DNA of 63,986 nucleotides, counting the filler, from Hausera hauseri (lineage: Eukaryota): assembly GCA_046269625.1 (NCBI GenBank). It is 11 parts of 11 records of this genome, joined end to end, with 100 filler letters (N's around TTAATTAATTAA, not from the genome) between each part and the next. Parts side by side here need not be neighbours in the genome. Positions count along the whole stretch, not along the records: positions 36,809 to 43,786 come from JBJURY010046998.1; 10 more parts are not named here. The stretch is one strand, 5' to 3'. This document shows positions 1 to 63,986 of the stretch, one piece after another (the first letter of the stretch is position 1; the number at the start of each line of letters is the position of its first letter). The notes under the pieces were generated by a model. The model searched no databases, was not told the DNA's origin, and saw nothing but the letters and a program-made list of their open reading frames with translations. The translations under genes and the position numbers were made by a program.

Positions 1-435
1 GTTTGTTCCCGGCAAGTGAGCTATTACTTTTATTGGGATTCTGACTTAAAATGGCCAAATAAATTGTAAAAAACGAAAAAAAAGTTTAACTTTTTTATTC
101 AACGGAACTCACAGCATCAGTAAACATTTTGTCTGAAACACACACACAGGCCTTTGGATTCCTCTGTAAAAAGTCTTTAAAAATCGCCTCATGGCCACAA
201 AAATGCCACTATTGGTATAAAAGTTGGTTAAAAACGTAGACATTAATGCCTGCTTTCGTAAAATGTTTTCAAAATTTTTCTATGACTTATAGTTCTCTGT
301 AAAAGTGCTTCAAACCGAGGCCGTGTCTGACAAGGATAGCAAAAGCTATTGGTAACACCTGTTCGGTAATTACCAACGGCTCTCACACTCTGAACATACA
401 AACACTTACATGGGAATTTCCGTTGTCTAGGTAAC

Positions 436-527
436 TGCCCGGATGGCAGAATGGTTAGAGCTTTAGACTGCCATGCGAGGAGTCGCTGGTTCGATTCAGC
501 CCTGCGGACGGGGTTCGACTCCAGGCA
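436..527 (+). pseudogene. tRNA-like element (Gly/Asp-derived, GCC loop) with a duplicated B-box
   Basis: A-box tggcagaatgg, loop ctgccat, B-box ggttcgattc and a second ggttcgactcc. Stems pair poorly. Confidence 0.5.
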
Positions 528-705
528 AACTCAAAGTTACTTTTTAGTATTATTTATTTTTCTTTCGTTACCGTTAATGCGGATCGTGCCGTGCCGGTTT
601 TTAAAAAACGTAAGTCACACTCATATTTCACACGGTTAATTACCAACGGCTCAGACTCTAAACACACAAACACTTAGATGGCTCTTTCTGTCTTTTTAGT
701 CATCT

Positions 706-777
706 GGCGCCGATAGCCTAATGGTTAAACAACTGAGCTGCCACGCGGGAGACCCAGATTCGATTCCAGGCAGGGAT
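706..777 (+). pseudogene. tRNA-like element (tRNA-Gly(GCC)/Asp-derived)
   Basis: tagcctaatgg A-box; ctgccacgcgggagaccc matches the anticodon/variable arm of eukaryotic tRNA-Gly/Asp; degenerate B-box gattcgattcc. Confidence 0.55.
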
Positions 778-1403
778 CAGTGCCCCATTCAAATTTCCGC
801 AGGAATTTCTAGTTGGGGCACTGCCCATAGCAATGCATGGAGGCAGTGACAGAGTCACTGACTCCATGCAATTGCATGGCAGTCACCTACTGTTCTACTA
901 TCAATAGAATGTCTCTTTATTATTATACTTATTTATTATTCTTCCGTTACCGTGAATGCGGCTCGTACGGCTGCGAGAAACACCACAAAAGTGGTATTGA
1001 AACGTCCCGTTTGTTCCCGGCAAGTGAGCTATTACTTTTATTGGGATTCTGACTTAAAATGGCCAAATAAATTGTAAAAAACGAANNNNNNNNNNNNNNN
1101 NNNNNNNNNNNNNNNNNNNNNNNNNNNNNNNNNNNNNNNNNNNNNNNNNNNNNNNNNNNNNNNNNNNNNNNNNNNNNNNNNNNNNTAAAAGTTGGTTAAA
1201 AACGTAGACATTAATGCCTGCTTTCGTAAAATGTTTTCAAAATTTTTCTATGACTTATAGTTTTCTGTAAAAGTGCTTCAGACCGAGGTCGTGTCTGACA
1301 AATATAGGAAAACCTATTGGTAACACCTGTTCGGTAATTACCAACGGCTCTCAGCCTCTGGACATACAAACACTTACATGGGAATTTCCGTTGTCCTGGT
1401 AAC

Positions 1404-1478
1404 GGCCCCGATAGCGTAGCGGTTAGTGATCTGAGTTATCATTCCATAGGACGCAGGTTCGAGTTCAGCTCAAGGAAG
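1404..1478 (+). pseudogene. tRNA-like element (ATC loop) followed by a poly-T tract
   Basis: tagcgtagcgg A-box, ggttcgagttc B-box, T-run 1482-1502. Confidence 0.5.
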
Positions 1479-1705
1479 AGGTTTTTTTTTTTTATTTTTT
1501 TTATATAATATATCGCTTCTCCCCTGCCACATAGCAGGGAAAAACAATAATTTCCTTTTAATATGTGTATTTCGCCTACATAACTTTATTATTTAGCTGA
1601 ATTTATTAATCTCACATTAAATCCTCAGTAGGTAGGTAATTACCAACGGCTCTCAGCCTCTGAACATACAAACACTTACATGGGAATTTCCGTTGTCCTG
1701 GTAAC

Positions 1706-1800
1706 AGCCTTTGTAGCACAATGGTTAAAGCTCCAGACTGCCACACCAGGAGTCGCTGGTTCGATTCAGCCCTGCCACCGCTGCGGATGGGGTTCGACTC
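1706..1800 (+). pseudogene. tRNA-like element (same type as 436-527)
   Basis: tagcacaatgg A-box, gactgccacacc loop, ggttcgattc and a second ggttcgactc. Confidence 0.5.
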
Positions 1801-2017
1801 TACATAACTTTATTATTTCTCGGATTTTATTAATCTCACATTAAATCATGAGTAGGTAGGTTGAACGTTTGCTATAAAACAATTTTCTTTTTTCTTTTCT
1901 GACTTACGGTTTTTAAAAAACGTAAGTCACACTCATATATCACACGGTCAAGTACCAACGGCTCAGACTCTAAACACACAAACACTTAGATGGCTCTTTC
2001 TGTTTTTTTTGGTATCT

Positions 2018-2088
2018 GGCGCCGATAGCCTAACGGTTACAGATCATGGCTGCCACGCGGGAGACCCAGGTTCGAGTCCGGCAAGGCG
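2018..2088 (+). pseudogene. tRNA-like element (same type as 706-777)
   Basis: tagcctaacgg ... ctgccacgcgggagacccaggttcgagtcc. Confidence 0.55.
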
Positions 2089-2638
2089 CAGTGACCCATT
2101 CAAATTTCTGCAGGAATTTCTAGTTATTTATTATTCTTCCGTTACCGTGAATGCGGCTCGTACGGCTGCGAGAAACACCACAAAAGTGGTATCAAAACGT
2201 CCGGTTTGTTCCCGGCAAGTGAGCTATTACTTTTATTGGGATTCTGACTTAAAATGGCCAAATAAATTGTAAAAAACGAAAAAAAAGTTTAACTTTTTTA
2301 TTCAACGGAACTCACAGCATCAGTAAACATTTTGTCTGAAACACACACACAGGCCTTTGGATTCCTCTGTAAAAAGTCTTTAAAAATCGCCTCATGGCCA
2401 CAAAAATGCCACTATTGGTATAAAAGTTGGTTAAAAACGTAGACATTAATGCCTGCTTTCGTAAAATGTTTTCAAAATTTTTCTATGACTTATAGTTCTC
2501 TGTAAAAGTGCTTCAAACCGAGGCCGTGTCTGACAACTATAGCAAAAGCTATTGGTAACACCTGTTCGGTAATTACCAACGGCTCTCAGCCTCTGAACAT
2601 ACAAACACTTACATGGGAATTTCCGTTGTCCTGGTAAC

Positions 2639-2712
2639 GGCCCTGATAGCGTAGTGGTTCGTGATCTGCGTTATCATTCCATAGGACGCAGGTTCAAGTT
2701 CAGCTCAAGGAA
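2639..2712 (+). pseudogene. tRNA-like element (same type as 1404-1478)
   Basis: tagcgtagtgg A-box, ggttcaagttc B-box, poly-T 2715-2738. Confidence 0.5.
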
Positions 2713-3051
2713 GAGTTTTTTTTTTTTTTCTTTTTTTTTATCGCTTCTCCCCTGCCACATTGCAGGGAAAAACAATAATTTCCTTTTAATATGTGTATTT
2801 CGCCTACATAACTTTATTATTTAGCTTAATTTATTAATCTCACATTAAATCCTCAGTAGGTAGGTTGAACATTTGCTATAAAAAAACATTTTTTTTCTTT
2901 TCTCATATTTCACACGGTCATAGTCTGCTGTCCGACACGTAACGTTCACAGTAAGGAAAGACTTACCTTGTTCTTTGTATTAGCAAAAGCACTCACACTC
3001 AGACTCTCAACATACAAGCACTTACATCGGTCCTTCACTTATCTTGGTAAC

Positions 3052-3121
3052 TTCTCTGATAGCCTAGTGGCTAGAGATCTGCGCTGTAAAACGGGAGGGC
3101 GGGGTTCGAGTCCGGGAGGGA
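3052..3121 (+). pseudogene. tRNA-like element (GTA loop)
   Basis: tagcctagtgg A-box, ctgtaaa loop, ggttcgagtcc B-box. Confidence 0.45.
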
Positions 3122-4767
3122 GCAGTGACCCATTAAAATTTCTGCAGGAATTTCTAGTTTCTTTATTTATTTTTCTTACGTCACCCGGAATGCGGCCCGA
3201 ACGGCTGTGTGTACCCCAACACATGTGGTATCAAAACGTGCGTCTCGGTCCCGAGAAGTGTGCTATTATTTTTATAAGCATTCGGAGTTACCATGGCGAC
3301 ATAAATTGTAAAAAACGACCCCCCAAAATCCCATTAAAGTCAATGGAGCGGGGGTCCGAAAGAATCCTAAAAATCACCTATTTTTGAGGAATTGCTGTGT
3401 CGTCATAAATTCACGTAGAAATTCCATTAAAAATTCTTTTTGTAGAGACGCCCGAGATCTCTTCTAAACTGAAGACAGCACGTTCATATTAATTACGGTT
3501 TGTCCACGATTATTTTCTAAGCGCACCAAAGTTTTCGATTTTTCTGAAAATTAGAGTGTGAGTGTCGGTCGGCTAGAGTGCGGAGCCTCCAAGATTTTTG
3601 ATCCAAAAATATTTTTTAACTCGCCCTCCCGGCCACAAATATCGCCCGATTGGTATAAAAGTCGATGATGACATTGATACGCATGCCTGCTCCCGTAAAA
3701 TGTTTTAAAATTAGTTCTAAGGCGTTCGGTTTTCTGTCAAGGAGCTTCAGACCACGGTGAAGCGACAGGAAAAATCACAATCTGACCCATTGTTTTCCAT
3801 ATATTTCTGAAAACATCACAGCTCAGCGCACACCATCTCTCTCTCGTCGCTGTTATTTCTGTGACTGAGGTAGAAATATGAATCGCGGTAATATCGGAGA
3901 GGACAGATAGCCCTCTCATACGCTTCAAACGGTTTTCGAATAGGTATCACGGTTTTCGAACTGGAAGTTTTTGTTCGCAATGCTTTTTTCACTGAAATTC
4001 AAGTAGAATTCCTTTGATCTGGATCAGAGCTCAATCAGCCTCACAGCTGGCAGAGGGAATTAATTACCATAGCAACGGAAGAAAGGCCAGGGCAGAGCTT
4101 CTGAGTAGAAGGCTGAGCAGAATGTTAGAACTACATTAATGGCAGAACTCTGTTACTACAGAGGACAGCTGAGCTCCAAGTTAAGAACTACAATGATGGC
4201 TGAACCACAGCTACTCATAGGATTAGTGGAACCATTTATAACAAAACTAACTGCTTTGAGAAGTTACAATTCTATCTCTCCCTCACTTGCTGATGTGGCC
4301 ATTATATAGCTGGATTTACCAAATCACTGTTACACATAGGATTAGTTTGGTCTTTTAAAATAAAGGTAACTGAAAATTTCAAAATAAAAGCCTTTACCTT
4401 TTTCACATCAAGTAATGGCTGTTTTGGACTTATTACAACTGGTTTAACCAAACCAGTGTTACATATTGGATTAGTGTGGACAGTTAAAACGAAGCTAACT
4501 GACAATTTCAAAATAAAAGCCTGAATATTACTCTGAGATTAATGCACCGCCACAGGCGGTGCAAAGAATATTAGCCTTTATTATCCGTTGTCCCAAGGTC
4601 AGTGCACCGCCGCAGGCGGTGCTAATACTATCAGCCTTTACTATCTTTTTCTCTCAGGTTAGTTAGCTAATTAGCATTAGCCTTTTCCTAAATAAACAGC
4701 TTTTATCTGTTTTCCTTGCTTATTAGCCATGTTCAGTATACTGAATGGAGTAAGTCAAATAAGGACA

Positions 4768-5200
4768 TCATGCTAGTGATACCCCACATGCTAGTCACAG
4801 CATTTAGGCTAACATTAGCATTTTGGCTCATTTCTGCTCATACACTAATTTCTACATAAAAAAAATTGCATAATTGAATGTTAGTCAACATGCTAGTGAT
4901 ACTCCACATGCCAGTGACAGCATTTACGCTAACATTAGCATTTTGGCTAATTTCAGCTTATACACTAATTTCAACAAAAAAAATTGCATAATTGAATGTT
5001 AGTCAACATGCTAGTGATACCCAACATGCCAGTGACAGCATTTAGGCTAACATTAGCATTATGGCTAATTTCAGCTTATACACTAATTTCAACATAAAAA
5101 ATTGCATAATTGAATATTAGTCAAAATGCTAGTGATACTCCACATGCAAGTGACAGCATTTAGGCTAACATTAGCATTTTGGCTAATTTTAGCTTAAGGA
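4768..5200 (+). repeat. ~118-bp tandem repeat, about 4 copies
   Basis: catgctagtgata(c/t)(c/t)ccacatg..agtgacagcatttaggctaacattagcattttggct recurs at ~4768, 4888, 5007 and 5126. Confidence 0.85.
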
Positions 5201-5339
5201 TAAGTTTTAAAAGACTGAATGGTGAAAGTCCAGCTTAGTCAACATTCTTGTGATTCTCCACATGCTACTCTGTAAGTTTTTTGCCTAAGCTTAGCATTGA
5301 CGCTAACTTTTAGCATCACAACGCTGGGTCCAAACCGAC

Positions 5340-5390
5340 GGGCATACTTTCGCAGTGCCCCATTCAAATTTCCGCAGGAATTTCTAGTTT
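5340..5390 (+). mobile_element. Helentron-like 3' terminus
   Basis: gggca...tgccc hairpin, then attcaaatttccgcaggaatttctagttttt, the same end as the array units. Confidence 0.5.
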
Positions 5391-5513
5391 TTATTATGAA
5401 GTTTTGTGATGTTACCTAACAATCACAGTGATGGGCAGACTGTCATATGCTCTCATCCAAACTTCATGGCCAGGCAAGCAGTGACAAAGTGCATGCAGAT
5501 AGGTGTGATAAAC

Positions 5514-5613
5514 NNNNNNNNNNNNNNNNNNNNNNNNNNNNNNNNNNNNNNNNNNNNTTAATTAATTAANNNNNNNNNNNNNNNNNNNNNNNNNNNNNNN
5601 NNNNNNNNNNNNN
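5514..5613. other. Artificial contig spacer
   Basis: 44 N + TTAATTAATTAA (5558-5569; stops in all six frames) + 44 N. Confidence 0.97.
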
Positions 5614-5798
5614 CTATCGTTGAATATATGTCTCATATCGATCGGAGGCTTAATATCGATCTTATTATTTTTTATCGGAAATCGATCGACACCTATTTCA
5701 ACGGATTAAGCACTTCAAAATGCATAAAATGAGGTACTGGCCATTTCTGTAAGTTGAATGAGTTCCGAGATATAATCGTTTGAACAAGTTTTTCAAAT

Positions 5799-7288
5799 GT
5801 GGAAAAGTTTGATAAGGCTGGAAAGAAACGTGGCAAATACAGAGTCCAATCAGTGGTTGATTCTGGTGTTCAAACTGATTTGGAGATAGCTGAATATTTG
5901 TTTCCTGAATTAGATACGGAGATTAAAGATTTGTTACAGGCTAAATTTTCACATATGCCTATCGAGATGTTGACCCATCCGAAGAGGCGTCAATTTCGCC
6001 ATTTTGTGTATCGCGAAGGTGGAAAGTTTGTTGCCGTATAAATTTTTGTTGCGGTTTTCAGATTTTATTATAGAGAAGTATTTATTTTTATTTATTTCGA
6101 TTTTAATTTTTTTTAGATTCAGTTTGTTCCGTATACAGGAGGAACGTACCCCTAGTGGTAATTTGCATTGGCATTTTTGTGCCTGCTCACTAAATCCAAT
6201 GCGGTTGGATTACTTTAGGAATAACTTTGATTTGAAATTTGTTATTCCTTTTGTGGATAATTTGATCACTGTTTATAAGGAATTTTTTTGCTTTTTTGTC
6301 TATATAGTTTTTTAGATAAGCCTACTGAAGACTTTATTCCTTTTTGAATATGGGCGTTGCCCCGTAAATATTTGCAGGGATAAGACCACTATTGATTGTT
6401 TGTACCCTTAAATGTGAAAAAGCTTACGGCATCATGTATGAAGTAAATCGAAGGGAGGTAATTCGAGATTTATTTTGAAGTTTAAAGTAAAATCTAGTTG
6501 TCCGTCGGAGTTTCCCTTTATTATTCCAAGCATTTCTTTTGATTTTGACAATCAGGTTATGTCGTGCATTATTTTTGGCGCCAGTGATAATTTTTTGATT
6601 TCCTTTTGTGTTTTAATTTTGTTTAGGAACAGGCAAAACATCATTTGCTCTATCTCACGGGAAAAAACCATTAATTGTTAACAACCTCAATGAGTTTCCC
6701 GTGAGTTGGACGTACGAGCATGACATTATTGTCTTTGACGACGTCAGCTTCTTTCATCAGTCGCAGGAGCAGTTGCTGACGTTGCTTCACAGTCACAAAA
6801 ATGCGACAGCAAAAGTTTTATATCGCATTATCAGTTTTCCTGGTAATGTTCCCCGGTTCTTTTGCTTCAACAATGAGGCCGCTTTTTGGCCAAGACAGCA
6901 AGATCTCATGAACAGGGAGGCATGCAATCGACGATGCATGTTCTTGCGTATTGGTTCCCGCAAACTTTTCGAATCCGATGAAGCGACAATTTCAAGTGGA
7001 GTTGATTTAAATTTTGATGAGCTTGTTGAACAGAAGAAGCGTGAAGATTCCTTAAATGCTCCTGCTGCTCCTGCCGATGTAGTTGAATTTATTGATGTTG
7101 ACGAAATTAAGTCTCCGGTGGTGAGGAAAGTTCGCAGTGTTTCTCCCGATTCTCCACCTCAGAATCATCCGGTTATTCTGTGGAAACCGATACCAAAAAT
7201 TGATACTTACGTTAGTTCCAAGTATCAGCCTGTGGACATTGACGAAGACATTGATTTACAACCTAGTTGCAGTTATAATCCTAAATAA
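5799..7288 (+). pseudogene. rep: CRESS-DNA-virus-like Rep (HUH endonuclease + SF3 helicase), intron-containing, decayed
   Basis: Motif II QEERTPSGNLHWHF (HWH 6166-6174). Walker A G-A-S-G-T-G-K-T after removing the intron-like 6587-6626. In-frame Walker B IIVFDD, motif C RFFCFN, Arg finger ACNRRC. GT-AG intron 6078-6116. AATAAA 7284-7289 overlaps the stop. Frameshifts and stops near 6005 and 6345-6480. Confidence 0.8.
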
Positions 7289-7818
7289 ATATTGATTTGT
7301 TGCATTACCCCTTTTTTCTACATTTATAAGCATACGTTGGATTACGTCATCAGCAGTATTTCGATGATTTCATGTGTTGAGTCATATTTAGTATGTGGGT
7401 TTTCGACGAAATGACTGAACCTTTTGTCAATTAAACTTCTTCTAACGAAGAAATTATGTAAAAAAAATTTTCCGAGTTTCCGTTTTAATTGTTATTTCTG
7501 GGTTTTATTACATAATATTATATAATAAAATGTAAGAATTCTATTTAAATAATAAATACTTTGAAATGTTTTAAAAATAAAATCACAAAAAAACCATGCA
7601 GATATAAAATTAAATAAAAAAAAACATAAATCTTACGACGAAATACAATTTAATGAAAAAATATGTTCATCACGTCAAAATCATAAAGTATTTTCTACTT
7701 CTGTTTCCAAACGATTGTTTAAAACCAAATCTTAACGTGCAAACGTAATGCAGCATTCCAACAACATGACACTTCACAAAACAATACGAAATGCACATTA
7801 ACCATAGTCATAGTATTA

Positions 7819-8170
7819 CCCTTAATACTTCCGGACACGCATAACCAGGTGAACTAATTTAAAATAGCTTTCAAACGACCAATTGATATGATATTATTAC
7901 CCAAAACTCGTTTTAACCATCGCTCCTTCAGGATGAAGAGATGCCATTCCAAAATCGGCAACTTTTATATTTCATTTGTCCTCCAACAATAAGTTTTCTA
8001 TGTTAAAAATTTCGGTAGCTAAATGGAGTAGACTTTAAGAAACAGAATTATGACGTCTACTAATCTTGAATTATAGATATTTTACAACAAAAAAAAATTT
8101 ACCTTTCTTATTAAGTATTCTAAAATTTTTCCCGCTTGATCACATTTAGATATTTAATCAAATATAGCAA
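7819..8170 (-). pseudogene. Degenerate BRSK/SAD-1 family Ser/Thr kinase fragment
   Basis: Minus strand reads [43 protein letters not shown] across a GT-AG intron (7900-7854), versus BRSK [21 protein letters not shown]...ETSCGSPHYACPEVIR. Weak upstream match AGKILEYLIRK (~8100-8135). Confidence 0.8.
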
Positions 8171-8937
8171 AACAATCAAAAACAACCATTGCATTTCCAG
8201 AGGAAAACTGTGAAAAAAAAAGAAAAAAAATCATGAGTAACAATTATGAGATAACCAATAAAGTAACGCAATCACAAAAGAAGTAGTTCATTTGTCATTG
8301 AATCGCAAATGATAATGTGTGTATTCCATGTAGATAATAAACATCTGTGGATGCATAAAACTATCCTAAATTCTTCATGTTAAAATGCAATGTATTATGT
8401 AAAAAACAATGTACTATATAAATTACTTTAAACAATGAGTTACTGTGGATAATGCTTGGACGTGTATCGTTTGAATTAGTTGTTCTCATCAATAAAATTG
8501 GGACACAAATAATCGATTTTTAACAATGGCAACATTGTCAGCAAACATTTTGTAACAAATTATCAATCGGTCAAAATCACAGATATTTACAAATGCAATG
8601 AGGAACATCAGTAAGTATAAATTTTACTTTAATAGAAATAATCAGTAAAGTAACCATAAAAACCACGAAACATACAGCGAATATATATTAATACTATTAA
8701 TAATATCAATACATCTGTTGAGTCGGCGTCCCAGTCGAAAGGTAACAACACCTCTACTAAGAATTCTGTGATAAAAAAAATCGATACAAAAATAATGCCT
8801 ACTTATGAGACCAAAGAAAACAAAGAAAGAAATTGCTAATAACTCAAAATCATAACTTTTAAATTGCAATTGATTCTACATAACACAGAAATCAATGCAA
8901 AATATCGGATAGATTCAGGTCAGGTGTTGCACATTGT

Positions 8938-9072
8938 TCATCAACGGGTTTCATAAAGTCCACTCTTTCCGATGTATATGACCCATTGAATGACTTTGTG
9001 ATTGAAGTAGTTCAGTTTCGGTTCGAACATTTTCAAGTAACGCACCTTGATTCCAGACGGGGCGAATGGGAC
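8938..9072 (-). pseudogene. AP2M1: Degenerate AP-2 complex subunit mu C-terminal exon
   Basis: [43 protein letters not shown] versus AP2M1 [44 protein letters not shown]. Confidence 0.88.
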
Positions 9073-12013
9073 CAGACATGTACGAATTGGACAAAATATG
9101 AATGGCTCACGTCCTCTCACCCTCCCCTTGTCGAATATTAATGAGGAGGAAATGAATGTTACGAAAATGCTCACAACAGACAATACATCAATTAAAATTG
9201 TAAAATTCCAGTTAAACGTTTTCCTTTTCGTTTTTCGTAATAATTCATCTGTAGTTGACGTTGCTTATCTTTTCTTGATTAAAAATGATTTTCAAACTTT
9301 TCCACATCCCAGTGACAGTATTTCTTTTTCAATTGACAGTATCAGCGTTAAATTGGCGATTAACAGCAGAAAAATGATCAATTCTAATGGCACTTAATAA
9401 ATTGAAAAAAAGAAATTTGGCACTTACTACTGATGGTGATTGGCATTTCAATCATTTTATGGCAGTGGCGATTTTCGGTAATGAAAATAAATTTGATTTA
9501 TTTATTTTCATAGTCATCCGTAAAAATTATTTCTATTACTGATTCAGTACGGCTTTATGGTAATTTCGATTGGAAAAAAAATTAAATTATTATTTAAAAG
9601 ACCATATGTTCAATACTCACTAATTTTTGCAATGAACAAAAATTTAAATGCTGTTTGGTAATTTACAAATGGTAAAATAAAATCGTCAGTATCAATTTGT
9701 TTCATTATTACTGTGTTTAGATGAAGTTTACCTTAAGTGTTATATATAGATTATTTATATACATTGTAACATTAATAATGTATTGATAAAATTAAAAGTC
9801 GTAAATAAGTTATCAATAGATATTAGAACAGCTTAACAAAAAAATTACAATTTACTATAGTACAAAAATTTGTAATATACATGTAATGATTAAGGATAAT
9901 AATATTTAAATACGTCATAAATAATATGTTGCTTTGTTGCAATAAAATACATTTATCTATATAGACTATGGAATGAATTAAATGCACAAATTTCATATAT
10001 ACACGATAATCTATTACTGTTTGTTGACGCAAAAATTTGAATTTCAATATAAATATTATTAACCATCACTTTTATTTTTATTTAATAATAATTTTAAGGA
10101 TCTTCAAGGACAGTGTTCCATATATGGAATGGCCGTTACCTAGGAAATTTCATGGTGAATAACCAAATTGAATAACTTAAACTAGAAGGCAGTTTAGAAT
10201 AAATATCTTAAGCATCTTTTTCATAGAAACACAAACGAATATTAAATAACTAGTTAAAGTAACATTGTCTCACTTTAACGTTGTAACTATTTGTCATGTT
10301 CTTAACAAAATATTAGTCAAATCTTTATCCATAGCACATCATTTTCACAAAATGTATATGTAAAATCAATTAGATATTCCATGGTACATGTTACTGCATA
10401 CTTTATAAATAAACGTTTTACACAATATTTTATAATTTGTTACATTATTATACTCAGCGTATTATTATAAATTCAAAATAAATAATATATTTAAGATTTA
10501 TAACAACAATTTCTTGATCTGTGAATACTAAAATGTATGTTATATGTGTAATTCTACTTCCTTTCATAAACTAGTTTAACAGCATCCAAATGCTGCATTT
10601 GACAAAACTTTGTATTTAATAATTTTTCATATAGATACAACTCTTCGTTTAGTGAATTATTTTCAAATCCTTAATAAATTAATTACTTAAATGTACTGTT
10701 TTTAGATTTAAGAATATAACAATATATTATTAATACAATGAACCATGTAATTCATAGAAGTCTTGCTCTGAATCAATACCGTTCAGACAAAATAGTTGAA
10801 TACCAGTTTGAATTATATTATATAACTAATTTGGCCAATTACACAGATTAACTTTGATAATTCAGAATTAAAAATATGGAAACAATGGAGATTATTTCTG
10901 GGCAGTATATTTTAAGGAACCTGCCGAATTTGTCGATGGACACTTCGTAATGAATCATTAAAGGAATCTGTAGAATTAAAGTAGAAACGTGATATTATTA
11001 CAAGAGAGATTGTCGAATTGTAACGGGTGCATTCCACTGGAGTTGTTGAAGTATGGCAGATTATTGGAGAAATATTTTTATTGAATTACAACAGAAAATA
11101 AATTTCTTTTGAATCACTTATATGGCTGCCAACCGAGGATGAGTATTGGTTGTAGTGCAGGAATAATGATGTCAAATGACAGCTTTGTTAATGAAATAAT
11201 TGACAGCAGAAATATTGAACATTCATAATGTAAGCTGAAAATTCTTCAACTGGAATCAGTTTGCAATGAAAATTGGCAAATTTGGTTATCGAAATTTGAA
11301 AATAACTAAACTTGAAATGGAGTTATGTTGTAAGTTAAATTCAAAATTCTTTATTTGTAACCACAAATTTTTCAGTAACTGTTATATTTTGTGTCGGTGG
11401 TACATTGTCTGTTGAAGAAATCAATGGAGAAGCTTGATGAGAAATTTCGTAAATTGAATAATCTTTCTGGTTTAGCGACTGGTTTGTTTTTGAACGGTTC
11501 TAAAAAGTAATTTATCTTTTATGTTTTCTGTTGTCTTTTGTTTTACTTTTTGATGACATGTTAAGTGGCTCAATGTGGAAAAATATGACTCAATATTTAA
11601 TGAGTATGGTTAAATGTGAGTAAAATTAATATAGCTTACACAGGTTCAATATTAATAGAAGTAAAAAATTTTTTATAATTTTTACCTGTAATTCAGTAAA
11701 CATGTATGTATACGTATGGCAATATTAAAGTAATAGCAATTTATCAAACAAATAGCAAAAAAGTGATTGTATGATTTTATTTAATCCAAAAGATATTCAC
11801 TAAAATAGTCTCCTTCGTGTTCGACCACCAACTGTAATTGTTCAGTCCACTCATGAAACGCTGATTAAAGCACACTTGCACATGTGCTATACATTTGAAA
11901 ATTGCTATATAGGAGTAGTAAGACATGGGGAATCGATTGGCGCTCTCAGAATTTTCGAAAAATTTATGCCTTCCAAGATATTCGATAATATTCGGTGAAA
12001 ATCGATTTTTATT

Positions 12014-12113
12014 NNNNNNNNNNNNNNNNNNNNNNNNNNNNNNNNNNNNNNNNNNNNTTAATTAATTAANNNNNNNNNNNNNNNNNNNNNNNNNNNNNNN
12101 NNNNNNNNNNNNN
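12014..12113. other. Artificial contig spacer
   Basis: N44-TTAATTAATTAA-N44. Confidence 0.97.
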
Positions 12114-13833
12114 TGCACAATTACTTGAATATAACATGACCCTACATTCTGTTTCCAAACGTACTTCGAATGTTCGACCAATACCACTGATGTTGGTCGA
12201 GATTTTGGTTAGAAACAATTCTTGACAATGGCCTTTGAGATCAAAAGACTTTCCTATTGAAAATCAGATTTGCTTCTTCCCAGGCTGGGTTATTATGGAG
12301 AAATTTTCTTGATTTCCGACAACTTTGTTCTAAACCAACTGGTGTCGAGAATAACTTGCGGACACAACCGTCCTGTTCAACAGTCGAGAGGAAACTGTCC
12401 TTCAACTGAGTTTCACATTCCTCGCTTTGTTTTCGAGGAGCACACTTATTTCATGCCGAACATTCGAGAACCAAGATTAGTTATTCTGACCACCGTGTCA
12501 TAATGCAGTCGTCTCCCCTTTTTTGTTTACATCGGTGAGTTTCGCATTTTTCTTCTGCGCCCATAATAATTCTACCACAATATGCCCTTCCCTTCTTTGA
12601 ATAATGTCGACATCTTTTCTCCGTTAGATGGAGACTTCTTCTTTCTTCTTCTTCTTCAATTCCTTTCCCTTTTGTTTTATTTTGTATTGCCCACTTATCT
12701 CTCGTCTAACCTCAAGATTCTCATATATGTCGTAATTAAAACCAACAATTATTAACATAATATCAATAATTCATCAATATCAACAACTTCTTATCCTAAA
12801 ACTTCACATAACTATTTACATTCTGTGTAGACACTTCTCTACATCAACCAGTTTCATCAACAAAATTTTACAACTTCTCAAGCTACTACAAATTTCCATA
12901 AGTAATTTATGAAACGTACAATTTTTCCACAAAAATCATTGCAGCAAAAATCACATTACATCTTTCCTCTCCCAACCGCATTATTTTCATGTTACAATCT
13001 GTATTCAAAAAAAAGAACAACACAAATATGACATAGTGATCTCTCTTGATCATCAGCTTCACAAAAACATGATTCCATATACTCGATTACTTGAAATATT
13101 CACAAAAACAAACATCTTTTTACAATGTTCTTACACCTTCTACTATCAAAAATTTACAAAGCAGAAAAAGAATTTTATGTCTGCTATGTGTTATCTGTCC
13201 TTTCTCTCTTCACAATTATACTTTCTTTCACTCGCAAATTCACGGGTTTTGGGTATGCTTTTGTTTAGTCTCCCAGTCCCTTCCCTTGGTTTGAAATTCA
13301 TATAGTCCCTTTCTCTCTTTTATTTGGGATTTCTTATAGTTGAAAGGCCTTCCTTTCTCACGCCCTCTCCTTATTCAAAGATCATTTTCTTTTTCGAAAA
13401 AACCAAAATATCTTTGCTCTAACTGCTTTATATTATTTATCTTCAACAATTTTCACCAGTTATCTTTATGCATCATTTATTTTCTCAATATTATTATCAA
13501 TCGATCCTTTAATCGCATGGAACTTCTTTGATTATTCTAACTTTATTATTCCTATTATGCATGGAACTCTCTACTTAAGTTTTACTACATTTCATTAAGT
13601 TTAGCTTATCTTCTCTTTGTTTCCCATGTTTTCTTACAAATCCTTCGCCATATACTAATCTTCTTTGAACATACTATATCAACTATTAATGTACTTCCTT
13701 ATCACTTTCATATTATATTGAACTTGCAAATTCTCGTCTAGTTTAAATGGCTTATAATTGTGTTAAGGTTGCAGTGAAGAAATGTGACATCATTTTTATC
13801 AATCTCTCATGATTAACTTGCTCCATATTCTGA

Positions 13834-14899
13834 CTACGCTTGTCTATTATGTATTTTTTTCACATGATTCTCTCTCTTATCTTGCACTGCACTTTGTTGT
13901 ACTATTGGCTCACTGTCTGTTCTGCCTTTTACTACCTGTGCTAACTGCTTTCTTAATTTTGTAATTATGCTTATCTTTTCCGAATGTTCTTCCTCTAAGT
14001 GTTGCAACTGTTTCTGCAGGTGCTGAATCACTTCATCTTTCTCAGTTACGCTATTATGAAGTTGTTTTATTTTCATTGCTGTGTCCTGTCTATTCTCCAT
14101 TATTTCTTGCATTAAATTTCTGACTTCTTCCATTTCTTTATCCTTCACCTGAATTATGCTTTTGAGTTCTTTAATTTTATCTTCTACTGCTATTTGAAGT
14201 TCCTTCAACTTTTCTCTTATCTCATTGACGTGTACATTCTCAATTCGTCGTTGTAACTGCATGTTCTTACTAATGGGAATTTTCGAGTCTTTGTTACCAC
14301 TTTCATCTAGTTTCTTCTTATACTTTTGTCTCAATGCTGCCTGTCTCTGAACTTTCGCTTGCGGTTCTTCTACAGTGCCTGTATCTGAATCTCGAAGTCT
14401 TTTTAATCTATGTGCCATTTGTTCTAAATCCGATATCTCTGACTGTCTCGTGTTCTGTTCTACTTTCTTGATTACTCTGAATTTCTTCTTCATTATCTCT
14501 TTCTTGTTGTATTAATCTCTGTTCTCTATACTGTAGTCTTTTCTTGCGTTCCGGTAATGGGATATCACATTCATTCGATGAACTACTTCTCATCTCTCTT
14601 TGTCTTTTAACCTGTTGACTCCTGGCTTCTTCAAATCTTTTTCTAACTGCTGCTTGCGTATTCTGAAATGGTGCACCTGCTTCTGACAAGGATGGCTGTT
14701 CTGCTGTAGGAGGATCATTTTCTGTTCTATTTTCGTTCTTTCTACCAAACTGCGGAAATATGGGTGGTCTTATAAGTTCATATCTAGAGTCACTGACTTC
14801 TTCTGATAGTGTTTCTACTATTCTTACTTCATGAGATGCATCTGTATGATCTATCTCTGGCGGTACTACATTTCTTGCTCTACGTGTTCTTTCCGTACT
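13834..14899 (-). pseudogene. Long charged/coiled-coil extension fused to the integrase C-terminus
   Basis: ORF 14408-14689 is in the same frame as the integrase. It overlaps the heptad-rich ORF 13834-14493 through a frameshift. Confidence 0.6.
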
Positions 14900-16138
14900 A
14901 TCATCTTTTCTTAAAAAATCTGTTGTGACCGTGGCTTTCTGACCTGTGATCTGATTTTTGATGAGTTACGTAACTGGTCCTCGTTTTTCAATTGTTGTGT
15001 ATCCTGGAATCCATCTGTTCTGCATTTAGGACTTTCTGTGATGCACGCTATAATATACTTTATCTCCGATATCGAATTCTTGGTACACTGTCTTATCTGC
15101 AGTTTGGTCCTTGCGTTTTTGGAATGATTTTCTAATGTTTCTGCTTACTTTGATTGAAATCTCATGCAATTTCTGCAGCAAGTACTTGTGGAAATCATCG
15201 CCTTGATACCAATACCATGGCGTTAACAAATTGTCTAGAGGGAATATACGTTCCCTACTAAATATCATTTCATATGGGGAAAACCTTCTGTTTTCCATTA
15301 TACGTAGGGTCATAGCAGCCATGTTTAAATATAGATCCCAATCCGTTGGTTGATCCTTAACGTATTTTGTAATAACATCATAGATAACTTTATGTTGACG
15401 TTTGTTGACCCCATTTGGTCCCGGATTGTAATACAACATCTTTATGTGTTTAACGTTTAGTTCTTTAAGCGTGTCATTTATAGCTTTGTTGACAAATTCC
15501 GCACTGTTGTCCGTGATGATTTCTCTTGGACAACCAAAGCTCGGAATAAATTGTTCCACTAAGATATCGACTATATTTTCGGCTGCTTTACTTGGAAGTG
15601 GATACAATTCCGGCCAACAACTATATAAATCCACGATATGAAGTATATATGCATTTCCAGATGGCGTCAAAGGGTGGGGACCAGATAAATCAAGACTGGC
15701 CTTCTCGAAAAGGAAATCTGCATGATCAGGCTCTTGCATCGGATGTTTTAAATGTTCCATATTTCTTAGTTTGCATGGTTGGCAATTTTTTATATATTCT
15801 GCGATCTCCTTTTGCATATTTGTACAAACATACTTTCGTTTAATTATCGTGAAAGTTCGATCTCTTCCCAAATGACCAAGTTTATCGTGATATTGTTCTA
15901 ATATTCTTGGTTTTAAATGTGTTGGTTTACACAACTGATATTCTCCTTCTCCTTCCATTCTATATAGTATCTCCTCTTCTATTAAATATCTTTTCCATCG
16001 GATCACCTTCTCTTCTTTGGTGGAATTTATATCATTAATAATTTGTAGTAGTTCTTTATCTTTCTTTTGTTCTTCTTTCATATTTATTTGTTCGATTTCG
16101 CTCTGCTCTGAATCTATTTCCATACAAGTTTCCTGCAC
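14900..16138 (-). pseudogene. Ty3/Gypsy integrase (HHCC, DDE core, GPY/F-like C-terminus), inactive
   Basis: YHDKLGH...CQPC zinc site, DLSGP, TDNSAEF. The catalytic E is replaced (NGVNKRQH). After the stop at 15026 the frame continues RWIPGYTTIEKRGPVT*LIKNQITG. Confidence 0.92.
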
Positions 16139-16240
16139 TTGCGTTTCGTTGGAATTTATAACAGAAAATTGAAGCGTATGGTCGTCTAGATCAGGCGTGC
16201 CTTCCTTATCTTCTGATTCTACATCAGTGTGAATTTTATC

Positions 16241-16340
16241 NNNNNNNNNNNNNNNNNNNNNNNNNNNNNNNNNNNNNNNNNNNNTTAATTAATTAANNNN
16301 NNNNNNNNNNNNNNNNNNNNNNNNNNNNNNNNNNNNNNNN
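16241..16340. other. Artificial contig spacer
   Basis: N44-TTAATTAATTAA-N44. Confidence 0.97.
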
Positions 16341-16652
16341 TAATTAACGACATACCGGCGACCAAGGCCCCACATCAAGTAATCGAGTATAGTTTGAAAG
16401 TCTTAAAATTTGGGCTATAAGTTCAAAAAGGTTTTAAAATAAAAATCTTTAGAGAACAAATATTGATAGATTAAGAGTAGAGAGAGAGAGAACAAAAATT
16501 TAGATAAACGTTCACTTTCCGAAACAAAAGTAAACTCAGTTAATACATATTTAACCGCCGTTGAACGATTCGATAAGTTAGAAATTCCTCTTGTGAAAAC
16601 TAAAGTTAAAAGAAACAATAAAGTAAATTTAGAGACTAATTACGCAAATAAT

Positions 16653-17716
16653 ATGGCAGCAGATAACCCACCAGTAGTGCAGAAGCTAGACATCTTCACT
16701 TTTGATTCTCTGAATCTGCCGGCATACGATGGAAATCCGGAGAGATTAAATGAATTTTTGAGAACTTATAAATTGCACCAGTCTTACTCCTAAAGCAAAG
16801 ATTAGATGTTTGTTTTTATATCTGAAGAATTTAGGCGCTGATGCTTACAGCGAGCTCACTACTGATGAGAAAAAATTTTGGTCCTCCCTGGTAGGAGCAT
16901 TAAACCGATAATTATTGCCAACAGTAACACCGCAACAGAAACTTATGGCATTTCAGAACAGGGTGCAACAGAAGGGTGAATCGGTAACCCAGTTTGCATT
17001 TTCATCGAAGAAACTCGCTAATAGTTATGTAAGAACATTGAGAATAGCCAATTTCGCCAGAGCCAAAACAGACGCGGAACGTGTGCCGCCAAAAAAGGCA
17101 ACCACTTCAGATTTGGATGTCATGATGACGACGCAATTATTTAATGGTATTTGGTCCCGAGATTTAGTGAAACAGTTGATTTTAGCCAGACCTGAGAATT
17201 TTGAAAGGACTTTGCAATTGGTCCAAGACTTAAAAATGGCACTTGATAGATATGCCAGACACAATGATAGGAATGATAGAAATAATGATCGAAATGATCG
17301 TAGCAATAGAAATTGGATTGATAATCGTGGGAGAGAGTAGACGATTTAACGATAATAGAAATAATAATATTGACTATAGGAATGGTCGAAACAGTACTTA
17401 CGCGAGTGATCGAAATACGAATAAGTTTAATTCCAATTCGGATAGAAATCGACTTAGCTATAAAAGTTCTAACTTTCAAAATCATCATGATGATAATCGA
17501 AATAATAATAATCGACGAAATGTAGATGGTGCACAAAGTTCGTCGAATCAATACTATAGAAGGCCAAATAGCGCTAAGTCACCTGAAAACGAAAACGGTC
17601 GTCAGAGAGTTGGCAGAAATGGGAATTTAGTTTGCATTACTTGCGGTAAGGAAGGACATATTGCAAGGTCATGTCCGAAACCGCGTAGCGTCTCCTTCAC
17701 CGAGCCTAATAAGTAG
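16653..17716 (+). pseudogene. gag: gag (capsid + N/R/D-rich linker + CCHC nucleocapsid), copy 1
   Basis: LPAYDGNP, MHR-like QQKGESVTQFA, zinc knuckle CITCGKEGHIARSC. Frameshifted. Confidence 0.9.
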
Positions 17717-17745
17717 AGTATGTTAAAGTCAACAAAAACTTAACA

Positions 17746-20700
17746 ATGAAATATGGCGTGTGTGGAGATACAGGTACTATTATTGACATACAGGATTTGC
17801 GAAAATTTCTAGATGCTCAGCCTGAGACTAATAATCCACAAATTCTTATGGCCAGGAAAGAATACGGCGATAAACTACGATTATTAGAGGTTTACCACGG
17901 TTTAGAAAAACCGGAAACTGAATATGAGTATGCCATAGTACCCAACCAAATTGATATAACGCGGAAAAAGAGTATTCCGACAATTAATAAAACGGTAGAG
18001 AAACCAGGAACTTCGACAGAAGTCGACTTAGATGCAGAACCTAAGTCTACGGTTGAAAAAGTAAATAAGATTACAGAAGATGATATAGCAGAAAAAGAAT
18101 TTATGGAACAATTAATACTTAGAATTACAAAAAACAGAGGCCGTAGCCCCTAACTTAAGCAAAAACGTAGAAGTCGTTCGCGATCGCAAGTAACTAAAGA
18201 AAAACCAGAAGAAGCAAAGGATACAAACATCGCTGTAAAAACCGACGTAGAGTCTAGTTTAAAAACAGCAGAAATAGGTCTATTTACACCCATCGAGGTA
18301 AAAGAATGTGCAAAGTCGATTAACAAAATCAACGAGATTTGCCTACTTCCCACTAGCAAGGCAGAAACAAGAAATATTGATAACTTTGATCCAAGAAAGT
18401 GGAAAGTCCGACGTTCATGGAAAAACGCCGATGAATTAAAGAAAATGAGAATTAGATGCCACAATCCAGAAACATTACAGCAAAATTTAGAAAGGCTTAA
18501 GCAGATTAGCGAACAAGTAGATATATCTGATAATGAGCAACAATTTGCTGAGAGGTTATATAAAAGTTTAAAATTATGTAGTGAAGGAAAACTCGAGGAA
18601 GCAATCGACTTAAAACAACCTGAAGTGGTGCCACCTGAAACGTCAATAAAATGGAAGCGTGAATTAGAATCGTGGATTAAAAATGGAGTCGAATTTTCGG
18701 AAGGGTGGAGCAAAAAAGAAGATAGTGTTGATGTAAAAGTCGCTAAAGCCCAGACGCTACTGTCTACCTTGGAGGAAAATCCAAATCTGAAGAGAATAGT
18801 CCGTAATTTAGAGCATATGATGGATGAAATTCATGTGCAATGATTAATCGGCTTAGAGAAAAACCGGTTAACCACCGAAGTGACGTTGATTTAGAGATAT
18901 TGGGTATAGACCCAGTAGACATTCCTCCTTTAATAGAGATAATAAAAATTGCCTTCGCCGTACCTAGATAATATATGAATTTAGAAATTCGTATTAAAAT
19001 GGAGAATGCAAAGAGATCACAAATTAGTATTTTGAGAAATCGAGTTATGCTTATGAATAACGAAGAAACCAAATATGTAATAAAGGCTTGTATAATAGAA
19101 TTCTACGAATATAAGGATGAGTTCAATTATGTCAGTCGGATTATGATTTTCATAGAAGATCCAGATGATGAATTAAAGGATGCTTATAAAATGTTATACA
19201 AGGCGATATTAGCAAAACCTATAATGGTTAACCAATTGAACGAATGGTCCGAATTAATATCGAGACTAAGCAAATTAGTGGGAAACCGTATCAAGGAATT
19301 TTCAGAAAGCGAACCTACGATAAAGAGACAATTAGAAGAAAGTGCACGTAACTTAGATACGATACAAGCGGAGATATATATCCGGACTCAATTCGACGCA
19401 TTACGGCTGTGATGTTTGACAAATAAATTCCAGCTTTAAACACGAAGGATATATTCAGAAATAAAATCCACGGATGATGAAAAACGATCTAATAAATAGG
19501 AAATCGAAATTGAATACCAATATATTTTGAACAAACGTCTAACAAATTAATCTGCTTAAAATCGAAAGGAAACCAAAGTTGTAACCAATATTTATTTAAT
19601 GTCTGTTATTGACAATAAACTAAAAGAATCAATTCTTAAAATATCTGCATATTAAAACAATCTCAATTTTTTGCACATATATAACATCATGTTACAATCT
19701 AGACAGTATAGTCACCAAATAGATAGTTCAGTAAATAAGGTCCATTTGAAAATCAAAAAAATAACCATAAAATTATATAAAAGTTTGTATACATACAAGC
19801 ATCTGAACAACAATATCGACACAAGAATGATACAGACTGAATAGCCGTCCCATACAAAATATTGTAAAAAATAAAAAAATAGGTTTCGAGTCAGTCGTCT
19901 ATTTTAATTTCTGTGTAAAAGACTGTAGCAAACGGAGGTGGGTTTTGAATCAATTAATCAAATGAGAGAATTCTAACGAAAAGAGTTGCTTCAGTTCACG
20001 CGATTCCACATCGTACGACTGCTGAATTTCGTTCAGAATATTTTCTTGTTTTGACAATTCTTTCGAATTCTTGTTGATATCCGATTCGATAATAATAATC
20101 AGACTGGTCCACCAGTCATCGTCGCCCACACAGTACTTATTTTTCATTCGAATAATTTTCATTAAACTTCCGGCATCTCTAATGATTGGATCCCTGGTCG
20201 ATTTTTGTGTTTGTAGATTTTGGATACATGTGGTACGAATAATTTGGTCAGTCAATGCAAATCCTCGTTCAAATGAATGAAAGAAAAGAGATGTTATTCT
20301 GATACTGACGGAATGGGTCATGATTGATGGATGAGGAGCGCGATAAATTAGTACTACTACCGGCTAGTGTGTGGAGAATACTAGACTCGCTTGTCGATGG
20401 TAATGATATCAATTTGTGTTTGACTTCCTGTTGTTTCTTTGGTAGACTTATTTTCAGGAGTATGTTGACGATCGTACAGCAGATCCATGGACGGATAATG
20501 GGTGGCATGTAAGACTGCAATATATCTTGTTGATAAGGGGGCTGATCGTTTTCATGACACTAAGTGATGTTGAACTGGTGATAAGTAAGGCAATGAGATT
20601 CGTCAATCCGTCTGTTGACACAGTAGGTTTGTATGCCGATAAATTCGTTACTGGCAAATCTCGAGGCAGAAGATCGGGGCCCGCCTAGGAACCCGACGTG

Positions 20701-22905
20701 GCGGCAACGGATGCCCGGCCGTGTCCAACCAAATGGGCCAGAGGGCGCCGGCCGCTGTGGGCACCACAACGGCAAATGAACTTTATAAAAAAGAAACAAG
20801 AAATGATGATATTGGAAGAAATATATAAAATTATCGAAGAGACAAACTTTACAGAAAAGCGGAATATGAGTTGCAATTTTTACCCAAGATTAAGAAACAT
20901 CCGACTAGAAGGAGTCCAACATTTAACAGCTAAATCTATTGACGAAATCTTAATTCAAAATTTCGAAACTTTGGATATTTGTTCAGAACATAGAGCCGCT
21001 GTAGAGGAAGCAATAAGATTCCTACATAAACCACAAAATATATGGCCGGAACAGATCAAAATTGCCATACCGGCTTAACAAAAATAAGGAATGACCACCA
21101 CCTCAGTTTTGAAGAAAGTAAGTTCGTGAAGAAACTGCTTGATGCGATAGACCCCGACTCAGAAATTCTTAATGAGATGTATGAGTTAACCCTACTATTA
21201 GTAGAAATGGCAGAAATTAGCTATGAGAAGATAAGACAATTGATGCCTCAAATACGACAGGCTGAAGAAACGTGCATTAGAACCAAACAAAGAGCAATAA
21301 GGTTAGACGAATTAGCAAAATAGCTCGAAATTTATCGGAACAAGTATGCTTTTACTGAGTCAGAAATTAACAGAAAGATAGAGTTTGTATAAAGATAACA
21401 AAGCGATGTAACTATATAGCTAAACGACTATAATCAAATACAACCGAGATTATAGGAAATTCGAGAGAACGTACAAAGATTGAATACAGCGCTAGTAGAC
21501 TATGGACTTCCAGAAGTTGGAAACGAAGCAGAATGGGATGCTTACTTAGATGCGATAAATGCCAAAAATCCGATAACTCCAGTACGTTTAAATGAACCAG
21601 AAATGTGTCCGCAGATTAGGAGATTTAATGTGGAGATGCTCCTGGACTCAGCTCTAACTGAAAAAGCTTTAGTCGAACTAACTAACGTAAATATTACTGA
21701 AAATAAGCTAAGGCAACTTATTCCGACCCTAACCAAATTATCTTGTGAGAATACAATATATAGCGCGGTCCCAAAACTACTGATAAGGAAATACGCTAAA
21801 ATCTTAAAAGCTAAGCCTGAGGTAACGATGAAAATAAAGATGGGCGAAAAAGAATGTGAGTTAACCACATATTCATATGTGAGGGATATAAGATAATGGT
21901 TAATGAACAATGGTGGAACAAATGAGTTAATTATAGATTTTATTTTAGAGGTAGAATATTAGACGACTTAGAACAGTTAATAGACATTGAAGTATCCCCG
22001 ACGAAACAAACCGAACAGTGGTAACAGTAGCTAATGAGCACACTAAATAAGAAGCCACACGTAAGGCTGAGACAAAACAATGTGTAGGACAAATCATGGG
22101 AGTCCGAGATGCCGCCATGTATTTTGAGTATCTGCAAACGGACAAAGACAAGAAACAGTACGACAAGAATTTAGTACCACTGAGTGAAATGACAACAACG
22201 GTTTCGAAACAGAAACACCCTGTAGGTAGGCCCAGGAATACGAGAAGATGTTGACTACAAAGGAGAATTGATTAGAGAATTGAGACAGATGTCAATTCCT
22301 ATCTTCAGTGCAGACAACGAAGAGTTAAGCGAGTTAATGAAAAATCTAATACGCATCGTAAATTATTCAAACTTCCATGGTGACGTATTGGACGAGAAAG
22401 AGAAAGCGATATTTAACGCACCTAAATGATGAGAAATTTTTGCTTTAATTTATCAAAGAGTAACCTAACCGATGAATCAGTGGTCGAGAGGATTATGGTG
22501 GAGAATACGATAGAAGAGCTAAGAAAAGTATTACTGTACTTAGCTATCAAAACAAATCCCTCTCAGGAGAATAAATTTAATATAGCTACAAGCTTAGCAA
22601 GGAAAGCGATTAGAAAACTGCCTCCAGAAATAAACTGGTTAAGATTATTCGATAAGGAAGAAGGTAAACGATCCAGCAATAGTAATCGACTCGAAGACAT
22701 GTTACGAAATCTCACAACAACGTAAAATAATAACCGTAGAAATGAATCAAACTGGTTAATCAACTTACTCACCTTGATGATGCTGGTGAAACAAATAGGT
22801 GTCATTACCGTCTATGATTGCGATAAATTTCAACTTGGACAGAAATACTCCTTAATGGATTTAGAGGTGTGCGAAGACGCCAGATCGCATAAACTAGAAA
22901 CAAAG
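17746..22905 (+). pseudogene. Region X (unknown helical protein, RS patch, ubiquitin-like domain ~21820-22030, AT-hook ~22213-22239) and the Env signal/N-terminus, copy 1
   Basis: Colinear homology with 36809-40385. Interrupted by the solo LTR at 19408-20768, stops and frameshifts. Confidence 0.8.
19408..20768. mobile_element. Solo LTR (1361 bp) of a different LTR retrotransposon
   Basis: Termini TGTGATG...CACCACA with a perfect 5-bp TSD ACGGC (19403-19407, 20769-20773). Absent from the homologous site in copy 2 (~38135). Confidence 0.88.
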
Positions 22906-24955
22906 GAGAAAGGGAACAGAAAGGGAACAAGACGATCACTTAGGCTCTTTGCTGAAGATGGAAGAAACGTACGGATTATTGCAGTAAACTACGGGGAAAA
23001 GGACAATGGCGGATATATTCCCATATAGGTTTCCGTTCGGGAAATAAATGGCGTAGAAGTTTACTCTAAGGTAATTAGTCCCCGGAAACCAGTCAGAGAA
23101 ACCTATGCAGAGGTTACCGGAATCAAAAAGAACACCTAGTTCGAGGCAAAGACATTAACTTGCTCAGAATGGAACTCATCATGACCTATATAGATGCATT
23201 CTCGCCGGATATAAGATTGAAGAAATTGTGGGAAAACTGGAAATACCACGTACCTACATAGCAGGAGCCAGAGAAATGAAAATCCATCCTACAGTTACGC
23301 AACAATTGGGAAGACTTATCGAAGAAAAAAATAGCTGTTTGCCCATGACCGTAGAAGGTCCATTTAAGTTTATGTTGGAAGCTATGAACAGCAAGCATAT
23401 AAAGATAAGCCGTCTTATGACCGCTAGTCAAAGAACGCAATACTTACGGTATATATCTCACCCTGAAGTGAGATCATGAGTGGACCCAAGAAAATCCAAA
23501 ACAGAAACTGCTCAGTCCCACCGACCCAGAAGGATTGAATAAACTTCACAGAAAGCACTTCCGGCCATATTCGCTCCACAGGATGGTCGAATCGTCGAAC
23601 CAAGGAAACTATAATATAACCATAAAGTGGTCTGGTGCAATAAAGAACACTCCAAGGCATGGATTGGAGTTGGACAGAGACGTCCTACCGAATAATACAA
23701 ATTCTTCAATGGGATTTAAGGTACCCGTAACTCCTGAGAAATCACTAAGAGGAATTAAAACGAAGAACAACTCCAAGAGGCAGCGAATCGAAAAATCCTC
23801 CCACAAAATAATCAACTTCAGTTTACGAATACCTATTCAAAATGAAGGATAAACGAGAGAAGACCGGAGAAGGAATGAAGAATTCCAGTAGAACTAAATT
23901 GAAGGCTACTGAAACAACCCAGAAAACAAAACCAAAACGCCCAGAAGAAAACAAAAGCTTCAATAAGATCGAACAAAAACAGATGGAACCCGGTACATCC
24001 TAAAGAGAAAGACCTAGGAAAAATTTACAAAACAAAATACCAGAAAAGGGAAGATCCCAGCCTAACTAACATATCACTAAAGTGAATTTACCGCATAAAG
24101 GGAAGTCCAATGAAGATGTCCGCTATGCTTTCTCAGACGACTGTACAAAATTACTAATCATGGCAGAATATTGCAGTCATCACAGAATCGAAGAGGCCGC
24201 ATTTTACGTAAAGGCCATAAAAGCCAGAGAGACCTTAGAAGACGCATATATGGGAGAATCCGAGAATCGGACGTTATTTAGCCCCCATATTCAATTCCAG
24301 GAGGATCAGGTAGTTATCCTTGCCGGTAGACGCCTACGTTAAAATAATGCTTAAGAAACAACACCAAAAGTATCAGTCAGAGTGTAAAATTCCCGATTTG
24401 GATAGAGAAATTGTCATAGATTGGACCTTAGTGCCCATGAATTACGACCACAGAAAGAGCTCAGTAGATTGGAAACAGAAGATAATCCATGCATATTTAT
24501 ATCAAGATTAAGACGGACTTGTCTTCGAGCCTATAGAAATCTTTCGGAAGGTAGACATAGATAGAAAAGGGGTTGAAGAAGAAGAAGACGTATGTACAGT
24601 CTGTGGAGATAACATCAAACAAGGATTTGTGAAATGGGACAATAAAGAATGTAGACACAAATACTGTTGTGGATGTTTAGAAGCATGGACATTGGAGAAT
24701 GGGAAAACAAATTGTCCAGTATGTAGAGCCGAAGCCGCCGGACTTAGGTATTATTCGGACTGCAACCACCATCGGACGGTTCAGATCCACCCTGCAACTG
24801 GATATAATATCGAAGATATACCTTCAGATAATACCGAAAACGGAAGAGATCTTCGGCAGAGAATGGAGCTTCTCAGATCGCCACGCATAGGCGTCACCTT
24901 TCTTGACGCAATGGGCACATTCGAGCATGCCGCTCAGGAAGAAGAAATGTTGTAA
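22906..24955 (+). pseudogene. 3' coding region ending in a C3HC4 RING finger (24593-24727), copy 1
   Basis: CTVC...CRHKYCCGC...W...CPVCR. Homologous to 43887-44606. Confidence 0.82.
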
Positions 24956-25410
24956 AAACAAGCCTAGTGAAACAGCTGAAGCTGTTGAGATGCAAATAAT
25001 CATATTGAAATAATTAAATATACATAAACGAACGATCGAAATAGTTAAATGTACCTAAAACGAATGGTAATGGTTTAGTAGCATATGTTAATGAAATAGA
25101 AATTGTAAATAATTTGTAGATATGGCAAAATAATTATGGTAAAGGCAAATAAAATAATAATAAATAAAATTAACCAGATGGACTGGGAAGAAGCGAAAGT
25201 ATAAATATAGAGAAGAAGTCAAAACAGAGACGAGACAAGAATCAGGAAAACTGCTTATCAAAATTTGGAAAGGAAACTGTTTATTTAATTCGTTGAATGA
25301 AATTGTTGATTGAATCGCCGTATCTTCTGAACATGACCCTGTGGTAAATTTGTTGTTTAATAAAGGTTTTTCTTTTGTTAAATTGTTAAATTTCTATATA
25401 GTTTTCCACC
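24948..25410 (+). repeat. 3' LTR (partial), copy 1
   Basis: PPT caggaagaagaaa then TGTTGTA; TATA-like 25200; aataaaggttt...atagttttcca is homologous to 45005-45053. Confidence 0.75.
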
Positions 25411-25510
25411 NNNNNNNNNNNNNNNNNNNNNNNNNNNNNNNNNNNNNNNNNNNNTTAATTAATTAANNNNNNNNNNNNNNNNNNNNNNNNNNNNNNNNNN
25501 NNNNNNNNNN
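25411..25510. other. Artificial contig spacer
   Basis: N44-TTAATTAATTAA-N44. Confidence 0.97.
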
Positions 25511-25825
25511 TGCAAAATATTCCAGATGGTGGGCATGATCTTCTTGAAATTCTTCATGCGTTCTGCATATCGTCTCACATCTGGGGCATACATAGTACAC
25601 AGTTCTATTAAAAGTATAACTGTAGTATTTTATATCAACGGATTGCGCATTATATCCGTGCGCTGCATGGAATTGCGCATTATATCCATGCGCTGCATGG
25701 AATTGCGCATTAAATCCTTGTGCATTATTGCCTTGCACAGCACCTGATCTAGATCCTCCTGCTTCTGAATTGTCCGATCCACTATGTAAAGCATTAACTG
25801 CTTTTAAGAGTTTTGTATTGATCAT
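25511..25825 (-). CDS. N-terminus of a Polinton/Maverick pPolB ORF (truncated by the contig end)
   Basis: YYSYTFNRTVYYVCPRCETIC..HAHHLEYFA is homologous to YYGHKFNRIIYYICPECEAVC..YKHHLTDFA in ORF 30117-30698, which leads into pPolB. Contains a 30-bp tandem repeat (~25640-25712). Confidence 0.65.
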
Positions 25826-26639
25826 TGTGACAGATTTTCTGGATTTGAATTTGTATTATATATGCCTAATATATGTCTAATATATGATATTGATGCATTA
25901 AAAGAAAACATACGTAACGAAATATATAGGAGGGTAATTCCGGCAATATATATATATATATATCATTTTTGAATATTCTAGAACATTTTGTTTTAATGCA
26001 TTTGTAAATTTGACAGCACAATTTTGAAATAATGAAAGATAGCCATATAAACACGTGCTGTCTACGTTTATGTATATAATTGATGCATTAAAATAAAACA
26101 CATTTTTAATAGTGGGTTAATAGGTTTTTATATGTGGGGAATCAAATGAAGTCATTAGATTCTTCGAATAATTTACGCTTGATCAAGTATTCGTGTTCAA
26201 ATAGCTATTTATTCGACTTGTAATCTCGAATTTAAATACCTGATGCCATATTCCGATTTAGCATATATGCTTGCCTATCCAATCCCGCTATTCGATTTAT
26301 CGAATTCTGCTTCATTACTCTTCAAATGTACATTTTGCTTAATTCGAAATATTGATTTTATACCTATATAGTACAGTGTCATATTATAATTTATGCATGT
26401 GGGGATTTTCGAATACGAGTAATCGATTTTCGCCGTTAGATTTTTCGAATAGTTCGAACTTCGATTTTTGAACTCGAAAAAATTCGAATTTCGAATTTTC
26501 GACTTGAGATTCGAGTTCGTTATAGCCGATTTCCTATCTGCCCCCACTCAATGTTGGATGGAATTTCGCTTCCTATGACCTAAAAACCTTTGGAAAATTT
26601 GGCCAATTTGCATTTTGGAACGATATTAATCTATAACTA

Positions 26640-27412
26640 ATCAATAAATTTAAATTCTAACTGCACATATTATTGACATATTATTGACTTTTGCACACTT
26701 GCACACACGTTTTTGCACTGCACACCACATATCAAGGTGCATCTTGATGTGCTCTATCCACCTGCACTTGACCCCGATCAATTCCGTAAATCCTGCGCAG
26801 CACAACTGCAAAAGTGTGCAAAGTGAAAAAGTGCCATGGAAACCGTATCCACGTATACACCACACTGGAATTTTGCACTGAATGATCTACATCAAATGCT
26901 GCACCTGTCTGTATATGTGCCATATTGATATTATTGACTTAAAATTTATAGCGGAAAGGCCTATGTACCTTCACCCTTAGTTGACGTTTTATTAAAACCA
27001 ATCAATATATTCAAATTCTAACTGCACATTCACATTACCAGTCATGTGTGCTACCGATTGCACCGATCCCGAGTGATAATCATCAATATTAGAAATATCG
27101 GAAATCCATTATTATTGATTTTTGCACACTTGCACATGTGCTGCACACTTGCACTTGCACCAATCAATGCACCTCGATGTGCTTTATCGATTAGCCCTTT
27201 GTCGCGATCGATTCGATCAATACTGCACTGTGCAATTATCGATTTGTCAAAGTGCAAAAGTGCCCTTAGCAACGGTTCCTAGGGGCACCGTTGCCTAGCA
27301 CACTACCGATCGATAGTGCTCCGTGGGCAATATCGATTGGCACATGTACACAATCGATTTGTCGATTACCTTCACCCCCGGGGTGAGAGAGAAGGTACAT
27401 TTTCCTCCTACT
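26640..27412. repeat. Polinton/Maverick terminal repeat (TGCAC/ATCGAT-rich, internally duplicated)
   Basis: ~26810-27412 is homologous to ~60715-61298. Both stop abruptly at ...CCTACT(GCT), resembling the Polinton AGTAGT/ACTACT terminus. Confidence 0.7.
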
Positions 27413-30012
27413 GAAGGCTCATCCGCGAAGCCGAAGAAAGCCAAAATAAGAAGAGCGGTTGGACTTTAGCAACAATAAAGGGGTTACTGTTGCATGTGCA
27501 CAAGTATTCTCCCATGAGAGGCAGCTACTACATACCGCTTTCTGGTTGGATAGTTAAGAAAAAAGCATGCGTCAGTGTCCATAATAATGACAGCATGTGC
27601 TTTATGTATTCTATTTTGTCAAAACTAGTCCAAGATCAACATAATGCTTCCCGAGTTTGGATATATAACAAAGTGCAACACACATACGACTTCACCTGCA
27701 TTTCATTCTCGCCGAGCCTAGATGAAGTTGTAAAATTTGAAAGCTTGAACAACATTTCCATCAACATTTTCGGATTGGAGGAGAACAAATTTTATCCCTT
27801 ACATGTGCGCAAGGGAAAATTGGAGGATCATAGAGATCTGCTCCTGCTAGATGATGGAGAAACGAGGCATTTTATCTGGATCAAGAATTTTGAGCGCCTC
27901 ACATGATCCCAAATATCCAAGCATACATCAAGGCTAGAAATATGCAAATAGATGCTTTACCCATTTTAATGGAGAAACAGTCGCAGAAAAGCTGGTGGAG
28001 CAGAAGACCTACTGCAATAAAAACTATTGCATCCGAGCAGAATTCGCCAAGGAGGATTACCTGGAATTCAAGGAGTTCGAGAAGATGCAGAAGGTGCCCA
28101 TTGTCCTATATTGTGACTTTGAGGCCATCCTCAGTCCAGTTCACAGCTGCAGCCCCAATCCACAACAAAGCAGTACTACAGCATACCAGTATCATGAGTT
28201 ATCATCATACTGCATGTATGCTAAAGGACTGGACAAAGAACCCTACCTATACAGGGGTGTAAATGCAGCAGCACATTTTATGCAGCATCTGAAACAGTAT
28301 GCCCACAAACTGGAAGACATGTTGCAGCAACATAAAGACTACATGGTGATGTTTCAGTAAGAAAAATGTAAATGTCGCAAAGCATCAAAATGCTATTTAT
28401 GCAGGAAGCCATTCACATGGGACAATCACAAATTCACGGATAACTGACGTTTTGCAGGCATATACTGAGGCGCAGCGTACAACAGTTGCAACTTACGCTG
28501 CAAGACATGTACATATGTTCCCGTGGTATTCCACAATCTTAGTGGATAGGATTCCCATTTCATTGTTTGAGAATTGGGTAATATTGAGGGTAACGTTAAT
28601 GTGACTCCAAATAGTGAGGAGAAGTATATCACCCTTACGAAGCATGTGGGCCGCATCAGACTTCGCTTCACTGATAGCTTCCCTTTATGACATCGTCACT
28701 GGACAGCCTTTTGAAGAACCTTCCAGCTAATGAACTCAAAAAGACAAAGAGGTTCTTCCCGAATACATTTGACCTGGTGAAGCGGAAAGGAGTGTTCCCC
28801 TATGACTATACAACGTCATGGAAAGCACTGGAATAAGATGCATTACGGGCCAAGAAGGACTACTATAGTCATTTGCATACAGTCATATAAGCGATGCTGA
28901 TATGAGCACGCCCAAAGAGTATGGCAGACCTTCCAGTGCAGGACAATAGGGAAATACTGTAATATCTTTCTCCTCACAGATGTCGTGTTGCTTACTGATG
29001 TCTTCGAAAGCTTCCGGGATGTGACCCTTAAGAGTCATAAGTTAGATTCAGCCCATTTCTTTACATCTCCAAGAATGAGTTGGGCAGCTATGCTGAGCTA
29101 TACCAGCATAAGGCTCCAGTTATTGAAGGATTACAATATGGTCCTCATGATTGAGAGAGACATCAGGGGCGGAATCGGCCAGGCCATATACAGGTACAGT
29201 GAGTCCAACAACAAATACATGGTAGATTATGATCCATCCAAGAAATCCTCATGTATATCATACCTGGATGCCAAAACTTTGTATGGATGGGCAATGATCA
29301 ACCCATTGCCCTATGGTAACTTTCAATGGGTGGAGCAGCAGCAAGACCTAAATATTAAAGGTATGGATCCCAATGGAGATACGGACTACATACTGGAGGT
29401 GAACGTGGAATACCCACATAGCATCCACACAAGGCATGAGCAGCTGCCTTTTCTCCCGGATAGAAAGAGGCCGCCAAATGGTAAGCATAAAAAGCTGCTC
29501 TGTCACCTCGAAAACAGGGAGAGGTATGTAGCCCACTACGTAAATCTCCAACAGACCATCCAAAATAGACTTCGGGTCATCAGGATTCATCGAGCCCTGC
29601 CTTTCAGCCAGTCCAAATGGCTGAATACATACACATACCTCAATACCCACTTGACAGCCAATGCCAAGAACAAGTTTGAAAAGGACCAATTCAGGCTGCA
29701 TAACAACTCAGTCTTTGGCAAAACTATGGAGAACATCCGGAACCGGATAAACATCGAGCTGGTATGTGACTGGAAGAGGACAAAGAAACTCATCGCCAAG
29801 CCCAACTTCCACAGCAGCACAATCTACACATAGAACTTAATGAGCATCCATATGCTGAAGACATCACTTGAGTTCAACAAGCTTATATATGTTGGCATGT
29901 CCTTATTGGATCTATCCAAGACCTTGATGTATGACTTTCATTACAACATCATGGTCCCGACATTCAAGGAGCTCCAGCTAATGTACATGGACACGGAAAG
30001 TTTCATATACAA
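27413..30012 (+). pseudogene. polB: Protein-primed DNA polymerase B (Polinton/Maverick), copy A
   Basis: KSGWTL, YCDFEA, EndoVII-like C..C...GAAYNSCNL, FHNLSG*DSHF, RKGVFPYDY, YLDAKTLYGWAM, HNNSVFGKTMENIR, YMDTESF. Many stops and frameshifts. Confidence 0.93.
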
Positions 30013-32130
30013 TGTCCATAAAAAACATTTGATTTTTTTTGCCAAATCAAAAAAACAAATATTCAGTACCAATATGCCAATAACGACTTTAAAGGAAAAT
30101 TGAGGGTGCAGTTTATGTGTATTGCACATGTGTAATACACAACCCCGAGAATTGCCACAATACCATGTGGAGCTATTATGGTCACAAATTCAATAGGATC
30201 ATTTATTATATCTGCCCAGAATGTGAGGCTGTATGTGATGGCGAATACATACAGTTTTATAAAGATTACAAACATCATCTGACTGACTTCGCAAAGTCAA
30301 AGAAGATCACATTTAATAAACATAAGCCTGCAGTACAGCATGCAATACCACGGACTGCAGTACAGCCAGATGCAGGACTAAAACGCGCATCAGACACATC
30401 AGGCGTAGTGGCTCCAACAAAAAGCCAAAGACAGCGGCCAGTAGATGCTGTAGCATTAAAGAGGAAATGCCGCAAATATGTCATTGAGGCAACTGGTCAA
30501 ACAACCGTCAAGGAGTTCCTGGAGTACACAAAGAAAGAAAAAGAGGGGATTCTTCAGGACAATATGAAAGAACTCAAAGCCCTTAAAGTCAGTATAAAAC
30601 TGGAAGCCACATACGTCAATACTGATGGCGAAGAATCCAATAAGGCCTTCAAAACCAAAAATAGACCCATATTGGAAAACACCAATATAGCAGAATAGAT
30701 GCAAGGGGTGCACGAGAAGCCGATCCACTAGGCTGAGGAGAACCATGATAAGAAGAGCGGATGGACTCTGTCAATTATCAAGAGATTGCTTGTGTATGTG
30801 CACAAGTACTCTCCCATGGGTGGCAGTTCCTCTATACAGCTTCAGGAACGGATAGTAAGGAAAAAGGCATGCCATTTTATGTAAACTCGTATGGGATCAA
30901 AATCATGCAGCAGATCGAGTTTGGCTATATTAGGATCTGAAGCACAACTATGGCTTTTAATGTATTAAGTTCTCACCAGCCATAGATAAAGTAAAGTAGT
31001 TCGGTTGAATCAACAATATATCAATCAACATCATTGGGTTGGATGATGAAGGCAAATTCTATCCCCTGCTGATGTGCGACGTTGAATTAGAAAACCATAG
31101 GGATCTGCTTCTACTATATTATGGTGAAAAGAAACATTATGTTTGGATCAGTAACTTTGAACTTCTAGTCTGATTCCAAATTACGAAACATCATGGACAA
31201 ATAGAAATATGTAAACCATGTTTTTCATATTTAAGTGGTGATACAGAAGTGGATATGCTTGAAAAGCACAAAACATACTGCAACAACAATCACTGTATCA
31301 GGCCAAAATTTCCCAAGGATGACTATATTGAATTCACGGAGTTTAAGAAGAAGATCAGTGTCCCATTTTTTACCTGTTTGTGATTTTAAGGCTATTCTGA
31401 GTTTAGTTCAGAAATGTAATCCCAGTCCTCAACATTGCAGCACAAAGGCATACCAATATCATGAACTCTCATCGTATTGCATGTATGCCAAAGGACTGGA
31501 CAGTAAACCATTTCTATTCTGAGGTCCAGGTGCAACAGCACATTTCATAAAGCGACTTGAAGACATGGCTCATATGCTTGAAAACGTGTTTCAGCAGCAT
31601 AAGAATACAATAAGCATGTCCTGGAAACAAGAATAATGGCGCAAGGCAACAACATGTTACTTGTGTGACAAGCCCTTCACCAAGGATAATCATAAAGTCG
31701 GCGATAATTGCTTTTTTACAGGTGCATATAGGGGCGCAGCATGCAACAACTGCAATCTTTGCTGCAATACATGCACATATGTGCCATAATCTCAGTGACT
31801 ATGATTCCCATTTCATTGTCCGAGAATTAGGCAACATTGAAGGAAATATTGAGGTGATCCCCAACAGTGAGGAAAAGTATGTCACTTTCACTAAGCATGT
31901 TGATAAAATCCGACTTCGCTTCATAGACAGCTTTCGTTTTATGTCGTCTTCACTGGATGGTTTAGTGATGAATCTCTCTGCAGAAAAATTCAAGGAGTAG
32001 ATGCGATTCTTTTGCACTACATTTGACCTAAACAAGAGGAAAGGCGTGTTTCCCTATGACTATATAACTTCATGGGAAACACTGGATGAGACCTCATTGC
32101 CGGCCAAGAAGGACTTTTACAATATCCTCT
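30013..32130 (+). pseudogene. polB: Protein-primed DNA polymerase B, copy B (N-terminal half)
   Basis: N-terminal Cys/His module, AFKTKN, KSGWTL, VCDFKA, HNLSDYDSHF, FIDSFRFM, RKGVFPYDY. Truncated by the contig end. Confidence 0.9.
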
Positions 32131-32230
32131 NNNNNNNNNNNNNNNNNNNNNNNNNNNNNNNNNNNNNNNNNNNNTTAATTAATTAANNNNNNNNNNNNNN
32201 NNNNNNNNNNNNNNNNNNNNNNNNNNNNNN
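32131..32230. other. Artificial contig spacer
   Basis: N44-TTAATTAATTAA-N44. Confidence 0.97.
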
Positions 32231-32439
32231 GATCACCAATTCATTATCTAGGTGATTACTGATGAACTGTATTTTGGAAGATCGTCTACGTCCGCGATTT
32301 AAACAAAACATTCCTAGTCCATACATTATTTTCAAACGTCGTCGCAAAGGTTCGGACTCAAATGTTGCACCGACTGTAAAAACTCCTTTTAAACTTCCGG
32401 TTTCCTTAAAGTATCATCATTCGTGACGAATCATGGTTC

Positions 32440-32850
32440 CACGAGTACGACATGATCTCTAATGACATTGCAAGAAATGGAAAACAAAACATCAACCACG
32501 AACAATAATTTAGATTATGTTGTACGTATTTTGATATTCATGGTGTTGTCAACGAATTTCGTCTTGATGGACAGACAGTGAATGTTGCCTTTTACATGTA
32601 GGCTATCAAACGCTTGAGAAATCGTGTTCGTCATGTGAAAACAACTACGTGTGGTAGTGATGAATCGCAGCTTCATCACGACAATGTACCGCAACATTCA
32701 ATAGTGATTTTCCACTAGTTTCTCGCCGTAATTCGATTACCACGCTATTTTCTAGCAATTTTCTTTTGTCCAAGAAATGCAAAATGTTCATGAGTGGTCG
32801 GCATAAAGGTGTTATGGAGATGATAAAATTTCAAACATTAACCATCTGAA
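32440..32850 (+). mobile_element. Decayed mariner transposase fragment
   Basis: FDIHGVVNEFRLDGQTVNVAFYM*AIKRLRNRVR and QLHHDNVPQHS (HDN 32677-32685). Confidence 0.8.
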
Positions 32851-33224
32851 TTTTCAACAATATATAATTGAAATTGATTTTAATCTCCAATTATGACTGA
32901 AGTGCAGACAAAAAATAAGCAAACTTAATAACAGAAGTACCATTGTCAAACCACATAATTGATAATTATGGATGAGTTATTAAATCAATTGCTAATTAGT
33001 ACAAATGATGCGCCGCTAACATAGGAAATTGCTTTCAACTAAAATTAATTATTATTCATATTTGTGCACATCATATTAAAGTCAAAGATAGCACATACCA
33101 TAGTGTCTGAAGAGGGCTGTATGGAAACGGGAATGTAAAACATCTTTATGTTGACTTTGGGAGTCAAACAAAGTCTACGTGCTTCTCTTTTCCTGAGAGA
33201 AAAAAACAGAATAAAAGGTAAAAA

Positions 33225-36200
33225 ATACAATAACTCAGCCATTTTTAAAGATACTGAGCTGAAATTTGGCGTATTGGTAGCTGAGGACGATCCCTAATAT
33301 TCTGACTGAAAAACATAAATCCAAGATGGCCGCCTTAGCTAAAAGAGAAAAAACACCATAATTCGGCCATTTTTAGAGCTATTTAGCTGAAATTTGGTGT
33401 AATGGTAGCTGAGAGCGAACCCAGACACCTTTTACTATCAATTCAAGAATTTAGTTTGGCTCTGTGATATGTGCTATCACTTTTGTCAGTGCTTCTTGTT
33501 ACCATGGCAACATATTTTGCTAACAAAAATGCTAAAATTCCCATAGGAAATGAATGGCAGAACACTTTTCAAAGAAACTGAGTAACATCGGGAGCCATTT
33601 TGGTTCAACATGCTTCACAAGGATATGCATGTAATGTAGCCATTTTGGTTCAACATGCAAGGTGGGTTTAGTAGCCATTTTGTTTCAAATCAAAAATCCA
33701 AGATGGCTGCCTTAGCTAATAGAGGAAAAGTGCCATAATTCAGCCATTTTTAGAGCTATTTAGCTGAAATTTTGTGTCATGGTAGCTGAGAGCAAATCCA
33801 AACACCTTTTACTATCAAATAAAAAATTTAATTTGGCTCAGTGAAGTGTGCTATTACTTTTTGGGTGCTTCTTGTTACCTTGGCAACGTATTTTTCTAAC
33901 AAAGAAGCCATGTTTCCCCATAGGAAATGAATGACAGAAAACTCTTCACTAGAACTGCTGCACTCAACTCACCTAAAGTAAACAGAATCTTACTGTTGGA
34001 TTTGTTTGAAACTCACAGAAAGTGATCATGACACATTTGTCTATGACTGATTAACTTTTGGACCCATTTTGATTCAAGATGGCTGCCACAGCTAACTTAA
34101 CAAACAAACATACAAATCATTACAACTCAGTCATTTTTCGACGTTTCACTGAAACTTGGTATAGTCATCGCTTAGAATGGTCCCAAACACTTTGTACTGT
34201 CATATCAACATTTTAAACCGGCAGCAGCCTGGCAGCCCCCGTCAAAGTTTCTCCAGGACCATTCTAGTATTTTAGCTACTATTTAGCTTTTTATGCTAAT
34301 TTCAGCTTTTTCAGCCAAATCCACATTTTTTTTACAATCAATTCAACTTTCTCCTACCTAATACAACAAAAGCATGCTCTACCCACTTCCTTCTGGTAAC
34401 AAAGATATTTCTGCTTGTTTTAGCTATTGTTCAGCTGTTTTTGGTCAATTTCAGCTTTGTTAAGATAATTTCAACTTTATTTTGCTTATTTCTGCTTATT
34501 TCAGATTTTTGAAATTTCAGATTGTTTCAGATATTTCAGATTTTGCAGCTTTTTGCTTATTTCTGCTAGTTTCAGCTTCTTCTGATATTTTAGCTATTAT
34601 TAACCAGTTTTTATGCTAATTTAGGCTTGTGTCAACAATTCCACATTATTTGCACTCATTTCAAATTTTTTCCAGCTTAATTCTGCAAAACTGTACTCTC
34701 TCTACTAACTTCTAAGACAGTTAAGCTTCTTTCTGATATTTTAGATAATATTCAGCTTTTTTTTTAATTTCCGCTTTTCTTCAGTTATTTTCCACGTTTT
34801 GTGTTTATTTCTACTTTTTCTGATCGTTTCAGATTTCAGATTGTTTCAGATATTTCAGATTATTCACAATTATGCTGTTTTAATGCCTTCAGATAATTTA
34901 AGCTTATTTCTGCTATTTTACCCAATATTCAGCTGTTTATGCTATCTTGAGCTTTTTTCAGATAATTTCCACATTTTGTGCTCATTTCTACTTGTTTCAG
35001 ATTTCAGTTTGTTTCAGATATTTCAGATTATTCACAATTATGCTCTTACTGATTTCTTCTGCTAATTTAAGCTTATTTCTGCTATTTTACATCAAATTCA
35101 GCTGTTTTTTGCTAATTCTTGAAAAATAGGCATTCACACATGCATTTTCGCAGGAAATGCAATTTTTCTAGTTATAATTATTATTAGATGTTACTATCCT
35201 GATTCCGTACGTTTTTTGGAATCCTACTCCTTCTACAATTTTTGTGCTATTTCAACAATTCATATATTAAAATGTTCAGCCCATTTAGGACAATCAGGCT
35301 ATGACTTTTGGTACTGGTACAACTTTAGCTATTTTGAAATATTTAGCCACTTCCGCCATTTTTTATCCCATTGAAAATGAATTGAGCTCATTTTAGATCC
35401 TTCTTATCTTTAGATCTCTTTAAAATATTTTACTATTCCTTTCACATTTTGGATCAGCTCAGCTTCCTTCAGCTTCCTTGTACATTTTAAAAAATATATT
35501 TCAGCTAATTTCAGCTAATTTCAGCTGTTTCTTCTACTGCTTTGTGCTTTTTGCAGCTTTATTTAGCTTACTTCAATATTTTTATACTTCTACTGACTTA
35601 TTTCTGCTAATTTCAGATCATTATGCTCCTTTCAGCTAATTTTTGGAAGATTCATATATTTCTGCTATTTCAGCTACTATTTAGCTGTTTTGTGCTAATT
35701 TAAGCTTGTTTTAGCTAATTCCACAATTTTGTTTAATTATTCCAACTTTTTCAGCCTAAGTCTGCAAAACCATGCTTTACCCACTTCCTTCTGGTAGTTT
35801 AAGATTATTTCTGCATGTTTTAGCTGTTGTTCAGCTGTTTTTGGCCAATTTCAGCTTTTTTCAGATAATTTCAACTTTTTTTGCTTATTTCTGCTTATTT
35901 CAGATTTTTGAAATTTCAGATTGTTTCAGATATTTCAGATTATGCTGCTTTGTGCTTATTTCTACCAGTTTCAACCTCTTCTGCTATTTTAGCTACTCTT
36001 AAGCTGTTTTCATGCTAATTTAGACTTGTTTCAACCAATTCCACATTATTTGCACTCATTTCAAATTTTTTCCAGCCTAATTCTGCAATACTGTACTCTC
36101 TCTACTAATTTCTAAGACGTTTAAGCTTTTTTTTGGTATTTTAGATAATATTCAGCTGTTTTTGGATAATTTCAGCTTTTTTTCAGATAATTTCTACAAT

Positions 36201-36708
36201 TTGTGCTTATTTCTACTATTTCAGATTGTTTCAGATATCAGATTGTTTCAGATATTTCAGATTATTCACAGTTATGCTCTTTCTGATTCGGTCTGCCAAT
36301 TTAAGCTTCTTTCAGATTCTTTAGCTACTTTTTAGCTGTTGTTATTTTTTTAGCAAATTACAGCTTTTCTCAGACAATGTCTACTTTATTGCACAAATTT
36401 ATGCATTTCTTAGCCTTAGTTGGCACAGATAAGCTCCTTCCACTTCCTTTTGGAAAGTTAAGCTTCTTTCTACATTTCTTTAGCTACTATTCAGCTGTTT
36501 TATAGAAAAACTATGATAACTCTGCCATTTTTACAGATATTCTGCTGAAATTTGGCATACTGGTAGCTGACAATGATCTCTAATAGACTCTGACAGGAAA
36601 AAACAATTAGGTGAAGTAGCCATTTTGATTTAACAAGCAAATTAGGTGAAGTAGCCTTTTTGAATCAACAAGCAAATTAGGTGAAGTAGCCATTTTGGTT
36701 CAATAAGC
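33225..36708 (+). repeat. Helentron-like repeat cluster with T-rich (ttcagct/tttagct) minisatellite blocks
   Basis: Hairpin + CTAGT end at ~35140-35173 (tgcattttcgcaggaaatgca..ttctagtt) and a CTAGT end at ~34262-34269. Duplicated blocks 33320-33560/33697-33945 and 34270-34880/35665-36285. ~34-bp repeat x3 at 36606-36708. Confidence 0.55.
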
Positions 36709-36808
36709 NNNNNNNNNNNNNNNNNNNNNNNNNNNNNNNNNNNNNNNNNNNNTTAATTAATTAANNNNNNNNNNNNNNNNNNNNNNNNNNNNNNNNNNNN
36801 NNNNNNNN
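36709..36808. other. Artificial contig spacer
   Basis: N44-TTAATTAATTAA-N44. Confidence 0.97.
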
Positions 36809-39800
36809 TTACTGAGGATGATGCAGCAGAAAAAAATTTATAGAGCCATTAATACTTAAAATTACGAAAAACAGAGGCCGTAGCCCTTCATTAAAAACGA
36901 AACGTAAAAGCCGTTCACACTCCAAAGTAACCAGAGAGAAAATTGAAGAAACGAAAAACCCGAACGTCGTTGTAGGAGGTGACACGGACCATAGTTTGAA
37001 TACACCAGAAGTTGTTTCATACACCTGTTGGAGTAACGGAGTCTATAGAGGCACTTAATGAAATTAACGAGGTCTGCCCACTTCCCATTAATGAGGAAGA
37101 GACGGCAAACAATTATGATTTCGATTCAAAGAAGTGGAAAATCCGACGTTCATGTAAAAACGCCGATGAAGTAAAGAAAATGCAAATTAATTGTTTGGAG
37201 CTCGAAATATTACAGAGAAATTTAGAGAAGCTCAAGCAGATTAGCGAACAAGTCGATATAACCAAAAAAGAACAACAATTCGCCGAGATGTTATATAAAA
37301 GTTTGAAACTGCGTAGCGAAGGAAAGTTTGCGGAACCAATCGACTTTGAACAACCCGAAGAGGTATCAACCGAAACGTCGTTATAATGGAAGCAGGAATT
37401 AAAATCATGGATTAAAAGCGGTGTAGAGTTTTCAGAAGGATGGAGTAAAAATAAAGATATAGTCGACGTAAAGGTCACTAAGGCTCAGACGCTATTGTCT
37501 ACTTTAGAGAAAAACCCGAAATCGAAGAGAATGGTTCGAAACTTAGAACGTATAATGGACAAAATTCGGTACGCAATGATTAAACGGCTTAGGGCAAAAC
37601 CGGTTAACCATCGCAGTAAAGTCGATTTAGAAATATTGGGTATAGACCCGTTAGATATTCCTCCCTTGACGGAGGTGATAAAGATCGCATTTGCTAGACC
37701 CAAACAATACATAAACCTGGAAAACCGACTTATGATAGAAAACGAAAAGCGAGCACAGATTTATAGCTTGAGGAACCGAATCATGTCCCCAAATCATGAG
37801 GAGACCCAATATATAGTAAAGGCTTGTATCGTAGAATTGGACGAGTACAAGGACGAGTTCAGTTATGTCGGCCGAATTATGAATTTCCTAAGAGGACCAG
37901 ACGATGAGTTAGAAGATGCATATAAAATTCTAGATAAGGCTATAATGGCGAAACCGATAATCGCAAATCAACTGTCGGAATGGTCCGAATTAATAATGCG
38001 ATTAACCAAATTAGTAGAAGATCGGGAGAAGGAATTTCCGCAAAGCAAGCCAGTGGTAAAGAAGCAACTAGAAGAAAGTGCACATGATTTAGGCACAATG
38101 CGAATAGAAATAGACATCCGTACTCAATTCGAAGCGCTACGACGACTAAAATTTATTGAAAAGGAACGAGAAGCGTTGACGATGGGAGAAATCTACAAAC
38201 TGATCGAAGAGACGAATTTTACGGAAAAACGGAATATGATTTACGATGTAAACTCAAGGTTAAGGGTTGTTTGACTCGAAGGAGTACAATACTTAACAGG
38301 AAAACCAATCGACGAAATTTCTGTACAAGACATTGAAATCTTGGACATTTGTCCAGGGCATCGAGATACGTTAACGGACGCAATAAAGTTTTTGCACAAA
38401 CCACAAGAATGGATGGCCGCATCAGACCAGAATTTCCATACCAAGTTGACAAAAATAGTAGACGATCCACGTTTTAGTTTTCAAGAACACAAATTCGTAA
38501 AGAAACTGTCGGATGCAATGGACCCTGATTTAAAGGTTATAAATGAGATGTATGAGTTAGTCTATTTATTGGTGGAAATGGCAGAAATCAGTGATGAGCA
38601 AATGAGGAAATTGATGCGCAAGATACAGAAAATAGAAGAAACATGTATCAAGACGAAACAAAGAGCGACAAAGTTAGATGAAATAACAAAGGAGCTTGAA
38701 GTCTATCGAAACAAATATGCTTTCACCGAATCCGAGGTTAAGAATAAACGAGAATTTGTACAAAGATGGCAAAATTATGTGATTCTTGAATTGACAGATT
38801 ATCACTAGAAGGGGCTGATCAACCCGAACGAATTGGGCGAATTACTGAAAATGATTCAGTATTCCTGTGGAATCGGAGTAGGTTTCCTGACTACGCAGAT
38901 AAAAGAAATACAACCAATATTGGAAGAAATTAGGAAAAATGTACAGAGATCAAAAACAATTGGGATAGACGCTGGACTTCCCGAGGTCAGTAACAAGCCG
39001 GAATGGGATGCATACTTCGACGCAATGCTGACCGAAAAGCCTATGACTCCAGTACAATTGAATGAGATACAATCATGTCCGCAAGTCAGGAGATTCAATG
39101 TGGAAATGCTTTTGGATTCAGCGCTAACTGAAAAAGATTTAATCAAACTAATTAACGTAAACATTACCGACAGTAAATTAAGACAACTAATTCCGACATT
39201 AACTAAATTATCTACCGAAAACATGATTTATAGTACGGTGCCGAAACTTTTAATAAGGAAGTACGCAAAAATCTTGAGGGCTAAACCTGAGGTGACGATA
39301 AAAGTAATGGTATCATCCGAATGGATGGACGAAAAAGAATGCGAGTTGACTACATATTCCTACGTAAAGGACGTAAGAGAATGGCTAATAAACAATGGTG
39401 GAACAAACGAGTTAAACTACAGATTTTATTTTAGAGGTAGAATACTCGACGACCTAGAACAACTAATAGACGTCGGTATTATTCCTGACGAAACAAATCG
39501 GATAGTGGTAGTGATAGCTAACAAACAGACAAAGGAAGAAGCTACACGTAAAGCCAAAACAGAAGAATGTGTAGGACAAATCATGGGAGTTCGAGACGCT
39601 GCACTGTATTTTGAGTATTTACAAACGGACGAGGATAAGGAACAATACGACATAAATTTAGTACCACTGAGTGAAACAACCACTAAGGGTCCAAGGCCGA
39701 AACGCCCAGTAGGTAGGCCTAGAAAAGTGCGAGAAGTGGATTACAACGGAGAATTAATTAGAGAATTGAGACAGATGTCGATTCCGACTCTTAGTCCAGA

Positions 39801-40233
39801 TAACGAGGAATTAAGCGAGTTAATGAAAAATTTAATACGAATTGTAAATTATTCTAGTTTTCGAGGAGATGTGTTAGATGATAAAGAAAAGATAATTTTC
39901 GATGCAGCCAAAATGATGAGAAGTTCACGTTTCAAACTATAAAAAATTAATTTAACCGACGAGTCAGTAATAGAAAAGAGAATGGCAGAAATCACGAATG
40001 AAGAATTAAGAAAAGTTTTACTATACTTAGCTATTAAAATAAATCCTAACCGAGAGAATGAAATCAATAGGGCTATAAGCTTAGCACGGAAAGCGGCAAG
40101 AAGAATGCCTTGCGAAGTAAATTGGGCAAAACTATTTGACAAGGAAGAAGACAAAAGAAACATCAATAGACTCGACGATATGTTACGTAACCTGATAACG
40201 TCAGACGTTGGAGGTCGGAAAAATGAATCGAAT
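36809..40233 (+). pseudogene. Region X, copy 2 (ubiquitin-like domain ~39289-39516; AT-hook KRPVGRPRK 39700-39726)
   Basis: ORFs 37012, 37495, 38341, 38833 and 39982 all share one frame and are separated only by point stops. UBL pattern VTIKV...YVKDVREWL...NYRFYFRGRILDD...LIDVGI. Confidence 0.8.
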
Positions 40234-42020
40234 TGGCTAATTAGATTGCTTACCTTAATGATACTAACAAAGCATATAAGCGCGGTAACCGTTTATGATT
40301 TCGATAAGTTTAAATTAGGACAGAGATATTCCTTATGGACCTGGAAGTATGCGAGGACGCCAGACCGCACAAATTGGAAACAAGAGAGAAAAGTTACTTC
40401 CTGTATCAACATCAAGAATTGATATCGTTAGACGGAATGGAGTGCATGCTGAGACGATCGCGTAGTATCTTCCACTGTGGACTGGTACACGGACATTCCT
40501 CCATAATCAAGCCAACTACTCCGCTAATTCCAATGAATTTAGAACGCCAACACTGCAAGCAAGCTAAAGAGACTGGAAGAGTACAGTGGGATAGTATGCA
40601 ATTAGAAATGCAACCAGGTAGTGGCCGGAAGACTAGATATGCATAGCGTATATTGTCACGGAGAGGAATACGACACCGGAAAAGGATTACAATCGAATGT
40701 GGTAGTCGTAGACTTTTATGAATCAGAGATGCGGTCACAGAAAGTAATGTTCCATAATGTCACCAAGTTATACACGGAGAATCAAAAATGCCACTTACAA
40801 GATGGAACCTGTGCTTTTAGAAGTTTGGTTATAATATGGGAACCTCCCTCTGGAAGAAGCTGTAACTTTATCAAAATTAAGGAGTTAAAGTTTAATGAAA
40901 CTACCGGAAAACGATATGTAGACCAATCGGAGGCTAATTCAAGAACACGCGAAGATGTATCGGAACACCCTACACCTACTATATTAATCTCGGACCCGCA
41001 TGGACTAAAATTTATAAAAAAGGAGATGATGACTCGTTGCGATGTAATAATGTTCGCCACAAACTATGAGGCGTTTTTTTGTAGCCGAAATGGAAACAAA
41101 CTCAAAAACCTACAAATTGGAAACGCAGGATGTTCGGATTGAGGATTACCTGAAAAATAGAGACGATTAATTCTACTATAAAGGACAAGTCGGAATAACG
41201 GAATTATATCATAAAATGATAATGAATGACTGCAAATTGGATACAGAAATCATGAGAACTAAAATGTCTCTTATATATGCAAACCCGGAATTGGCTTTTC
41301 CAATAATTCCCATGAGAGAAGGAATTTTCGGTCGAGTTACGGGCGAAGTGTTACTAACCTATGAATGTGAAAAGTGAAAAGTTCCCATCAGTGTAGAAGA
41401 AAAGCGTTGTATCCAGGAACGTCCTGTTATTTATCAGAATACTCCAAGATTAGCTACACCATTGACAAGAGTGATGTTGGATAACGCGACACAACCAACT
41501 ATACTCAAGGATTGTAAAACAAGCTTAGGAGAGCCAATATTTAGACGCAGTGAAACCGACTGGGTTAGTTTACCTAATGGAGATATTACTGCCGCCCCTA
41601 ACAAGCTAACAGGGACGAATCTCGCGAACGAAATTACAAACGATAAATTTCAAGACACCTCATCGAAAGGTATATATAGGCCGAAGGAAATTGAGGCTTT
41701 CAGACAATTCCTTTCCTTTCCACGACAACGTACGCATGACCTAAATCGAGCTATGGCGTCTGTAGTAGACGACACACGATATCAGGCTAAATGGGAATCA
41801 GTACTTGGCGTAAACCACTATCAGAGAGTAACAACAGAAATACTCTACAAAATTTAGGGGAGATTTTTGATCTTCGGACAGGCCGCATCTGGATTTTTAG
41901 CGATATATTTCTTGATACAAATGATTAAGGCAGTCATCCAAGCCGTAATAAACGGATAGGGAATATTTATACTAACCGGATTTTCACGTAAAATTCTGAC
42001 TGCAATCATAACGCCCTTTG
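40234..42020 (+). pseudogene. env: Env: chuvirus (Jingchuvirales)-type glycoprotein with internal signal peptide and C-terminal hydrophobic segments
   Basis: WLIRLLTLMILTKHISA|VTVYD(C/F); IFHCGLVHGHS; YCHG..NVVV; CHLQDGTC..IIWEP..C; LYHKMIMNDC; GEVLLTYEC; C..ERPVIY; GIYRPKEI..SFP; TM FLIFGQAASGFLAIYFLIQMI..G*GIFILTGFS. This motif order matches chuvirus G proteins. Confidence 0.85.
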
Positions 42021-42694
42021 GAAAATTTTTAAAAGCATACGAAGAGAGTAGATGGAAATCGGACGTAGAACGCCATGTCGGTTACTATAATCGTAAACGT
42101 AAAGGGAGATCAATATTCCTTCGCAAGCGGAAGTCTACAAAATCTATTAGAAGAAGGAATAAGTCAGATGATGACGAGCCAAAGGGAGGAGAAGCGCTTT
42201 CAGGAATAAATCGACATAATATGTACTCGGTCGTTAAAGCGCCATTGCCCGTGTTACCTCCTACCGCCCCATTCTACTACGATTGCGATAAACAGTTCAT
42301 GAGCTCATATCAGACAGAAATTTATAAAATGACAATTAATGTAGAAGACCCTTATGAAGGAACGAAACGATACAAAATTTTACGGAAAATGTGTTACCCC
42401 CAATCCGCGGATGATCCTAAGATGATATACTTACCAAGAAAACCTAAGAATATTGAAACTAGATCGACAGTTTGGGACAACCCAAGATTAAAAACCTTCC
42501 AACATACTGAACTACATACTAACAATCGGGAACCGCTATTTAGTACTCATGAAATAAAAGAATTGCACGTAGAAAATAACGAATTATATCTAAACGGAAA
42601 ATTAAGACAGTTATCGGAAAACATAATATCCGCCCCAGAAATACGAATAAACGGACACAAAATATCAGTAACTAAACGTACGAAAATAGCATAA

Positions 42695-43120
42695 AATTGT
42701 TTCGGAACAGTGATCGAAGGAAGGCCGTTCGCCAAAATCACTATTGAGGATTGGGAAGTTTATGCGTTAATTGATACGGGTTCTGAAATGTCTTACATCA
42801 AAAATGATTCAATACCTCAAACGCTAAGAGGACAGTTTTATCCGCCGTCTACAAAAGATTCAGGCAATACGGGAGCTTTTGGCCAGATGTCAAAACCAAT
42901 GTTTAAATGGAATCCAGAAGTCCAATTAGTTGGACAAATATTTCGGCATGAATTTGCAATCATGGAACAATTAACTGGTGATGTCGTTCTAGGATGCGAT
43001 TTATTGAAAAGGCTACTAAATATAGCAATCGACTTACAAACAGGAAAGCTGATTGAGATTAGACCCCAAAAGGGCGTGAAGAACGCTAAGGATAGAAAAT
43101 TTTGGGAAATGTGAATACCA
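42695..43120 (+). pseudogene. Retropepsin-like aspartic protease
   Basis: YALIDTGSEMSYI ... VVLGCDLL. Confidence 0.92.
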
Positions 43121-43620
43121 GTAGACGAGAACATCCCACCAAAAACGGAGATAATAATTTACTCACAGATTCAGCAAGATGGCGATTAACCAGTATATTT
43201 TGAGCCAAGGGGAACATTACATCCTTATATAACACTCAGTAATGTGCTAACGAGAGTACACTCCGGTCGTGTACCGATCAGAATAGCTAATAACGCGCAG
43301 ATTCCCTTCAAGCTCCATGCTTATACTACTTTAGGAGACACGTATAAAGTATCATCGATAACTATCGAAGAGAAACCTTATAAATATACCAAGTTTCCGC
43401 CTCACGTTGAAACCAAGTTTTCACATTAGTCATATTGTCGATTTTACGAATTATTGTGCCGCTACAAATAGATTATTGCTAAAGATGAAGAGGACATCGG
43501 TAGGGCGAAAGCATTAAAGCTGACTATTCCGCTCAAGAAAAAGCCTGGTTCAAATGAAGAAATAGATCTGGAGGATCAGAAGATGCCAAAATAATACACT
43601 CCACCGCATTCGCTAAGACC
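43121..43620 (+). pseudogene. Post-protease beta-rich linker and start of a Gypsy reverse transcriptase region
   Basis: IPPKTE..VYFEP..VPIRIANN, then ELLCRYK*IIAKDEEDIGRAKALKLTIPL (Gypsy pre-RT pattern). Same frame as the protease. The contig ends before the RT core. Confidence 0.6.
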
Positions 43621-43786
43621 CGAGAATAAATTACTGTTCTGTTTATGCCGGTTTGCAACGCCCATGTTGTAAGTTACCAGTAAACCAATAATTCAAAATA
43701 AAGTTCGACTTATATGAAGTAAAACCAAATAAATTGAGCAAACATTTGCGGACTTACTATCCGAAGAATAGAATATGGAAGATTTC

Positions 43787-43886
43787 NNNNNNNNNNNNNN
43801 NNNNNNNNNNNNNNNNNNNNNNNNNNNNNNTTAATTAATTAANNNNNNNNNNNNNNNNNNNNNNNNNNNNNNNNNNNNNNNNNNNN
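43787..43886. other. Artificial contig spacer
   Basis: N44-TTAATTAATTAA-N44. Confidence 0.97.
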
Positions 43887-44606
43887 TATGTGTGGGAGAA
43901 CGTTGGACTCGGAACCTATCTCACTTCACTATTTTGTTCAAAAAGGACAGGGAAAATAGTGGTTCCCGTGAACAAGCAAATCCAAGTATTATTATAGAAA
44001 CAATATCAAAGGTATAAGATAGAAGGAAATATTCTTGATTTGGACAAAGATGTCATGACAGACTGGACCTTAATCCAAGTGGATTGCGATCCACGAAAGA
44101 GCTCAATTAACCCCAAACAAAAAGTGATTCATGGCTACTTATATCAGGATAAAGATGGTCTTGTATTCGAGCCGATTGAATTAATCATCCAAGTGGATCT
44201 GGATAGGGACGATTGGAACAAGGAAGATAGCGAATGCCCCGTATGTGAGACAAATTTGAAACAAGGGTATGCGGTTCTGGACAACAAAAACTGTCGTCAT
44301 AAATAGTGTTGAGATTGTCTGGAGAAGTGGACACACGACAATGGGAAAACAACCTGTCCAGTATGCAGGGCAGAAGCCACCGAGTTGAAATACTATTCCA
44401 ACGGGAGCTATACCCGTATCGTCCGGATTAAACCTTATCACAGTTACAGCCAGGAGACGAATCCCCTAATACGTCGAGAACATCAGAACTCACCATCGGA
44501 TTTAGATGAAAGGATGAATCGGCTAAGACGACCTGAAACGTTTGGCTCCACCTCTTCTGACGCAATAGGCCCTTCCGAGGATGCCGCTCAGGGAGGAGAA
44601 ATGTAG
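43887..44606 (+). pseudogene. 3' coding region with a C3HC4 RING finger (44234-44369), copy 3
   Basis: CPVC...CRHK*C*DC...W...CPVCR. The ORF ends AAQGGEM*, overlapping the PPT and LTR start. Confidence 0.82.
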
Positions 44607-45310
44607 CGTATTGAGCAACAGTTGTTGAAGTAATTGTAGCAGTTGTTAAAAGTAATAAAAAATTTAGTGTTGCCGAAAATAATAAAAATTGGTTGAAGCA
44701 ATAAAATGAATGAGCTAAAACTATTGCAATATACAAAGATTGCAAATATTTAGAAAATCCAATATGTCTAACATATTGTATTTATGTATCGAGAAAAGCA
44801 GAGATAATAGAATTATATTATTTTTATTACCGAAACCAAGCCTATATAAACGATATCAGAAATGAAAAAGTCAGAACAAAATTTGCGACTTAGGATCGCA
44901 GTGAACCGAATCGAATTGAACTCTCCTTATTCCAAAAGACTTACGAATTCTATTCTATATTGACAATACCTGTTCTTTGAAGCTATTTGATATCCGTGTG
45001 ATTAAATAAAAAGGTGATTTAGATATTTGTTGTTAAACTCACATAGTTTTCCATCGTCCTTTAAGGACGATTTGCACTACACTAAGGGTAAAATCTTACT
45101 TAAATTCTAGAGCTAGGTTGAGAGAATCTAACTTAAGACACGCAGTTTTGTGCACACAGTACCTGCATTGACACCTAAACTAAATCTAAAAATCTTAATT
45201 CACAAGCAGACTAATCGAGACCGAATAGTCCTAACCTGCTGATACAGAAATAAAAACTCGGATTAATATTGTTGTAGTGGGAGAAGGTAAGGGCCACCCC
45301 AACTATAACA
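44602..45310 (+). repeat. Complete LTR (709 bp)
   Basis: PPT cagggaggagaaa (44589-44601); TGT start, ...TATAACA end; TATA tatataaa 44843-44850; aataaa 45005-45010; followed by the PBS. Confidence 0.85.
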
Positions 45311-45314
45311 TACT

Positions 45315-45331
45315 TGGCGACCCTAGCAGGA
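45315..45331 (+). promoter_or_regulatory. Primer binding site (probably tRNA-Arg type)
   Basis: TGGCGACCCTAGCAGGA lies 4 nt after the LTR end and is complementary to a tRNA 3' end ...TCCTG....GGTCGCCA. Confidence 0.75.
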
Positions 45332-45687
45332 CAGTTTGTGCCTCGCTAGACTTGACTCTTGAGAAACCAATTAACGACATACCGGCGAATAGCGCCATTT
45401 ACATCAAGTAATTGATTTAATAGGAATCGAAGTTTAAAATTTGGGATTATAAGTTGATAGAAGGGATTAACTGGATTGAATTGAGAGCAAACATTGATAG
45501 GCTCAAATTGAAACAAAACTTGTTAGTAAACGGTCAAAAGGAACTAAATCAAAGAGAGACAAGAAATAGACTTTATAATGAAGATAAGATAATAGATAAG
45601 CACTATCTGTCCGATACCGAATTAAACTCTGCTAGAGAATTTAAAGTGCCTCCTAGAACTAAGATAGATAAAACGAATAAAATTAAA

Positions 45688-46720
45688 ATGGCACCAGATA
45701 ATCCAGCGATAGCTCAGAAACTTGATATATTCACGTTCGACTCGTTAAACTTACCCGCATACGACGGAAACCCAGATGGGTCAAATGATTTCCTAAGAAC
45801 TTACAAATTGCATGCAGAAGGTGCCGGTCTAGCAACCGAAGTCATGATAAAACGATTATCATTATATCTGAAAAACGTGGCTGCAGATGCCTATAGTGAA
45901 TTGACTAATGAGAAGAAATTATGGTCCTCTGTAGTAGGAGCTCTGAATCGTAAATTATTGTCAACGGTCACGCCACAACAGAAGCTAATGGCCTTCCAGA
46001 ACAAAATACAACAAAAGGGTGAATCGGTTACGCAATTTGCATTAGCACTAAAAAAGCTTGCTAATAGTTACGTGAGTACGCTAAGGATAGCTAATGCGGC
46101 AAAGGCAAAGACAAACGAAGAACGTGAAGCGGCAGAAAAGGCGAGCCCGCCAGATTTAGATGTCATGATGACTACACAGTTAATAAACGGTATATGGTCT
46201 AGAGATTTAGTTAAACAATTAATTTTGGCTCGACCAGGCAACTTCGAGACTGCATTACAGTTAGCGCAAAACTTAGAAATGGCATTAGACAGATATGCCA
46301 AACAGAATGAAAGGTATGACCGAAATAATGATCGTGACAATCGAGACAGAAAAAAGAAACAATAGAAGATTCAACGATAGTAATAAGGATCGAGGTTATG
46401 AGAATAGAGCTTAAAACACCTTCAATCGCAACACGAGATATGATAATAGGAACTTTATTGATAACCGAAATACGTACCAAACAGGTTATAATCCGAATAG
46501 AAATCAAAATAATGACCGAAGTAACAAGAATCGTTATATAGAAAATCGAAGTTTTAAAAATAGAAAAAATGGAAATGATAAGCAGGCTCAGCTGACTCAA
46601 AGCAAAACGATGGGTCGACCCAAAGCACAGTAAATGAAGACGGAAGACAAAGGATCGGTCGAGACGGAAACCTGATTTGTTATTCATGTGGTAAAGAAGG
46701 TCACATAGCTAGATCATGCC
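45688..46720 (+). pseudogene. gag: gag, copy 3
   Basis: MAPDNPAIAQKLDIFTFDSLNLPAYDGNP, QQKGESVTQFA, CYSCGKEGHIARSC. Confidence 0.9.
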
Positions 46721-48744
46721 CTAATCCACGGAGCGTATCATTTGCGGAGACTAATAAAGCTAGCATGATAAAAGATAATTTGGAATGAATCTATGGGAAA
46801 TGATGTGACATGGGCATGATTATCGAAATGCAAGACTTACGAAGATATGTAAGAAATATGGGCGAATCTAATAATCCACAAGTAATCAAGGCTAGGAAGG
46901 AGTATGAAGAAAATTTGCATCAAATGGAAGTTTATCATGGATTAAGAGAACCAAAACAGAATACGAAAAGGCTATAGCGCCCAAAAATACTAATATGGCC
47001 AGAAAAAAAAACCTAAATCCAGTGGCAAAGCCAACTACGCCTCCAAGCGTAGATTTGGATGTAGGTACTGAGGTTGCGCCTAAAGATAAGGACAAAGTAA
47101 CAGATGAGGTTGAAAGCGAATTCATTGGCCCACTGATACTTAAGATAACGAAAAGTAGAGGTAGAAGCCCCTCTCTTAGGAGAAGGTCGAGAACTCGTTC
47201 ACGATCACCTATCAAAAAGGACATAGAAAAAGAGGAAGATTTCACTATCACTCTAAGAGATGAAACAGAGTTAGACACTCCGAAAATAACGAACATTCTG
47301 AACATTGATTAAATAAATGAAATATGTCCGTTATTATCTACTGAGGAGGAGTCAAAAGAGGAAGAGTCTATTAAATTTGCAAAGATCAGAAAATATTGGA
47401 AAAATGCGAATGAGCTAACAGAAATAAGAGACACTTCGAACGATCTCGGAAGACTGACTGAGAGCTTACAAAAACTGCAGCAAATGAGCAAGCAGTTGGA
47501 CATTTCAGGAAAAGAACAACAATCCATAGAAAAGTTGTATAAGAAGTTTAAAACCGGCCTCCAGAAAGGAGAAGAAAGCATACCATTCGAACTGCAAGAA
47601 GTACCGCAAGATTGATAAAATATTGGCAAAAGAAACTGGAATTGTGGACAAGGAGTGAGATCGAATTTACAAAAATATGGTGGAATAAAAACGAACCGTT
47701 TCTGGATCAGGTTAATCAAGCGCAAGGACTGTTAGACACACTTAAGAACAAACCAAAACTAAAACGCGTAAGGCGTAATTTAGAAGGATTGATGCATGAG
47801 ATAGAAGAAGCGATAATTTCTTATCTCCATAATAAGCCAGTATACGAACTGACTAATACTGACCTAGAGATACTGAGTATAGACCAAACCGATATTTTCT
47901 TCCTATTGGAAATGTGCAGCTTCATAAGGCATAAACCTCAGAAATATTCAGATTTAAAAATACGTATCGGAAGAGAAAACGAAATACGAGACAAAATTAA
48001 CGACTTAAGGATCGGCGTAGTCTACTCTGAAAACATAGAAGTAAAAAGAATAATACGCGCTTATCTGCTTGAATTAGATGAATATAAGGAAGAATTAAAC
48101 TATATGGAACAAATCGTAAAATTTGTACGAGGACCCGATCATGAACTAAAAGAAGCTTTTGAGGCTTTAGACAAAACTATATACGCTAAGCCAGAAACAT
48201 CTAGACAATTGGAGAAGTGGATAGACTTGCTACCTTCTATAGTTGAAGTGATTAACGAACGGCTAAGGGAGTTCAATGCGGTTGAACCAATAATGAAACA
48301 TCAATTGGAGGAGATGCTACTATATATCGGCACAATGGAAGATGAAGCGAAATTGCGAATCAAATTCGAATCATTTCGAGAACTTGAATTTATGAACCAG
48401 GAGCAAGATCTGACATCACTAACGGAAATGTATACTATGATAGAAGAAGAAGACTTCTGAAGAAAAAGAAATAAACTAAGTAATCTCCAGCGGAGCTTAG
48501 TAACCATCCGTTAAAGGAAATCTCTGTACGGGAGATAGAAACATTAGAAGTGTGTAATGACCACCGGATTGCTCTCGCGCAGATACTGCAGTATATACAG
48601 AATTCAGTTGAATGGTCACCGGGCTTTGACCTACATTGCCACTCCGAATTAACAGAAATTAAAAATGATCCGCAACTGACAAGCGATGAAGCCAAGTTTG
48701 TAAGTAGGCTGATGCACGCAATAGATCCTGACGCCGAAGTGTTA
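46721..48744 (+). pseudogene. Region X N-terminal part, copy 3 (divergent subfamily)
   Basis: In frame with the CCHC knuckle. Homologous to 17746+ and 36809+ (LILKITKSRGRSP, VRRNLEGLM, AIDPDAEVL). Confidence 0.8.
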
Positions 48745-48844
48745 NNNNNNNNNNNNNNNNNNNNNNNNNNNNNNNNNNNNNNNNNNNNTTAATTAATTAA
48801 NNNNNNNNNNNNNNNNNNNNNNNNNNNNNNNNNNNNNNNNNNNN
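48745..48844. other. Artificial contig spacer
   Basis: N44-TTAATTAATTAA-N44. Confidence 0.97.
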
Positions 48845-51197
48845 AAAGAAAAAATGAACGAATGAAAGATCGAACAAACCAAAGAACAAACAAATGAACG
48901 AAGGAAAGATCGAACGAACAAAACAACGAACAAAAGAAAGAACGAAGGAGCGAACAAAAAGTCGTAAAAACAAAAGAATTTACGAAAGAACGAATGAACG
49001 AACGAACGAACGAAAGAATGAAAGAACGAAAGAACGAATGAAAGAAAGAACAAACGAAAGAAAGAACGGAAGAAAGAAATAACGAGAGAACGAAAGAATA
49101 AACGAAGGAAAGAACGAACGTAAGAACGAACGAACGAACAAACCAAAGAACGAACGAAAGAACGAAGGAACGAAAGAAAGAACGAAAGAACGAAAGAAGG
49201 AACGAAAGAACAAATGAACGAACGAACGAATAAAATAACGAACGACAGAAAGAAAGAAGGAGCGGACGAAAGAACGAAAGAAATAACGTAAGAAATAACG
49301 AAAGGACGAACGTAAGAATGAAAGACGGAATGAAAGATAGAACGAGCGGACGAAAGAAGGAACGAAAGAACGAGCGAACGAACGAAGGGACAAAGTAAAA
49401 AACGAAAGAACGAAAGAACGAACAAAAGAATAGAAGAATGAACAAAGGAACGAAGGAAGGAACGAAAGAACGAAAGAACAAACGACCGAACGAAAGATCG
49501 AAAGAAGGAACAAAAGAACAAATAAAAGGTCGAAAGAAGGAACGAAAGAAAGAACGAACGGACGAAAGAAGGAACGAAAGAAAGAAAGAACGAACGAACG
49601 AAGGAACGAATGAATGAACGAAAGAACGAACGAAGGATCGAATGAAAGAACAAAAGAACGAACGAAGGACGGAGCGAATAAACGAAAGAAAGAGCGAATG
49701 AACGAAAGAAGAGACGGACGAACGAAAGAACAAACTAACGAACAAAAGAACGAAAGGAAGAACGAAAGAACGAAAGAACCAACGAATGAACGAGTGAGCG
49801 AACGAAAGAAGAAATGAACGAACGAAAGAATGAACGAATCAAGGAACGAACGAACGAACGAAGAAACGATGGAACAAAAGAAAGAACGAAGGAAGGAAGT
49901 AAAAAACAAACGCACGAAGAAACCAACGATTGAACGAATAAACGATCGAACGAAAGAATGAAAGAAGGGACGAAAGAACGAAAGAACGAAAGAAAGATCG
50001 ACAAAATGAACAAAAGAAAGAACGGACGGACGAAAGAAAGAACGAAAGAACGAACGAAGGATAGAACGAATGATGGAAGGAAGGAACGATATAACGAACG
50101 AACCAACGGACGATGGAATAAAAGAACGAACGAAGGAATGAATGAACAAACGAAAGAACGAACGAATGAACGAAAGAACGAACGAATGAACGAACGAACG
50201 AAAGAAGGAAACAACGAACGAAGGAACGAATGAACGTACGAACGTACGAACGAACGAAAGAAAGAACATATGAACGAACAAAAGAAAGAACGAACGAAGG
50301 AACGAACGAACGAACGATCGAACCAACGAACGAACGAAAGAACGAAAAAATAAACTAAAGGCCGATCGAACGTACGAATAAACGAACGAACGAACAAACG
50401 AAAGAACGAACGAACGAAATAAAGAATGGAAGAGAAAGTGAACGAAGGAAAGAACGAACGAACGAATGAACGGAAGAAGGATGGAATGAACAAAAGAAAG
50501 AACGACCGAACGAACAAACAAAGGAACGAACGAACGAATAAACGAACGAAGGAACGATGGAACAAAAAAAAGAACGAAGGAAGGAAGGAAAAAACAAACG
50601 CACGAAGAAACCAACGATCGAACGAATAAACGATCGAACGAAAGAATGAAAGAAGGGACGAAAGAACAAAAGAACGAAAGAACGAAAGAAAGATCGACAA
50701 AATGAACAAAAGAAAGAACGGACGGACGAAAAAAAGAACGAAAGAACAAACGAAGGAACGAATGATTAAACGAAAGAACGAAAGAAAGAAAGAAGGAAAG
50801 AACAAATGAACAGAGGATCCAACGAAAGAACGAACGAACGAACAAACGACCGAAAGAAAGAATGAACGAATGCACGAACAAACGAACGAACGAACGATCG
50901 AAAGATAGAGCGAACGAAGGAACGATCGAACAAATGAACGAACAAAAAACGAAAGAACGAACGAACGATCGGAAGAACGAACGAACAAACAAATGAACGA
51001 AAGAATAAAATACTGAACGAAGGAAGGAACGAACGGAATAACGAGAAAACGAAGGAACGATCGAACAAACGATCAAACGAACGAACGAACGAACGGAAGA
51101 ATAAGGATGCAAAAGTACAAAAGGTCGGGCGGGCAAAAATAACAAACGATGAAACGAACTAAGTAAAGAACGAAAGAACGAACGAAAGAATGAAGGA

Positions 51198-51233
<36 letters not shown>

Positions 51234-54200
51234 ACGAACCAAAAAACGAACCAAAGAAGAACCTAACGAACGAATGAACGAACGTACAAACGAAGGAAAG
51301 AAAGAACGAACGGAACAGTGATATAATGAACGAGCGAAAATACAAACGAAAGAATGAATGAACGAACGAAAGAAAGAAGAAACAAAAGGAGGAACGAACA
51401 AATGAACGAACGAAAGAAAGACCGAACGAACGAAAGAATGAAAGAACGAACGAACGAACGTAGGAACGCACGATCTAGCGGACGGACGAACGAAAAAAAG
51501 GAAGAAAGAACGAAACAACGAACGGACGAATGGTCGAAAGAAAGAACGAAGGAAAGAAGAAACGAAGGAACAAACGAATGGGCGATCGACGGGACGGACG
51601 ACCAAAAGAAAGAAAAGCAAGAAAGAACGAAGGAAGGAACGAAAGAAAGAAAGAAAGAACGAAAGAAAAAAGAACGGCGAACGGACGAAAGAACGAAAGA
51701 GCAAACGAACGAACGAATAAATGAACGAAACAACGAACGAAACAACGAAGGAAAGAACGAACAAACGAACAAACCAACGAATGAACGAACAAACAAAGAA
51801 CGAAAGAAAAAAGGAATGAACGAAAGATTGAACGAACCAACAAACGAACGAAGGAAAGAACAAAAGAATAAACAAAAGAACGAATGAACGATCGAACAAA
51901 TGAACAAACGAAGGAATGAACGAAGGAACGAACGGAAGAACGAACGACCGAATGAACGAGCGAAAGAACGAAGGACAGAAAGAACGACCGAACGAATGAA
52001 CGACCGAAGGAACGAACGAACGAAAGACCGAAGGAAGAACGGACGAAAGAACGAACGAAAGAATGATTGAACGAGCGAAAGAAGGAACGAAAGAACTAAC
52101 GAACGCACGAACGAACGAACAAACGAACGAACGTACGAAGGAAACAACGAACGAACGAAAGATTGAACGTACGAACAAACGAAGGAAGGAACGAAAGAAC
52201 GACGGAAACAACGAACGAACGAAAGAAGGACCGAACGAACAAAGGAACGAAAGAACGAACGAATGAAAGAAGTAAAAAAAGAAAGAACGAACGATCGAAA
52301 AACGAACGAACAAGGAACGAAAGAACGAACGAAAGAATAAATAAACGAACGAAAGTACGCGCGAGCGAACGAATAAAGGATCGAACAAACCAACGAACGA
52401 ACGAAATAAAGAATGAAAGAGAAAATCAACGAACGAAAGATCGAACGAAAGAACGAACAAGAAAATGAACGAAGGAAAGAAGGAACAAACGAATGATCAA
52501 AAGAAGAAACGAGCGATCGAAATAAAGGACGAAAGAAAGAACAAACGAACGGACAAATGAAAGAACGAATGAACGAGAGAACGAAAGATCGAAGGAAAGA
52601 ACGAAAGGATGAACGAGCGGACGAAAGAAAATAAAAAGAAACGAAGGAAAGAACGAACAAACAAACTAAAGAATAAAAGAAGGAACGAATGGACGAAAAA
52701 AAAGGAAAGAACGAACGAACGACCGAACGAACTAATGAACGAACGAACGAACGGAAGAACGAATGATAGAACTAACGAACGACTGAACGAAGGAACGGAC
52801 GAAAGAAAGAACGAACAAACAAACAAATGTTAGAACGAACGAACGATCTAACAAATGAACGGAAGAACGAACGAACGAAAGAAACAACGAACGATCGATC
52901 GAACGAAATAAAGAAAGAACGAAAGAACATACGAACGACGAACGAGCAAACGAATGAACAAACGAACGAACGAACGAAAGAAAGAAAGAACGATCGAATG
53001 AAAGAACGAACGAACGGAAGAAGGAAAGAACGGACGAACGATGGAACGAACGATAGAGCGAACGAAGGAATGATAGAAGAAACGAATAACCGAAAGAATG
53101 AACGGGCGAATGAAAGAACAAACGAATGATCGAACCAACGAACCAACGAGCGAACGAAGGAACGAAATAACGAAAGAACATAAGAACGGACGAAGGAACG
53201 AAGGAAAGAAAAAACGAACGAAGGAATAGACGAATGAACGCACGGACGAAAGAAGGAAAGAACGAACAAACAAACGGACGAAAGAGCGATCGAACGAAAC
53301 AAGGAACGAAGGAATAAAAGAAAGGACGAACGAAGCAGCGAACGGACGGACGAAAAAAAGAATGAATGAATGAACCAAGGAAAGAAAAAATGAACGAAAA
53401 AACAATCGAATGAACCAGAAAAAAAACGAACGAACGACCGAACGATAGAAAGAACGGCTGAACAAATGAAAGAACTAAGGAAAGAAGGAACGAGGGAACA
53501 AAAGAAAGAACGAACGAATGAAAGAACGAACAAACAAAAGAACGGGAGAACGAACGAACGAACGAACGAAAGAAGGGACGGACGGAGGAAGGAACAAATG
53601 AATGAAAGAAAGAACGAACGAACGAATAAAAGAAGAATCGAATGAAAGAACGAAAGAACGAACGAGCCAAAGAAAATAAAGAAAGAAGAAACGAAAAAAC
53701 GAAAGAACGAACGAACGAATGAAACAACGAACAAACGAACGAAAGAACGAAAGAACGAACGAACGAACGAAAGAAAGAACGAAAGAACGAAGCAAAGAAC
53801 AAAAGAACGAAAGAATGAACGAACGAACGAACGAACAAAGTAAAGAAGGAAAGAACCAACGAACAAACGAAAGAAAGAAAGAACAAACGAACAAACGAAC
53901 GAACGGAAGAGCGAACGTACGAAGGAAAGAAGTAAAGGAAGAGCGAAAGAATAAAAAACGAACGAAATATCGAAAGGACGAACGAATGAATGAACGAACG
54001 AATGATCGAAAGGAAGAACGAATGAACGAACGAGCGAACGAAAGAATGAACGAACGAACGAATGAAAAGTCGAATGAACAAACAAACGAACGAATGAAGG
54101 AAAAATAAAACGAACGAACGAATGAACGAACGGGCGAACGAAAGAATGAACGAACGAACGAATGAAAAATCGAATGAACAAACAAACGAACGAATGAAGG

Positions 54201-54507
54201 AAAGATAAAACGAACGAACGAATGAACGAACGAACACACGAAAGAAAGAAAGAAAGAATAAAAGAACGAACGAATGAACGGAAGAAAGTATGAACGAACG
54301 ATCGAACGAACGGAAGAACGTATGAACGAACGAACGAACGAAAGAACGAACGAACGAACGAACAGACGATCGAACGAACGAAGGACCGAACAAAGAAATA
54401 ACGAAAGAATGAACAAACGAAACAATGAAAGAACGAACGATCGAACGAACGGAAGAACGTATGAACGAACGAACGAACGAAAGAACGAACGAACGAACGA
54501 ACAGACG
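48845..54507 (+). repeat. Degenerate (GAAC/GAAA/GAAT)n tetranucleotide satellite, 5.7 kb
   Basis: The whole contig is built of GAAN units with a strong purine/pyrimidine strand skew. Confidence 0.97.
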
Positions 54508-54607
54508 NNNNNNNNNNNNNNNNNNNNNNNNNNNNNNNNNNNNNNNNNNNNTTAATTAATTAANNNNNNNNNNNNNNNNNNNNNNNNNNNNNNNNNNNNN
54601 NNNNNNN
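54508..54607. other. Artificial contig spacer
   Basis: N44-TTAATTAATTAA-N44. Confidence 0.97.
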
Positions 54608-54811
54608 TTTAACAATGACTTTTACATAGAGTAGCGTATCGTTCAAATCCAGATATTCATTGTCCTATGCCATAATGTTGAATTCAATGTCAGTGTTATC
54701 ATCCGTTGAAACCGAATCAACGGGGCAGATTTCTTCAAATGCCGCATTGTCAATAACAACTAGTGGCGCCGCTTTGTCAATTATACACAATTCAGATTTT
54801 GCAGACGCCAT
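54608..54811 (-). pseudogene. Polinton/Maverick major capsid protein N-terminus (truncated)
   Basis: MASAKSELCII...EEICPVDSVSTDDNTDIEFNIMA*DNEYLDLNDTLLYVKV fits the Polinton MCP start KSEL...IEF.I.....YLDL..T.L. Confidence 0.75.
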
Positions 54812-54818
54812 TTGTATG

Positions 54819-55175
54819 TCAATCGAAAATTATACGACGACGACGTTTGTTTATAGTTGAAAAGCTAGTTAATCTACAACGTTTTCTCAAGCCACTATCA
54901 GCGAATTGTTTTTTGACTGATTCAACGACTCCAAGTGCAGCGCTTTTTATTTCGGACAAGGCGTGTTCCTTCAATGATTGTAAAATTGATTTGTTTTCAT
55001 ATAGTACGTCTTGAGCTGTTTTTCCTGCCACGGCTCCGATACGCTTCAACACCAGAAATGCTAAACGTGCCAATGTACGCAACCATCCAGAGCCATGTTG
55101 TTTACCTACGACATACGGCAGTTCACCGCCCTGCTGGGGTTTACTGTAAATGGATACGATTTCAGAATCAATCAT
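54819..55175 (-). CDS. Polinton/Maverick small basic (core-like) protein
   Basis: QQGGELPYVVGKQHGSGWLRTLARLA motif, basic tail, located between penton and MCP. Confidence 0.65.
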   Translation of the reverse strand: MIDSEIVSIYSKPQQGGELPYVVGKQHGSGWLRTLARLAFLVLKRIGAVAGKTAQDVLYENKSILQSLKEHALSEIKSAALGVVESVKKQFADSGLRKRCRLTSFSTINKRRRRIIFD

Positions 55176-56242
55176 TTTGTTGTTGGATTGGACGGAACTG
55201 AAGAGTTAGACTGGTTGAGGCACCGTACGGAAATTCAATAAGGTAGCCCGAGTTACATCGGATATTCATTTCAACATTGTTTATAGATGCAGATGCCACG
55301 GGTAGGTACATTGGATTATTGAGCTTGACAGTGACATTGTCACCTGCAGTATACTTGCTGTTTTCCGAATAAATTGCTTGGAGTAGCGGTACACGTACTC
55401 CACCGACCAAAATCGGTTCGGTGACGTTTACGTAAATGTACATTTGACTTAGTGCCGTTTTCAGTTTGGGTTTAAGTGTTTCAACATTTGCCACCGCCGC
55501 CCTTATCTTCGTATATGATGTCTCACCGCTGTTTTTCAAAACCCAATACCATGGCCAAAGCTTTGTTCAATGAAATGTCGATAATATCCTTATCCAGTTC
55601 AAATTTAACGTATCCATTTGTATCTGACTCGAAAACTTTAAATATCGCATTATACTTTTGATTGGAAGTGTTGACACAGCTGTACTACAGATTCACAATA
55701 GACATTGTCTCCAATCGAGACGTATGACGTTGATATTTTTCCTGTTATATAGGTAAATTTCACCGTTGTCTAATAATATATGGGACTTAATTTTGAAGCA
55801 ACTACATATCCACTTTTAATATGATTACCGTTGTACTCTATTTTTGAATCCAAATTTCTGCGCCATCTCGGAGGACGGAGAGGTAACAGTAAATTCAAAA
55901 TCTGCCATAAAAACTAAGTTTTCCCTTAAATATAAACACCGATTTTGCCGTGTGAATCGGAACCTGTTTTAGTCGTGCAAATGGCCGATTCTCGAACCGT
56001 TATTTTATTGTCAGTGTCAGAGGGCAAGAATGTGTTTTGGTTTCAGTAACAGTCTTGTACGTTATTTTCATACTACCTTTCAATGTCACCGGAGCATAGG
56101 GAAAGTTAAATTCCGTCAGTGCAACCTCCCATATTCCAGCAGACAAATCCAAAGGATTGTTCCAATCTACAACGTATTCACTGGCGGAATTGTTCGGACG
56201 AGTCGTTGGACAACTGCTCGGCAACACCACGTAAATACTCAT
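55168..56242 (-). pseudogene. Minor capsid (penton) protein 2
   Basis: SIYVVLPSS..NNSASEY..LDL..WEVALTEF N-terminus; YIYVNVTEPILVGGVRVPLL..PMYLPV..LTLQFR C-terminus. Frameshifted. Confidence 0.82.
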
Positions 56243-56281
56243 GATCTCGATGATGATGATGGTGATGACGCAGTTTGTTTA

Positions 56282-57365
56282 TTATCGATGACGACGACGA
56301 CGAAAATGTAGCATCAAATGTGTCTTTGTTCCAAACAGAAATTTAATGGGTTTCCAAAATTTGTCTACCATATACACGCAAATACTGTACACAACATTGT
56401 AAGACAACGATAAATACATGGGCCGGATGATATTTACGTGAGCAGTTTCGCCCGGTGTTTTGTACGTGTCCGAATTTAGTCCAATTGACGCCAATAGTTG
56501 TTTACGATCTCCGCCAACATATACGGGTTCGGTTAGATCCGTTAAAATATTGATTCGATGAAATGCTCCGTAGAGACGTGGTTTGTGTTTAGCAACAATG
56601 GGTCGTCCGCCGCCGCCGGTGTGACCGAATTCTCGTTTCTTAAAACCCAGATTTCGTACCAATAGTTCATCAAAGGCAAAATATGTAACATTGTCATGTA
56701 GTGTAAACGAAATACGACCATCAGAGTTTAATTCAAATGTCCAGAGAGCCAATTTAGCTACTGCCTTGATGGTTGCGCACAATTCTGTTTCCGTTTCCGT
56801 AAGAAAACCCGTTCCTGTTGTATGAGAGTAAAAGAATGATTCAGTCTTTTGCCAGTTCACGGTAATATCCATGGCTTTTATGGTTGTGTTTTCGGAAAAG
56901 TTCAATTTTTCACAAACTATACTATGTCCACCGAGCTGTAGACCTCTAGTGCACATTGGCAGATGATTGAAAACCCCATGCCTGAGCGTCGGCTAGTGAT
57001 TTAAATTGCAATTCAATCGGATGTTTGTGTTTTAGCACCAATCGATTGTTTAAATGAAAAATATAAACCGGGAAATATTGCCGCTTGTAATTGCGAACGT
57101 GAAATGTTCCATTAGAGTCTCGGACTAACTGCAAACGACTAGATGCAGGAGATTGTCTTACTAGAGTATAGTATATTCCACTGTTCTCACGTATTGTTAT
57201 TGGTGAAAATGTAAACGTGAATTCCGCCAAAGCCACTTCCCAGGCTCCCTGGAGTAAGTCGAGCGACTGGTCCAACGCCATGGTAAACCGTTCAGCGGTA
57301 TTGTTGTTGTTGTTGTCATGTTCTGATAATCGGTTACTATCAAGAACCAAATAAATGCTTATCAT
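56282..57365 (-). pseudogene. Minor capsid (penton) protein 1
   Basis: SIYLVLDSN..NTAERF..LDL..WEVALAEF; C-terminus ILTDLTEPVYVGG..LL..PMYLSL..LMLHFRR. Frame break at ~56950. Confidence 0.82.
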
Positions 57366-58395
57366 TCAATCTGCGATGCAAATATCCAACTCGTTGTAGT
57401 GCATCTGTGCCACTTGCCGAGATATTGTTTATTCGAACTTTTGCCGCGTGAGCGTAGAATTTCCTGAATGCGATACATCAGGTTTTTCCCGTAATACTTC
57501 CAGTTCCTGTTCGTGAAATTTGCCACGTATTTCGTCACCATTTTCATCTAAAACATAAATAACAGGTGTTTGATTGCTAAAATTCGGAAAACCTCATCGC
57601 TCCAGTTCTGACTGAAATTCTTAATAAATGGTGTCGTACGCAGCTTTGAAATACGTACATAATCACCGATTTTATACTTGGGACGTTTAATTAGTCGTCG
57701 TCGTCGTTGTGTTAGGTTTTGGTAAAGCCACATGTCCAAATCATCGATTACATCCACCGGCCGTAATCCATTGATGCCACGATGTGTTGAATGATTGTAT
57801 GCATAAATAATATCCGGCAGTACATCTACCCAGCGTTTGTTTCCTTGCTTCGTAAAGAATTTGTTTAGGCGACCGCGCAATGTTCGGTTAAATCGTTCAA
57901 CGAGTGCAGCCTTGTATTGGGAAAACACGGAGTAGTAATTTACGCCGAACCGTTTCAAGACCGCTGCAACGTGGGCGTTGTAGAATTCCGTAACCAAATC
58001 CGTTTGTAAATGCTTCGGTTGTTGTTGTTGTTGTTGTATGAGTGTCTGGACAGAGTCGGCAATCTCTTTATCGGATTTAGATTTCACAGCAATTGCACGT
58101 GCAAAACGACTAAACACATCAACGCACGTCAGCACGCACGGATACCCATCGTTGATGCTGGCGTACGGAATCATTTCCACCAGATCCATTTGCCATACAT
58201 TATTTACACCGGCAGCACGGTATGCACTAGTTGGAAACTGCCTTCTTACCGGTTTGTTTAGGCTGTATTCTAACTGTTTCCCGAACCAACTTTGGTCTGT
58301 TGCCTACTCTGTTTGACAGTCTTTGCCAGTTTGTCGACGCCAATACACCCGACAAGATGACGCGGATCAAACCACACGTCGCACGTCGTTGTTGT
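57362..58395 (-). pseudogene. Polinton/Maverick retroviral-like integrase with a chromodomain-like end
   Basis: WQMDLVEM, LTCVDVFSR, LQTDLVTEF, VERFNRTLR, YKIGDYVRI..NWSDEVF, KQYLGKW. Frameshifted N-terminus (WFDPRH..GVDKL). Confidence 0.92.
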
Positions 58396-58605
58396 CGATG
58401 GTGCCGGTTTTGCTTGCATTGCAACAATTAGAACGAAACTTAAATGAAAGATTCCGTCAACTGGGACAGAAAGATGAAAACCATGCACCCATATTGCAAA
58501 TCACCATATACTTACCGTCATTGTTTATACTATGCTGCAGAACCAATGACGTGACAATCGGTAGAATTGTATACCAAAGAATCCGCCGTCTTGCTGGTAA
58601 ATGAC

Positions 58606-58839
58606 CTATCGTTTCAGTCGTTTACTACGGGCGTTGGCAAGGCCAATGAGTCGTTTTCGATACTTTAGAAAATTCCGCTTCCCACTACCAATGTCAACGT
58701 GACCCACAACGATATTGTACAAAATTTCCATCAAACCCTCTACTACAAATTGTGGGAATGATCGCAGCATGTTTCGCTTGTGTCTCGTAAGCGCCTTGAG
58801 CAAAGCAATAAAGTACGGCTGAGTACGTTTGAATCGCAT
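58606..58839 (-). CDS. Conserved small Polinton protein between ATPase and integrase
   Basis: ..LMEILYNIVVGHVDI...KYRKRLIGLA pattern and position. Confidence 0.55.
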   Translation of the reverse strand: MRFKRTQPYFIALLKALTRHKRNMLRSFPQFVVEGLMEILYNIVVGHVDIGSGKRNFLKYRKRLIGLANARSKRLKR

Positions 58840-59039
58840 TTTTGGACGTATTTATGCTGATGACACGTAGTTGTTTATAACCGTTGCCACTGTGACGGTA
58901 ATTTGCGTCTAGTTACTGCTGCTGTTGTTCGAAGCATGGTATTGATTAATCGCTTTACTGTAGCGTTTCGTTTTGATACACGTTTCTTGCCGGATACCCG
59001 CTTGGTAGGTTTACGTTTAATAATTGTTTTTCGGAAATT

Positions 59040-59560
59040 CTTCATTTTATCACAGTCATGTCGTCGGGACACTGTTGTGTAAAGTCGATGAACAAGTATC
59101 CGTGTGGCTCGATCATAGTATCATCATGTGCATCTATCAAGTTAGTTCGATTGTGAGGAAATGCTTGTCGTGAAACATATTCAACGATAGTCTGATTACA
59201 GGAATTTTTGAACAACACCAAATAGTGTACGTTTGGATTTCTTGTTCGATGCTGTCCGCCCTGATGGAACATGTTTTTGCGTAATGAAAATAACCGTCAC
59301 ATCACAATGTCGTGAAATCTTCGTGAACAGGTTGTTGAATTCCGATTGTTCGTAGCTTCCTGAAATAATTCGTCTATGACAATAACGTAACCGTTGCGTA
59401 ATCGTTCAGACCAGTTCTCATCAAACCCATCAATTACCTTTATCGATTTTAATTTACAAAATTCCCGACTCACTATACCGGACTCACTATCATCAACAAC
59501 ACCCTGATGCCAGTAAATGTGATTGTATCGCGGTGAATGGAACATGTCACAGTAGTTCTG
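59040..59560 (-). pseudogene. A32-like packaging ATPase (C-terminal part)
   Basis: IVIDEL (Walker B), LFTKISRH..VIFITQ, NVHYLVLFKN, HGYLFIDF. Frameshifted; Walker A lies beyond the contig end. Confidence 0.85.
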
Positions 59561-59660
59561 NNNNNNNNNNNNNNNNNNNNNNNNNNNNNNNNNNNNNNNN
59601 NNNNTTAATTAATTAANNNNNNNNNNNNNNNNNNNNNNNNNNNNNNNNNNNNNNNNNNNN
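59561..59660. other. Artificial contig spacer
   Basis: N44-TTAATTAATTAA-N44. Confidence 0.97.
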
Positions 59661-60714
59661 TTAAAAAAAAACTCAAGTAATTACCTTGAATAATTACTGC
59701 TACTGCAAAAAGAAAATATTCCGTTATCGTTACTGGCAATACGACTGGCACGATCAGTAAATATCCAATAATAACAAGTAGAGATGCGACAGTCATGGGA
59801 AGACTCCTCCGCAGTAGGCATTCGTCAGTAGTAAGAACTGAACTCGCATGATTCTCCCATTATCCGTGGACGGAAGTGTACTTCCAGATTCTTCTTTTCG
59901 AGTTTTGAATATGTAAACTTGTAGTAATACTCATATTCCAGTCTTTCTTCATCTTTAGATGAAGATTAGTGGAATTTGAGTTTCTTTCTTCTTTTTCGAC
60001 TACACTGAAACATTCCTCGTGCGCGCGACAAGATCGCTCTGTCAGAAAAAATTTTCGGCATGACGTCCTGGCAAAATTCCATCAAGAACGGATCCTTGAA
60101 AAATCCCGGCCCGCCTCAAAGTTTCGAAAATTACCGATATCCTGGCAACCCAATTCCCGGTCCACTTCCGGAGAGCTTTCGGTATCTCTTGCTCCGCATG
60201 ATTTTCTGGGCTGAGTAGGAGTTTTGGCCATTTCCATGCCGATACCGCCATAGTGCACGGCATCAACAATGCGGCTCAATGCAGCGTTGTCTCCTGTCCC
60301 ACGTTCTTTTCGTCGGCAGCATCCTTTTGCCACACTTAAAACAATATAAGATGGTATAAAAATAGGAACGCCACAAACCGCACAGCTTGGCGAGCTGTGC
60401 AACTCAATTCTATCTGACACCGTCGAGTTGGGCGGTGACGTCCTTGCGACGCCTTTTCCGGCCCTCCTCCCGTGGTCCGCAAGATGCAAGTTTTGGACAT
60501 CCACCGCCGTTAGAGCAGTTTTGTTTTCAGGTTGTCCACCCCTTCCTTACTGTTTTTCATCGCAGGCGTTATCTCAGCAATTATGAAACATTAGTTTTGT
60601 AAAGACCGTCTAACGGCAATTTGCTTCTGCCCATGATTTATCAGTATATTTAAATCGTGTTATGTTCCTTATCACCATGTTAGCATAGCCCAGTTCGGCC
60701 TCGTCAATGACCAA

Positions 60715-61298
60715 AATGTGAAAAGTGAAAAAGTGCCTTGGCAACTGTATCCAAGAGCGCATCTGACTCGAGTATTTCACTGAACGATAGTACATTAAGT
60801 AATGCACCTGCCAGAATATGTGCCATATTGATATTATTGATTTTCAATTTATAGCGGAAAGGCCTATGGGAAGTCTGTCCCAGTTAGCAATTATTCAAAA
60901 ACCAATCAATATATTTAAATTCTAACTGCACATACACAGTGCATCATGTGTACTACCGATTTCACCCGGTGCCAGGTGCCAATAATCAATATTGTGAATA
61001 TCGGAAATCAGATATTATTGATTTTTTCACATTTGTACTGTGCACCAATTGATGTGCACTGACGTGCACTATCGACTAGCACTTTGTCCCGATCGATTCA
61101 GTCAATTGTGCAATGTGTAGCGATCAATTTGTCAAATGTGCAAAAATGTGCATAGCAACGGTGCCTAGAGGCACTTGCGCCTAGCACATTACCGATCGAT
61201 AATGCACATAGTGCACTATCGATTAGCACGTGCACTATCGATTTATCGACGCGCACACCCCCGGAATGGGACAGAACATACATTTTTCCCCTACTGCT
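60715..61298. repeat. Polinton/Maverick terminal repeat (second, diverged copy)
   Basis: Homologous to 26810-27412; ends tacatttttcccCTACTGCT. Confidence 0.7.
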
Positions 61299-63070
61299 GA
61301 AACTTGATAAATGGAAAATTGTGGCCAACCTGCAACATCAAAAACTCTGGATTCAATTGCAAAGTGTAGAAAGTGAACCAAGATTCTAGCATAACCAGAT
61401 CAGCCGAAAATACTGGCTTGCCGAAACTTGTCCCAAAGCAATTTAGTGGTGCTATTACAGATCTTATTAGCCAAAGCGTGTCGTTGTTCTAATGGCAACT
61501 TGTTGCTGAACAGTGATAGTGGCACTATCTCTTCAGTTAGATACCACAGGTGCATTTTGAATGCTCCAATTGCACTATTAATGCCTACTGCATTCATGAT
61601 CTCGTAGCGCAATAGATTCTAACACAGTTGCAGATTATTCTAGGGGCATCAAATGCAAAACTGCAAGTCATCCACCAACGGCTGTATATGAATATCAAAA
61701 GCCTAACGAAGTCGTTGATTTTGGTGTTTGCAATAACGTTATGACAGTTTCGTTAGGTAGCATTTCAAACTGCTTCTCAAACAGGCAGAGTTTGATTGAC
61801 TTTGTGAAGATCACTTGGTCTCTTCAAAGTGACTGGTTTGTCAGACATTTAATCATCAAAGATTACTTTACACATTTCTACAAATTCTCGGTAGTCATTT
61901 CTGCACAGTGGCAGTTCCGAGTGTACAAGCCCAAAAACTTTAATTCTCCAGGTTAAGCAAACATTGTGCTGTCTCACTGTACACAGTCGAATCGAAGAGT
62001 GACAATGGTTCGTGTGGCAGTTGATCAAAGTTATTGTGGAACCTCAAAAACAGTGTTACTTTTGGCGACTTTGAGTCTTCAATCTTGAGATCGGTGAATA
62101 CACGGGATGTCAACAGGCTAACCACAAAAGTGTTCGATTAAGTCGTTAGAAGTCCATTATTCTTTACAGGTGCTTGTTATCTTGCAACCAACTTGGCGCC
62201 TAGCCTTATCTGCTGTCGAGTAAGACGAATAAACTTTAGATGGATCGCCTACAGCTTCTGTAATCAGTGCTTCAATGTACACAGCTTTTTAACCTGGAGA
62301 AATTTTTAGCCTCGTTGCTACTGCTACATGTATTGGTCGCCGCAGTATGTGTGATACAATTGAAACTGTTGTTCCAATACGGGCAGCTCGATGAGAAATC
62401 TTCAAATTGTTGGCCGTCGGGCTTTATCCAGATTACAGAAGACAATCACAATCACTATCAGACTCGTTCACCGCAGCTACATAACTACTGCTGAAAATTT
62501 CAGTTACAGTAATGGTTTCAGCAGACACCTTAGTTAAATTCAGTCACTTGCAGCTTTTGACTTCTCATGTTCATTCCGACGTTGAATGTTTGATGCTAGC
62601 ACCATGTCACAAGACCCAAATGTTACAGACCGATCTCCTTTCACTGAAAGCAGAAACTTGAGATCTTCCGGATTCTTGTTGAATTGCTCGGCATGTCTTC
62701 GTCAGTGTATCTTTCATCTGCTTCTCCTCTAAAGCGAGGCTTCAGTTGATCGGCGATTGAAGAGTAAGGCTCTGAGTTTGGCATTAACTTCTAAAAGTTG
62801 GATCATGCTTTCACATGCTTTGCACTCTGATATCATAGTAATATTTGTTTTCTCATAGATAGGCACTACTTTTGACAAGACAAGTTTTGACTGCCACTTC
62901 GATTGATTTTTCGATGCACCGTCTATTAAATTAATCGTCAAACAGTGCAACACTTGCCAATTTGTTGGAAGACACGCCCTTCTGATCATCGAGTCCTCTG
63001 CTGTAATGACATTACCCAGTCCAAAAATATCAGTCGTAGGCCGTGTTTTTCGAACGGATTTCTGACTTGA
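61299..63070 (-). mobile_element. Decayed DNA transposase, hATm-like
   Basis: LPTNWQVL..IYEKTNI, LKIEDSKSPKVTLFLRF, KSIKLCLF, FIYSRWWMTC..DAP*NNLQL, HLWYLTEEIVPLSLF. Many stops and deletions. Superfamily call is from motif memory. Confidence 0.65.
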
Positions 63071-63986
63071 AACTAGCGTTTCTGGTTAAGTAGCAGTTGT
63101 TGCTGCTGTTGGTGTTGTCGGCACAGATTGGGTGACAAGATTGACAGTTGATGTTGCTCTTGGCCGATGATTAGTTGATGGAACATCTGGAGTGGCTCTT
63201 TGTTTTGGATCACAGCTATCTTCAACCTCAGAAGACCAGATTCAGCAAGGGTACTTTCCGCGGGCATAACATGTGAAACACAATGCATGAAATATAGGAA
63301 ATTGAACAAATAAAATCAGAATATTTGACAATTATGTATTGAATAGCAGATTTAATTATTAACAAAAATAACGTTTAAGGAATCAAAACTCAAATTAATG
63401 TACCGAAATGTAAATGAAAAGACATCATTTCTGCCAGTAATTAAATAGATCGATGACCAATAAAAATAATATGATAGCTAATTAACTATGGTAGCACAAA
63501 ATTAATACGCTAATGTTTAAATGTTTAAAAATTGTTTGAGACGGTATTCAAACAAATATGGATGAATATTTTATAGAATAATTATTCAATGTTCAAGCAA
63601 GAATAAATTAAATAAGTAAATAATAGAATTTCACTGACAACGGAAATCCTGCCTTCGTCTGTAAGAATCACTTTTCCTCAGAAGTCCACCAGAATTTTGG
63701 ACTATTTCCTTACAAAAACCAAACACATTTGCTTGTGTCGTTTTGTCAAAAGCAGCTTAACCATTAACCAGACAGTAAACCGATAAAAAATGTAACATGA
63801 TTAAACGGGTTAGACATGCTAGACCCATTAAGTATACTACAACCTTTTGTCCATTTTTATGATATATTGCTGCCTACAGAAGTTGTCTTTGGCTTCCTTA
63901 TCACAGAAAACCTTGGCATTGATTCGATTTATTCCTTATTCATATTCCTTACAGGGTCTATTAGACCAAACCCGTCTTCAGCCGGG

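Follow-up and report, generated by a model that had tools for sequence, protein, structure and literature searches.

A decayed, apparently CRESS-type Rep gene split by three candidate short introns in Hausera hauseri

The locus and its setting

The window, by which we mean the whole 63,986-nt stretch of joined contigs with N spacers between them, contains at 5799-7288 on the plus strand what its sequence identifies as a decayed CRESS-type Rep gene, with an HUH nuclease and an SF3 helicase (hereafter the Rep copy). It is found at the beginning of the contig spanning 5614-12013 (JBJURY010104320.1). The following features were identified.

5615-5795, no strand assigned: very high-copy host repeat at the contig start, adjoining the 5' end of the Rep copy
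5799-6077, plus: first surviving Rep coding part, covering the N terminus and the region of motif I, the frame being broken at about 6006
6078-6116, plus: candidate intron 1, 39 nt, GT-AG, 69% T, in frame, between motifs I and II
6117-6278, plus: putative exon with HUH motif II, H-W-H at 6166-6174
6279-6315, plus: candidate intron 2, 37 nt with 62% T, where motif III would be expected, with a non-canonical donor here
6316-6586, plus: putative exon with the oligomerisation/linker region and the first half of Walker A, interrupted by frame breaks at about 6315-6332, 6400-6410 and 6480
6587-6626, plus: candidate intron 3, T-rich and 40 nt long, dividing Walker A, with a non-canonical donor here
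6627-7288, plus: putative last exon, SF3 helicase to about 6982 by homology search, then a low-complexity tail
7820-7997, minus: decayed host SNF1/BRSK-type kinase gene, two exons, with a 47-nt GT-AG intron at 7900-7854

The contig stops 185 nt upstream of the Rep copy, within the repeat; the bin 5615-5828 has a summed depth of 42,026 in the public run X1, versus 5-60 elsewhere. The kinase exons start 530 nt downstream of the Rep copy and have weak PDB matches (E 0.65-1.7 with a 23-aa query). One X1 contig corresponds to 7222-7972 with zero differences. Because this contig links the Rep end to kinase exons with a 47-nt intron, we place the Rep copy in a chromosome of a eukaryote with short introns. 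Judging by the kinase type and the transposons present, this host is probably an invertebrate. The kinase stretch as a whole (7820-8210, minus strand) contains a stop in frame and, near 8100-8200, a candidate for a third exon. A second very high-copy short repeat occurs at the other end of the contig (11860-12013), with a summed depth of 533,522 in X1; it and the repeat at 5615-5795 are probably non-autonomous transposons. X1 is possibly the source sample, and support from it is not counted as independent. Run X2, with 10% of the words and low depth, was likewise not used as independent support. The run of only one organism carries the sequence of the Rep copy to a substantial extent.

Elsewhere in the window are a 5.5-kb array of the 4-base unit ACGA (48982-54502, about 1380 copies, 69% matches) and retrotransposon integrases at 15026-16288 and 57548-58303 (Pfam rve). 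Also present, all with zero Pfam matches, are ORFs that we take to be gag-like among long A-rich ORFs of no assigned kind (16900-48460), a presumably envelope-like ORF near 40606-41857, and decayed pieces that we assume to be DNA polymerase B-like, as in Mavericks (27415-32000). The window gave no Rfam matches.

Domains and homology of the Rep copy

An earlier note on this DNA had reported HUH motif II, Walker A and B, motif C and an arginine finger, and all of these were found. The SF3 ORF (6617-7288) encodes Walker B at 6725-6742, motif C at about 6857-6874 and the arginine finger at 6926-6934; Walker A is split by the third insert, and an AATAAA at 7284-7289 overlaps the Rep stop. A phmmer search of 1.84 billion proteins returned 361 homologues of the helicase at E≤0.001 (6 at ≤1e-10, best 1.9e-12), with 28-42% identity among the 150 matches listed, and Pfam Viral_Rep or Gemini_AL1 was matched at E≤0.01 in 16 of 20 homologues scanned. 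The four top Atlas clusters are mostly viral, Cressdnaviricota being the commonest phylum (top score 0.96). Profiles of the relatives of the Rep copy match the PCV2 Rep structure 7LAR; searched alone, the helicase matched no solved structure.

In the nuclease part, the H-W-H stands in an E..G..HxH context and aligns to motif II of the relatives. This exon matches a profile of 11 related Reps over 43 columns at the motif II region (hhalign E 1.8e-4, with a probability of only 49%). Upstream, frame 1 is open up to 6041 and frame 2 is open starting at 5974, and a tentative motif I aligns near 5988-6005, directly ahead of the frame break. The place of motif III (the catalytic YxxK) is taken by insert 2 and a frame break, and the alignment has a gap there.

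Pfam, including Gemini_AL1, gave no matches in the pieces of the Rep copy. There was no match of 6442-6678 to the relatives' profile by hhalign and no usable match of 5974-6312 in the Atlas. The 223-aa ORF had no homologues in a word-indexed search, an alignment-based search of 932-2660-aa proteins only was likewise empty, and exact peptide patterns revealed no close relatives in viral contigs. None of the free relatives found in protein collections and viral contigs exceeded about 40% identity. Also identified were long Rep-like proteins (P0175-P0177, P0180-P0184), four of them annotated in bdelloid rotifers (Rotaria, Adineta) and the others from metagenomes or Logan; those of the bdelloid rotifers are more distant from the Rep copy.

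Three short T-rich inserts

The earlier note had described an endogenous CRESS-like Rep interrupted by up to three tiny introns in the style of the host, and the description, with three such introns, is supported by shuffled sequences and by splice donors in a second version of the gene. Windows of 38 nt with T≥58% and ending in AG, a threshold picked after the inserts had been seen, form exactly three clusters in 5799-7288 (ends 6116, 6315 and 6626), and the same scan gives zero clusters in the more AT-rich 7289-12013. None of 1000 shuffles had two clusters (967 had none, 33 had one). The inserts that had been placed at 6078-6116, with GT-AG ends, and at 6587-6626, within Walker A, are as claimed. 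The intervening one had been given as about 6279-6307: the T-rich insert is there, whereas its end more likely lies at 6315, because the scan picks 6315 and the second version differs in length just past 6307. With the end moved, the peptide VYNFLDK, offered as a decayed motif III, is left without support.

Canonical donors for introns 2 and 3 are present in the second version (one 649-nt X1 contig, about 90% alike), and that for intron 3 is also present in one low-depth X2 contig. The donors of the second version are the strongest support for introns, because the differences fall exactly at the places that introns require. Reading through intron 1 opens a 9-residue gap relative to the Rep of L042, a metagenome relative. 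Length differences from other versions fall at 6080 and 6110 (insert 1), 6282 and 6307 (insert 2) and 6608 and 6610 (insert 3); thus 6 of the 12 length differences listed are in inserts that make up 8% of the gene, a share to be read in the knowledge that T runs slip easily.

The three candidates have the GT-AG ends (for introns 2 and 3, with a canonical donor only in the second version), pyrimidine tract, host-like size and maintained frame of spliceosomal introns, and are likely to be such introns. Flatworm intron sizes have modes near 32 and 58 nt, according to PMC4040987, which would suit a flatworm-like host without establishing one. A fourth intron considered at 6443-6480 was set aside: the stretch is not T-rich and reads like an oligomerisation helix.

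Decay and versions of the gene

The Rep copy is a pseudogene, and an active protein is not expected. It has frame breaks near 6006, 6315-6332, 6400-6410 and 6480 and two dead donors, and its 5' end abuts the high-copy repeat. At least three gene versions were identified in X1, on contigs with depths of about 4, 3.4 and 17, and a further one is 87% alike at 7069-7274. Other versions differ in length at 6315, at 6332 and across 6407-6480. Looking for dispersal, we found that versions leave the Rep copy at 5802 and at 7301, one contig each: one X1 contig has at least 255 different letters before 5802 and one has different DNA behind 7301. The versions may be paralogues, alleles or both. Summed depth in X1 is about 20-50 over the gene versus 5-25 in its flanks, a rough guide that gives no copy number, and suggests few copies of the Rep gene.

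Of 40 substitutions listed between versions, 37 were classed, two donor sites and one 3' site being left out. Third positions of the Rep frame hold 14 of 28 substitutions in 6118-6570 (p 0.050) and 19 of 37 once 5840-5930 is added (p 0.018). Among the substitutions listed, synonymous changes account for 9 of 23 altered codons, and the listed exon differences produce no stops in the Rep frame versus two in each other frame. This is weak evidence for selection on at least one version.

Versions with other DNA before 5802 or behind 7301 and the lack of Rep-frame stops among the listed exon differences would both suit a rolling-circle transposon of low copy number that is based on a CRESS-type Rep and has no capsid. 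Its spliced Rep would nick the element's DNA and insert it anew, and the introns would have been gained in the genome. Self-propagation has been proposed for Rep copies of the salmon louse and Varroa (PMC3198968), and three diverged, intron-bearing relatives occur in one metagenome, where the L042 Rep stands alone between retrotransposon fragments (see below). Yet the versions may be alleles, the depth of the gene is only few-fold above its flanks and far below the 42,000 of the adjoining repeat (again as a rough guide), and the contig shows neither a terminal repeat nor a significant hairpin, nor a nonanucleotide within a loop. Short candidate introns are also present in PEVE, which is extrachromosomal. 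We regard such a transposon as unlikely.

On another reading there was a single old integration: the introns would have been gained in the chromosome, and the versions would be recombining alleles or segmental duplicates. The stretch 6611-6889 is identical in a contig of depth 22.8, versus about 9% difference between versions in 6049-6406, which suggests recombination or alleles with a common 3' half; that zero intron sites are common with relatives is also in keeping with gain in the chromosome. However, three gains in a neutral insert would be unlikely without an expressed, selected phase, and some contigs have different DNA on both sides. We therefore hold a single integration to be quite improbable.

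Phylogenetic placement

Quick first trees placed the Rep copy near Gemini_AL1-bearing Reps or left it unplaced. In careful trees, which left out L040, the rotifer rows and others, it falls within a 21-row set of unclassified Reps that holds PEVE (support 92/87 over the full protein and 91/90 over its N-terminal part), outside the clade of PEVE and L042 and, on a long branch (2.3-2.8), outside every starred set. Members of the PEVE-holding group match Pfam Viral_Rep weakly or not at all. AU tests rejected neither the Gemini_AL1-bearing grouping (p 0.34 and 0.16) nor the PEVE/L042 clade (p 0.15). The best trees, without firm support, would thus assign the Rep copy to the PEVE-holding group of unclassified Reps. 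The geminivirus-related Rep of the earlier note is not what these trees favour, although the corresponding grouping survives the AU tests.

Compared with 222 Reps, the N-terminal pieces score best against L042 (77, versus a median of 28, sd 6.8, and a next score of 57; 0 of 500 shuffles equal), and the piece 6007-6075 also has its top score against the L042 Rep. The helicase scores 105 against PEVE, below the median of 145, and identity between the Rep copy and the PEVE Rep is about 30%. Nuclease/helicase chimerism may explain the discrepancy between the two parts; such chimeras are frequent among unclassified Reps (71%; PMC5923481).

A long branch and three introns could also mark a family of host genes domesticated from a virus, with the Rep copy as one of its pseudogenes; its protein would act on invading ssDNA replicons by binding or processing them. 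X1 seems to contain a less damaged version, and motif III is not readable in the Rep copy. For a conserved gene, 9 synonymous codons of 23 is weak, though, high-identity orthologues are absent from protein collections, and the gene is substantially present in one organism's run only. We hold domestication, too, to be quite improbable.

PEVE and the metagenome relatives

Scans of viral and metagenome contigs yielded 62 related loci, some on one contig. The Rep has a frame change in 6 of the 62 and most are a single ORF, in a screen that is blind to in-frame and terminal introns. PEVE has an invertebrate host and is extrachromosomal. One of the loci (L014/L043) is the type 1 large segment of this planarian virus-like element, which Liu et al. 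(PMC3198968) give as not found integrated. PEVE has terminal inverted repeats of at least 160 nt and, upstream of the Rep, two opposite-strand ORFs; ORF1L had no match in Pfam, PDB or local searches, and its single-sequence fold has a pLDDT of 31.5.

The PEVE Rep includes two candidate GT-AG introns (L014 2952-2999, 48 nt, and 3438-3493, 56 nt), and the annotation ignores both: the annotated protein of 272 aa starts inside motif II and is without motif I. The 56-nt candidate joins an unannotated motif I exon, and the resulting spacing between motifs I and II is 26 residues by our own count, equal to that of L042, which is uninterrupted there. On the opposite side, a Logan homologue of the PEVE Rep begins at the annotation's internal Met.

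Also identified were 40-nt GT-AG inserts in the Reps of three loci from one metagenome: L042 (2864-2903), L041 (957-996) and L036 (1218-1257). The insert site of L042 and L041 is empty in L036 and PEVE, and that of L036 is empty in L042 and PEVE. The three loci are mutually diverged (67-71% DNA identity) and form one clade with PEVE (98/96), in which L042 groups with the PEVE Rep (100/98). An AT-rich stretch ending in AG, with a donor that is not fixed, lies just ahead of motif I in all three. Over the Rep copy and four relatives there are eight candidate intron sites. The findings are thus of neither a single copy nor relatives with the same introns: several versions occur in X1, and no position is common to the Rep copy and its relatives.

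On L042 (1-4596), the Rep is followed by three 109-nt tandem repeats and is flanked by two portions of a non-LTR retrotransposon, with pieces of an Ulp1-like protease, RT-like and zf-RVT; some of the RT seems to be missing at the site. There is no other gene beside this Rep. A 58-kb metagenome contig (L040, 3638-4462) encodes an oligomerisation region and SF3 helicase of the Rep copy's group without a visible HUH domain, possibly a captured Rep amid genes that look, judged by eye, like those of a large DNA virus. In L035 (1348-1459) and L037 (1927-2031), both GC-rich contigs, the Rep has a frame change over 100-110 nt at the nuclease/helicase junction, possibly a longer intron.

Search for other element genes and ends

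From several introns and no recognisable capsid gene, the earlier note had argued for a long-resident transposon or domesticated gene. That argument is weakened. Short candidate introns in PEVE mean that short introns do not imply long residence in a chromosome, and a missing capsid is no argument because the other genes of PEVE lie upstream of the Rep, where our contig ends. None of 225 non-Rep ORFs of the 62 related loci matches the contig, in which the downstream side is host exons and the upstream side is cut off. Within the contig downstream of the Rep copy, nothing matched PEVE-like terminal repeats or ORFs. The nonanucleotide TAGTATTAC occurs at 7811, at the end of a kinase exon, in a weak stem (z -1.43) and not in a loop; the search covered the downstream side, the upstream side being missing.

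Origin and proposed working state

We consider it somewhat probable (roughly 55%) that the Rep derives from a PEVE-related virus-like element that already carried introns during a free life in the nucleus, and that it decayed after integration into a chromosome. Since the Rep of the extrachromosomal PEVE is also predicted to have short introns, those of the Rep copy were likely inherited and not gained in a new kind of transposon. Against inheritance, zero positions are common with the relatives, so gain after integration could have occurred. The long branch, AU tests that reject neither placement, the below-median helicase score against PEVE and the lack of free relatives above about 40% identity also count against this origin. 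Several versions with different neighbours and the third-position bias fit repeated integration of a live virus, and fit a self-propagating element equally.

In its working state, the gene would have been transcribed by host polymerase II and its 37-40-nt introns cut out by the host spliceosome. A spliced CRESS Rep nicks the origin and unwinds DNA as a ring helicase, and the spliced Rep of this element would have done the same with the element's own origin and DNA. Mastreviruses also make RepA, a Rep product without the helicase; retention of intron 3 may have given a similar helicase-less product. One or few copies would then have integrated. The Rep copy has since lost two donors, suffered several breaks in its frame and been truncated at the 5' side next to the high-copy repeat.

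Comparison with known systems

By its motif II and its helicase, the Rep copy belongs to the CRESS-type Rep family. Like the Rep copy, PEVE has an HUH and SF3 Rep with short GT-AG candidate introns, and both fall in the same group in the best trees. Unlike the Rep copy, PEVE has its intron sites elsewhere, is about 30% identical, and has terminal inverted repeats and upstream opposite-strand ORFs, none of which is visible by the Rep copy, where the upstream side is cut. Mastrevirus and genomovirus Reps usually have one, longer intron; the Rep copy differs in having three candidates of 37-40 nt and no Gemini_AL1 match.

Endogenous CRESS Reps of eukaryotes are described as Rep-only, decayed, low-copy chromosomal insertions (Liu et al. 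2011, PMC3198968). The Rep copy resembles them in each of these respects and differs in being split by what appear to be three host-sized introns; the word "intron" is absent from the main text of that paper. Introns are on record in Reps of free CRESS genomes, the host spliceosome assembling the Rep (PMC6186406), and the text available of PMC10269781 has nothing further on introns. The literature covered (few subscription journals; supplements and Rebrikov 2002 excluded) mentioned neither an endogenous Rep with three introns nor splicing of the PEVE Rep.

Helitrons combine a Y2 Rep with an SF1B helicase and Replitrons are without a helicase (PMC10288648). The Rep copy is similar to both in being eukaryotic and HUH-based, the mobility of its element being only putative; unlike that of Helitrons its predicted helicase is SF3, not SF1B (Pif1-like), and unlike Replitrons it has one. 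A geminivirus-like transposon of Tuber melanosporum has a Rep, 42 copies, transposase ORFs and 37-bp terminal inverted repeats (PMC3198968). It shares with the Rep copy a Rep in a repeated genomic element, whereas no transposase ORFs or terminal inverted repeats were seen around the Rep copy. Endogenous Reps, the idea of their self-propagation and the Rep-bearing truffle transposon are thus already known (PMC3198968).

Significance

The annotated PEVE Rep seemingly is without its motif I exon owing to an unannotated intron, which suggests that gene callers under-count such Reps. It is conceivable, and on balance improbable, that PEVE-related Reps in invertebrates with short introns keep gaining introns and are partly capsid-less and self-mobilising, as a third eukaryotic kind of rolling-circle transposon. 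If this is true, an HUH and SF3 transposon lineage beside Helitrons and Replitrons would be a compact system for observing intron gain, and if copies are dispersed with common ends they would form a new transposon class.

Three host-sized introns in one Rep, one of them within Walker A, would go beyond the known endogenous Reps and the singly spliced viral Reps. The short candidate introns of the Rep copy and its relatives occupy sites that differ between close relatives, which points to rapid turnover of introns in a small replicon of the nucleus. For the study of intron gain, new introns whose empty sites are known would be rare material.

Follow-up and report, generated by a model that had tools for sequence, protein, structure and literature searches.

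Decayed copies of a probable Ty3/gypsy element with gag-env-pol order and a gB-type Env in Hausera hauseri

A 63,986-nucleotide stretch of Hausera hauseri DNA (the window) very probably holds degraded copies of a repeated LTR retroelement. The element is likely a Ty3/gypsy family of the gag-env-pol (Burro-like) type known from the literature, and its gB-type env was likely inherited within the lineage and not newly captured. The layout is real, and the family is likely new and distant among the gag-env-pol elements already in print, to which it adds a highly repeated member.

Domain order across three copies

The order on the focal contig (36809-43786) runs from region X through a signal-like stretch, a PF24664 glycoprotein, a transmembrane (TM) segment and an aspartic protease to a pre-RT stretch (Table 1). 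The original prediction, a Gypsy-like LTR element whose chuvirus-type (class III) Env lies between Gag and protease, is borne out. Two sister contigs supply Gag, which has one CCHC knuckle, as well as RING, polypurine tract (PPT), LTR and primer-binding site (PBS). Runs of 100 letters made of N occur 11 times in the window, and 10 of these contain a stop-codon spacer; since N runs separate contigs, the three copies lie on separate pieces and the full element order is a composite. Every part of the predicted order PBS-gag-X-Env-protease-pre-RT...RING-PPT-LTR was found, with Env between gag and pol, as a composite of three contigs in which Env adjoins protease in the focal copy only. Summing the non-overlapping parts gives an estimated size of ~14-15 kb, in keeping with the 14 kb or more foreseen for an intact element.

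Table 1. Features of the three copies, in window coordinates
Feature	Position	Strand	Basis or remark
Copy A gag, X, signal sequence and Env N-terminus	16646..22911	+	CCHC 17633-17680
Copy A 3' ORF region	22912..25410	+	RING 24593-24724, PPT 24936-24947, LTR start 24948
Region X, focal copy (long Gag-Env spacer)	36809..40236	+	mostly without detected homologue
Small helical domain before ubiquitin-like domain	39061..39285	+	common to relatives; fold without a named match
Ubiquitin-like domain, no terminal Gly-Gly	39286..39528	+	fold Z 12.8; alignment with relatives
AT-hook-like motif	39703..39723	+	E 0.45, below cut-off
Predicted internal signal sequence	40228..40293	+	in frame with X; hydrophobic stretch 40237-40293
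HSV-gB-type / chuvirus-like Env (PF24664)	40291..42037	+	Pfam match
Predicted transmembrane anchor of Env	41894..41950	+	hydrophobic segment
Predicted cytoplasmic tail / linker	42041..42691	+	in frame with protease and Env C-half; followed by a stop at 42692
Retroviral-type aspartic protease (DTGS)	42719..43015	+	RVP E 9.7e-6
Post-protease region and pre-RT motif	43115..43624	+	homologous to Pol of relatives
Copy C 3' ORF end, C3HC4 RING finger 44232-44369	43887..44589	+	zf-RING_2 E 5.1e-8
Copy C polypurine tract	44590..44601	+	sequence
Copy C LTR, 709 bp, TG...CA	44602..45310	+	single LTR between 3' end and 5' internal region
PBS-like sequence starting TGG	45315..45332	+	sequence
Copy C gag and 5' part of X	45688..48744	+	CCHC 46678-46719

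Stops and frame changes disrupt each of the three copies, whereas the GAG-ENV-POL errantiviruses of PMC13524379, where intact ORFs were the inclusion rule, are intact. PF24664 was matched in two frames of the focal copy (40323-40595, E 2e-8; 41105-42037, E 2.6e-36), the Env reading frame shifts near 40335, 40620 and 41080, and it is interrupted by stops at 41168, 41375, 41855 and 41957. A gB-type Env with predicted signal and TM segments is nevertheless recognizable from these matches. Among longer proteins, a word-index search gave no match to the C-terminal half of Env, and no homologue was found for the tail/linker. Copy A (16341-25410) retains the signal and about 40 Env residues only, followed by the 3' ORF; its region X carries a 1.37-kb insertion (about 19406-20779). 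Copy C (43887-48744) stops inside X.

The adjacency of Env and protease on one contig only, in a fragmented assembly where none of the contig pieces listed spans the whole TM-to-protease stretch, is what would be expected had a viral glycoprotein inserted once into one copy, or had the assembly produced a chimera. Either event is extremely improbable given a second copy, 74% identical to the focal one, with a matching X-signal-Env start, a second-run contig that bridges 40037-40319, and distant relatives with the same order in single proteins. Reads from two sequencing runs covered 30 of 30 bins in both. No RNA record containing the element was listed, a result with no bearing on expression.

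Ty3/gypsy features include one whole LTR (TG...CA), a PBS, a PPT, the aspartic protease and a Gag with a CCHC knuckle (zf-CCHC E 4.2e-5); a second PPT followed by TG lies at 24936-24949 in copy A, and gag also matches the gag of P0009 (iE 1.9e-6). None of the copies has both ends. No RT of any kind, and no integrase belonging to the family, was found in the window, so that assignment to gypsy depends on the relatives and on homology in the protease/pre-RT part. Two integrases (15029-16240 and 57551-58303) lie on other contigs and were not connected with the present family. Pol homology of the focal copy ends at about 43620, and the protease and pre-RT stretch match relatives carrying gypsy-type RT_RNaseH and Integrase_H2C2 domains (E 7e-20). 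This match, the single CCHC knuckle, the place of Env 5' of protease and the separation of the window Env from a BEL/Pao-linked Env (P0035) make a non-gypsy LTR element, whether BEL/Pao (Anakin-like) or another, very unlikely, even though RT is absent from the window and BEL/Pao elements carry chuvirus-like glycoproteins (PMC7642597). The mosquito Anakin elements of that source likewise combine an LTR element with such a glycoprotein, on a Pao backbone.

Ancestry of the envelope protein

The Env position had been put forward as one not known from described elements, and a described family already having this order had been named beforehand as evidence against the original prediction. The order is published: planarian Burro/GYPSM1 has gag-env-pol order with a chuvirus-like class III Env (PMC6431247), and Chary and Hayashi report GAG-ENV-POL errantiviruses in nematodes, bryozoans and flatworms (PMC13524379).

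In the database, the nearest relatives are polyproteins of the form Env-protease(-RT-RNase H-integrase), with 26-34% identity among the top ten. PF24664 followed by an aspartic protease occurs within one protein in eight of the ten best phmmer matches, and the polyprotein runs on into RT, RNase H and integrase in P0001, P0002, P0151 and P0154. The original proposal, that a gypsy element took up a chuvirus glycoprotein independently and within its own lineage, would accord with the PF24664 match, with the named chuvirus G proteins among the matches (P0022, E 4.5e-18; P0036, E 4.2e-15) and with the non-monophyly of GAG-ENV-POL elements in Pol trees stated in PMC13524379. The Env-Pol polyproteins, however, score far higher, up to E 1.8e-59 (a score to which the protease contributes), and when Env alone is aligned they are also the nearer ones (26-34% to nine top relatives versus 22-23% to named chuviruses). 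In an Env tree of 35 rows, built with no mixture model from rows picked among matches to the window Env query and including one BEL/Pao-linked Env, the window Env has a long branch (1.24) and falls in a 15-row clade (97/91) with 11 of 11 Env-protease-labelled rows. AU tests reject pairing the window Env with a named chuvirus G (p 3e-7) or with a BEL/Pao Env (p 2e-5). Because Env groups with Env-Pol polyproteins and not with named chuviruses or a BEL/Pao Env, it was likely inherited. The ubiquitin-like module that relatives have in common upstream of Env further argues for common descent of the whole Gag-X-Env block. Capture is already largely refuted, and we give it very little credence.

Region X and its ubiquitin-like module

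Region X was once coding. Its focal copy has in-frame stops at 37384, 38272, 38806 and 39940, and dN/dS between focal and sister copies is 0.07-0.14, indicating purifying selection, which also acted on the 3' RING ORF. The ubiquitin-like module is common to the focal copy and four relatives, and fold comparison confirms it. When the module alignment served as query, the sole match was its own member P0017. A TFIIS-N-like reading of the helical domain, made by eye, was unsupported, as fold matches were confined to residues 76-156 of the model. A role of the ubiquitin-like domain as a cleavage signal was discarded because a terminal Gly-Gly is not conserved.

No match to region X was found in a word-index protein search, and none to 39700-40236 in Pfam or the PDB. 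ESM Atlas returned no usable match for 37387-38271 and only unnamed matches (0.76) for 38809-39939; the single-sequence fold of 945 X residues was uninformative (pLDDT 33). Three metagenome matches of 46-52 residues were treated as chance; inspection of one of them revealed a dense cluster of ORFs. No published description was found of most of X, which has no detected homologue, or of the 3' ORF ending in a RING finger, although the latter may be described in Repbase, Dfam, GyDB or the figure supplements of PMC13524379.

Published counterparts and a possible life cycle

Burro resembles the window family in several respects. PMC6431247 describes an Env with mononegavirus glycoprotein matches between Gag and protease, a Ubi2/SUMO-like motif in a long accessory spacer at the same Gag-Env place, ubiquitination-related cargo, and many copies, some decaying. 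A ubiquitin-like spacer domain such as the one noted in Burro appears common by descent to elements with Envs only 24-34% identical. Burro exceeds 30 kb, has two to three CCHC knuckles and carries MATH, BCL2, BIR and ankyrin motifs (PMC6431247). None of these motifs was detected in the parts of the element that the window contains; the window family has a 709-bp LTR, one knuckle, an estimated size of ~14-15 kb and a C3HC4 RING at the end of its 3' ORF. Burro also has a BCL2-like motif before Env and a dUTPase-like one after protease. In the window the former stretch has no Pfam/PDB match and the post-protease region has a best dUTPase-superfamily match of E 1.7.

Gag, Env and Pol share one frame in Burro. 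In the window, X shares a frame with the Env start and the Env C-half with protease. The two copies that have the Gag-X junction (A and C) disagree in frame there, and in the sole copy with both tail and protease a stop at 42692 lies between them. Active ancestors likely had one long reading frame, Gag-X-signal-Env-TM-tail-protease-RT-RNase H-integrase, with Gag and X in a single frame. Env would enter the ER by way of the internal signal, signal peptidase would cut the signal, and the TM segment would act as stop transfer, so that Gag-X and Pol would stay on the cytosolic side, tethered to the membrane beside Env, until freed by the element's own protease. Particles might then bud with a class III fusogen, making cell-to-cell passage possible, while X, through its ubiquitin-like domain, and the 3' RING ORF might act on host ubiquitin pathways.

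An element of the same identity could instead keep Env as a membrane tether or assembly scaffold in an intracellular life cycle, not for cell entry. A one-frame layout would link Pol to a membrane protein, and no infectivity is reported for gag-env-pol elements in the passages of the literature consulted. We think this unlikely, since the whole PF24664 ectodomain is kept across distant relatives and intact gB-like domains and fusion loops are predicted for HSV/gB-type Env in PMC13524379. Returning to the enveloped, budding element, a possible but rather doubtful extension is that Burro-like gag-env-pol elements form one old, enveloped, virus-like lineage in which a helical-plus-ubiquitin-like module is conserved in the Gag-Env interval, to which a 3' RING ligase was added here. 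The element would then be an invertebrate endogenous retrovirus equipped with ubiquitin-pathway accessories that serve budding or counter the defences of the host; the host group may be outside those reported.

The HSV/gB-type GAG-ENV-POL errantiviruses match the window family in gene order, Env type (signal, ectodomain and TM) and LTR/PBS, and ubiquitin goes unmentioned in the text and supplements of PMC13524379, whereas the window family has a ubiquitin-like domain. The non-canonical nematode ERVs of Sacco et al. (2022) are reported to place an RNA-virus-type glycoprotein Env before Pol in a metavirus. By eye only, the N-half of the window Env appeared nearer the six Schmidtea rows labelled 'Platyhelminthes_C1a', a name that includes the cysteine-bridge class C1a, than the nematode rows shown in supplement 2 of PMC13524379.

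Gene order, repetition and selection

The window splits into 12 pieces, set apart by 11 spacers of 100 N letters, 10 of which contain a stop-codon spacer. The focal copy of the element, copy B, is the piece 36809-43786; self-comparison added copies A (16341-25410) and C (43887-48744), with 70–75% identity in the overlaps. Copy B reads X (the long Gag-Env spacer), signal-like stretch, glycoprotein, transmembrane segment (TM), tail, protease and pre-RT. Copy C reads RING, PPT, 709-bp LTR, PBS, gag and X; its one LTR has a 3' end on one side and a 5' start on the other, from either a tandem arrangement of copies or a join made in assembly. Copy A runs from gag through X, signal, ~40 Env residues, 3' ORF, RING and PPT to the LTR start. 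Its signal and Env residues lead into the 3' ORF, so that Pol is wholly absent and Env largely so. The window copies are dead, and no RT of the family was found in the window using RT regions of four relatives as queries (best E 0.57). Non-overlapping parts summed with a Pol of a relative's size suggest a full element of ~14–15 kb, in agreement with the 14 kb or more originally predicted.

In copy B, hydrophobic segments exceeded threshold at only two places, 40237 and 41894. In the middle of Env, 40606-41142 lacked a PF24664 match in Pfam and was alignable to Env of relatives.

Features located in the window
Feature	Position	Within	Strand	Evidence and remarks
Gypsy-type integrase	15029-16240	12114-16240	-	Followed by coiled-coil-rich ORF
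Insertion in copy A X	19406-20779			1.37 kb; no second match elsewhere in window
DNA_pol_B_2 fragment	31614-31997	25511-32130		Domain match
PF24664 Monjiviricetes_fusion, N-part	40323-40595	copy B		Pfam E 2e-8
PF24664 Monjiviricetes_fusion, C-part	41105-42037	copy B		Pfam E 2.6e-36
RVP protease	42719-43015	copy B		Pfam E 9.7e-6
rve integrase	57551-58303	54608-59560	-	Domain match; ATPase-like stretch upstream and capsid-like ORFs by eye

Two public runs, the first of which may be the window's source, yielded 22,650 and 1,543 matching contigs, counts that are no copy number. Each run covered 30 of 30 bins, with most contigs <95% alike, which shows many diverged copies of the family. One contig of the second run bridged the X-to-Env-start junction. 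Stops 38806 and 41375 look private to copy B, since all depth in both runs gave a different reading there. Between copies B and A, X had dN/dS values of 0.14, 0.09 and 0.07 over 458, 292 and 266 codons with dS near saturation; this range of 0.07–0.14 indicates that X is coding. The RING ORF, compared between copies C and A, had a dN/dS of 0.17 over 230 codons, again with dS near saturation.

Env relatives and described elements

A phmmer search of 1.84 billion representatives, with the Env C-half and protease together as query, returned 381 matches at E ≤0.001 (150 listed), and Pfam domains were called on 21 hand-chosen matches. Relatives, numbered P0001 onward, are nearly all ENA proteins without a name; named chuvirus glycoproteins rank lower among the matches listed. 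PF24664 preceded an aspartic protease in 8 of the top 10 relatives among matches listed; within this top ten, P0006 stops after Env and P0009 has a protease motif only. P0001, P0002, P0024, P0031, P0151 and P0154 extend downstream into RT, RNase H and integrase. Upstream of Env, a CCHC knuckle occurs in P0005, and P0156 shows a Retrotrans_gag match below cut-off.

A 305-residue single-frame Env piece gave 178 matches; after removal of 42 that were short or nearly identical to others, thinning left 73 rows, of which 35 were hand-picked for IQ-TREE. In this midpoint-rooted tree, built with no mixture model and sampling biased to the query, the window Env lay on a long branch inside a clade of 15 rows (97/91) that also includes every one of the 11 Env-protease-labelled rows as well as P0006, P0011 and P0017. 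Named chuviruses, one BEL/Pao-linked Env and one Env 3' of a gypsy integrase fell outside. AU tests rejected pairing the window Env with chuvirus P0022 or with BEL/Pao-linked P0035.

Published work describes chuvirus-like glycoproteins adjoining gypsy Pol. In the planarian element Burro, env lies between gag and pol in the same frame and matches mononegavirus glycoproteins; a Ubi2/SUMO-like motif precedes env (PMC6431247). Thus, order and ubiquitin-like cargo are both already published. The original prediction, which placed Env between Gag and protease, read a real order correctly; its tentative suggestion that the order is new is not supported. The window family is a divergent member of an already described element type; the observation itself is real. 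No description of the 3' RING ORF was found in the texts of the papers searched.

By eye, integrase is followed in P0001, P0002, P0151 and P0154 by a second membrane protein with predicted signal and TM, whereas the window family has a RING ORF at its 3' end; several of the four have 2–6 protease motifs. The Gag-Env-Pol polyprotein P0002 is filed under a Flavobacteriaceae MAG, likely through contamination of a bacterial bin by animal DNA. P0106 has immunoglobulin domains fused N-terminal to a chuvirus-like glycoprotein.

A ubiquitin-like module in region X

Sequence, profile and structure-library searches detected no homologue for most of X. A helical and ubiquitin-like stretch was first seen by eye in X and three relatives. 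A profile built only from the three relatives matched X of copy B at 39136-39516 (iE 3.4e-8) and, with iE 3.7e-6, copy A; real X scored 27.1 bits versus 11.8 for the top of 500 shuffles. A four-sequence profile picked up a fourth relative, P0002 (iE 1.4e-4). The module occurs in 4 of the 8 relatives having >340 residues upstream of Env, 3 of the 4 having built the profile. A six-row profile matched ISG15 (E 1.6e-4) and, more weakly, ubiquitin-like proteins. The module model (pLDDT 79.6) had 161 Foldseek matches to ubiquitin-like folds at E ≤0.001, and aligned with VIA at Z 12.8 and rmsd 1.4 (74 aligned); the helical half drew no fold assignment. P0017 has a stretch (~1200-1325) upstream of the Env signal that is BCL2-like by eye, as in Burro, with no Pfam match.

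Beyond these observations of order, homology, fold, selection and repetition, signal and TM placement and the single-protein relatives suggest one polyprotein that would be threaded once into the ER and once out. Signal peptidase and the element's own protease may cut it, yielding enveloped particles predicted to carry a class III fusogen, with X and RING as putative accessories to the ubiquitin pathway.

Other elements in the window

The gypsy-type integrase piece at 12114-16240 showed no link to the focal family. The minus-strand segment 54608-59560 is a decayed, Maverick/Polinton-like piece, and 25511-32130 and 59661-63986 are likely further Maverick remnants. Self-comparison revealed an internal duplication (27421-28861/30723-32115) and a 75% match between 26811-27413 and 60713-61296. 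A 5.5-kb satellite of degenerate ACGA tetranucleotide occupies 48982-54502, hence long minus-strand ORFs there are spurious.

Follow-up and report, generated by a model that had tools for sequence, protein, structure and literature searches.

A decayed Burro-like Ty3/gypsy LTR retroelement family of Hausera hauseri with a gB-type env in frame between a cargo region and the protease

The window analysed here is a 63,986-nucleotide stretch of the Hausera hauseri assembly GCA_046269625.1 with a G+C content of 36%, and it consists of small contigs rich in repeats, between which lie N spacers that are mostly 100 bases long with a 12-base stop linker in mid-spacer. Three copies of one retroelement family lie in it on separate contigs (copy 1, 16341-25410; copy 2, 36809-43786; copy 3, 43887-48744), so that no single DNA piece spans gag through protease. 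Their features, all on the plus strand, are as follows.

16341..25410, +, copy 1: gag, X, the first ~50 Env codons, unrelated DNA, RING ORF and LTR start (sequence comparison)
19406-20769, +, 1.36-kb insertion within the X of copy 1 (sequence comparison)
24314-24955, +, RING-finger ORF, copy-1 version (PF00097; tblastx E 3e-71 between both versions)
36809..40227, +, region X of copy 2, long and mostly helical, between Gag and Env (4 stops in 1,110 codons of the main frame)
39136..39516, +, helical and ubiquitin-like module in X, common to intact relatives (profile of 5 relatives, built without the window, E 2.5e-12)
40228..40284, +, predicted internal signal-peptide-like stretch, in frame with X (11-residue hydropathy 2.18)
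40285..41890, +, class III (gB / mononegavirus-type) fusion glycoprotein ectodomain (PF24664; tblastn with intact relatives)
41894..41950, +, H1, predicted membrane span (hydropathy over 19 residues 2.06; range in the 14 scored relatives 1.79-2.43)
41963..42019, +, H2, second and less hydrophobic stretch, likely interfacial (hydropathy over 19 residues 1.42; range in relatives 1.01-1.71)
42041..42691, +, Env tail / linker with a PTAP motif at 42260-42271 (motif scan)
42719..43015, +, retroviral-type aspartic protease (PF00077)
43016..43624, +, spacer between protease and RT, homologous to intact relatives (alignment; homology ends just before RT)
43998..44606, +, accessory RING-finger ORF at the element's 3' end (weak PF13639)
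44590-44601, +, polypurine tract (sequence common to the end of contig 1)
44602-45310, +, putative 709-base LTR, TG...CA (LTR start and poly(A)-signal region common to the end of contig 1)
from 45315 (block to 45332), +, Arg-like primer-binding site (2 mismatches in 12 bases to the tRNA-Arg end)
45688..46725, +, Gag of copy 3, capsid-like region with a single CCHC knuckle (tblastn against Gag of intact relatives, E 3e-14 and 6e-16; PF00098)
46678-46725, +, CCHC knuckle of copy 3 (PF00098)
46726..48744, +, gag/X junction of copy 3 with the initial part of its X (stops at 46786 and 46801)

At the DNA level copy 1 is 70-74% identical to copies 2 and 3, and the X regions of copies 2 and 3 are ~57% alike; judged by their sequences, the three are diverged subfamilies and not recent twins. 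Copy 1 appears to be internally deleted, and copy 3 has the appearance of a head-to-tail junction. The family is abundant in the genome sampled by run X1, since 22,650 contigs of that run match copy 2 at 80% or more, and the copies are decayed members of a high-copy Ty3/gypsy family. Copy 3 presents, in order, the RING ORF, the polypurine tract, the 709-base TG...CA stretch, the tRNA primer site and gag, and because RING ORF, tract and LTR start recur at the end of copy 1, the element can be laid out as LTR, primer site, gag, X, env, protease, pol (not seen), RING ORF, tract and LTR. The TG...CA LTR, polypurine tract and tRNA primer site that mark Ty3/gypsy elements are all present, on the evidence of one putative LTR and a partial second; neither an LTR pair on one element nor a target-site duplication was seen in the window. 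The tRNA-Arg end used for the primer site was taken from the supplement of PMC13524379 and was the best of five ends compared.

The window lacks the RT of this family (six RT cores, best match E 0.16), homology to relatives stopping near 43620, and no RNase H or integrase of the family was found within it. An integrase-bearing contig at 12114-16240 was considered as the element's pol and rejected, as it shares 24-27% identity with the relatives and lies on the other strand of a separate contig. A Polinton polymerase is also found elsewhere in the window, its best named matches being from ants and a scorpion (49%), followed by a brittle star (48%).

The element begins with a capsid-like region and a CCHC knuckle, and the start of Gag is without Gly2. 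Region X, which separates Gag from Env, is ~1,235 codons long and, between copies 1 and 2, has a dN/dS of ~0.09-0.15 at saturated dS (>1.2); by this comparison X is under purifying selection. The first-pass annotation had noted that the copy-2 stops at 37384, 38272 and 39940 are sense codons in copy 1, and we found that none of the three is common to copy 1, while the copy-2 stops at 38806 and 41375 are absent from all contigs aligned there (30+4 and 33+4). A ubiquitin/SUMO-like domain is present between Gag and Env; it is weak when taken alone (Pfam ubiquitin E 0.0076, below the cut-off; best PDB sequence matches polyubiquitin, E 0.09) and is common to the relatives. Pfam placed no MATH, BIR or ankyrin family in X. 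Relatives P0027, P0031 and P0041 possess a Bcl-2-like domain before Env, and a profile of these relatives did not detect it in the window (E 2.6; hhalign 0.3%; no PDB match; low-confidence fold). A search for longer relatives of X returned none, which is weak evidence. Two stretches of X were folded from single sequences with confidence too low for use (mean pLDDT 34 and 43), and Foldseek with the second of these folds returned nothing at E 0.001; whole-protein alignments misaligned the second half of X and were left out of folding.

It had been proposed that X runs in frame into the Env signal in copies 1 and 2. This holds for copy 2, which is free of stops from 39943 to ~40330, through the signal-like stretch, but copy 1 is interrupted at 22723 by a stop that lies nine codons ahead of its own signal-like stretch. 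The copy-1 stop is absent from copy 2, dN/dS across the X/Env junction is 0.09, and of three metagenome loci one, L002, is interrupted by a lone stop immediately ahead of the signal. All 15 relatives examined have a signal-like stretch in the position seen in copy 2, with 11-residue hydropathy of 2.15-3.42. Downstream, the Env ectodomain of copy 2 contains three N-glycosylation sequons and is broken by three frame changes and two stops; as had been stated, the frameshifts fall inside Env, those at ~40334, 40630 and 41150 all lying within the alignment to intact relatives.

A second continuous frame links Env to the protease. The earlier reading that the Env C-terminus (41462), linker (42221), protease (42710) and post-protease region (43244) share one frame was borne out: of the 816 codons in this frame 9 are stops, whereas each of the other frames has 67, and it matches an intact 3,761-aa relative throughout its length (E 7e-52 and 5e-21), placing a gB / mononegavirus-type Env upstream of the protease in the same frame. 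Copy 2 has five stops between 41462 and 43244, and besides that at 42692 its stops fall at 41855, 41957, 43112, 43187 and later. The stop at 42692 had been singled out as one that, if shared by all copies, would contradict a continuous frame, and the aligned contigs show that the family does not generally carry it. Over its middle base, another letter than that of the window is read at 1041.5 of 1076 depth in run X1 (35 contigs) and at 27.8 of 27.8 in run X2 (7 contigs), and no indel was listed there at a 35% threshold. The linker that carries this stop extends for ~220 residues before the protease. Its start is basic in the window (16 K/R against 4 D/E in the first 40 residues), whereas most relatives are not basic there. 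Late-domain-like motifs occur in 9 of 14 linkers, PTAP being that of the window, against 2.2 expected from shuffles, although the patterns are loose and were chosen after seeing the sequences, which are related to one another. Between protease and RT, where a dUTPase-like domain marks Burro-like elements, the spacer aligns with that of relatives but yielded no Pfam match of any kind.

Searches of protein collections returned 337 matches at E 0.001, none of them close (the best at 43% identity), and those at the top are long retroelement chains. Env is followed by protease in one chain in 11 of the 21 matches scanned, which were chosen for length from the best 150 of the 337, and also in P0003, P0004, P0175, P0178 and P0180. 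Intact relatives encode Gag-X-Env-PR-RT-IN in single ORFs with the order RT-RNase H-integrase, P0003 and P0004 reaching 3,761 and 3,771 aa (clusters of 7 and 21), and the metagenome locus L003 holds knuckle, Env, PR, RT, RNase H and integrase in one 2,693-codon frame. We built a tree from the C-terminal part of Env, using the window and the 139 of 154 matches that were long enough. All 16 matches with a protease motif after Env (P0108 being labelled by the motif alone) fall into one clade of 23 with the window (support 0.85), and P0058 and P0151, BEL/Pao elements with a chuvirus-type glycoprotein whose env lies downstream of integrase, fall outside it. A search of viral contigs gave 346 pattern matches, none of which was confirmed.

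Taken together, we consider it probable that these copies derive from a Burro-like Ty3/gypsy LTR retroelement in which a gB-type env sits in frame between the cargo region and the protease, and whose active form likely made one Gag-X-Env-PR-RT-IN polyprotein, for which entry into the ER at an internal signal and a return to the cytosol via one span are predicted. A single Gag-X-Env-Pro-Pol frame was what the first-pass annotation had proposed, and it fares well from X through Env to the protease, with whole Gag-to-integrase ORFs in relatives, but gag/X is broken in both copies and the window contains no Pol. We count against this reading the gag/X breaks in both copies, the relatives without Gag and the stops before the signal in copy 1 and L002. 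The hydropathy of H2 in some relatives, the weak charge bias around H1, the basic linker start that most relatives lack and the lack of RT and integrase in the window also weigh against it.

The gag/X junction is where an alternative weighs most heavily, namely that Gag ends at a real stop and X-Env-PR-Pol forms a second ORF reached by frameshifting or re-initiation. In copy 3 the knuckle does lie in the same frame as X, as earlier claimed, but the two stops at 46786 and 46801 intervene, and copy 1 is interrupted by a stop at 17714 and shifted by a net 5 bases. These breaks are clustered in both copies, with 3-4 in ~30 codons against an expectation of 0.65-0.8 that is itself a rough estimate (P 0.004-0.05; 0.013-0.14 after allowing for three junctions). 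One alignment of the junction produces a stop common to copies 1 and 3 (17747/46786) that overlaps an ATG, but another makes every break private to one copy and keeps codon-like matches on both sides, and no canonical slippery heptamer is visible there by eye. The relatives also divide: 7 of 15 long ones begin inside X without Gag, in favour of a separate second ORF, whereas the other 8 have Gag sequence in the same chain and are open across gag/X, among them the nearest, P0041 (support 0.89), whose frame stays open from a Gag-tail motif, along a long X, as far as Env; no break interrupts the junction in loci L002 and L003 either. The seven Gag-less relatives may be either broken copies or split genes. 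On balance we regard gag/X as quite probably continuous in the family and a terminated Gag as unlikely; were Gag to end there, the topology of Env and Pol would be unchanged, but there would be no default Gag-to-Pol polyprotein and Gag would be made in excess.

For the uninterrupted polyprotein that we favour, the order of domains places the protease behind an ectodomain that would have to cross a membrane. After the ectodomain, all 15 sequences that could be scored, of 17 tried, have one strong hydrophobic stretch and a weaker one, and none further ahead of the protease. One span after the ectodomain is the simplest prediction from these profiles, which are simple hydropathy; charge bias around H1 is weak, and H2 reaches up to 1.7 in some relatives. 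Very probably, H1 alone crosses the membrane in full, with H2 lying along it, leaving the tail, PTAP motif, protease and Pol in the cytosol. Late-domain motifs work only in the cytosol. In this model, one long Gag-X-Env-PR-RT-IN chain would be made, of which Gag-X would stay cytosolic while the internal signal opens translocation. Signal peptidase would cut behind the signal, which could leave Gag-X briefly or lastingly anchored by it and so might replace a myristoyl anchor. The ectodomain would then fold and be glycosylated in the lumen until H1 stops transfer, and tail, protease and Pol would stay on the cytosolic side up to assembly, when the protease would release RT and integrase from the Env tail, with the PTAP motif possibly recruiting ESCRT for budding.

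A further alternative accepts one ORF in the DNA but supposes that splicing removes env to give Gag-Pol, with Env made from another spliced or subgenomic RNA; Pol would then be spared a passage across the membrane behind the ectodomain. Other LTR elements are known to have spliced messages for env and gag, and such an arrangement would solve the problem of 1:1:1 stoichiometry. Both window copies, moreover, have a Met 19 residues before the signal. Across relatives, however, the nearest Met lies anywhere from 5 to 220 residues upstream, and splicing leaves unexplained both this absence of a conserved start before the signal and the fact that both Env junctions are open and in frame in many diverged relatives. 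We therefore hold it to be quite unlikely. That the shared frames are chance or an artefact of contig joining, with Env and protease as separate genes ending at 42692, is very improbable: the copies are indeed separate contigs and that stop lies nine codons before the protease match, but a stop within 10 codons of a given junction has a chance probability of ~0.2, this one is absent from 97-100% of related-contig depth, and Env to protease lies within one contig that matches intact single ORFs.

If the one-span model holds for the single polyprotein, Pol packaging and budding would take a different route from that of retroviruses, the late domains sitting on the Env tail and not on Gag. More speculatively, and in our view with low probability, the Env anchors may organise assembly: the signal would tether an unmyristoylated Gag-X (in relatives, a Bcl-2-like domain would be tail-anchored by it) and the Env tail would carry both an ESCRT late domain and the whole Pol, so that capsid, fusogen and enzymes would reach one membrane from one chain, in a host outside the flatworms, nematodes and bryozoans. 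The family constitutes a high-copy, uncatalogued lineage whose copies here are dead, and its intact relatives are the better objects of study.

Among known systems, the flavivirus polyprotein runs from capsid through an internal signal, a luminal glycoprotein and an anchor to cytosolic enzymes. Should the predicted topology be correct, the element would work in a flavivirus-like manner; we claim no homology, and the element differs in its class III fusogen, aspartic protease and reverse transcription. The nematode-restricted NERVs of Sacco et al. 2022 reportedly place env before pol in a metavirus backbone with a continuous gag-env-pro-pol ORF and a helicase accessory ORF; on that account the window element shares with them the position of env and the backbone, and, if its polyprotein is uninterrupted, one continuous ORF. 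A BEL/Pao element with a chuvirus-type glycoprotein is ruled out, as Env here precedes the protease and does not lie downstream of integrase. Atlas and related belpaoviruses are described as having a class II Env at the C-terminus of a single Gag-Pol-Env polyprotein and a Gag without myristoylation (bioRxiv 10.64898/2026.03.22.711591). They resemble the window element in having an Env inside a single retroelement polyprotein, as is probable for the window element, and an unmyristoylated Gag, but because the Env of Atlas is C-terminal nothing has to return to the cytosol, and in this the window element differs.

Closer in gene order are the errantiviruses of Nematoda, Bryozoa and Platyhelminthes, for which GAG-ENV-POL order with an HSV/gB-type ENV has been reported from a search of non-insect genomes in which gag was given 5 kb of room upstream of env (Chary and Hayashi 2026, PMC13524379). 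The window element shares with them gene order, Env class, an ectodomain set between a signal or span and a second span, and a tRNA primer site. Membership of that group is defined by RT, and the window element is known here without RT; the available text of that paper does not state whether GAG, ENV and POL form one ORF.

Closest by description are Burro and GYPSM1 of planarians, in which env lies in frame between gag and pol, Burro being a single 4,873-aa ORF of the same order (Arkhipova and Yushenova 2019, PMC6431247), so that the Gag-Env-Pol single-polyprotein layout was already described in 2019. From the account given there, the shared features are a CCHC Gag, a long cargo region with a ubiquitin/SUMO-like domain, a mononegavirus-related Env in frame, a protease followed by a spacer, accessory ORFs and LTRs; this likeness is one of description and not of sequence comparison with Burro. 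The window element differs in having one knuckle where Burro/GYPSM1 have two or three, in an X without Pfam matches to MATH, BIR or ankyrin families, and in its RING ORF at the 3' end. It shows most of the features that could be compared; with no RT in the window, no Bcl-2-like match there and breaks at gag/X, we file the element as Burro-like and not as Burro. The membrane passage and processing of a polyprotein of this kind are not addressed in the passages of PMC6431247 and PMC13524379 available to us, nor did a literature search find an account of them. What is new here is an uncatalogued family that combines an X of ~1,235 codons with a PTAP motif downstream of Env and a RING ORF that precedes the LTR.

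Shortly upstream of the signal-like stretch that precedes Env, a Bcl-2-like domain is encoded in several relatives of the window's element, namely the protein matches P0027, P0031 and P0041 and two metagenome loci carrying related elements (L001:1028-1246 and L002:2659-3009, in the loci's own coordinates). In these relatives, the Env signal would double as a tail anchor for the Bcl-2-like domain. Region X of the window, which separates Gag from Env, contains an AT-hook-like motif at 39700-39726, and motifs resembling it were spotted by eye in the matches P0025, P0029, P0030 and P0175 as well as in L002. Two distinct elements each have a lone in-frame stop a few codons ahead of their Env signal (L002:3058-3060 and window 22723), which represents either a chance occurrence or a read-through site. 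In copy 1, X carries a 1.36-kb insertion (window 19406-20769), for which a search for a translated match elsewhere within the window found none.

At the 3' end of the element, the accessory RING-finger ORF terminates exactly at the start of the polypurine tract/LTR in two contigs (window 43998-45332 and 24314-25410). The contig harboring copy 3 runs from RING through LTR and primer site to gag, an order that reflects either elements joined head to tail or a collapse in the assembly.

Sequences related to other mobile elements are also present in the window. The minus strand of 12114-16240 encodes a gypsy-type integrase of a different family from copies 1-3, followed by a coiled-coil ORF, and Polinton-like pieces at 27415-32130 and 54608-59560 encode a protein-primed polymerase (PF03175) as well as an rve integrase that has other ORFs beside it. 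A degenerate 5.6-kb ACGA microsatellite (48845-54502) is a source of long spurious ORFs, and an ORF at 6617-7288 begins with a P-loop-like motif and has only a weak Pfam match (E 0.065).

Among the relatives, the gypsy polyprotein P0026 was deposited under a bacterial metagenome bin, a placement that likely stems from host contamination. Downstream of the L001 polyprotein lies an accessory ORF (L001:10617-12107) with a weak match to RNase T exonuclease (E 1.4e-5). Protease-like repeats number two to four or more in several relatives (P0003, P0004, P0030 and P0175), which also possess a second region after integrase flanked by two hydrophobic spans, and in P0122 Ig domains are fused upstream of a glycoprotein of the same family as the window's Env.

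Follow-up and report, generated by a model that had tools for sequence, protein, structure and literature searches.

The analysed window, a stretch of 63,986 nucleotides (filler included) of Hausera hauseri DNA, consists of 11 short contigs with N-linker-N spacers between them, and position 43887 is therefore the start of a contig and not that of a gene. One LTR family is common to three of the contigs, with an identity of ~70-75% over the aligned parts. Two copies of an LTR element (A and B) carry a RING finger at their 3' end, and a third contig holds a sister copy. Their features are as follows, P0005 being an intact relative found by profile search.

16341..22911, plus strand: 5' part of copy A, with gag, a long polyprotein, a ubiquitin-like (UBL-like) segment and the first env codons
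22933..23455, plus strand: DEDDh (DnaQ-type) exonuclease fold of copy A, assigned via P0005, with which it shares 39/65 and 32/92 residues; it is split over two frames
23478..24147, plus strand: linker of copy A, mostly unconserved, its second half at shuffle level
24148..24592, plus strand: conserved domain that precedes the RING in copy A, sharing 16/35 and 47/99 residues with P0005
24593..24727, plus strand: C3HC4 RING of copy A, reading frame open across the domain
24936..25410, plus strand: polypurine tract (PPT, 24936-24947) and LTR start (24948) of copy A, the LTR being cut by the contig end
36809..43786, plus strand: sister-copy contig, with polyprotein, UBL-like segment, env and aspartic protease, in that order
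about 39343-39495, plus strand: UBL-like segment of the sister copy, sub-threshold
40314-41854, plus strand: Monjiviricetes-type fusion env of the sister copy (PF24664, 2/3 matches above cut-off)
42695-43111, plus strand: aspartic protease of the sister copy, 3' of env
43887..44234, plus strand: conserved domain that precedes the RING in copy B, truncated where the contig starts, with a stop at 43995 (dN/dS 0.17)
44235..44369, plus strand: C3HC4 RING of copy B, 8 ligands kept, stops 44304 and 44310 at non-ligand positions
44370..44606, plus strand: post-RING beta-hairpin of copy B, then a poorly constrained tail that ends on the PPT and LTR start
44590..44601, plus strand: PPT of copy B
44602..45310, plus strand: LTR of copy B (TG...CA, 709 bp), its ends inferred from the PPT and the primer-binding site
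45315..45331, plus strand: primer-binding site (PBS), probably for tRNA-Arg
45424..48744, plus strand: gag, which includes a CCHC knuckle, and the first part of the long polyprotein, next after the LTR at 44602..45310

On the contig at 43887-48744 the order is thus RING, purine tract, LTR, PBS and gag with a CCHC knuckle. The PBS shows 2 mismatches in 12 to the 3' end of Arg-CCG as given in the available part of supplement 1 of PMC13524379. This contig presents a single LTR flanked on both sides by internal sequence, the 3' end on one side and the PBS and gag on the other; the layout corresponds to tandem copies with a common LTR, to a one-LTR circle or to a collapsed assembly. The window contains no second full LTR for 44602..45310, and contig depth peaks at both LTR ends. 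The U3 parts of the LTRs at 44602-45310 and 24948-25410 are barely alignable, unlike the PPT, both ends of the LTR and the region of the PBS, all of which are conserved.

The contig of copy A (16341-25410) starts directly 3' of the PBS and runs parallel to the sister contig until ~22911, after which 2 kb of other sequence lead to the RING, the purine tract and the LTR. As the gag-side sequence and the RING end share this contig, copy A links gag and RING physically. Its env, pol and accessory N-terminus are deleted, with an in-frame jump at ~22911 to the nuclease fold, and copy A could possibly belong to a deleted, non-autonomous subfamily. At the joint (~22911-22933) the env start is in frame with the start of the nuclease fold, as expected by chance in about 1 of 3 cases. 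A splice origin of the joint at 22911 was considered and rejected, no good donor being visible. Copy A also differs from the sister contig by a 1.37-kb insertion (19405-20779), which lacks a terminal inverted repeat and in which two scanned ORFs gave no Pfam match. Between env and protease, positions 41960-42691 encode 244 aa with a basic patch and no family match.

Elsewhere in the window, positions 27400-32130 contain two diverged tandem copies, 68% identical, of a decayed gene without Pfam match, which by eye we take to look like a Polinton-type DNA polymerase B. Integrase cores (PF00665) were found on the minus strand at 15026-16240 and 57551-58303; they belong to other LTR families and show no link to the RING element. 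The contig at 48845-54507, 5.6 kb long, is an A-rich microsatellite with a period of 4 bases.

The PPT, LTR, PBS, gag knuckle and a class III env before the protease are all present in the carrier (GAG-ENV-POL type), which by its domain layout resembles a Burro-like gag-env-protease LTR element, the RT-IN of the family lying outside the window. With Burro/GYPSM1, the planarian giant gypsy-like elements, it shares a Gag with CCHC knuckles, a long coiled region, a mononegavirus-type env between gag and protease and, by sub-threshold matches, a putative Ubi/SUMO-like segment, but has one Gag knuckle where Burro has two or three (PMC6431247, available part). The available Burro text names AIR1, Smc, MATH, BIR, ankyrin, BCL2-like and dUTPase-like motifs and no 3' DEDDh-RING gene (PMC6431247); the word 'RING' that forms part of the AIR1 label there probably reflects a match to the Gag knuckles. 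No Pfam or PDB match to the BCL2-like, MATH, BIR, ankyrin or dUTPase-like motifs was obtained in the decayed segments scanned. GAG-ENV-POL errantiviruses with an HSV/gB-type ENV have been described from flatworms, bryozoans and nematodes (PMC13524379, available part), and the element is like them in its gag-env-pol order and class III type of fusogen. This gene order makes a flatworm the probable host. However, 'RING', 'ubiquitin' and 'zinc finger' have 0 occurrences in the available main text of that paper, which describes no such accessory gene (PMC13524379).

A profile of both RING-bearing copies was searched against 1.84 billion protein representatives and gave 193 matches, the best 150 of which were examined. 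The whole query was matched by P0005 (870 aa, 241 bits), encoded on one 16,242-bp ENA contig and 46% identical to copy A and 50% to copy B. The next best of these 150 matches reached 62 bits, and the other 149 resemble P0005 around the RING only. At its C-terminus P0005 has those residues which, in the window, are encoded by the PPT and the first LTR codons, so that P0005 very likely sits at the same site in a related element.

The motif of the original prediction was confirmed, in the form C-x2-C-x15-C-x-H-x2-C-x2-C-x3-W-x8-CPxCR, at 24593-24727 and 44235-44369; the start of the second copy had been set at 44234, one base early. The acidic patch ahead of the first Cys is likewise there in both copies. 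PF00097 scored 28.2 and 27.5 bits in the two copies (cut-off 21), and a relaxed RING-HC pattern was found twice when all six frames of the window were scanned, and never in 100 shuffles. All eight zinc ligands were kept, with C3HC4 order and spacing, in 3/3 sequences (copies A, B and P0005). Both copies are pseudogenes, a point that the original prediction did not make: copy A is interrupted by stops at 24311 and 24509, and its frame changes several times farther 5', while copy B has stops at 43995, 44304 and 44310, the last two within the RING. All eight ligand codons survive in both copies, four of them differing, synonymously only. The three sequences further agree in the Trp of the helix, in the Pro within CPxC and in the Arg that follows the last Cys, residues that active RING E3 ligases use in E2 binding.

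Between copies A and B, dN/dS was 0.11 over the RING (43 codons) and 0.17 over the upstream domain (113 codons), and the post-RING tail was the least constrained (0.72); these ratios are rough, because dS is near saturation (2.4). The bootstrap intervals of pN/pS for the RING (0.16-0.53) and the upstream domain (0.33-0.56) both exclude 1, and that of the tail includes it. Judging from these substitution patterns, selection maintained both the RING and the domain ahead of it during the divergence of the element lineages. Contigs of two public runs covered every one of the 30 bins, the RING among them, and numbered 52 and 9 at place 44335; they span the RING in many variants, and the region is therefore multi-copy.

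An AlphaFold model of copy A, made from an alignment that included 64 foreign RINGs, had a pLDDT of 87-95 over the RING and the following two-strand hairpin. With this model as the query, the best named matches in a viral structure library were alphaherpesvirus IE61/ICP0 and baculovirus IE2/PE38 (E 9e-6 to 5e-4), and the PDB matches were RING1B and other generic RING E3s (Z up to 6.9), all these fold matches resting on a small common domain. Foldseek gave 0 PDB matches at E 0.001 or better. In a quick-search tree of 145 of 152 RING sequences (the 7 without the pattern were left out), the three element RINGs formed one clade (SH-aLRT 97), but the comparison with other RINGs proposed earlier resolved no sister among the 142 others. 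Ten other RING matches, eight of them from a loose group around the element clade, are mostly unnamed proteins.

A chance origin of the RING motif, or its passive capture as a scrap of some host gene, is extremely unlikely on these data and already largely refuted. The motif was absent from the 100 shuffles, its position and the end of its frame are common to three lineages that are 46-50% identical, the low dN/dS of the RING was reached at near-saturated dS, the three RINGs group in one well-supported clade, and the best 150 of the 193 profile matches include no host parent.

As predicted, the frame ends on the PPT and LTR start, with AAQEEEML in copy A (stop 24953-24955) and AAQGGEM in copy B (stop 44604-44606). 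The terminal codons span the purine tracts at 24936-24947 and 44590-44601, which are followed by the TG of the LTR at 24948 and 44602, and the frame thus reaches one or two codons into the LTR. An ORF ending at the PPT/LTR boundary is a common layout in retroelements, and the run into the LTR may be mainly a by-product of packing that needs no special function.

P0005 starts at a Met, its first 54 residues being of low complexity and followed by a second Met. It comprises, in order, an N-terminal part, the DEDDh fold, a linker, the conserved upstream domain and the RING with its hairpin. Copy A is colinear with it from residue 233 to the C-terminus, with conserved blocks at residues 233-297, 315-407, 416-465, 604-740 and 744-823. 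Pfam found only the RING in P0005 (PF00097 above cut-off) and no integrase. The upstream domain (residues 598-742) had no usable Atlas match, and the model of the RING region was of low confidence there. Residues 55-232, a part outside the window, form a beta-rich N-terminal domain with the look of an AlkB/cupin barrel by eye; this resemblance had no support in Pfam, NCBIfam or PDB.

Whether the RING is fused to integrase had been left open by the original prediction. Judging from the one intact relative, it is probably the last domain of a separate accessory protein with a pseudonuclease, and not fused to integrase. The region might instead be a C-terminal extension of Pol, the RING travelling with integrase and targeting or modifying the chromatin at the insertion site; Burro-type elements do put many domains in one polyprotein (PMC6431247, available part), and the joint would be invisible here, since the window copies lack RT-IN. 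This is nevertheless very unlikely, as P0005 is a stand-alone protein of 870 aa with a low-complexity start and no integrase match, and no longer protein with the region occurs among the best 150 of the 193 matches from the 1.84 billion representatives. A word-indexed search of the RING region against longer proteins gave 0 of 201 candidates, but this type of search is insensitive, since it missed P0005. With P0005 as the query against proteins of similar length only P0005 itself was returned, and the polyprotein against proteins of 1996-5000 aa gave 0/4497. Locus scans gave 0/503 pattern matches in viral contigs, 0/159 and 0/327 in metagenome contigs, and none in phages.

The DEDDh fold of the accessory protein covers residues 233-415 of P0005, ~330 residues upstream of the RING; its counterpart in copy A had escaped the original prediction. 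This region matched DnaQ (E=1e-4) and the PolC exonuclease (E=4e-4) in the PDB, and its Atlas features were RNase_T (0.93) and also those of arenavirus nucleoprotein; dnaQ-family models gave E values of 0.004-0.011, below cut-off, and no curated cut-off was reached. A single-sequence model of the whole protein had a pLDDT of 31. In copy A, the first half of the fold alone gave no DnaQ match, and ankyrin and SUMO matches at its start were rejected as short chance matches. Copy A and P0005 are still 39/65 identical in the fold, in contrast to the second half of the linker, where their similarity is no higher than in shuffles. P0005 has other residues in place of the two acids of motif I and the one of motif II, the corresponding positions of copy A are likewise non-acidic, and the alignments of P0005 end ahead of motif III (His, Asp). 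With the three tested catalytic acids lost, the domain is likely to be catalytically dead, a conclusion made less certain by the unaligned motif III and by the active-site switch reported for Maelstrom (PMC2628886, available part).

Such a presumably dead enzyme fold, conserved despite the loss of its catalytic acids, would suit a RING that serves as a non-catalytic zinc scaffold or as an E2 decoy, in a protein that absorbs host factors or chaperones the element RNA. This function is held to be improbable, because none of the three sequences has lost the Trp, the Pro or the terminal Arg that are usual in active RING E3s, and the best named viral structural matches are annotated E3s. The element-encoded E3 ligase of the original prediction stands in so far as the RING is element-borne, under purifying selection and endowed with the E3 hallmarks of fold, ligands and Trp/Pro/Arg, whereas its ligase activity is predicted from these hallmarks.

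The UBL domain, also put forward originally, is plausible by alignment but sub-threshold in Pfam (E=0.11, 12.8 bits, cut-off 25.4) and in the PDB (E=0.28). No functional tie was seen that would aim this segment and the RING jointly at ubiquitination, as had been suggested, and the UBL-like segment lies in a different protein. These data bear on a possible action of the RING as an active E3 on the element's own proteins, in the budding or turnover of Gag/Env, or as a partner of the UBL-like segment. A fusion env and the UBL-like segment are both present in the element, and retrovirus budding is ubiquitin-dependent. Retroviruses bud via host ligases, however, the UBL-like segment is sub-threshold and encoded apart from the RING, and a pseudonuclease of nucleic-acid type is no obvious adaptor for Gag/Env, so that we regard this action as unlikely.

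The viral proteins that came out as the best named structural matches, ICP0/IE61 and IE2/PE38, have a C3HC4 RING followed by a beta-hairpin, as in the element, and function as viral RING E3s. By analogy, the element RING likely works like a viral E3 of the ICP0 kind, a likeness of predicted activity from which family membership does not follow. Outside the RING there is no similarity between ICP0/IE2-type proteins and the element protein, whose RING is C-terminal, and they share no SUMO-interaction motif (SIM). Descent from an ICP0-type RING has no support in the tree, in which no ICP0 sequence was knowingly included. SIMs are a conserved feature of ICP0-like E3s, and the comparison is weakened by the lack of one common to copies A, B and P0005. 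A SUMO-targeted ligase was rejected on the same ground, a simple pattern scan of the C-terminal region having found no SIM common to the three sequences.

In PML, the domain order is opposite to that of the accessory protein of the element. With its PXL pseudo-exonuclease, PML resembles the accessory protein as predicted here by combining a RING and a dead, nucleic-acid-binding DEDDh-type fold in one protein, but PML is a vertebrate host restriction factor and, with no homology shown, at most an analogy (PMC13659232 and PMC10123124, available parts).

Among LTR elements, the bdelloid Juno and Vesta also carry an additional 3' ORF that codes for a DEDD-family exonuclease. Their ORF3 is DEDDy/RNase D-like, has intact invariant residues, is active and lacks a RING (0 occurrences in the available text), whereas the window element has a DnaQ/RNase T-like fold without the acids and fused to a RING (PMC5408684). 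Osvaldo and Isis-like gypsy elements likewise encode a RING, but according to the available part of PMC3630058 theirs is part of Gag instead of belonging to a 3' accessory gene, and no nuclease fold goes with it. A RING in Gag (PMC3630058) and active DEDDy third ORFs (PMC5408684) are thus already in print in the parts available. No paper on a 3' pseudonuclease-RING gene was found in the open-licence literature, and the available parts of PMC8532177 and PMC13238120 held no further information on the RING.

We give an even chance to the interpretation that the RING, as the last domain of a 3' accessory gene, is a likely E3 that the probable pseudonuclease would steer to host silencing or restriction proteins. 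The accessory gene would very probably be separate from pol, a link to pol by frameshift or read-through being much less probable. It would probably be expressed from a spliced RNA, the usual way for third ORFs of LTR elements (PMC5408684, available part). Its RING is predicted, with good probability, to bind a host E2 and to transfer ubiquitin. The nuclease fold is predicted to be rather likely to bind RNA or single-stranded DNA without cutting it, for which PML, a RING protein with a nucleic-acid-binding pseudo-exonuclease, offers a precedent (PMC13659232, available part). By analogy with herpesvirus ICP0, the targets may be host defence proteins on the element RNA, cDNA or chromatin, for which the chances seem equally balanced. 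Ubiquitination of the host proteins gathered on the element nucleic acid would then lift silencing. Neither of the two window copies is itself still functional.

For Burro, interference with host ubiquitination has been proposed, in an available text without a clear ligase (PMC6431247). With a compact RING under selection and an intact natural example, this proposal can be put directly to the test, and the pseudonuclease joined to the RING suggests a means of substrate choice. More tentatively, and with a likelihood well short of even, this env-carrying, high-copy family might encode an anti-silencing E3, with the dead DEDDh domain as its nucleic-acid-guided receptor and piRNA or chromatin silencing as its target. 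If so, the protein would be the equivalent of ICP0 in a transposon and would mirror the host PML in its architecture. The mechanism is known for few of the counter-defence proteins that transposons encode. Should its target be a silencing factor, the element would be following an approach known to date mainly from large DNA viruses.
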